A stretch of DNA of 27,254 nt from a bacterium (lineage in GTDB: Bacteria > Zixibacteria > MSB-5A5 > GN15 > FEB-12), in the NCBI GenBank assembly GCA_043811375.1, contig JBDRNJ010000086.1:1-27254 (forward strand). Reading direction: 5' to 3'. Made by a program: the position numbers and the translations under genes. Position 1 is the stretch's first letter. Every line of letters starts with the position of its first letter. The notes beneath the pieces are model-generated. The model made no database searches. It worked only from the letters and a program-made list of their open reading frames with translations, and was not told the DNA's origin. Shown here piece by piece: positions 1-27,254 of this stretch.

Positions 1-3000
1 GGTATAATTATCACGGTCAACATCAATCGTGACGATGTCGTACATGTCAGCCGAATCAGTTTCGGTCACGACGTACTCCACATCACAGGCGTCACCGATC
101 CCGTCAATATCGGTGTCCTCCTGTCCGGGATTGTAAACGTATGGACAGTTGTCAAGTGTGTCATTGACACCGTCACCGTCGTAATCACCGGAGAGATTGA
201 GTAATATCATTACGTTTCCATTGCCATCCGATATTGCCAGGTCAAGGTTGCCGTTTCCATCAAGATCGGCTGCAGTAATATGATTCGGATAAACACCCAC
301 CGTCATACTAATCGTATCGTAAAAAGTGCCGTTGCCATAGTTAAAGAACACTTCCAGACCGTCAGCCTGATCAGTAAGAGCAGCCAGATCGAGAGCTCCG
401 TCACCATTGAGATCAGTCGCTGCCAGTGACTGGCCACTGTCCGCAGATAGGGGGTAGTCAGTTCTATCTCCCAAGAGGCCGTCACCATTACCGAACAGCA
501 CTGAAATGCTGCTGCTACCACCCATAAAATCAGTAAAGCTAACAGTAGCTACATCCACATTACCGTCACGATCAAAGTCGCCGCTGACCAGTTCCATGGG
601 ATGAGATCCGACCCCGTACAACGTATCCATGTCAGCCAATGGATCGATCATGCTGTCCCGTCCAAGGAACAGACCAATTATACTGTCCCCAAAGCTGATC
701 GCAGCCAAATCCATCAAGCCGTCATTATTGAAGTCAGCTCCTTCCAGATCGTAAGGACCGTCTATGAAAAGATAATAAGAACTTTCGGTAAAACCGCCGA
801 GTGTTGTGTTGAGCAATAGTCTTATAGAATCCATAGGACTACTGGTTACATTAAGACCTACCGCCAAGTCAATAAAAGCATCACCGTTGAAATCACATGC
901 TACCAACGACGCAACCGGGGCGCCAAGCATCATAACTGTATCGAGGCTGAAATTAAAGGATCCTGTACCGAGTAGTATTGAGACTTCATGGGATTGAGTG
1001 CCAATAGCCAGGTCCGGAATGGCATCGTTATTGAAGTCACCCATCGCCAGCGTAGTAGGGCTTTCCGATCCGACATACACCTGATTGGCAATTGCGAAGT
1101 TTCCGCCGCCAACGTTCTCAATGAGCGTGATCGAATCCATCACGTAGTCGATAGTGGCCAGATCGATATCCTGGTCACCGTCGAAGTCAGCGGAAAGAAT
1201 CTCTGAAGCGCTGGTACCAGCTTCCATCACAGTATCTAATGTGAAATTACCGCTACCACCATTGACCTCTACCGTAAATGTCCAGGTGTAACCGGCGGAC
1301 AGAGCGATCCCCTCGCTCGACTGTACGCCCCGCATTACCACCGCTGTCACCACTTCTCCCGGCGCGAAAGGATCATCGGGAACTAGGGAAACGGAGCGTG
1401 CACCCGGACTGTAACTAACCGTGCCGGCATGACGACCCGACTGGCTGCCGTAGACGACAAATGTGCTGTCATCGAAATGGCCGGGGTTCATGTCGGTGTT
1501 GAACGCCGCCGAGACGATAGTATTGACCGGGGCTGCCACTTCGTTGGCGTCAGGCGTGACGGCAATTACTTCCGGGACGGCGATATTGCGCATCACAATG
1601 ATCTTGCTGATGTCACAAATGGCCATATCCAAGTCATCGTCGCCGTCAAGATCAGCCATGACCGCATTAGGGTAACCGCCGCTGACGATGTCGCTACTGA
1701 TCGCCGTGGTGACAAACGAACCGAATCCGTTATTCTTCATAACCGACACATTCAGATTCCCGCCGGACTCGACGACGGTGCTGATATCGATGTCACCATC
1801 CCCGTCAACATCGTCCACTAATACTGGCCAGAAACCACCCCAGCCGCCCCGCCAGAAGTCTGTTCGCGACCCTAACTGACCGGTACCGTCGCCCAGCAGG
1901 ACTGAGACACTGTCTCCCCCGCAAAACACAGCCACATCGGCGTTTCCATCGCCGTTGAAGTCAGAGGCGGCGATTGTGTATGGGGTAGTGCCAGTACTGA
2001 ACGTGTCGACATCGGCGACAAAGGTGCCATCACCGTTGCCGGCCAACAGATAGATAATGTTATGGCCGTTTATGATACCGGTAATCAGGTCCATAGCGCC
2101 GTCGTTATTGAAGTCGGCAACGGCCAGCTTGTTGGACTGATATGGCCAGAGATTGTAAATGCTGTCGGTCGTAAACTGGCCGGTGCCATCGTTTAGCATG
2201 ATGATGACCTTCGAATTCTGGTCCGATACGGCGATGTCCGCAACGGCGTCACCGTCGAAATCGCAGACCAGTATGTCCTGCGGTTCACCACCGACAGGAT
2301 ACATGCTGTCGACCGAGAAGTTGCCGGCTCCATCGCCGAGCAGTATGGCCACTTCCTCGGGTCCGGTGTTGCCGCTGGCGATGTCGACCATCAGATCACC
2401 ATCGAAATCAGCGGTGGCGATGCAGACGGGAGTAGCCCCCCCGGCCGGCCAGGCGCCCAGGAGTGACAGTTCACCGAGCCCGTCATTTTCCAGAACGAAC
2501 AGCGAGTCCTCACTCATTCCCGCGGCCACCAGGTCGATACTGAAGGTGTCCTTGATATCGAGAGCCAGTATGTCACTAACCTGGTTCCAGGTTGGGTGGG
2601 AGTAGACAGAGTCAAGCTGGAAATACCCGCCCCCAAAGGCAGGTACCTCGGTAGTAAAGGACCAGACGTAGCCCTGTGACATGGGCAGTCCCTCCAGGGA
2701 CTGGCAAGTCTTGCTGATAACAGCGGTGACCTTTTCGCCCGGCCGGAATTCCGTATCCGGTGTCAGTGTGACGCCTCGAGAAGCAGTATCGTATGTAATT
2801 GCCCCCGGATGCGGTCCGCTCTGGCTTCCCCAGACAACAAAGCCGCCGAAGCTAAAGCTCCCGGAGTCCATGTCCACATTGAATTCGGCAGAAATCGACG
2901 TGCTGACCGGCACCGCCACTGCGTTAGCGTTAGGTGCGGTGGCGACCACCGCTGGCGGAATAGTATTCAGGCCCACAAAGGTCGGTATGATGGTCTTTAG

Positions 3001-4980
3001 TCCATTATCGTACTGGGAGAAAATCACAATATTGCTGGGATCAAATGTAGTGGTGTCAATCAGAATGTACTGCGTTTTCGATTGGTCAGGTGTCAGCGTG
3101 AACCAAGCTGAGGCAATCAGCCCGCTGTCGGGAGTAGTCACCGCCGAGGTGAAACGACCTATCCCCACCACAGCCTTGTTTGAATCGACAGCCGAAAACT
3201 TCCAGTCGGCTGTCGCGTATAGGGAGTTGACGAAACTGATTGAGTCACATATCAGAGCCGATGTAGAGCAGGAAAAAGAAAAGGGGAGCGATAATCCCGG
3301 GATCGTGTCAGCAGCATTGATGAATATGTCGACTCTGGCAGTAGAACTCCCAGGTAACACTGCAGTATTTCTAAATGACACCGTATCAGCGCTGGAAATG
3401 GGCAGCACCGAGTCCGGGTGTGGCGGGCAGTACGGCGCTGACGCAATCCGAAAGATATATTCGCTAAGATACTGCGCATCATGGTTGTTGACACCGAAGA
3501 TGCTGTCGACATCACCAGCCTCTATGAATGGCATGGGTGCTGATCCGCCCTGGTACAGGTAGTTAATAATGTAGATTATATCTATTATTTCAACCATTCC
3601 GGAGTAGTCCGCATCCCCGCAAATGATCTCTCCGTACTTGATAGTGACATAATCTGCCCCCGAGCCTGTATTGCGTGCCAGGCCGGTCACGACCACCGAG
3701 CCGTTCTTGGCCCGGGCGATATCGTTGCCGACATCGTCACCACTGACAGAGCCGTCATAGAGCTCAACCCACAATGAATCACCATTTGAGGCATCATACT
3801 GAATCGTAGTAATATCCAGGTCTCCCATAGCGCTACCGCTGTAGCCGGTTACCCAGACAACAAAGCCATCGGTGCACAAGGCAGTGCCCTGATCATGGGC
3901 GTCACCACTGCCGGCATACGTCCTTTCCCAAATGGGTGCGGCGCCAGAAGAGTCCATCTTGGTAACAAAGATGTCCTGGCCGGTAACAGCGCCCGTAGCA
4001 TAACCGGTTACGTAGATATACCCGAAACCATCTACAACCACATCCAGACCCATGTCTTCACCATTGGCCGCACCATCCTGTTGCTGCGCCCAGGCAAATG
4101 TTCCACCCGGATAGTACTTAACTGTGTAGACTTCGTAGTCATAGGTAGCTGACCAGTATCCTCCGGTCACAAACACATAGCCGCTGTCATCAACCGCTAT
4201 AGCCTTGGCGTAATCATTGCCGGAACTCCCCTCGCGTCTGACCCAGGCTGTGTCACCATTGGGCTTATATTTGATGGTAACGTAGTCCAGGAGTGAACCA
4301 CTTCCAAAACTCTCGCCGGTGACATATACGTTACCGCTGTCATCCACGGTCAGGTCGTTTACTCGATCCACCCCGCCACCGGGACCGGCGTAAGTCTTGG
4401 CCCACAGCTCATTGCCGGCAGTGTCGTATTTGATTGTCAGGAAATCATCATTAGTGAGGGTAGCCTCGGTGTAACCGGCGACATAGACGTTTCCGGAAGT
4501 ATCAATTGCTATCCTACGGGTAACGTCGGCTCCTCCCGCGACGGGCGACTCATTGTAAGATGCCGTCCAGACCACTGACCCATCGTGATCGTACTTGACC
4601 GTATATGACCCCAGACCGGGCGTTACGCCGAAAAGGACACCTGTCACGTAGACGTTGCCCGAATCATCAACCACCAGGTCATAGGCGTAATCACCCAGTG
4701 TGAAGCCTATTCTGCTTGACCACAGTGGTTCTCCGGTAACGGAAAGCGATCTGGTCAGCCAGTCGTCTAACCTGGCTCCACTCCAGTATACTGATCCAGT
4801 GATGTAAACACCACCGGCAGTGTCTACTGCGACAGCCATGGCGGAATCATCGCTGTTTCCCGGACCATTGAAGGTCCTTATCCACAGCGGATGGACACTC
4901 TGACCGAACGCCGAAACGGCGCCAAACAGGACCAGTGTTGAAAGACATAAAATCAGTGATTTCGTTAGCTGTCGACTCAT
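1..4980 (-). CDS. Giant secreted multidomain surface protein (3'-truncated by window edge, >=1660 aa): signal peptide, 8 SBBP repeats, dockerin-like, cohesin-like, Ig-like (Big_5), 7 FG-GAP, Big_5, 7 FG-GAP, TSP3 repeat, further FG-GAP
   Basis: Hand-translated: ATG at 4980 behind GAAGGAAGGA, no in-frame stop down to base 1. N-terminus MSRQLTKSLILCLSTLVLFGAVSAFGQ. Repeats such as LVVDDSGNVYVTG. Dockerin CGDADYSGMVEIIDIIYIINYLYQGGSAP (~3427-3621). Ig modules ending GYVWSFTT and GYTWTFTV. DFNGDGxxDL repeats. TSP3 DGDGVNDTLDNCPYVYNPGQEDTDIDGIGDACD near 85-190. Confidence 0.93.
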   Translation of the reverse strand, partial: MSRQLTKSLILCLSTLVLFGAVSAFGQSVHPLWIRTFNGPGNSDDSAMAVAVDTAGGVYITGSVYWSGARLDDWLTRSLSVTGEPLWSSRIGFTLGDYAYDLVVDDSGNVYVTGVLFGVTPGLGSYTVKYDHDGSVVWTASYNESPVAGGADVTRRIAIDTSGNVYVAGYTEATLTNDDFLTIKYDTAGNELWAKTYAGPGGGVDRVNDLTVDDSGNVYVTGESFGSGSLLDYVTIKYKPNGDTAWVRREGSSGNDYAKAIAVDDSGYVFVTGGYWSATYDYEVYTVKYYPGGTFAWAQQQDGAANGEDMGLDVVVDGFGYIYVTGYATGAVTGQDIFVTKMDSSGAAPIWERTYAGSGDAHDQGTALCTDGFVVWVTGYSGSAMGDLDITTIQYDASNGDSLWVELYDGSVSGDDVGNDIARAKNGSVVVTGLARNTGSGADYVTIKYGEIICGDADYSGMVEIIDIIYIINYLYQGGSAPMPFIEAGDVDSIFGVNNHDAQYLSEYIFRIASAPYCPPHPDSVLPISSADTVSFRNTAVLPGSSTARVDIFINAADTIPGLSLPFSFSCSTSALICDSISFVNSLYATADWKFSAVDSNKAVVGIGRFTSAVTTPDSGLIASAWFTLTPDQSKTQYILIDTTTFDPSNIVIFSQYDNGLKTIIPTFVGLNTIPPAVVATAPNANAVAVPVSTSISAEFNVDMDSGSFSFGGFVVWGSQSGPHPGAITYDTASRGVTLTPDTEFRPGEKVTAVISKTCQSLEGLPMSQGYVWSFTTEVPAFGGGYFQLDSVYSHPTWNQVSDILALDIKDTFSIDLVAAGMSEDSLFVLENDGLGELSLLGAWPAGGATPVCIATADFDGDLMVDIASGNTGPEEVAILLGDGAGNFSVDSMYPVGGEPQDILVCDFDGDAVADIAVSDQNSKVIIMLNDGTGQFTTDSIYNLWPYQSNKLAVADFNNDGAMDLITGIINGHNIIYLLAGNGDGTFVADVDTFSTGTTPYTIAASDFNGDGNADVAVFCGGDSVSVLLGDGTGQLGSRTDFWRGGWGGFWPVLVDDVDGDGDIDISTVVESGGNLNVSVMKNNGFGSFVTTAISSDIVSGGYPNAVMADLDGDDDLDMAICDISKIIVMRNIAVPEVIAVTPDANEVAAPVNTIVSAAFNTDMNPGHFDDSTFVVYGSQSGRHAGTVSYSPGARSVSLVPDDPFAPGEVVTAVVMRGVQSSEGIALSAGYTWTFTVEVNGGSGNFTLDTVMEAGTSASEILSADFDGDQDIDLATIDYVMDSITLIENVGGGNFAIANQVYVGSESPTTLAMGDFNNDAIPDLAIGTQSHEVSILLGTGSFNFSLDTVMMLGAPVASLVACDFNGDAFIDLAVGLNVTSSPMDSIRLLLNTTLGGFTESSYYLFIDGPYDLEGADFNNDGLMDLAAISFGDSIIGLFLGRDSMIDPLADMDTLYGVGSHPMELVSGDFDRDGNVDVATVSFTDFMGGSSSISVLFGNGDGLLGDRTDYPLSADSGQSLAATDLNGDGALDLAALTDQADGLEVFFNYGNGTFYDTISMTVGVYPNHITAADLDGNGNLDLAISDGNGNVMILLNLSGDYDGDGVNDTLDNCPYVYNPGQEDTDIDGIGDACDVEYVVTETDSADMYDIVTIDVDRDNYT

Positions 4981-5092
4981 AGTGTTGTCCTTCCTTCAGA
5001 GACTGATAGATCAATTGTTGATCTTATGATTCAAAGGCAGTACCAGTATACCCTGGTCGATCTCTTGGAGATCTAAGACCTGGATATTCAAT

Positions 5093-5120
5093 AATATAGT
5101 AGATCGGCAGATTTAGTCAA
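5093..5120 (-). promoter_or_regulatory. Putative sigma70 promoter for the giant surface protein gene
   Basis: TTGACT-16 bp-TATATT on the minus strand, about 110 bp upstream of the ATG at 4980. Confidence 0.5.
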
Positions 5121-5153
5121 TTAAAAAAGGGGAGAGGGGCATAACGAAAGACT

Positions 5154-7538
5154 CTACAGATTGGATAACAGAGGATCCAGACCGACTTCTTGTTCCGTCG
5201 GTCCATCGTGGTGCTCATAAGACTCCTGCAAACAGACTCGTGCTCTCTCGTTGTCACCGAGGATGGCATATGCCCGGGCCATGCAATAATGGACTTCGCC
5301 ACTGTGAATCTCACCGGCTGCTACTTGCTGTAAGTTGCTAATAGCTTCATCCTTGTCTCCGAGGCCTGCGAGTGCCATAGCCCGGTGCACCAGCAAATTG
5401 GTATTCGTTTCCCCGTTGACACTTTGCAGGTCAATGGACTCCAGACACTGATCGAAAAACACCCTGGCTTGTTGCTCGTTCCCTTCATGTTTCTCCAGGA
5501 ACCCCAGATAAAACATGGCGATGAACGGGAAATGCCCGGCCTCAATAGCATCCCTGAAACTGGATCGAGCCGAATCATAATCCTTCAGTATCATGTGCAC
5601 ATAACCGGCATAATGTCTGGCATTGGGGTCACCGTCGTATTTAACCGCCTGCTGGAAGTTCTCCAGAGCCTGCTCTACCACACCCAGTTTGAGATAGACT
5701 GCTCCCAGGTTGTAGTAGGCCCGTCCGTAGTCCGGCCCCAACTCGATAGCTCTATGCAAGGTCGCTATGGCTACCGTGAGCTTGCGTGAATCCATATGAA
5801 TCAGGCTGATCAGTAATAGCGTCTCCAGGTCGGTGGGAGCCAGTTGTAGCGCTTTTTTAGCCCATGTCAATCCTTCACTGAGATTTCCCTCGGTTGCTTT
5901 CAGCCAGGCGATCGTTCGATAGCCCACGGCATACTTGGGATTATACTCGACCGCCTTAAGGAAAGCCGCCTCGGCCCGCTCACTGTCACCGGTAAACATG
6001 TAGAAACGTCCCAGCGAACGATGTGCCTCCGGCATTTGCGGTTCCATCTCCAGAGCCTTCTCGGCCTCCTCCCGAGCAGCGGCAATGCAATTGGAACTGC
6101 GATCATAGTAGGCCATGTACCGGAAAGCATAGACGTCCGATAACCCAGTGTGAGCCAGAGCGAATGATGGATCAATGTCCAATGCCTTGCCATACATTTC
6201 TTCAGCGAACTTAAGATCATCAGGACGATTGAACTGATAATAGTCGCGTCCCCGCAGGTAGAAGTCGTACGCTGAGACATCCGGAGCTACCATTTCTTCA
6301 GCTTCGATAGCGGCCGTGCCGGTTGCTTCAGCCAGAGCACCGGCAGCATCCTCGGCAGCCTTTGACAGCAGGGCAAACAAATCATCGGCTGATCCCTCAT
6401 ACTTGCGACTGGATACTACCTCCTCGCCACCGCCACCATATATGCCCAGTTGCAGGCGCATCCGCTCCTGCCACTTCATGAGCGACCCCGTCATGACGAA
6501 ATCAGAATGGCAGCGCTTGAATATCTCGTTGATATTGCGCGGTAGCGACGTCGACGGTTCCGCCGACACTACCAGGTCGGTACGGCGGTTCAACTCTCCA
6601 ATGACATCGTCAGTGAATCCCAGGCAGAAGTAATCCCATGATTTGTCACCGGAGAGGTTCTTCAGGTCAACCACCGTAACCGTTCGGCTCCTTCGGGATA
6701 TTCCCACCGCCATCAGTCCCGGCTGATCCGAAACCAGGTTGCGATCGATTGCTTCAATCACTTCGGTCATTGATGGCGGACGATCTTCGGCCTGCTTCTG
6801 CAACAGGTGGACAATCAGATCACACAACCACTCCGGCAGATCGGGATCAATCTCCTGAGGACCTACCGGGTCTTCATACAACAGAGCGTACATAACACTT
6901 GCCGTCTGATCCCCCTCGAACGGACGCCGGCCGGTGAACAACTCATACAGAACAATACCAAAGCTGAACAGGTCCGAGGAGTAACTGATCGGCTCAGCCG
7001 AGAGTTGTTCCGGTGACGCATAGGCGATAGTACCCTCGATCTCGCCGTAACTGTCGACAGAGTGACCGTGCTGAGTCGAGGCCAGACCAAAATCAAGAAT
7101 CTTGGGGTCGCCGTCAGTCGTAATACGGATGTTCTCGGGCTTCAGATCGCGGTGGATGACATCGCGAGCATGAGCGGCCTGAAGACCGGTACCGACCTTG
7201 CGGGCCAGACTCAATTTCTGCTCAACAGTCAGGTTATTACTCGCCTGCCTGAACTCTTCGCCCGTCACGAATTCATACGATATGAACGGACTATCGTCTA
7301 TCTCGGCATACTCCCAGACCTTGACGACGTATGGTGAGTCTATCTGAGCAGCTTTCTTGGCCTCATTGGCCAGTGAGCTACGGAAGTCGGCCGAGTCGGC
7401 CAGTTCTTCATTTATGACCTTAAGAGCTACCTGACGATCAAGCCGGGTGTCTATCGCCTTGTAGACCGTCCCCTGCGTACCCTGTCCCACGCATGAGAGC
7501 ACGTGGTATTGCCCGAAATGTGATCCGGGTGTCAACAC
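5154..7538 (-). CDS. Hanks-type Ser/Thr protein kinase with TolB-N-like middle domain and C-terminal TPR repeats
   Basis: Kinase motifs GQGTQGTVY, VALK, HRDLKPEN, DFG, GTIAYASPE, SDLFSFG. Middle segment VVDLKNLSGDKSWDYFCLGFTDD. TPRs such as ALDIDPSFALAHTGL and AYYNLGAVYLKLG. GTG start. Confidence 0.93.
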   Translation of the reverse strand: MLTPGSHFGQYHVLSCVGQGTQGTVYKAIDTRLDRQVALKVINEELADSADFRSSLANEAKKAAQIDSPYVVKVWEYAEIDDSPFISYEFVTGEEFRQASNNLTVEQKLSLARKVGTGLQAAHARDVIHRDLKPENIRITTDGDPKILDFGLASTQHGHSVDSYGEIEGTIAYASPEQLSAEPISYSSDLFSFGIVLYELFTGRRPFEGDQTASVMYALLYEDPVGPQEIDPDLPEWLCDLIVHLLQKQAEDRPPSMTEVIEAIDRNLVSDQPGLMAVGISRRSRTVTVVDLKNLSGDKSWDYFCLGFTDDVIGELNRRTDLVVSAEPSTSLPRNINEIFKRCHSDFVMTGSLMKWQERMRLQLGIYGGGGEEVVSSRKYEGSADDLFALLSKAAEDAAGALAEATGTAAIEAEEMVAPDVSAYDFYLRGRDYYQFNRPDDLKFAEEMYGKALDIDPSFALAHTGLSDVYAFRYMAYYDRSSNCIAAAREEAEKALEMEPQMPEAHRSLGRFYMFTGDSERAEAAFLKAVEYNPKYAVGYRTIAWLKATEGNLSEGLTWAKKALQLAPTDLETLLLISLIHMDSRKLTVAIATLHRAIELGPDYGRAYYNLGAVYLKLGVVEQALENFQQAVKYDGDPNARHYAGYVHMILKDYDSARSSFRDAIEAGHFPFIAMFYLGFLEKHEGNEQQARVFFDQCLESIDLQSVNGETNTNLLVHRAMALAGLGDKDEAISNLQQVAAGEIHSGEVHYCMARAYAILGDNERARVCLQESYEHHDGPTEQEVGLDPLLSNL

Positions 7539-7588
7539 TGCCGGCAGTTACCTTCCTGTCGACGGTATTCAGACCTCATCGATAAGCC

Positions 7589-7617
7589 TTGACCCTGGTA
7601 CTGACAATGCATATAAT
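7589..7617 (+). promoter_or_regulatory. sigma70 promoter for the GAF-PP2C gene
   Basis: TTGACC-17 bp-TATAAT, near consensus, 43 bp before the GTG at 7660. Confidence 0.7.
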
Positions 7618-7659
7618 AGTAAAACACAAACCAGTAGTTTCAAACCAACCGAGGGTATT

Positions 7660-8955
7660 GTGACCGAAGAACAGCTTTCTGAACTTGAACGATTGCGCTC
7701 CGCTGTTGCTGAACTTACCAGCCTGAACGAAATCGCAGGCAACATCAGCGCTTCCATGTCGGTGGAAAACATAACTGAAACCATAATCGACAGAAGTCTC
7801 AAACATATCGGTGCCAGTCAGGGAGCCGTCTTTCTCCTCAGCCGAGAACGAAGCAGTTCGGACCAGTTAAAGACATTTATCCGCAGGACCACCGGAACCC
7901 AGCGAGAAATGCCCATTCACCTCAACATGAATCTAACCGGGTGGATGATAAAACACAAGGAACTTCTCGTAATCAACTCACCCGCAACCGAAAATCCCTT
8001 CACGCGACTTGATCTGGAATCGCTGGGCATTAACTCCCTCCTGGCCGCGCCGCTGTTGACTCGCAACGGACTGATAGGTGTCTTGGCCATCTTCAACAAA
8101 GAGGGAGATCAGGGCTTTACCAGCCAGGATTGCCGGTTCCTTCAAATACTTGGCTCGCAGTGTTCACAGGTAATCGAAGCGGCTCGCCTGTATGACGAAG
8201 AAAAGAGGCTCATGATCCTGCGCGAAGAGCTGGAGATTGCACGTTCCATTCAGCAAAGCCTGCTGCCGGTACCGACTGAGGTGGGTGACGAGACAATCAT
8301 ATTCGGCTTCAACAGCCCGGCCCGTGAGGTGGGCGGTGATTTTTATGACATGGTGCTTCTCGACGATGATACGTTTTTCCTGTCGGTTGGTGACGTGGTC
8401 GGCAAGGGTGTGCCGGCGGCTTTGCTTATGTCCAACGCCCTGGCGGTGGAACGGTCGCACTTGAGCAATCAACAGACCTTCTCGGTGGCTTCGATGGCGA
8501 CCAACTTAAACCAGCTCATATTCCAATTCACTAAACCGGGTCAGTTCATAACCGCTTACTTTGGTATCCTCGACCGTCGCCGCGGCCGCCTTGAATATGT
8601 TAATGCCGGACACCCACCACCGGTGATTGCCAACGATGGCCAACTGGTGCCGTGTGATCACCATGCTGACGTCGTGCTGGGTGTACTGGACGGTTTTCAA
8701 TATCAATCGGCCACACTCCAACTCCCGCCTGACTCGACAATCTGTATCTTCTCCGATGGTGTTACCGAGGCGTTTAATGAAGCCGGCGAGGAGTTTGGCG
8801 AGCGGCGACTGATAAGTTATATAAGAAAGGCCGGTTCTGAGTCGGCCCGGACGATTTGTGACGGGCTCCTGGATGATCTGAAGCAGTTTCGTGGTGACGC
8901 CGAACAGTCCGACGACATCACTGCCGTCGTCATCAGGACGAACCCGGAATCTTAG
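7660..8955 (+). CDS. GAF domain + SpoIIE/PP2C (RsbU-like) protein phosphatase
   Basis: GAF segment SLLAAPLLTRNGLIGVLAIFNK. Linker ELEIARSIQQSLLP. PP2C motifs GGDFYD, VGDVVGKG, NAGH, FSDG, DDIT all intact. Confidence 0.93.
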   Translation: MTEEQLSELERLRSAVAELTSLNEIAGNISASMSVENITETIIDRSLKHIGASQGAVFLLSRERSSSDQLKTFIRRTTGTQREMPIHLNMNLTGWMIKHKELLVINSPATENPFTRLDLESLGINSLLAAPLLTRNGLIGVLAIFNKEGDQGFTSQDCRFLQILGSQCSQVIEAARLYDEEKRLMILREELEIARSIQQSLLPVPTEVGDETIIFGFNSPAREVGGDFYDMVLLDDDTFFLSVGDVVGKGVPAALLMSNALAVERSHLSNQQTFSVASMATNLNQLIFQFTKPGQFITAYFGILDRRRGRLEYVNAGHPPPVIANDGQLVPCDHHADVVLGVLDGFQYQSATLQLPPDSTICIFSDGVTEAFNEAGEEFGERRLISYIRKAGSESARTICDGLLDDLKQFRGDAEQSDDITAVVIRTNPES

Positions 8956-9110
8956 CTCCGGTGAATGGTCCTCCGCTGTAGTCTGAAGCGATAGCCTGAA
9001 ACACACCAGTTATGTCCGGCGATGAAACGGCACACATACCAGATTTTGGTTATCTGAGCTTGAATCGGCTCTGGCGGGTGTGAATTACCGCTTGTGTTGT
9101 ATCAGATAAG

Positions 9111-9293
9111 TTACCATCCAAAAGTCAGCCCTTTTCGGTGGGATACTCCCAGACAGCTATGACATTCGGGACAGAAGTACAGACAACGTTTACCCAGGTC
9201 ACCTTTAAGCTCACGGTACCAAATGCTCAGAATTTCCTTGTTGCAGTGCGGGCACTTAGGAGCAACATCTTCTCGTTTTTCAAACAGGATCAT
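9111..9293 (-). CDS. Small zinc-ribbon protein (60 aa)
   Basis: ATG at 9293 preceded by GAGGT. MILFEKREDVAPKCPHC...YFCPECHSCLGVSHRKG contains two CxxC pairs. Confidence 0.72.
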   Translation of the reverse strand: MILFEKREDVAPKCPHCNKEILSIWYRELKGDLGKRCLYFCPECHSCLGVSHRKGLTFGW

Positions 9294-9397
9294 GTTATCG
9301 ACCTCAATCAAAACAAGGATACTTGATTTACAACTATAGTACCAGCCGGTTGGGGTTGGTATTCATTATAAATTTATAACATGAAGTATGTCTATGT

Positions 9398-9418
9398 CCA
9401 CAAGTGGCCCACAAGTGG
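9398..9418. repeat. Tandem 10-bp quasi-palindromic direct repeat CCACAAGTGG x2
   Basis: ccacaagtgg at 9398-9407 and 9409-9418, between the usher stop codon and the zinc-ribbon gene. Confidence 0.6.
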
Positions 9419-9493
9419 GTTTTTTTACACCGGTTTGAAATACAGCAGAAAATTACAAACCACATCAGGTAAAAGTGGCTTGCCACTGCCACC

Positions 9494-12049
9494 CTACTCG
9501 TTGGGGATCAGCAGGAAGTTGAGATTGCTGATGGCGGTGCCTCCACGCTGGGGTTGTACCTCAAGCTTGATCTGGGTCGGGTCTGACCGGGAATCGAGGA
9601 ACTCAAGATGCTGCGGATCGACATAGATCCGGTATTGGCCCGGTACCAACCCCAGATAAAAATATTCTCCGGAACTGAAAGTGGATACCTCGGTGACGGC
9701 GTCGGTGGCGTCGTTGATGATCATGATCTTGACCATACCGACACCGGCCAGTCCCTGTTCGGTTTGTTTGCGCACCATGCCGCTGACTTCGGTTACCACC
9801 ACCACCGCTACATCGATAGCCGTCACCATGTTGGGATTGCAGAAGACTTCGTAATTGTCAAAGGCCGGTTTGAGGGTGGGGTCATCCAGACCAAACTCGT
9901 CAACCTCCACCAGGTAGCGGTCATAGGCCCGCAGGCCATCGTAGTAGAAGCGCTCACCACGGGTGGTGGGTCGGGCACGACCGCCCTTGATGGTAGCCCT
10001 GATACCGGTCAGGTAAATCTCTCCCTCATCGACCAGGCCGTTGTAATTGTCGTCCGCGTACGGTCGCACAATCGCCGACCCGTAGCCGATGCCGTTGCGG
10101 CGGTCAAACCAGATTCGGTGTGCCTGTTGATCGTAGCGCACCGAGCCGCGCTGGGTTTGGGCCATGGAGGTATGTTCGCCAACGGAGACAACCCGGGTAG
10201 AAAAATCAGCAAAACCGGTCAGCAGGCGGAAAGATGCCGTAATCTGGTAGTTCCCGGCTATTTCATTGCGGTCGACACCGACACTAAGCTGGCCGACGCG
10301 AAAGAGTCGTCGGTTCCATTGGATGCCGTACCGGGAAAATTGATTGAGCGTGTGGTCATAAGTAGCGCGAAGCTGCGGTCGGAGGAACCTCAGAATATTC
10401 GGCATCACGAAAATTTCGCTGGTGATTTTGCTGTGGCTTCCGGCTGTGCTTTTTTTGATTACCGTTCTGCCCAGGTAAGTAATATGCAGCAACGGCAGCG
10501 ACGAGCTGGTGCCGTAGTTGAAGTTGATGGAACTAAAATCCCGGAACTTGTTAACCGAGGAACTGAAGCGTAAGCTATAGTAACGTCCACCGATAGGCAA
10601 CGGTGAGGATACTGCCAGGCGAGCCGAGTAAACCTGATGGGCTCGGTTACGGAATTCGTTTTCAAAGTAGCGCGTGAAGGAACCGTTGATACTTATCAAC
10701 GAGGGGCGATTAAAGGAGAAGGCTCCGGCGGCAGCGTAGCGAGGTGACAGAGAGGCGTTGGCCGTCAGATCGCCGGTCGCCTGCCAGGTGGCTTCGGCGG
10801 CAACGGTGGGCGGTTCCTTGTCCTGGGAGCCGAAAGGAAAATCGGTGCCGGCACCGAGAGTCAGTCGATTGCTGACACCGTAAAAACCATTGGCCTGACC
10901 GTAGACACGGTTTTCCTCGAAACCATTGTCGGCCACCCCGGCCGATACTGTGTACTCAAAAGTCTTCTCGGGAATCTGATTATAGGAGACACCGGCATAA
11001 CGGCGCTCGGTCCTTATTTCACCGTTGGGACCGTACAACTTGAGAATGATCTCGGTCGTGCCGTAATAGATGTCGACCTCGAAATGGTAATTTCCACTGA
11101 CGTCGGTTAACTGATAATCAACCAGGCGACTGCCGATCCACAGCTCAACCTCCCACCCATCGCCGACGTAGCCGTTGACATCGATTGTCTGGAAAATCCG
11201 GCGCGGTACCTGGGGCTGGTTGGTAACCGAGGCGCCTTTTAGACGCCGGGAGAGAAAACCGCCGGTAGTTACCTGGCCCAGGTTGATCTGGGTCAGATGG
11301 CGACTGTTGTCAAAGTAGTAGTGCCAACGGTAGGTCATGGCCCCCGGATCAAAGCCGGTTACGGAATTGCCGCCGCCGGAAACGCTCAGGTCGCCGGCCA
11401 GCACCATGGCGCCGAGGCCGAGGCCAAAGTGGTGGCCGCCGTCACCAAAAGGACTGCTGGACACCGCCCAGTCAACCACGCCAACGCCGAAATACGGTTC
11501 CTGACGCGGCAGGCTGCGAACGTTTCTGAGTGCCGTCTCCCGGGTCCGGAGTTTCTTTTGTGCCTGCTGACGTTTGAGCTTTTGATACGACGGCAGGCTT
11601 TCGTCAAGCTTTAGCCGAACTGTCAGTGATGAGAAATGGAATTTCGCCTGCAGGCCGAACAGTTCCTCAAAAAGGTCGACCTTGAGATACAACTCACCGG
11701 CAGAGACTGTGAAATTGGAGTCGGCCAGAGGGTGCCGGTCACCATCGATAGTAACCGTTCTGTCCATCAGGTTGATTTCGTAAGGACGGTCATTACTAAT
11801 GAAGAACCCGTAGAAGCGTCCGGCGGATGCGTCGGATGCGATGTTTATGTCCAGCAGGCGGAATATCTCGGTAACGGGAAGGAATACGTTCTGGTTGTCG
11901 TAAAGAACGTACAGGTCCTTCTGCAGCAGCCGGGGAATGTCAAAGCCAATGACGATCTCCTCAAAACCGGACTCCTCTGCGGCAACCGGTGCGATCACAC
12001 CGATAGCCAGAGTAGCGGATACGATCAGGATTGTGGTCAGTCGGACCAT
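9494..12049 (-). CDS. Fimbrial usher-like outer-membrane protein with C-terminal SdrD-B-like/prealbumin-fold domains
   Basis: Signal peptide, 851 aa, amphipathic beta-strands. Usher-like LGQVTTGGFLSRRLKGASVTN. Plug-like segment GWEVELWIGSRLVDYQ...GNYHFEVDIYYGTTEIILKLYGPNGE. C-terminal DDNYNGLVDEGE and GEYFYLGLVPGQYRI. Lies next to a chaperone and five pilins. Confidence 0.82.
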   Translation of the reverse strand: MVRLTTILIVSATLAIGVIAPVAAEESGFEEIVIGFDIPRLLQKDLYVLYDNQNVFLPVTEIFRLLDINIASDASAGRFYGFFISNDRPYEINLMDRTVTIDGDRHPLADSNFTVSAGELYLKVDLFEELFGLQAKFHFSSLTVRLKLDESLPSYQKLKRQQAQKKLRTRETALRNVRSLPRQEPYFGVGVVDWAVSSSPFGDGGHHFGLGLGAMVLAGDLSVSGGGNSVTGFDPGAMTYRWHYYFDNSRHLTQINLGQVTTGGFLSRRLKGASVTNQPQVPRRIFQTIDVNGYVGDGWEVELWIGSRLVDYQLTDVSGNYHFEVDIYYGTTEIILKLYGPNGEIRTERRYAGVSYNQIPEKTFEYTVSAGVADNGFEENRVYGQANGFYGVSNRLTLGAGTDFPFGSQDKEPPTVAAEATWQATGDLTANASLSPRYAAAGAFSFNRPSLISINGSFTRYFENEFRNRAHQVYSARLAVSSPLPIGGRYYSLRFSSSVNKFRDFSSINFNYGTSSSLPLLHITYLGRTVIKKSTAGSHSKITSEIFVMPNILRFLRPQLRATYDHTLNQFSRYGIQWNRRLFRVGQLSVGVDRNEIAGNYQITASFRLLTGFADFSTRVVSVGEHTSMAQTQRGSVRYDQQAHRIWFDRRNGIGYGSAIVRPYADDNYNGLVDEGEIYLTGIRATIKGGRARPTTRGERFYYDGLRAYDRYLVEVDEFGLDDPTLKPAFDNYEVFCNPNMVTAIDVAVVVVTEVSGMVRKQTEQGLAGVGMVKIMIINDATDAVTEVSTFSSGEYFYLGLVPGQYRIYVDPQHLEFLDSRSDPTQIKLEVQPQRGGTAISNLNFLLIPNE

Positions 12050-12098
12050 GAAAAAAGCTCCGTAATTTATTACCGGACAGATCGAATCCGGCAGCGGT

Positions 12099-12974
12099 CT
12101 ATTCTACTGCCGCGACCAGTTCGATGGTATTACCGGGAATCATATCCTGCGGTTGAACATCGTTGCGCCCCTCGTTGGATATTCGTATCTGGACCTTGAA
12201 CGGCGGATGATATTTAGATTCACGGATGGGCAGATCAATACGCCTCAGCAGGTCGCGGTAAACTGCCATTTTAAGCAGATTACGAGAAACCTGACGATGA
12301 TCCCGGTCGAGAAGAGTGCATTCCAGCATACCCATATATGAGACGTTACCCAGGTTGGTCATATCGATCATCACTTCGACCAGGGAGTCGTGCAGTCTGG
12401 CCGTGGCGCTGTTGAGCTCCAGATTGCAGACCAGGTCACCCTGACGGTGCTTGAACATGATTGCCTGGCGTGAGACCATGTGCAACTGGGTGCCGATAGT
12501 GCCTTCCTCATCCAGCATTTTCACCGGTGGTGGGGCGGCCTTCTTGGAACTGATCATTACCCGGGCCCAGTATTCACCGTCCGGCAGTCCCTGAGGCGGG
12601 TGGGCCATTATCCTGATTGTCTGGCTTTCGTCCGGTTGGACAATGACGGCCCGTGGAAAAGCCTTGACCCAGCCCAGCGCCGAACGCGGATCGGTTACGG
12701 CGGAGTCTTGAAACCTGACGAACACATTGCCCAGGCTGTCGGAAGCCGGCAGGCCGAAGCTGAAATCGATAGTGACTTCCTGATCCTCGTTACCCTGGTT
12801 GACTACGGTTAAGCGGCCGGTTGGCTTCTTGTCGGATGTAAACACGATGGTTGGTGATACCAGTACACCGGCGATCGAATTGACTGCCAGCAGAAGCACC
12901 AAAACGACCGGCCACAGCAGTCTTGGTAAAACCTGGTGAGCCGGGGGTGTAATATGCCTGTCGGGTCCGTTCAT
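12099..12974 (-). CDS. Periplasmic pilus assembly chaperone (PapD-like/archaic type)
   Basis: Signal peptide then GVLVSPTIVF...LTVVNQG; WVKAFPRAVIVQPDESQTIRI; LPDGEYWARV; second Ig-like domain with MTNLGN. Confidence 0.82.
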   Translation of the reverse strand: MNGPDRHITPPAHQVLPRLLWPVVLVLLLAVNSIAGVLVSPTIVFTSDKKPTGRLTVVNQGNEDQEVTIDFSFGLPASDSLGNVFVRFQDSAVTDPRSALGWVKAFPRAVIVQPDESQTIRIMAHPPQGLPDGEYWARVMISSKKAAPPPVKMLDEEGTIGTQLHMVSRQAIMFKHRQGDLVCNLELNSATARLHDSLVEVMIDMTNLGNVSYMGMLECTLLDRDHRQVSRNLLKMAVYRDLLRRIDLPIRESKYHPPFKVQIRISNEGRNDVQPQDMIPGNTIELVAAVE

Positions 12975-13063
12975 GTCGTTATTCCTATCTCAAATCAACT
13001 TATGTTTCATCTTTTAGACCGAAGTGGCAGTCGCAGCCTTCAGCCGATCCGCCTATATTCCTG

Positions 13064-13687
13064 TCAGGTACCGTTGTAAGATACGCTGAGCACTATGTCG
13101 GCATTGTAAGTGCCCGATTTCTGACTCACCGATGGTGTCACTTTGCCACCCAGATAAATCCTGGTGGTGCCGCTGCTGCCAATCACCGCAGCCGATGGAA
13201 GGTTGTATGGGTTCTGGTCGATCCAGCCGTTGGATGCGGCTACGGTCGATGGTGTCACCGTGGTGGTATCAACTGCCGCATCGCCGGCGCCGAAAATGAT
13301 CGGTATCCGATCGGAACCGTCACTCAAGGCCAGATAGGACGGCAGCGACAACTGTAAGGTAATCCCCGAACCGGATTGACCGGTGATACTGAATATGGCG
13401 GAGGAATCATCATCATTGTACCCGATTTCTCTGGGCACCCCCGCAAAGACGTTGCCGAAACTCAGGTCCTGGGTGGCGTTAACTGCCAGCGCGGTCAGGA
13501 CCGTGGCGGTAGCCGACCGGTCATCATAGTCCGATGATTGCACCAGCGACCGGTTGACCGGCAAGTTCAACAGCAGAACCACCAACGCTGTCGTCGGCAG
13601 CACTCTGCGGCCAGCCGTCCGAGCTGCCGTTTGTCGGCGGATGTCAGACTGTGGTTTCATCTGTTGGTAATTGTTCGTAAGAATCAT
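13064..13687 (-). CDS. Pilin subunit P5 (DUF4402/Csu-like); start may instead be ATG at 13660
   Basis: ATATVLTALAVNATQDLSFGNV; LPSYL; YLGGKVTP; C-terminal GTYNADIVLSVSYNGT. Paralog of the four neighbouring genes. Confidence 0.8.
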   Translation of the reverse strand: MILTNNYQQMKPQSDIRRQTAARTAGRRVLPTTALVVLLLNLPVNRSLVQSSDYDDRSATATVLTALAVNATQDLSFGNVFAGVPREIGYNDDDSSAIFSITGQSGSGITLQLSLPSYLALSDGSDRIPIIFGAGDAAVDTTTVTPSTVAASNGWIDQNPYNLPSAAVIGSSGTTRIYLGGKVTPSVSQKSGTYNADIVLSVSYNGT

Positions 13688-13707
13688 CTTTACGCAACAA
13701 GTTTTTT

Positions 13708-14271
13708 CTATATGCCGTTGTAGGCAACTGTCAGCACAATGTCGGCGCTGTAGTTACCCGCCTTCTGGTTTGCCGACGGCACCACTTTGCCGCCGAGGTA
13801 AACATCGGTTCCACTGCTGCCGATTATGGCCGCCGCCGGCAGGTTGCGGGGATCAACTCCCAGCCAGCCGCTGATCCCGGCATCGGTGGGATCATGAGCC
13901 GCGGTAGTATCGACCGAGGCTAACGTGCTGCCGAAAATTACCGGCATACGATCACTGTTGTCGCTGAGAGACATATACTCTGGCAAAAACAGCACCAGTT
14001 CAATACCAGCCTGGCTCTGACCGGTTATCTGAAAGACCGCCGCGTCGCTGCCGATAACCACCACGGTGGTCGGCACTCCCTGAAGGACATCGCCAAAATT
14101 CAGATCAGCCGACGATGTGACTGAAAGAGCGGTTTGTACTATGGCCTCAGCACCGCCCACCGCTACGTCCTGGGCGGTCGGTCCCGCGGGCAGGAGCATA
14201 GCACTTATGGCGGCGAGGCCGGCCACCCGTCTCACCAGGCGACACACTTCCAATGTAAGGCACCAGTTCAT
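13708..14271 (-). CDS. Pilin subunit P4 (DUF4402/Csu-like); start uncertain
   Basis: AEAIVQTALSVTSSADLNFGDV; LPEYM; YLGGKVVP; C-terminal GNYSADIVLTVAYNGI. Confidence 0.8.
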   Translation of the reverse strand: MNWCLTLEVCRLVRRVAGLAAISAMLLPAGPTAQDVAVGGAEAIVQTALSVTSSADLNFGDVLQGVPTTVVVIGSDAAVFQITGQSQAGIELVLFLPEYMSLSDNSDRMPVIFGSTLASVDTTAAHDPTDAGISGWLGVDPRNLPAAAIIGSSGTDVYLGGKVVPSANQKAGNYSADIVLTVAYNGI

Positions 14272-14281
14272 TTCGAAACAC

Positions 14282-14343
14282 TGCTCAATAATCGCACACA
14301 GTTCGTCAGTTTATTTATCGGCAATCTGTTCAATTTTATTACA
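14282..14343. promoter_or_regulatory. Two 17-bp TG[TC]-N11-ACA operator-like sites upstream of P4
   Basis: TGCTCAATAATCGCACA (14282-14298) matches the reverse complement of the 15410-15426 site at 15/17. TGTTCAATTTTATTACA at 14327-14343. Confidence 0.5.
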
Positions 14344-14614
14344 TCTCAAATTAAAGCCGGAAACAGACAAAGCGAAAGTTTTACAGTTATCAACGGGAGA
14401 GATCTCCAGGTTATAGCATTGATTCCGTCGGTAGGGGTTTTTGAAAAAGTCAAATTATCGTCATTGCCGGCGACAGCGCGGCAATCTCGTTGTGTGCGCG
14501 CGTATGTCCACATGCGCCGCTATCTACCGGCAGATGTGGATATCTGCCGGTCACAGGGAATTCATCAAACTTTGAGTCGGCGTAACCTGGTCGTGACGTC
14601 CAGCGACGATGGTG

Positions 14615-14651
14615 AAAAAAAACAGGGGAGCCGCCGGTGCGGTTCCCCTGT
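14615..14651 (-). terminator. Rho-independent terminator after pilin P3
   Basis: Minus strand ACAGGGGAACCGC-ACCG-GCGGCTCCCCTGT followed by a T run, 35 bp after the P3 stop codon. Confidence 0.8.
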
Positions 14652-14685
14652 AAATTCAATCGGGTGCTATCAATCGAAATGTCTC

Positions 14686-15264
14686 TTAGGCACCCTCGAA
14701 CCAGACAGTCAAAATGATTGTTGCGGTGTAGTCGGCGGCCGAAAGCTGGGTTGAGCTGGGAATGACAGTGCCGCCCAGGCCGATGTTACCGGTGGCCTCA
14801 GTCAGGGTCAGTGAACCGATTGCGTACGGATTCTTGGCCGTATAGGTGCCTAAGGAGAAGTCAGTATTAGTGACACCGGTGGGACAGTATGACGCGTCCG
14901 TATCTTGGAAGAAGACATCAATACGCTGTTTGACCGTGGTTGACCAGAGGTATTCCGGAAGTAGTAAGGCCACCTGGATGTTGTCGCCGGCGGAGCCAGC
15001 TACCGCCCACAGGCCCGATCCCCCGGCGCCGGCGCCGAGATCATCGGTAGCACTATCAATGGCCTTGGCGACGCCCATGTAGACGTTACCCCAGTCGAGG
15101 TCCTGTGTCTCAGTAATTGCCAGAGCCGTCAACACGGTTGCCGTGCAGGTGCTTTGAAAGGTGTCGTTGGCATCCAGGGAACTGCCAAACATTAGAATCA
15201 GGCCCACCGCGAACACCGCAAGCAACGAAGCCCAATGACTGCCCTTTTTGCTGATGATCTGCAT
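14686..15264 (-). CDS. Pilin subunit P3, candidate major shaft pilin (192 aa)
   Basis: ATG at 15264 with GAGGA RBS (track start 15327 is longer). Signal peptide; STCTATVLTALAITETQDLDWGNV; LPEYL; GLGGTVIP; DYTATIILTVWFEGA. Confidence 0.82.
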   Translation of the reverse strand: MQIISKKGSHWASLLAVFAVGLILMFGSSLDANDTFQSTCTATVLTALAITETQDLDWGNVYMGVAKAIDSATDDLGAGAGGSGLWAVAGSAGDNIQVALLLPEYLWSTTVKQRIDVFFQDTDASYCPTGVTNTDFSLGTYTAKNPYAIGSLTLTEATGNIGLGGTVIPSSTQLSAADYTATIILTVWFEGA

Positions 15265-15409
15265 ATTATCCTCTGTGACGTACGAAAGGTTGTTCAATAA
15301 TTTCAGTTCTGCTTTCAAAACAGACACTCGTGGTCTTTAGAACATAATCGCCATTTTAGCCCAAAAACTCACACCTGCTGGTTAAGAAAGTGGCAGGCGT
15401 TTTTGGAGA

Positions 15410-15426
15410 TGTTCGATTATTGAACA
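15410..15426. promoter_or_regulatory. Near-perfect 17-bp palindromic operator-like site upstream of P3
   Basis: TGTTCGATTATTGAACA, plus a matching half-site TGTTCAATAAT at 15291-15301. Confidence 0.55.
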
Positions 15427-15445
15427 ACGGCCGAAGGGACCGCTA

Positions 15446-15919
15446 TCAGTTGCCGGTGTAGGTTACTGTCAGGCGAATTGTGGCTGAGTAGCTGCCGGCT
15501 TTCTGTACCAGGCCGGGTACAATAGTCCCGCCCAGCCAGACTGTCAGGAGGCTGTCGGAACCGATCCGGTAAGTTATGGGACCATTTGGATTTAATCCAC
15601 TGGTGCTGGGGCTGCCCTGATCGGGAGGATCAGTAGAATCAACAGCACAACTGGTGCTGGAGAAAAAAAGTGGCATATTGGCGCCTGTCATGTAAAGATA
15701 TCCGGGGAGCATAAAATCAAGAGTTACCTCGGCTTCACCATCGCCGGAAATCGACCATTCGGCGGCATCAGTTGAACTGCTGGCAATCTCGCCGGGAACA
15801 CCGGGATAGATATTGCCAAAGACCAGATCCTGAGTTCCGCTAACAGTCTGACCGTACAGCCAATTGCCCGACCACAAGCAGGCCGGACCGAGCCACATGA
15901 GTATTGCCAGTCGTCTCAT
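15446..15919 (-). CDS. Pilin subunit P2 lacking the N-terminal extension (157 aa)
   Basis: ATG at 15919 behind AGGAGG. MRRLAILMWLG...LYG then QTVSGTQDLVFGNI; LPGYL; WLGGTIVP; GSYSATIRLTVTYTGN. Confidence 0.8.
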   Translation of the reverse strand: MRRLAILMWLGPACLWSGNWLYGQTVSGTQDLVFGNIYPGVPGEIASSSTDAAEWSISGDGEAEVTLDFMLPGYLYMTGANMPLFFSSTSCAVDSTDPPDQGSPSTSGLNPNGPITYRIGSDSLLTVWLGGTIVPGLVQKAGSYSATIRLTVTYTGN

Positions 15920-16017
15920 TATTGACCATGCCTCCTGTGCCGCCATGACTAAACAAAGTGGCCGGGCAGGTCAACAAATATCTGCGGTGAAGCCCCTGAG
16001 GCCGTCGTGTCACCAGA

Positions 16018-16545
16018 TCAACCTCCGGTGAGCGTCACGGTCAATTGTATACTGGCGGTGTATTCCCCGGCACCTTGGCTCATGATGGGACTGACCGAGC
16101 CTCCCAGCCAAACCGTCATAGAACCGGTACTGTTCAGGTTAACGGTAGAAACCGAATAAGGGTTCATAGAGACCGACGGGTTTGTCTGCGTGGCCAGGGC
16201 GCTGTTGGCATATGAGGCATCAGAACTGGAGAAGGTGATCGGCAGACTACTGGTGCCTGAACTGAGTGAGTCGGGCAAAGTAAAGTCCAACGTGACCTCC
16301 GCCCCGAAGCCGCCTGCGACTACAGTCCACTCACCGGCGGATCCGACCGCAATTTTCTCAACTGATTTATCAACGCCTGGAGTGACTATCCCAAAGTCCA
16401 GATCATTACTGCCTATCACCGTCATGGAAGCTACCACAGTGGCGCGAGCCTGAATTGTGCTGCTGACCTGGGCATCCATCTTCCGGGCAGGCAGCAAAAT
16501 CAACAGGGCGACAATCGACCACCGCAGCAGTAAAATTCTGTCCAC
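16018..16545 (-). CDS. Pilin subunit P1 (DUF4402/Csu-like)
   Basis: GTG start behind AAGGAGG. Signal peptide; QVSSTIQARATVVASMTVIGSNDLDFG; WLGGSVSP; GEYTASIQLTVTLTGG. Confidence 0.83.
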   Translation of the reverse strand: MDRILLLRWSIVALLILLPARKMDAQVSSTIQARATVVASMTVIGSNDLDFGIVTPGVDKSVEKIAVGSAGEWTVVAGGFGAEVTLDFTLPDSLSSGTSSLPITFSSSDASYANSALATQTNPSVSMNPYSVSTVNLNSTGSMTVWLGGSVSPIMSQGAGEYTASIQLTVTLTGG

Positions 16546-16593
16546 GGTTTCCTCCTTGGTTAAACCCTGAGGTTTTGTTCCGTCTGCAGTAAG

Positions 16594-16609
16594 TGCAAGG
16601 GGGGTGCCC
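16594..16609 (-). promoter_or_regulatory. Putative sigma54 (-24/-12) promoter of the pilus cluster
   Basis: Minus strand GGGCACCCCCCTTGCA: GG-N10-GC with GGCAC and TTGCA, one mismatch to TGGCAC-N5-TTGCW, about 50 bp upstream of the P1 start. Confidence 0.62.
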
Positions 16610-16786
16610 CAGCGATAAAAGTAGTATAAGTGGTTGTAAGCGTGACTGATAGAAAGAAGCTAAAAAGCCGCCGGAAGCATCCGCAGGCAAACGAGTGGGG
16701 GGATAATCCCATACACAATGGACAGTCTGAAGAACGGGTTGGCAGCTTTTTTAAGGATCGAGCTGATCCGTTTAGTGCAAATTCTT

Positions 16787-16852
16787 GCGCCGTCACGAAT
16801 CCTTTCGTGACGGTTACATTTGGTGCGATCAGGAAAGGATTCCTGACCGCGC
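16787..16852. repeat. Inverted pair of 18-bp palindromes (REP-doublet-like or tandem activator sites)
   Basis: tcacgaatcctttcgtga (16793-16810) and tcaggaaaggattcctga (16829-16846). Each is self-complementary; they are inverted copies of each other with a compensatory C-G/G-C swap. Confidence 0.7.
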
Positions 16853-17104
16853 GTAATTTGATTCTAACGGTGCTTTGAGACGGCGGGGTCTTTCAGGTAT
16901 CTATCGGGGGTCGTTTATGTTGCCGGACCGGGTTATAGAAACGGCAGGACGCCATTATCCGGCATGATCAAACGGGGGAATCATATAGGGATCCAGCCGA
17001 TTCGTTTAGATGGGTGGCTGTGATGCCAATGCTGTCCTGATCGTTTTCCCCAAGTGCACCCGGCAACAGGGTAAGAATTGGAGTGCCGGGAACCCGGCTC
17101 CAGC

Positions 17105-17260
17105 TCAGTGTTGTTTCCTCCGACGCCCGAACACGAAATCAACACCCAGAGCTATCAGGGCTACCGGTAACAGATAATCCCAGAACGAGCCGTGAATGAT
17201 GCCGGTCTTGTCCAAAATCATCAGCACGCCGATAGCCATTAGCACTATTCCAATGAACAT
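17105..17260 (-). CDS. Small two-TM membrane protein (LiaI/LiaF-TM, DUF5668-like), 51 aa
   Basis: Hand-translated, not in the ORF track. AGGAG RBS; MFIGIVLMAIGVLMILDKTGIIHGSFWDYLLPVALIALGVDFVFGRRRKQH. Confidence 0.8.
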   Translation of the reverse strand: MFIGIVLMAIGVLMILDKTGIIHGSFWDYLLPVALIALGVDFVFGRRRKQH

Positions 17261-17525
17261 AACGGTATTCTCCTATTGCGAGTCGGCCGCCGTTAATATG
17301 CCAGGTCTGACACTGATCCGAAAGAGATTATTCCACCCTCCGCTACTCGCCACCCGTGTTTCCAGGCGCTGCTGGAGAAATACAGCCAAGCGTGATTGTG
17401 ATTTGACACTTTTGAAGACAGAGTTGTGGGAGTTCATGCGGGGGAACCTGGAACACATATCGAGTTCTGATACTTCAACTCCAAGTTATCGTGGAAAAGC
17501 CGCAAGGCGTAGAACAGACGATATC

Positions 17526-17613
17526 TGGCGGAGGAGGTAGGATTCGAACCCACGGTACCTTGCGGTACAACGGTTTTCAAGACCGCCGCTTTCGACCACT
17601 CAGCCACTCCTCC
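17526..17613 (-). tRNA. tRNA-Ser (anticodon UGA)
   Basis: Acceptor stem GGAGGAG/CTCCTCC with GCCA end; anticodon arm GCGGT-CTTGAAA-ACCGT; long variable arm GTACCGCAAGGTAC; GTTCGAATC T-loop. Confidence 0.97.
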
Positions 17614-17644
17614 GTTGCGTGTCATAAAGACCGGTCTTACTGAT

Positions 17645-17672
17645 AATCTACCGCCACACCAACCTCAGTCAA
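17645..17672 (-). promoter_or_regulatory. sigma70 promoter of tRNA-Ser
   Basis: TTGACT-16 bp-TAGATT about 30 bp upstream of the tRNA 5' end. Confidence 0.6.
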
Positions 17673-17700
17673 GCAATTTGCGCCCCGCCGTCCAACCATC

Positions 17701-17728
17701 AAAAAGGGCGCCCCACCGGAGCGCCCTT
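17701..17728 (-). terminator. Rho-independent terminator after the lipoprotein gene
   Basis: Minus strand AAGGGCGCTCCGGTGGGGCGCCCTTTTT. Confidence 0.75.
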
Positions 17729-17756
17729 AAATCAAGCTGATAAGGTCAGGCGACAG

Positions 17757-18680
17757 CTACTTCCAGGGGAACGGGGAAGAGCCGCTGATGCCGCCGGTGC
17801 AGGGCTCGGTAGTGGTCCAGGTGGTAGTGCCGTCGGTGTATGTAATTGTCACGGTGTTGTCGCCATTGACGGTAGCCGTGATGGACCAGGTACCGCTGAT
17901 ACTCAGTGTCGTCTGTGACCCTGATGTGCAGTTGATATCCATCGACACTGTCGCCACCACGTACCCGGCCAGCGGGCAATCACCCTCCTGACTGTTGGCC
18001 GCGATCTGAAGATTGGTGATCGTCTGGTCGACAGTGAGTTCCAACTCACAGGTATCGCCGGCATCACCATCGTAGCCCGAAAGGCTGTCATGGGCGGAGC
18101 CGTCGATTGTCAGGATAGTATCGTCGCCCACGGTGCTGATATCAAACTCCACGGCGTGGTGCAGGTCGGCGTGAGCGGTACCCGCGCGATCATCAAGGTC
18201 GACGTGAGTACGGGCATGGAGTTCGTCGATTCTGGTCAATTCATTCGGGTACTGAACCGGCAGGCCGTCTTCGACGACCTTCACCGAGTCAATACCGGAA
18301 ATATCGACAGTGTCATTGGTGGTCACATTCACCACGGTGCCTTCAAAGGTGAAGATGTGCCAGCCGTTGCTGTAGTTGTAGGCTGCGACGGCAGTGATCG
18401 TTACTTCATCGCCATTATCCAGAGCCTTGATCGCCCCGGACCGCTTTGGCGCCGAACCGCCCGGAATCGAGTCCAGCAGTGCAAGGGACATTGAATACGA
18501 CTCAAATACTGTCCCTAAAATGTCGTCATCCCCATACATACCGGTGATGAAAGTGGAGTCCGAGGAATCCTGGTTCTCCGGCACCACCGTACTTTCAGTA
18601 CTGTTGTCACTACAACCGGCAAACCAGGCCAGGGCAACGACGATTACAACCGGCGAGACCATCAAAAACAGACGTTTCAT
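17757..18680 (-). CDS. Acidic Thr/Asp-rich lipoprotein of unknown function (307 aa)
   Basis: Probable start ATG at 18680 behind AAGGAAGGA. MKRLFLMVSPVVIVVALAWFAGC has a lipobox. The track's upstream extension overlaps the neighbouring gene. Confidence 0.8.
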   Translation of the reverse strand: MKRLFLMVSPVVIVVALAWFAGCSDNSTESTVVPENQDSSDSTFITGMYGDDDILGTVFESYSMSLALLDSIPGGSAPKRSGAIKALDNGDEVTITAVAAYNYSNGWHIFTFEGTVVNVTTNDTVDISGIDSVKVVEDGLPVQYPNELTRIDELHARTHVDLDDRAGTAHADLHHAVEFDISTVGDDTILTIDGSAHDSLSGYDGDAGDTCELELTVDQTITNLQIAANSQEGDCPLAGYVVATVSMDINCTSGSQTTLSISGTWSITATVNGDNTVTITYTDGTTTWTTTEPCTGGISGSSPFPWK

Positions 18681-18801
18681 GATAGATTCCTTCCTTGATG
18701 AAGTTGTAAATACTCTATGGAGACGAAATCGGAAGAAACGCCGGCAACATTTAGTCGGCTGGATGAGTTTTTGTATAGTATTGCAGTGCCGGCAGTTACG
18801 G

Positions 18802-20013
18802 CTATTCAGGCAATGCCTGCGGGCCGCCGTACAGCCCCAGATGGGAAATCGTACCATCAGGATTGAAAGTAGCGCTGTCACCGGCATGACGGGCCGGGGA
18901 GTCCGGTTGCAGTCGAAAATCGCCATCACCCATAAACAGCGGATCCTCACTGAGGTTACCGTTGACTCCTGTCTGATCCCAGATACCCTCGTATTCAGCA
19001 GTCTGGTTACCCCAGACAATATTGTGTGCAAACTCCCACTTGGCCCAGTCAGCGTAGTTCCATACGCCGACACAGGGACAGACCCATTGATTCCGCCAGC
19101 CGTTTTCGGTGATGATATTGTTGATGATCCGGCCGCGGCTTTCGGTCGACCAGGGTGCGACACCACAGTTGCCGTTGTGATGAACAACATTGTTGGCGAT
19201 ATCCATGTAGGCCTTCCCGGTGGCGATAATTCCCCAGCCAAGATTCTCATGAACCAGGTTGTTGCGGGCAATAACCCAGGCGGTGCCGAAGGCGCCGATC
19301 CCTTTCCAGTAACCGGCGATCTCATTACCAACAGCAACACAGGACGCATCCCAGGTGACCCCGATACCGGCGCCGCGACCATCTTTTATAACACAGTCGG
19401 TAATGGTCGCCATAGCTCCCCGATACAGAGCAACTCCGTCCCAGCCGTTGTTGATAATGGAACAGTTCCTGATCACAATTTCAGAACCCTCCCGACCGAA
19501 GACACCGCCGATACCAACCACCACACTGTCGGAACGGTGATCGTTGTCGCGGATATCGACGTTTTCGATATGGACGTGCGACCGACGTACCACCACACCC
19601 GCGTCGGTGGCGTTGCCGTCATTATCGCGTTTGCCGCCGGTGATAGTCAGGTTCATCAATCGGGAATCAGGAGAGTCTTCATAATAAAGCCCATACCCGG
19701 CGTTGGTCACCAGCCGCGAGGTGGCACGGTTGCTGCCGATAATCACCAGTGACTTGCTCCTGACTGCGAATCCGTATGAGGCGTTCACTTCGGTTAGAGG
19801 ATCCTGACAATTACCGCACATCGGCTCAATGAACCGCTTTGGCCGGGCCGGATAGTTACACCCCGCCAGCAGCAGTGTGTCACCATCCCGGGCGTGATCA
19901 ATGACCGTCTGAAGATCGGTTCCGCATTCAACGGTAAAAGTAGCGCCTAACGAATTCTCGCCAAGGCCAGGAATGAGCAGGAAGATTACTAATACAACCA
20001 ACGCCTGTTTCAT
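18802..20013 (-). CDS. Secreted right-handed parallel beta-helix repeat protein
   Basis: Signal peptide; LQTVIDHARDGDTLLL; repeated Asn-ladder units (IRNCSIINNG, IARNNLVHENLGWGI, IINNIITENG); C-terminal DPLF..GDFRLQPDSP...LGLYGG. Confidence 0.85.
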   Translation of the reverse strand: MKQALVVLVIFLLIPGLGENSLGATFTVECGTDLQTVIDHARDGDTLLLAGCNYPARPKRFIEPMCGNCQDPLTEVNASYGFAVRSKSLVIIGSNRATSRLVTNAGYGLYYEDSPDSRLMNLTITGGKRDNDGNATDAGVVVRRSHVHIENVDIRDNDHRSDSVVVGIGGVFGREGSEIVIRNCSIINNGWDGVALYRGAMATITDCVIKDGRGAGIGVTWDASCVAVGNEIAGYWKGIGAFGTAWVIARNNLVHENLGWGIIATGKAYMDIANNVVHHNGNCGVAPWSTESRGRIINNIITENGWRNQWVCPCVGVWNYADWAKWEFAHNIVWGNQTAEYEGIWDQTGVNGNLSEDPLFMGDGDFRLQPDSPARHAGDSATFNPDGTISHLGLYGGPQALPE

Positions 20014-20019
20014 GACATT

Positions 20020-20049
20020 AGTGTAAGACTACCGGTGACCGACTGGCAA
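20020..20049 (-). promoter_or_regulatory. Putative sigma70 promoter giving a leaderless mRNA
   Basis: TTGCCA-18 bp-TACACT, then 6 bp to the ATG at 20013; no Shine-Dalgarno sequence. Confidence 0.45.
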
Positions 20050-20087
20050 CAGAAAAAAACAGCCCTGGCAACAGCCGGTGCCACAAT

Positions 20088-20113
20088 AAAAAAAAGGCGC
20101 CCTCGCGGACGCC
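20088..20113 (-). terminator. Rho-independent terminator after the S41 protease gene
   Basis: Minus strand GGCGTCC-GCGA-GGGCGCC followed by T8 (GNRA loop). Confidence 0.8.
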
Positions 20114-20141
20114 CTCAATCGGGGGGATGCTTATATCCGGT

Positions 20142-21947
20142 TTAGTTCAGTTCAGCTTTTTTCTGCCCCTTGGTGATCAGTCGGGCATAATCATCTTCCG
20201 ACGTAAGGATCTCCACCGCTTTCTTTACAGCCGGGTCGGTCTTGAGAACCACTTCTTCGTAGACACCCTGCTGTCCCGCAATGCCCGCCACTATTTCGCG
20301 CTTGATAGCCCTCTTGATATAGTCCACAGAGCGGTCAAAGTCTCTATGCTTCTCCTGCTCAATCAGCAACTGCAAGCTGTCGGTTATGGCGACAAACAGG
20401 TCTTCCTTGTCCTCGGTGACTATCGTTTCATTAAGCTTCTGAAGAGCTGATTCCAGGGTCGAGGTATACTCGAATTCCTTTTCCTTGATGAATTCCCGGA
20501 ATTGTTCGATAATCTCCTCGGTAACCTCAAAATCGGGTTTGACGTCAGGGTTCCCGGCTATGTACTCCACGGCAAAGTCGAAGAACATCGACTGGCGATA
20601 AAGATTCATCTCGATAGGTTGCCAGGTCTCCCGTTCGATTTCGAGGTCAGGAACAATTCCGCCGCCGCCGTATACAACCCGGCCACCGTTAGTGGTAAAG
20701 ATATCTTCTTCATCAATAATCGTCATGGTATCGGCGGACTCTTCTTCGTCGGCATCACTCGAAGCCAGTTGTTCATTCTTGTTCTGCTTTTCCGGTTTCT
20801 GGATACAGCGACCGGACGGAACATAGTACTTGGCTGTGGTCAGCTTCAGAGCTATGCTGCCGTCGCTGGAAAGCTGGAAGATCTGCTGCACCAGGCCCTT
20901 GCCGTAAGTGGTGGCGCCCAGGATGAGACCACGATCCCAGTCCTGGATAGCACCGGCTACGATTTCCGATGCCGACGCCGTGCCTTCATCAACCAGCACG
21001 ATCAGCGGTTTGTCCGGATAGAGCGGCGGTCGTTCGGACTGGTAATGTCGCTCACTGTTGTCCCAGCGGCCCCGGGTGTAGACAATCTCACGTCCTTCCT
21101 TCAAAAATAATTCCGCCGTCTCTATGGCCTGGTCCAGCAGCCCGCCGCCATTGGAGCGCAGGTCAAAGATCATAGCTGAAACATTCTTTTCATTGAGATC
21201 GCTGACCGCCTCCCGCAATTCGTGGCTGGTTTCCTCGGCAAATCGGGACAGGCGCACGTAGCCGATATTAGTCTCTGGTATTACTCCTGTGTAGTTAACC
21301 GATTTCAGTTCAATCACTGCTCGTTCGATCTCAAATTCAATCGGGTCCATGATGCCGGAGCGTTTGATTTTCAACTTGATGGAAGTACCGGCCTTCCCAC
21401 GCATCAGCTTGGAGGCCTCTGAGGCGGTCATTCCTTCGGTGGACTGCCCCTCAATTTCCCAGACTATATCGCCCGCTCTGAGACCCTTGCGATAGGCCGG
21501 GGTCCCCTCAATAGGCGCGATTATACGGATGCGGTCGTCCCGAGCATCGATTTGCATCCCCAAGCCTTCGTACTTGCCGTGCGTCGATTCCATCAGGGCG
21601 TCATACGACGACTTTTCCATAAGCACCGAGAACCGGTCGAGGTCGCTCAGCATCCCTTTAATGCCGGCTTTGATTATCTTCTCGGTGTCGACTTCTTCCA
21701 TATACTGGTTTCTGATGTTAAACGCCGTCTGGGTCAGTTTCTTGACGTCGCGCAGGAATGAATCCCGTTTCTGCGTGAGATCCTCCTGTTGAGAAGTTCC
21801 GGCTTCCAGGTTGATATGGACCGTGTCGGCCCACAATACAGGCTCTTCCGGACCGGGATTCTGAACCGCCTCACCGGATCCGACAAACCAGATTGTGGCC
21901 AGTGCAAAAACCGTAACGCCAAATAACTGAACAGAGTATCGAATCAT
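20142..21947 (-). CDS. ctpA: Carboxy-terminal processing protease, S41A family (PDZ + catalytic domain)
   Basis: ATG at 21947 behind GGAGG. PDZ YEGLGMQI...GLRAGD; DLRSNGGG; TASASEI (catalytic Ser); TYGKGLVQ (catalytic Lys); LTTAKYY. Confidence 0.93.
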   Translation of the reverse strand: MIRYSVQLFGVTVFALATIWFVGSGEAVQNPGPEEPVLWADTVHINLEAGTSQQEDLTQKRDSFLRDVKKLTQTAFNIRNQYMEEVDTEKIIKAGIKGMLSDLDRFSVLMEKSSYDALMESTHGKYEGLGMQIDARDDRIRIIAPIEGTPAYRKGLRAGDIVWEIEGQSTEGMTASEASKLMRGKAGTSIKLKIKRSGIMDPIEFEIERAVIELKSVNYTGVIPETNIGYVRLSRFAEETSHELREAVSDLNEKNVSAMIFDLRSNGGGLLDQAIETAELFLKEGREIVYTRGRWDNSERHYQSERPPLYPDKPLIVLVDEGTASASEIVAGAIQDWDRGLILGATTYGKGLVQQIFQLSSDGSIALKLTTAKYYVPSGRCIQKPEKQNKNEQLASSDADEEESADTMTIIDEEDIFTTNGGRVVYGGGGIVPDLEIERETWQPIEMNLYRQSMFFDFAVEYIAGNPDVKPDFEVTEEIIEQFREFIKEKEFEYTSTLESALQKLNETIVTEDKEDLFVAITDSLQLLIEQEKHRDFDRSVDYIKRAIKREIVAGIAGQQGVYEEVVLKTDPAVKKAVEILTSEDDYARLITKGQKKAELN

Positions 21948-21987
21948 CAAAACCTCCAAATTGCCGAGTGCAGGAACAACTGAGTAC

Positions 21988-22015
21988 AATGTAACTGCCG
22001 TCTTGTTATTGTCAA
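21988..22015 (-). promoter_or_regulatory. sigma70 promoter of ctpA
   Basis: TTGACA-16 bp-TACATT about 40 bp upstream of the start. Confidence 0.6.
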
Positions 22016-22297
22016 GTTCGGCATGGTAGACAACCTGTGATGTATCTGTCTGCCAATTATACGCTTATAGTCGCCTATCAGTTGCCGCCATAATCACCCG
22101 GGAGCAAAAATAACCAATAACTCCTTGCGCGCTTAACAGTTAGTCAATAATAAGTTCTGTCGATTGTAACAATCCTGACCCCGACAACGTTACTAATGTT
22201 GAAACCGGATGTTAACCTGTTTGATTACATCGGGTTTGTCTGGTATTATCACAACCGGAACAGAGAAAACAGTATTCTTTTTGAACAGGAACCGACG

Positions 22298-23083
22298 GTG
22301 TCCCGCACAGAAGGCCGGTCAATCTCATTCAGCTTTTTCCTGCACCTGCTGCTGCCGGGACTGGGGCACGTTTTCTGGCGAGAATATCTGTTTGGCGTTT
22401 TCGTCTTCCTGGTGACGTTACTGGCGGTCGTTCTGTTTTTTGTCTCGTTTTTCGTCAAGCTTCCTCTGGCCGCCCAGCTACTCTTGTACGGCTTACCCGC
22501 GATGTTCTATATATTCACCTTCTTCGATTTGGCGCGGACCATCAGAATCCAGCGGGGACGGGTAATCTCCGGTCGGAGAACCGTCCTGATAATGCTGGCA
22601 GTTGCCATAGGTTATCAACTCCTGTCGCCGATTGCATTGACCAACTTCTGCCTGCGCAATTACCCCGAGGTATTTATACAGGATGACAACCGCTTAAGTC
22701 CCCTTTTCTCCGAGGGTGATCTGCTGAAAGCCAGCCGCCTGTCATACAAGGTTGACCTCTTCCTGCTGGGCAAACCGGTGCTGCATGCCCTGCCGTCACG
22801 CTACGACCCGGTGCGGTTTGTCGACAGCGACGGTCGCTCGATCAACGGCCTGGTGCTGGGACTTCCCGGCGAAGAGATCGAAGCCGCAGATGGTGTCATC
22901 GTGATCAACGGCATGCCCGATATCGCCGAACCTTCCGGAGGTATCATCCTGACGGGAGACTGCTCGTTGACACACGTCGACACATACTCTATCTTGGTCG
23001 CCAGACTCAGCCTGGGCAGAATCGACAGGGTCTACGAAGTCTCCCTGGCGGATCTGACGGGCAAGATAGGCAGACTCTTTTGA
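22298..23083 (+). CDS. Membrane protein with degenerate S26 signal peptidase I-like domain
   Basis: Probable GTG start at 22298 behind AGGA. About 4 TM segments (LLLPGLGHVF). LepB-like boxes LSPLFSEGD, PSRYDPVRF, VLGLPGEEI...VING and LTGKI, but without the catalytic Ser and Lys. Confidence 0.72.
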   Translation: MSRTEGRSISFSFFLHLLLPGLGHVFWREYLFGVFVFLVTLLAVVLFFVSFFVKLPLAAQLLLYGLPAMFYIFTFFDLARTIRIQRGRVISGRRTVLIMLAVAIGYQLLSPIALTNFCLRNYPEVFIQDDNRLSPLFSEGDLLKASRLSYKVDLFLLGKPVLHALPSRYDPVRFVDSDGRSINGLVLGLPGEEIEAADGVIVINGMPDIAEPSGGIILTGDCSLTHVDTYSILVARLSLGRIDRVYEVSLADLTGKIGRLF

Positions 23084-23754
23084 CCGGCATCAAATACCTG
23101 ATTTTTGACCTTGACGGCACCCTGATCGATTCTTCACGCGGCGTGGTCGAGGCCGTCAACTACTCTCTCAGAAAGATGGGACAACCCCCGCAAACCGCAG
23201 AAGCAATCCGGCCGTTTATAGGCTACTCGCTGGATGAGATGTATCCCCATTTCACTGATGTGCCGTACTCTGAACTGCTGGCTCACTTCCGGGTAAAGGC
23301 CGCCGAAACGATAGTTGCCTCAACTGAAATGCTGCCCGGGGTGGGGAAAACGCTGGCGACTCTGCACGCTATCGGTTACACTATGGCCATAGCCACCACC
23401 AAGATACGCCCCAATGTTGAAGGTATACTTGATAAACTGAACTGGCGGCATCTTTTCGCGGCTTATGTCACCGGTGATGAAGTCCGGAACGTTAAGCCCG
23501 ACCCGGAGGCGCTGCGCCTCGCGTTGAAACGTCTGGGTGCTCAACCTGACGGGGCTATCATGATCGGCGATACCATCAACGATGTACTGGCCGCCAAAGC
23601 AGTTCCGATACCCGTAGTAGCGATAGCTTCGCCCTTTGTTGATGAGCGTCAGAAAGTGATTGCCTGCAAGCCTGATTTTTACATAGAATCTATTACTGAA
23701 CTACCGGGTTTGCTGGATGAATACAACCATCGCCATGAGGGTAATAAAACATGA
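23080..23754 (+). CDS. HAD-superfamily hydrolase (phosphoglycolate phosphatase/PpaX-like)
   Basis: FDLDGTLIDS, IATTK, KPDP, IGDTINDV. The TTG start overlaps the upstream TGA. Confidence 0.9.
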   Translation: MTGIKYLIFDLDGTLIDSSRGVVEAVNYSLRKMGQPPQTAEAIRPFIGYSLDEMYPHFTDVPYSELLAHFRVKAAETIVASTEMLPGVGKTLATLHAIGYTMAIATTKIRPNVEGILDKLNWRHLFAAYVTGDEVRNVKPDPEALRLALKRLGAQPDGAIMIGDTINDVLAAKAVPIPVVAIASPFVDERQKVIACKPDFYIESITELPGLLDEYNHRHEGNKT

Positions 23755-24251
23755 AGAAGCTTTTCGTTCACTCGTTTAAGACATCGGCTGGCACTGTCCG
23801 CACCGCCGCTACAGATAAAGGTCTGGCTGTCATTGCGCTGCCGTGTGAATCTCGTCGAGCCTACGAGGACCGCATCAAGAAGCTGTTCCCTGACCACGAA
23901 GTCACCAGCGGTGGCACTATCAATAAGCAGGCCGAAAGACAGATTTCCGCTTTTCTCAACGGCCGCCTGAAAAAGTTCACCGTCAAGCTCGACCCGAACG
24001 GCACAGTGTTCCAGAAAAAAGTCTGGCGTCGGGTGGCGAAGATTGATTATGGTCGAACGATGACCTATGGCGAAATTGCTCGCGCCATCGACAATGCCGG
24101 TGCCTCTCGTGCTGTCGGTGCCGCCAACGGCGCCAACCCTCTGCCGCTGATTGTTCCCTGCCACCGGGTGGTCGCCTCAACCGGTCTGGGCGGTTACGGC
24201 GGCGGCCTCAAGCTAAAAAAGCGATTGCTCCGTATGGAAGGGTCGTTGTAG
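23751..24251 (+). CDS. ogt: Methylated-DNA--protein-cysteine S-methyltransferase
   Basis: GTVFQKKVW, TYGEIA, RAVGAANGANP, PCHRV active site. ATGA overlap with the HAD gene. Confidence 0.93.
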   Translation: MKKLFVHSFKTSAGTVRTAATDKGLAVIALPCESRRAYEDRIKKLFPDHEVTSGGTINKQAERQISAFLNGRLKKFTVKLDPNGTVFQKKVWRRVAKIDYGRTMTYGEIARAIDNAGASRAVGAANGANPLPLIVPCHRVVASTGLGGYGGGLKLKKRLLRMEGSL

Positions 24252-24294
24252 GCGGCAAACGGCTGGTCGTCATGAAAAACATGGTACGGTACCC

Positions 24295-24744
24295 ATGATG
24301 AGATTCTTGTCGGTAATCTTGGTTGGTCTGATACTTACGTCCTGCCTGGGAGTGTGTGAATTGGAGTTGCCATCTGATCCCGTCAATATGGACAATGTGG
24401 TTGGGTTGTATGTACCAACTCATGCAGGGACGGAGACGTTGCAGGTTAGATCGGACTATGTTTGGGAGAGGCTATACCAGTACTCTGATGGGCGAGTCGA
24501 GGTTGACAGTGGTGAATGGACGCTGGACACAACCGACCCGGGCTACTACGTGATAGTGTTGGATGATTGGTGTCGGCGGCATCCGGCTTGGGTGAGATCA
24601 CCACATCTTCTGCCGGAGGAACTACGCCCTGATGGATCACCAATGAAGCGATGGTCGTGTGGATTGAGAATCAGGAACGACAACGGGAAAATGCTGATAG
24701 AAGTTGAATCGGCTCACGGGATGTACTACCAGAAGGTTCCTTAG
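24295..24744 (+). CDS. Hypothetical lipoprotein
   Basis: MMRFLSVILVGLILTSC has a lipobox. Fills the gap between ogt and the convergent MBL gene. Confidence 0.62.
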   Translation: MMRFLSVILVGLILTSCLGVCELELPSDPVNMDNVVGLYVPTHAGTETLQVRSDYVWERLYQYSDGRVEVDSGEWTLDTTDPGYYVIVLDDWCRRHPAWVRSPHLLPEELRPDGSPMKRWSCGLRIRNDNGKMLIEVESAHGMYYQKVP

Positions 24745-24792
24745 TGTCCGCGTTCCGGTCCATGGCGGATCATGTCTCTGGTGCCGAACCTC

Positions 24793-25563
24793 TCAAAGCT
24801 CCAGCACCATCCCATCCTCTGCCATCGCCAGGTTGTCCAGACCGGCCTTTTTGGCGCGCAATTCAAGCTGCGCTACTGCTTCCGGCGTGTCGAGATGGAT
24901 CAGCACGTATTGACCGACATTGACCGTGGGCGCGAACTCAAAGAACTCGTCGATATCAATATGCGTCGGTTCCAACAACACGTAGTCTTTGCCGTCCAAG
25001 TGAGAGCGGACGTCGTCGAACGTCAGTAGATCAGCCGAGTAAAACAGCGACTTGCCACCAACCTCAATCAGGAAGGAGTGGCACTGCATCCTGTTGGGCA
25101 GCTTAAGGCACTCGATAATCTCGGCGTTACCGGAAAGATGCCTGTTACCGATAGCCGTCAGCCGGAAACCATCGCTGAACACAAACCCGTTTTCATAACC
25201 GATGATATTGACCTTAACGTTAAGCTTCTCATCGATCAGGTAACAGGCGTTCAGGTACAATGTTAGCGGTGCGGTAAATTCCGCCGGCACGTAAACATCG
25301 AGACTCTCCGGCTGCCCGGTCAGGTGAATCATTTGTATCAGCAGCGGCAGTTCACAAACGTGATCGGAGTGCGTGTGGCTGATAAACACCCGCTCAATAT
25401 CCTGTGGCTTGAACCCATGTCGCAGAAAAGATGAGCAAACCCCGCCGCCACAGTCGATGATACTGATACCGCCGTCGACAGTGAGCGCATATCCCGATGA
25501 GGCCCGGTGAGCCTGTGGCATCCCCGCCGACGAACCCAGAATAGTGAAGGTACTGGTTGGCAT
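24793..25563 (-). CDS. Metallo-beta-lactamase fold hydrolase, RNase Z/BN-like
   Basis: ILGSSAGMP, IDCGGG, ISHTHSDH, YSAD, LEPTH, LIH; GGAG RBS. Confidence 0.85.
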   Translation of the reverse strand: MPTSTFTILGSSAGMPQAHRASSGYALTVDGGISIIDCGGGVCSSFLRHGFKPQDIERVFISHTHSDHVCELPLLIQMIHLTGQPESLDVYVPAEFTAPLTLYLNACYLIDEKLNVKVNIIGYENGFVFSDGFRLTAIGNRHLSGNAEIIECLKLPNRMQCHSFLIEVGGKSLFYSADLLTFDDVRSHLDGKDYVLLEPTHIDIDEFFEFAPTVNVGQYVLIHLDTPEAVAQLELRAKKAGLDNLAMAEDGMVLEL

Positions 25564-25603
25564 ATTGTCTCCAAGGTGATGTTACTGACGATGTTTCACC
25601 GGG

Positions 25604-25632
25604 AAGTTAGCAGACAACTTTGCCCGGAGCAA
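25604..25632 (-). promoter_or_regulatory. Putative sigma70 promoter of the MBL gene
   Basis: TTGCTC-17 bp-TAACTT with an extended -10 TG. Confidence 0.4.
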
Positions 25633-25640
25633 GCCCTTAG

Positions 25641-25854
25641 ATAATACGCCGGGCACCCCGCTCCCCGGGGTGGATTCGCGTCAAATGAGGGGACATTGAG
25701 AATCCACAACTAACGTCGGGGCACCCGGCTATTATAAGCGGGCGATCATTCGCTACAGACAACACCGGCAGGACTGATCCTGTCAGTGTGGGTAGCGGGG
25801 AGCGTAACGACGTAGTCACTTATTCTGCCACGCCGTTGCGCTGACGCTCCCCGC
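25641..25854 (-). repeat. Cluster of three long imperfect hairpins (REP/MITE-like or structured RNA)
   Basis: Hairpins at 25641-25735, 25762-25789 and 25795-25854. Most stem mismatches are G.U pairs on the minus strand. Confidence 0.65.
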
Positions 25855-25862
25855 ACCGTAAT

Positions 25863-26885
25863 TCAGCAGGTCGGCGGTGGACCACCCTGGAAGAGATAGG
25901 CCACCAGCCAGGTTAAATCGGCTACATCGACAAAATGAGAACTATCTACGTCGGCGGCGTCTACTCTCGGTGGCGACGGTCCACCCTGAAACAGGTAGGC
26001 TATTAGGTAGGTCAGGTCGCCAACATCCGGTCCCATACCGTCACCGTTGATATCCCCACAGATCGGAGGAGGGCCTGTCACCGTTATTGAGCCCGGAATC
26101 ACAATAACTGTCAATGAATCCAGTACGACAATGGTGTCAATGCCGATCGAATCACACGGCGGCATTGATGCTATCTGCCAGTTGAGGCAAATCGTATCGA
26201 TCCACTGGGTACAGATGTAGCAGTTTGTGTCGGGGACCGAATCGAGATTCTGAATACACTGCCCGTCCGGGCGAGCAAAACAATCGGCAATTGCCAGGAT
26301 TGTCACAGTTCGTTCTGTCATGCTGTCGGGAATGTTATAGACGTCGGCCAGAACGTTGATCAACACGCCACCCATTTGGGGAGCGATAGCGGGTGTAATC
26401 GGTGGCTCCAGAGGGTCGGCCAGGCCGGTGATCTGGAGATCGTACCCCAGTCCTGACAGCGACCTGGCGTCAAGGAACTCCCAACCGGAGCAGAGAGTAC
26501 CGGTGGTGTCGATACTGCCCTGGGATACCATATTGGTGTCGATATGGAAGAAATCCCAGGTACCTTCAGGCGTGGTCAGCACCGAGTCGATGCAATCAGG
26601 ACCGGAGTACTGCAGGCAGTTCCAGTAACTGGTATCGACCACCGTGTCAGTGCCGGTCTGAAAGACAGCTATATCCGGGCGGTCCATTTGCAGCCAGAGC
26701 TGGAACCCGGCCACGCTGTCCAGATAGTTGTCCATGTAAATGGGAATAACGACGTTCTGTTGCCCCGGGTAGGCAATAACGTCGTCCACCTGGATAATAA
26801 GTCTGGGGCTCTGCGCCTGACCGGGCAAGGCCACCAGGAGCATCAGCATCGCTCCGGTCGTCAGGGAATGCACGAATGCAGACAT
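25863..26885 (-). CDS. Secreted Cys-rich cohesin-like + C-terminal dockerin-like protein (340 aa)
   Basis: ATG at 26885 behind GAAGGAGG. Signal peptide; VDDVIAYPGQQNVVIPIYMDN..VAGFQLWL...PGSITV (cohesin-like); duplicated Ca-loop/helix CGDINGDGMGPDVGDLTYLIAYLFQGGP and ADVDSSHFVDVADLTWLVAYLFQGGPPPTC. Confidence 0.85.
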   Translation of the reverse strand: MSAFVHSLTTGAMLMLLVALPGQAQSPRLIIQVDDVIAYPGQQNVVIPIYMDNYLDSVAGFQLWLQMDRPDIAVFQTGTDTVVDTSYWNCLQYSGPDCIDSVLTTPEGTWDFFHIDTNMVSQGSIDTTGTLCSGWEFLDARSLSGLGYDLQITGLADPLEPPITPAIAPQMGGVLINVLADVYNIPDSMTERTVTILAIADCFARPDGQCIQNLDSVPDTNCYICTQWIDTICLNWQIASMPPCDSIGIDTIVVLDSLTVIVIPGSITVTGPPPICGDINGDGMGPDVGDLTYLIAYLFQGGPSPPRVDAADVDSSHFVDVADLTWLVAYLFQGGPPPTC

Positions 26886-27023
26886 GCTACCTCCTTCGTG
26901 TGGTTCGGAACCTGTCTGTGTCAATCCCTGAGCGACTATTCGATAATGCAGACCTGCCCCTTGGGGGCATTATTACCTTGTACGGAGTACTTTTTTAAAT
27001 CGTTAGCAGTAGTTCGATATTAA

Positions 27024-27052
27024 ATAATAACTGTTTCCCCGACCTTTGTCAA
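27024..27052 (-). promoter_or_regulatory. sigma70 promoter upstream of the dockerin protein gene
   Basis: TTGACA-17 bp-TATTAT. Confidence 0.62.
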
Positions 27053-27130
27053 GAGAGAAATGAGAATGGTAGTGCAAGGATTATTGTGTAAATTGAGTTA
27101 TGTGGTTTTCCCTGAGTCTTTGGTTCAGTT

Positions 27131-27254
27131 TGTATGTCGTCAAACAAGTCGGACACGTTGCTCCTTAAGCTAAGACACACTTTGCCTCATTGCAATGGCT
27201 TTTCGGTATGATTCTCTCCGTTTCCTGATTGTTTCTGTCTTGATTCGTTCCCGC
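27131..27254 (-). mobile_element. Probable end of an IS3/IS481-type insertion sequence (transposase C-terminus plus terminal inverted repeat)
   Basis: Minus frame 27253-27170 reads RERIKTETIRKRRESYRKAIAMRQSVS*, resembling the basic helical tail of rve-type IS transposases. It is followed by ...GTGTCCGACTTGTTTGACGACATACA-3' (27131-27156), ending in ACA. Only 124 bp are visible. Confidence 0.55.

Follow-up and report, generated by a model that had tools for sequence, protein, structure and literature searches.

Chaperone–usher pili are sorted into six usher clades, a scheme built mostly on Proteobacteria, and the question raised by the locus studied here is whether its genes encode such a pilus and to which of these clades, if any, it belongs. 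In the window (the whole stretch of bacterial DNA analyzed, 27,254 nucleotides), seven ORFs, all on the minus strand, spanned positions 9494..16545 and encoded five pilins, a chaperone and an usher homologue (Table 1), as claimed in an earlier note on this DNA; the end coordinate given there, 16609, falls some 64 bases upstream of where pil1 starts. We consider it probable that the five DUF4402 subunits, the PapD-fold chaperone and the full-length usher homologue together build a fibre on the cell surface through donor-strand exchange and represent a branch distinct from the classical, alpha and sigma systems. The association of these genes is not due to chance, since 73 of 80 related loci had the chaperone linked directly to the usher (the remaining 7 start within the usher or at it). 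NCBIfam gave zero matches for all seven proteins.

Table 1. Features of the locus, with positions counted from the first letter of the window.
Feature	Position	Strand	Size	Description
pil1	16018..16545	(-)	175 aa	exported DUF4402-family pilin, N-terminal donor strand; first gene
pil2	15446..15919	(-)	157 aa	exported DUF4402 pilin without donor strand
pil3	14686..15264	(-)	192 aa	divergent donor-bearing pilin; terminator-like hairpin after it
hairpin	14613..14652	(-)		GC-rich, then T run; terminator-like; -22.4 kcal/mol
pil4	13708..14271	(-)	187 aa	donor-bearing DUF4402 pilin; putative minor subunit
pil5	13064..13687	(-)	207 aa	donor-bearing DUF4402 pilin; putative minor subunit
chaperone	12099..12974	(-)	291 aa	periplasmic; predicted PapD fold; non-classical Arg R138; putatively remodelled second-domain anchor
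usher homologue	9494..12049	(-)	851 aa	outer-membrane; N-terminal domain non-classical; no Pfam usher family

The ribosome-binding site of pil1 was strong. The pil2 ORF was 15446-15946 (166 aa), the start at 15919 being preferred from its ribosome-binding site, and the pil3 ORF was 14686-15327, the start at 15264 being favoured and backed by protein P0086 (192 aa); pil5 may start at 13660. A plus-strand ORF (14134-14754), which shares bases with pil3 and pil4 and matched no family, was treated as a shadow frame. A mobile island was rejected for lack of evidence, the GC content being flat and no integrase being present within the window. A tRNA-Ser lies upstream of the locus and was absent from the neighbours examined in relatives, a comparison made without a tRNA scan; the only Rfam match found was the tRNA.

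The five small proteins were paralogous, as previously proposed, with 30-56% identity across the aligned core. The motifs described as shared were present in all five, with small departures in pil3 (DLxWG, and A replacing G before Tyr), pil1 (LPxSL) and pil4 (LPxYM). All five had been named DUF4402 pilins; in the HMM search, this held for pil4 (E = 7e-7) and pil2 (E = 1.6e-6), both above the curated cut-off, and more weakly for pil1 and pil5 (both E = 0.002), whereas pil3 had no DUF4402 match. The SCPU family (PF05229) matched none of the five at E<=1 and in the wider family weakly matched 6 of 129 pilins (E<=0.05, best 7e-4), DUF4402 being found in 124 of the 129. In the mature chains, with signal-peptide cleavage sites placed by eye and hydrophobicity, pil1, pil4 and pil5 had no Cys, pil2 had one and pil3 two; among 71 donor-bearing mature chains, 51 were without Cys and 5 had two. 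These counts confirm the absence of a Csu-type Cys pair from the locus, such an invariant pair in the pilin domain being given as a sigma hallmark in the portions of PMC4654587 and PMC10104325 drawn on here. The statement that a two-domain adhesin is missing was likewise correct for the locus, and in genome G000 (95% complete) the pilin profiles yielded only these five single-domain paralogues.

The structure model of pil1 (pLDDT 93.6) is predicted to have a pilin-type Ig fold, as expected, similar to CfaB and CsuA/B, with the N-terminal 15 residues free (mature residues 1-15 in no strand). The best Foldseek matches were CfaB (E = 8.5e-5) and CsuA/B (E = 2.9e-4; Z = 8.0-8.1, rmsd 2.8 over 111), pilin Z-scores of 8 to 8.5 being near the level that common Ig folds give and an archaeal cannula protein tying for first place. 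The earlier description of the pilins as Csu-like stands at the level of the fold, where it is tied with CFA/I pilins, but not beyond it. The fold matches listed included neither TLP-1 environmental fibrils (CryoSeek) nor CPR Pam pili nor WxL pilins, all considered as relatives, which excludes none of them, and a sequence search of solved structures with the pilin profiles gave nothing meaningful.

The pilins had also been regarded as five uniform donor-bearing subunits, and this had to be abandoned, as pil2 has no donor strand and belongs to a conserved donor-less class. The donor motif was found in 0 of 48 pil2-class rows versus 168 of 184 other pilin rows; the class rows were shorter than the other pilins by 14 residues (median), 47 of the 48 fell on one branch, and 48 loci had exactly one such subunit each, none having two. 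Since pil2 has no donor strand and there is one such subunit per locus, its sequence suggests that it is likely the tip cap or initiator of the fibre, as SafD is. Alternatively, pil2 might be secreted as a stand-alone or a regulatory subunit, or a misplaced cleavage site might conceal its donor strand, the sites having been judged without a dedicated predictor; moreover, the class varies no more than pil1 does (mean pairwise identity 57% vs 55%), and a receptor-binding tip might be expected to be more so. We regard this as improbable: the N-terminus after the hydrophobic segment was short in 47 of 48 assigned rows, the class retains the C-terminal chaperone-binding strand, and the natural fusions P0279 and P0386 place a donor-less domain before a donor-bearing one, giving it a donor strand in cis. 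There is also a precedent in the Saf/Afa-Dr (gamma3) fibres, whose cap (SafD, AfaD) is described in the section of PMC5700814 used here as a subunit of one domain that accepts the donor strand of the next subunit.

The chaperone-like gene was verified by a model (pLDDT 88.2) with two Ig domains, predicted to be a PapD-type two-domain fold, and by the invariant Pro (P107, equivalent to EcpB P60), present in 120 of 120 family chaperones; PapD_N gave a weak match in 62 of the 120. The model matched known chaperones of all clades (Foldseek E from 2e-9 to 1e-6; Z = 11.8-13.9), with sigma, classical and WxL chaperones tying for the closest fold (Z about 13-14, <=16% identity), CsuC heading the list by a tied margin (Z = 13.9). 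R138 aligned with EcpB R89 and was conserved in 115 of 120 family chaperones, its position being occupied by His in four more distant members, the Polaromonas, Sphingopyxis and two Saprospirales-labelled chaperones; the residues defining non-classical chaperones (Arg89 of CsuC/EcpB; Pro) were taken from the relevant part of PMC4654587. Unlike in the classical pili (beta, gamma, kappa, pi), the position of the strand A1 Arg (FimC) was occupied by I43, in a column with Val in 98 and Ile in 13 of 120 sequences. The positions of EcpB Arg148 and Tyr169 corresponded to M214 (variable) and A237 (120 of 120) in an alignment that is itself weak (E = 0.012), while K175, R177 and Y213 were invariant in the family, and the subunit C-termini extended three residues past the last aromatic residue (Tyr-x-Gly-x). 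Because the Arg/Tyr anchor of CsuC/EcpB appears to be replaced (Met214, Ala237) and the subunit C-terminus is longer, the anchor is probably a different one, made up of K175, R177 and Y213, which would suggest a third way of holding the subunit C-terminus. The F1-G1 loop of the model was long and poorly ordered (residues 146-166), and the model ended in a strand, with no C-terminal helix.

Against the sequences of solved structures, the best match of the broad chaperone profile was Enterococcus faecium WxLIP1 (E = 0.004), followed by CfaA (E = 0.16), and the narrow profile gave nothing meaningful. The resemblance to the WxL/Elr pilus of Enterococcus (WxLIP/ElrE) further includes the longest chaperone alignment (224 residues; Z = 13.2, rmsd 7.2) and a small-x-small-x-Val donor pattern. 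In contrast to that system, the locus has an usher, the chaperone is without a C-terminal membrane helix, there is no sortase anchor, donor position 14 is not Phe, and no WxL chain appeared among the pilin fold matches listed. The family chaperone offers a sequence bridge to the WxL chaperones, which have been reported as disjoint from PF00345 chaperones.

The usher-like gene was substantiated by profile homology: in hhalign, the family profile aligned with that of 11 classical ushers (probability 98.7, E = 1.5e-16, 611 columns; reversed-profile control, E = 0.0027), collinearly from residue 125 to 803, whereas no match to the classical profile was obtained for residues 25-130 (E = 0.2). Significance was reached only profile against profile, comparisons with single FimD, EcpC, FimC or EcpB sequences not being significant (E = 0.011-0.22). 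An Atlas model also resembled PF00577 usher clusters over residues 171-845 (TM 0.54-0.55; 0.60-0.61 by target), and a crude sequence count gave 5 + 20 alternating windows flanking a plug-sized segment (288-359). The locus usher had no match to a Pfam usher family in the HMM search, and PF00577, PapC_N, PapC_C, CooC_C and TcfC were absent from the matches listed for 35 family ushers, although the controls FimD (1e-228) and EcpC (CooC_C and TcfC) did match. Against solved-structure sequences, the narrow usher profile found nothing meaningful and the broad one matched only SdrD-type C-terminal domains. In a quick tree, a branch with SH-aLRT 97 set the 21 family rows apart, the 11 ushers of E. coli K-12 and Acinetobacter lying across it and EcpC also falling outside the family, which upholds the proposed separation from classical and alpha ushers within a tree built without sigma, kappa, gamma2 and gamma3 ushers, with a single alpha usher on a long branch and with family rows picked by similarity to the query.

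The gene order, several small pilin genes followed by a chaperone and an usher, is that of the archaic systems (sigma; Acinetobacter Csu, Pseudomonas CupE), with which the locus shares the pilin fold near CsuA/B, the chaperone fold, the invariant Pro and the domain-1 Arg. It differs from them in the pilins without SCPU or a Cys pair, the longer subunit C-terminus, the absence of a two-domain tip adhesin (CsuE, CupE6) after the usher, the apparently replaced second-domain anchor residues and the position of the family usher outside PF00577, a search whose control was FimD and included no sigma usher. The alpha systems (CFA/I, CS1, E. coli common pilus) are approached through CfaB, the top pilin match, the equivalent of EcpB R89, ushers (EcpC) that likewise escape PF00577, and a weak lean of the broad profiles toward Ecp proteins in per-sequence E-values (usher profile: EcpC 1.4e-5 vs FimD 0.011; chaperone profile: EcpE 3e-7 vs FimC 3.6e-5). 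There is, however, no large tip adhesin (CfaE, EcpD), the EcpB R148 and Y169 positions do not seem to be kept, and CooC_C and TcfC are missing from the family usher matches listed. The locus could be a fast-evolving branch inside the sigma or alpha clade, with the Cys pair and the two-domain adhesin lost along it, as the shared Arg, the CsuA/B, CfaB and CsuC matches, the Ecp lean and the six weak SCPU matches would allow; this seems unlikely to us in view of the usher family searches, the apparently altered anchor, EcpC outside the family, and fold scores that are flat across all clades in both pilin and chaperone comparisons (identity <=19%). From the classical pili, the locus is set apart by the Val/Ile of the chaperone, the tree and an usher N-terminal region without a PapC_N-type match. 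Saf/Afa-Dr systems use classical chaperones and PF00577 ushers, whereas the family chaperone has Ile/Val at the classical Arg position; the single-domain cap proposed here for pil2 and the long, poorly ordered F1-G1 loop of the chaperone model are an analogy of architecture, not membership. The system is an uncharacterized variant of chaperone–usher pili, probably with a clade of its own.

In the proposed mechanism, all seven proteins would cross the inner membrane by Sec, judging from their N-terminal hydrophobic segments. The chaperone G1 strand would complete each incomplete Ig subunit and R138 would hold the subunit C-terminus. Having no donor strand, pil2 can only accept, and it would enter the usher first and cap the tip; pil1, pil3, pil4 and pil5 would join below it, the A8-x-A10-x-V12 strand of each occupying the previous subunit's groove. 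A candidate adaptor adjoining the tip is pil1. Set off by the terminator, pil3 would probably be the major subunit, a candidate assignment that is weak because four-pilin loci are often without the hairpin (in 26 of 49 loci it occupied the corresponding position, and in this locus it was not picked up by a simple terminator scan). The fibre may serve adhesion or biofilm formation, binding via its shaft and single-domain tip, and the locus points to a tip that has no two-domain adhesin. Capsules of the Caf1 type are themselves donor-strand polymers, and the chemistry of a capsule, sheath or coat would be the same as that of a pilus. Export of the subunits into such a non-fimbrial layer, as for Caf1 or Myxococcus Mcu, would accord with the lack of an adhesin gene, with a system known here from genes and not from a fibre shape, and with the non-pilus products of gamma and sigma systems noted in the part of PMC13734109 cited; we give it little credence, as one donor-less class and several donor classes in a fixed gene order fit a tip-and-shaft polymer.

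The closest relatives of the locus were labelled mostly Zixibacteria, in line with the suggested FCB/Zixibacteria genome; the bacterium is uncultured and probably a member of the Zixibacteria. A strong match to the family chaperone was present in 82 of 201 genomes sampled from the same phylum, 27 of 81 genomes from another class had DUF4402, and 2,899 clusters at 50% identity were reached by the pilin profile. The branch is widespread and apparently unstudied, its fibre likely being capped by a small subunit in place of the usual two-domain adhesin; the family was missed by usher HMMs although common in sampled genomes, and DUF4402 gains a testable function from the locus. Literature searches, in which subscription journals were largely uncovered, returned no DUF4402 paper, no paper on chaperone–usher systems in Zixibacteria and no study of the family. 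Two statements of the earlier note proved too narrow: the system is not outside the Proteobacteria, as homologous DUF4402–chaperone–usher loci occur on Polaromonas, Sphingopyxis and Pseudoalteromonas records, and reports of archaic pili are not confined to that phylum, such pili having been described from cyanobacteria and Deinococcota in the sections of PMC10104325 and PMC4390875 consulted. In these proteobacterial DUF4402 (PF14352) loci, for which the literature searches found no experimental study, the family and the gene order are the same and the usher carries the RefSeq label carboxypeptidase-like regulatory domain protein, but the usher segments are only 24-32% identical. Such cultured carriers open the family to testing; the plasmid locus of Polaromonas JS666 has, ahead of chaperone and usher, a pilin with a donor strand, a degenerate gene that also bears one and a pilin lacking it. 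In keeping with a separate branch, a family chaperone matched only 8 of 72,556 plasmid records at E<=1, and a family usher found the same 8.

A chaperone–usher locus is present in the window, and we regard this assignment as well supported and hold it with high confidence. The locus works like a non-classical chaperone–usher system and fails defining features of sigma (archaic), alpha (alternate) and classical pili. All seven proteins had a hydrophobic segment at the N-terminus, and core identity among the five small proteins, pil1–pil5, was 30–56%; the motifs that the earlier note had read from the DNA were common to all five, with small departures only. Pfam placed DUF4402 on four of the five small proteins (two of these above the cut-off) and SCPU on none, gave no informative match for the 291-aa chaperone, and found no usher family on the 851-aa protein, which matched C-terminal SdrD_B/carboxypeptidase-regulatory and, weakly, N-terminal Cu_amine_oxidN1 domains and nothing else. 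No NCBIfam model matched any of the seven proteins, and no further pilin, chaperone or usher paralogues were found in the genome to which the window belongs (95% complete).

Genes of the chaperone–usher locus, in gene order
Feature	Position	Strand	Order
pil1	16018–16545	−	first of seven genes
pil2	15446–15919	−	second
pil3	14686–15264	−	third
pil4	13708–14271	−	fourth
pil5	13064–13687	−	fifth
chaperone gene (291 aa)	12099–12974	−	sixth
usher-homologue gene (851 aa)	9494–12049	−	seventh

Profile comparison and a predicted structure identify the protein of 851 aa as a homologue of ushers. Profile–profile comparison of 21 family ushers with 11 classical ones, taken from E. coli K-12 and Acinetobacter, gave a probability of 98.7 (E-value = 1.5 × 10−16, 611 columns), with a collinear match over residues 125 to 803, versus an E-value of 0.0027 for the reversed control profile; residues 25–130 gave no match to the classical profile (E-value = 0.2). 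The Atlas model (pTM 0.69) aligned with PF00577 clusters at a TM of 0.54–0.55 by query (residues 171–845). A crude alternation scan put 5 strand-like windows ahead of a plug-sized segment (288–359) and 20 behind it. Usher families were absent from the Pfam matches listed for 35 family ushers at E ≤ 0.1, and the controls FimD and EcpC matched such families. Several family ushers bore a C-terminal peptidoglycan-binding domain of the OmpA (L072, L074, L076 and P0073) or SPOR (L073, P0078 and P0082) type or had SPOR genes as neighbours, L090 being a further case; these architectures suggest a wall-tethered usher.

The product of the 291-aa gene is a pilus chaperone. Its model (pLDDT 88.2) consisted of two Ig domains with no C-terminal helix and a long low-confidence loop at 146–166, and it matched the chaperones of all clades about equally, with identity of at most 16% throughout: CsuC (Z 13.9, rmsd 3.9, 183 aligned), SafB (13.8), YadV (13.6), FimC (13.4), CfaA (12.4) and EcpB (11.9), as well as WxLIP (Z 13.2, rmsd 7.2, 224 aligned). 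PapD_N was found weakly on 62 of 120 chaperone homologues (best E-value = 4 × 10−5). According to the sections of PMC4654587 used here, a Pro is invariant in all chaperones and an Arg occurs only in archaic and alternate ones, with an Arg and a Tyr of domain 2 as a further marker. In a weak alignment with EcpB (E-value = 0.012), P107 corresponded to this Pro (kept in 120/120) and R138 to this Arg (115/120), and the domain-2 positions were occupied by variable M214 and invariant A237; among the members listed, four more distant ones had His in place of R138. The position of the classical strand-A1 Arg held Val or Ile; K175, R177 and Y213 were invariant. In a sequence search of solved structures, the broad chaperone profile ranked Enterococcus WxLIP1 first (E-value = 0.004) and CfaA next (0.16), with nothing else at E ≤ 10. 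The link to WxL chaperones is weak and is treated as a lead, since section 13 of a preprint (10.64898/2026.10.17.759780) reports these to be disjoint from PF00345 chaperones at E ≤ 1 × 10−20.

The small proteins belong to the pilin type. The mature pil1 model (pLDDT 93.6) had residues 1–15 in no strand, and its best Foldseek matches were CfaB (E-value = 8.5 × 10−5) and CsuA/B (E-value = 2.9 × 10−4, TM 0.54), followed by classical pilins. By Z, an archaeal cannula protein (8.5), the CfaE pilin domain (8.5) and CsuA/B (8.0–8.1; rmsd 2.7–2.8, 111–113 aligned) were tied, and such values lie close to the background that common folds give. The donor strand, which would fit into the preceding subunit's groove, read A8-x-A10-x-V12 (each position in 90% of 71 chains), and the chains ended in Tyr-x-Gly-x. 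Cys was lacking in 51 of the 71 donor-bearing chains, unlike the pattern described for archaic pilins in parts of PMC4654587 and PMC10104325. The pil3 protein had one Cys in the donor strand and one in the body.

The subunits probably serve different roles. Among 314 candidate stretches from species-representative genomes, a relative was encoded in 297, and the best 80 were used. Most close relatives carried a Zixibacteria label, and the chaperone and usher genes were linked in 73 of the 80 loci, the remaining seven contigs beginning at the usher. In the pil2 class (48 of 232 aligned pilins), the median spacing between the signal core and the LxFG motif was 22 residues versus 36 in the others, and the donor motif was found in 0/48 rows versus 168/184. 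After two misassigned L051 rows had been exchanged, 47 of the 48 donor-less rows grouped in a single branch (support 0.921), with exactly one such subunit per locus in the 48 loci; among wider relatives, 19 of 143 were donor-less, including proteins labelled Gemmatimonadota and Balneolales. By the established logic of chaperone–usher assembly, a subunit that lacks a donor strand can accept one but not supply one, and pil2 should therefore occupy the distal end of the fibre. SafD provides a precedent for a donor-less capping subunit (in the part of PMC5700814 consulted). Two natural fusions, P0279 and P0386, placed a donor-less DUF4402 domain ahead of a donor-bearing one, an arrangement through which two-domain tip proteins could have arisen. 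A single unpaired Cys was kept in 38 of 42 mature donor-less chains (pil2 in the window; alignment A4 of this class).

In 26 of 49 loci, a terminator-like hairpin lay after the third pilin gene from the end, versus 2/22, 4/39, 2/49 and 6/49 at other positions. In the window it lay after pil3, though a simple scan did not list it there, and pil3 is on this account tentatively proposed as a candidate major subunit. The strongest ribosome-binding site was that of pil1, which weakens this proposal.

Two genes absent from the window locus recurred in related loci. A gene for a short exported protein of 102–172 aa lay between pil1 and pil2 in 35 loci (for example, L012:5655–6038 and L066:5624–6046), with a counterpart at L088:4571–5191; its donor strand and last strand were kept, its fast-evolving middle was degenerate, and Pfam gave no match for the three proteins examined. 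It is a candidate terminator, by analogy with PapH or FimI (the latter described as a terminator in PMC12122975), or an adaptor. In 28 loci, a beta-propeller of about 500 aa with a type IX sorting tail was directly upstream of the pilin genes, on the opposite strand in 27, with a FlgD_ig/Por_Secre_tail C-terminus (L026:3580–5082, L064:3425–4921 and 26 further loci). Of the 37 loci with enough flank, which are kin and not independent, 24 had both genes, 4 the short gene only, 2 the propeller only and 7 neither (window included). SprA was present in the genome of the window; the short gene was absent from it, as was a clear propeller orthologue (best BLAST identity 25–35% over long alignments versus at least 42% within the family). 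In rearranged loci (L002:12694–13218, L061:2046–2573, L008:4358–4846 and L047), pil1 or the donor-less gene was inverted or moved behind the usher.

Of 201 genomes from the phylum, 88 had a chaperone match (82 at E < 1 × 10−80), and DUF4402 occurred in 27 of 81 from a further class, the one to which the L073 genome belongs; the pilin profile reached 2,899 representatives. Homologous loci also occurred in Polaromonas, Sphingopyxis, Novosphingobium and Pseudoalteromonas, so the family is not limited to genomes outside Proteobacteria, where the earlier note had placed this locus; in the records of these four, RefSeq calls the ushers carboxypeptidase-like regulatory domain or SdrD-B proteins. The Polaromonas gene order was donor-bearing pilin, degenerate gene, donor-less pilin. 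Two IS6 transposase genes flanked the plasmid locus of Polaromonas JS666 (L088), which suggests mobility of the homologous locus in Proteobacteria. In 72,556 plasmid records, a family chaperone matched 8 at E ≤ 1 and FimD matched 2,349; two records entered as plasmids, NZ_CP077849.1 (3.7 Mb) and NZ_CP141089.1 (4.9 Mb), resemble chromosomes.

In a quick usher tree, with rows picked by similarity to the query and with sigma, kappa, gamma2 and gamma3 missing, a branch with SH-aLRT 97 set the 21 family ushers apart from the 11 classical ushers and EcpC; family profiles leaned slightly to Ecp proteins. On this sampling the locus would best be filed as a separate branch, and we consider it likely both that the branch is separate and that it has a single-domain tip cap; the form and function of the fibre are inferred. 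The literature search found no study of DUF4402, of this pilus family or of chaperone–usher systems with Zixibacteria; background cited comprises parts of PMC11494351, PMC13278184, 10.1101/130278, PMC4390875, PMC13734109 and 10.64898/2026.10.17.759780.

Downstream of the locus, the window encoded a protein of >1,660 aa with propeller, Ig, dockerin and FG-GAP repeats (1–4980), a Ser/Thr kinase with TPR repeats (5154–7538) and a GAF-SpoIIE phosphatase (7660–8955), none of the three being seen as a conserved neighbour of related loci. Upstream were a tRNA-Ser(TGA) (17526–17613) and a LiaF-like membrane protein of 51 aa (17105–17260).

Follow-up and report, generated by a model that had tools for sequence, protein, structure and literature searches.

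A predicted five-pilin chaperone-usher locus in Zixibacteria

The window, i.e. the whole stretch of 27,254 nt of a Zixibacteria contig that was analysed, carries a predicted chaperone-usher locus. Reading of the sequence and its open reading frames gives the minus-strand gene order P1-P2-P3-P4-P5-chaperone-usher, with the following features.

16018..16545, minus strand: P1, single-copy pilin of the class sister to P2, with its own type of donor strand, candidate adaptor (tree and census)
16426..16470, minus strand: predicted donor strand of P1, 15 aa (alignment and strand-matrix score)
15446..15919, minus strand: P2, DUF4402 pilin gene without a donor strand, candidate single-domain tip cap (PF14352, model and pilin fold)
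15851..15919, minus strand: predicted signal peptide of P2, 23 aa ending in LYG (inferred from the sequence and the ortholog pattern)
15446..15850, minus strand: predicted mature acceptor-only domain of P2, 134 aa from QTVSG, plus the stop codon (structural alignment)
14686..15264, minus strand: P3, extension-bearing pilin, candidate major subunit (ATG 15264 taken as the start on sequence grounds)
14612..14660, minus strand: terminator-like hairpin and U run that follow P3 within the operon (-24.3 kcal/mol, z -6.33)
13708..14271, minus strand: P4, shaft-class pilin with an extension (PF14352 E 7.1e-7, alignment and tree)
13064..13687, minus strand: P5, pilin of the shaft class whose extension is partly divergent, real start possibly downstream (Pfam and alignment)
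12099..12974, minus strand: predicted PapD-like periplasmic chaperone, 291 aa (PapD_N matches of orthologs)
9494..12049, minus strand: predicted usher-like outer-membrane protein, 851 aa (predicted-structure match)

All five pilins can be aligned with one another, and in this paralog alignment P2 lies in the range of 33-38% relative to the strand-bearing members. The PF14352 (DUF4402) cutoff of 25.2 bits is passed by P2 (29.6 bits, E 1.2e-6) and P4 (30.4 bits); P1 and P5 stay below it at 19.2 bits each, the Pfam search gave no PF14352 match for P3, and an NCBIfam search with the seven locus proteins returned zero matches. The hairpin behind P3 was equalled in stability by 0 of 200 shuffles and is missing from the listing of the consensus scan. 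The strength of this hairpin and its U run would favour P3 as the most expressed subunit here. The P3 of the window falls into a divergent five-member shaft group together with pilins of L035, L038 and L051, and it has one Cys in the donor strand and one in the body, so that a disulfide could form within or between subunits.

The chaperone was assigned through its relatives: 36 of 47 aligned orthologs matched PapD_N at E<=0.05 (best 3.2e-5), and the copy in the window gave no PapD_N match. Four residues are strongly conserved in the alignment (P72 in 47/47, R103 in 45/47, Y204 in 47/47 and R235 in 47/47). Archaic-class chaperones are described as having a carboxylate anchor of Arg89, Arg174 and Tyr196 and an invariant Pro59 (PMC4654587), and the four residues are candidate counterparts of this set. 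Against PF00577 usher clusters the Atlas model of the usher-like protein reaches TM 0.54-0.55, with matches that begin at residue 171 and end at residues 800-845, and no Pfam usher match was obtained by sequence; a predicted-structure match of this kind without a sequence match suggests a divergent usher. Searched against PDB chains, the P1 and chaperone profiles yielded 0 sequence matches and the usher profile two, both at chance level.

Just past the usher, a Ser/Thr kinase with TPR repeats (5154-7538, minus strand) adjoins a GAF-SpoIIE phosphatase (7660-8955, plus strand); the pair is not conserved beside related loci. In many loci (e.g. L039, L045, L059 and L071) a secreted protein of ~515 aa is encoded upstream of P1 and transcribed divergently from it, and the shared C-terminal domain in which this protein ends also matches the first long frame of the window (1-4995, minus strand).

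Absence of the donor strand in P2 and its relatives

P2 is an intact open reading frame on the minus strand that runs from an ATG at 15919 to a stop at 15446, with an AGGAGG motif 11 nt upstream of the start. The alternative in-frame ATG at 15946 would merely give a longer signal peptide. Signal cleavage is predicted at LYG|Q, before Gln24, and from the predicted mature start to the LxFG motif P2 has 8 residues compared with 23 in its paralogs. In the alignment, QTVSGTQDLVFG of P2 matches MTVIGSNDLDFG of P1, a segment that lies beyond the 15-residue extension of P1, and the profile alignment of the two begins at position 2 of P2 and position 17 of P1. The 15 residues in front of the Gln of the window P2 score -34 on both donor-strand matrices. 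On the matrices of their own classes P1 and P4 score 28.8 and 21.8, and the extensions of P3 and P5 fit the strand consensus weakly, with best scores of 6.0 and 13.9. The original prediction had aligned the pilins on DLxFG and assigned extensions of ~15 residues to P1, P3, P4 and P5, leaving P2 without a donor strand. The lack in P2 is borne out, and so are the extensions, with 23 residues before the motif in all four paralogs; the anchor itself is looser than proposed, as P3 reads DLDWG.

Earlier cleavage of P2 at LWS|G would gain only 6 residues, which are not conserved. The idea that P2 might be a lipoprotein, attached via GPAC, was rejected because the motif makes a poor lipobox and is not kept by orthologs.

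The same start is shared by the relatives of P2. Of 150 database homologs, 148 have an LxFG motif that could be placed, and in 147 of these 148 a Gln stands 8-10 residues ahead of it (exactly 8 in 142). The two homologs without a located motif read LVYG and have the Gln in the same place. A, G, S or C precedes the Gln in 143/147, a share that is partly built in as the search pattern demanded a small residue at this position. None of the 148 matches the donor-strand pattern. Upstream of the Gln the best-kept position in P2 orthologs reaches at most 56%, as against 85-100% for the A-x-A-x-V that P1 and P3-5 hold.

These data bear on the trivial explanations for the missing strand, namely decay confined to one lineage, or an error in the called start or in the cleavage site. 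The cleavage site is indeed read from the sequence. However, the loss is common to 148/148 database homologs, to 48/48 P2-class rows of a set of related loci, from several families and with conserved bodies, and to 63/63 P2-class ORFs of a second, overlapping set (n=80), with the reservation that a missing motif by itself is no proof since the strand regex also misses 17 of 191 evaluable shaft rows. We give decay or miscalling next to no chance; orthologs keep the loss.

The first locus set comprises 49 loci including the window, taken from 50 regions of which two were repeats; two of its members (L059 and L062) were assigned to the P2 class by the Gln at -8 and the absent strand motif, overriding the hydrophobic-distance classifier. 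One strand-less paralog is present in 44 loci, two in 2 and none in 3. The two copies of L043 and L076 are tandem duplicates. Among the loci with none, L077 is truncated where its contig stops, L068 represents an additional cluster of a genome whose P2 lies at another place, and L057, from a genome that is 83% complete (G191), encodes a chaperone, an usher and two shaft pilins, with P1 and P2 not found. A further locus, L109, has the same layout as L057, with N gaps nearby. The expectation of exactly one extension-less paralog per homologous locus thus applies to 44/49 loci and fails for L043 and L076, with two, and for G191, with none.

At the level of genomes, the five-paralog profile was searched against 201 genomes of the phylum and matched in 85, mostly five times apiece, one match being marginal. 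The chaperone is present in 82/201 genomes and a P2-class gene in 79 (one copy in 77, two in 2). P2 accompanies the chaperone in 78 of 82 cases (76 single, 2 double). The four chaperone-bearing genomes without it are G103, whose orphan chaperone (L161:7680-8840) has neither pilin nor usher within 14 kb, G106 and G139, whose assemblies consist of 470 and 370 contigs, and G191. Such genome and locus counts speak for conservation and not for repeated origin because the kin are not independent.

Several arrangements of the locus stand apart. The tandem strand-less pairs (L043:3413-4280 and L076:3802-4666) belong to one genus and could be alternative tips. At L147:2714-3707 P2 is inverted, convergent with X (a gene described below) and split from the shaft genes, with no clear flanking inverted repeats. 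In-frame stops interrupt the usher at L056:7335-10038 and one shaft pilin of L047 (the third pilin), by sequencing error or decay. Outside the phylum, P2-like proteins are known as Atlas leads only: clusters of 153-154 aa, mostly from Gemmatimonadota, resemble P2 in features and length and may be strand-less caps. Loci of Bacteroidota and Fusobacteriota are also among those that the Atlas points to.

Fold of P2, pilin classes and gene X

The AlphaFold model of mature P2 has a pLDDT of 95.8, and its top Foldseek match is CsuA/B (E 8e-4). VIA structural alignments were run on Foldseek's own top chains, with the 50 best rows considered. Residue 1 of P2 falls on residue 16 of CsuA/B (Z 8.3, rmsd 2.6, 109-111 residues aligned), of FimG (Z 8.4, rmsd 2.8, 110 aligned) and of FimF, a position that in CsuA/B and FimG lies just past the donor strand. 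It likewise overlays the pilin-domain starts of the two-domain tip CsuE (residue 181; Z 8.6, rmsd 2.6, 101 aligned) and of CfaE (204), PapG (197) and FimH (161). Z scores of 6.4-8.6 overall are middling, those of 7-8.6 lying near the 'common' level of the tool, and speak for fold, not function. From the alignment of residue 1, P2 is predicted to be a pilin domain minus its donor strand: the model has an incomplete Ig-like pilin fold with chaperone-usher pilin domains as best matches, and the protein appears to consist of one pilin domain without an N-terminal extension, as would be expected of a tip cap.

Positions in the A and F strands of P2 hold the pilin pattern of the paralogs, and its C-terminal end is of the YTGN type, as in the paralogs. 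Other residues are specific to the P2 class (C68 in 90%, P76 in 96%, W89 in 79% and Y94 in 96%, with N at position 89 in the window). They raise the prospect that P2 may bind something, and could itself be an adhesin, rather than being inert. The description of P2 as a 'minimal' tip therefore fits its single domain and may undersell its conserved residues.

A tree of the pilin bodies was built by a quick method from 147 columns with the strand left out; it covers 218 of 221 bodies, the other three having been omitted as truncated, masked or interrupted. A branch with SH-aLRT 88 has all 48 strand-less rows on the same side, and one with 97 has 47 of them. The 40 P1 rows form their sister group (97), and both are separate from P3-5 (98). 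Many within-genome pairs occur among P3-5, as would be expected of shaft subunits. Donor strands fall into two classes that differ at position 6, where 95% of P1 have Ile and 88% of P3-5 have Gly. Mean body identity is 56% for P2, 54% for P1 and 47% for the shaft pilins; P2 is thus as conserved as P1.

P1 is single-copy in 77/201 genomes and masked in G119. The genome-wide census did not find it in G118, G061 and G196, all of which have P2, so P1 cannot be an obligatory partner of P2. In four genomes (G067, G185, G149 and G137) P1 lies outside the operon. Of the relocated copies (L033:10239-10685, minus strand, L165, L163 and L164), two are convergent behind the usher and the others are unlinked or on a different contig.

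In 34 of the 46 P2-bearing loci an extra open reading frame, X, lies between P1 and P2, just upstream of P2. It is present in 33 of the 34 loci with a preceding gap of at least 480 nt, plus L061, and is absent from the 7 short-gap loci, the window included. Examples, besides 32 further loci, are:

L059:4206-4496, plus strand: X
L052:3446-3778, plus strand: X

X has a signal-like N-terminus, a P1-type strand, no LxFG, a short hypervariable body (17% mean identity between bodies) and a C-terminal hydrophobic strand. Its strand is closer to the P1 class in 33/33 comparisons, with an hhalign probability of 88 over 22 columns only. A Pfam search gave no credible match for X, and nothing above chance was detected in the window's genome (G000), where the candidate C10 was discarded because it has no signal peptide and is antisense to a long ORF. 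L031 proved a false X seed and was taken out of the set. A disulfide between P2 and X was also dismissed: P2 has one Cys in 42/48, but X has 0-6, and the Cys of P2 is kept where X is absent. By its sequence features, X would be a donor without a normal acceptor, which would fit a PapH/FimI-like terminator (PMC10673952), an adaptor or variable displayed cargo.

The classes just described might mean that P1, P2 and, where present, X make a short fibre or tip fibrillum of their own with the Ile-6 strand, apart from the Gly-6 fibre of P3-P5, and that P2 caps only the former. The bodies of P1 and P2 stand together against P3-5, the strands form two classes with that of X on the P1 side, P1 leaves the operon in four genomes, and G191 lacks P1 and P2 together. 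Yet nearly all genomes have one chaperone and no second cap gene, which would leave the P3-5 fibre uncapped, and G118 has P2 but not P1. We regard two separate fibres as quite improbable.

A candidate single-domain tip cap

In donor-strand exchange, a subunit with a groove but without a strand of its own has no place except the outermost one (PMC3112383). We consider P2 most likely to be a single-domain tip cap; the position follows from this logic, as originally argued, provided that P2 enters the fibre. P2 would be exported via Sec and cut before the Gln, and its groove would be filled by the chaperone. At the usher it would accept a strand and give none, and could only become the outermost subunit. 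The donor would most likely be P1, which is the single-copy sister group of P2 and has a strand class of its own, and P3-P5, duplicated within genomes, would build the shaft. As no two-domain adhesin was detected, adhesion may depend on the conserved residues of P2 or on the shaft, in the manner of a polyadhesive fibre.

The lack of an extra adhesin domain in P2 had also been predicted, and it extends to the surroundings of the gene. No conserved extra gene follows the usher in the 49 loci, the window's genome has five pilin-domain ORFs only, and among 8000 candidates a single longer homolog was found, the tandem pilin fusion P0151. A two-domain tip adhesin, a trait of the archaic class, was thus not found by these sequence searches; a very divergent one encoded elsewhere is conceivable.

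In P0151, a single record, a few linker residues without a further signal peptide connect an Arg-rich strand-less domain to a P1-like strand, which another pilin domain follows. This layout suggests that a P1-type strand comes after a strand-less domain, although the P1 profile is the best scorer for both domains. When domain 1 was folded together with the strand, the strand lay outside the groove as helix or coil, with pLDDT 72 and 51 in the last blocks, a result that counts for little because no alignment rows cover the strand.

P2 could instead be a free or loosely attached acceptor, either a DraD-like surface protein or a periplasmic strand scavenger that limits polymerisation, and not a stable initiating cap. 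DraD/AfaD is a precedent in that its cleft is distorted, it can occur unbound and Dr fimbriae can begin to form without it (PMC3112383); G191 has chaperone, usher and shaft pilins without P2, and the fold of P0151, with its strand uncovered by alignment rows, showed no groove insertion. Against this, P2 retains the pilin pattern at its A and F strand positions and the YTGN-type end, and it is near-universal and mostly single-copy wherever the chaperone exists. A free acceptor is in our view unlikely. The single-domain cap remains our preferred reading, and it does not imply the 'initiator' of the original prediction: according to the cited article DraD/AfaD has no donor strand, is placed only at the tip and is dispensable for initiation (PMC3112383).

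Nor do known tip subunits all carry an extra adhesin domain, as had been stated. AggB and AafB of AAF/I and AAF/II are described as single minor capping subunits without an extension, with AfaD/DraD and SefD as similar tips (PMC5029526), and SafD caps SafA (PMC5700814). The FGL caps AggB, AafB and HdaB (AAF), AfaD/DraD (Afa/Dr), SafD (Saf) and SefD (SEF14) place one Ig-like pilin domain at the tip, as P2 would; the absence of an extension is stated for AggB/AafB and DraD/AfaD, while HdaB, SefD and SafD are described as tip or capping subunits. The concept of a strand-less single-domain cap is thus already published (AggB, AafB, HdaB and AfaD/DraD). Unlike these caps, which are known from enteric pathogens (E. 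coli and Salmonella), P2 is DUF4402-like, has three to five strand-bearing subunits as close paralogs, among them a P1 class of its own kind, and belongs to an uncultured environmental phylum. No FGL cap is among its 50 best structural rows, no AfaD-type Pfam match was found in P2 and AfaD-like invasins are missing from the structural matches listed. Judged from genes and model, P2 would work like the FGL caps by analogy, though not necessarily as a member of their family.

By fold the closest relatives are in the Csu (CsuA/B, CsuC, CsuE) and CupE (CupE1-6) systems, which provide the best matches of P2 and, like this locus, have paralogous pilins followed by chaperone and usher. The tips CsuE and CupE6, however, are built of two Ig-like domains, with the CupE6 gene placed behind that of the usher (PMC10104325); no such gene was found here. 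In P and type 1 pili, subunit order is set by the match of strand and groove, which offers a template for reading P1 as an adaptor and X as a terminator (PMC10673952). Points of difference are the two-domain adhesins PapG and FimH and the full set of six strands in the pilins PapH and FimI, X being far shorter and hypervariable. Archaeal tafi (PMC11821415) were set aside as a comparison because the mechanism described there differs. Among open-access papers we found nothing on DUF4402 or this locus, and nothing on chaperone-usher pili in Zixibacteria by title or abstract start. New are the cap design on a Csu-like fold, the two donor-strand classes and the mirror-image gene X in 34/46 related loci.

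Taken further, P2 and X may be half-subunits at both ends of a Csu-like pilus with a two-letter strand code, in which P2 takes the Ile-6 strand of P1 and X, with a strand of the same type, ends the tip fibrillum or the pilus. We offer this as a speculation that we ourselves think doubtful. The terminator of archaic pili is, according to PMC10104325, still to be found; if the speculation is true, X would supply non-classical chaperone-usher systems with a terminator, of which that article regards none as yet established.

As a cap, P2 would assign the unannotated DUF4402 to a definite structural part of a pilus, one carried by ~40% (82/201) of the sampled genomes of the phylum. The single-domain cap, until now a feature of FGL fibres of enteric pathogens, would also occur with Csu-like pilins, whose characterised relatives have two-domain adhesins. 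The small kit of P2 cap, P1, X and shaft subunits, with its two strand classes, would suit in vitro tests of strand-set subunit order as well as tests for terminators in non-classical pili.
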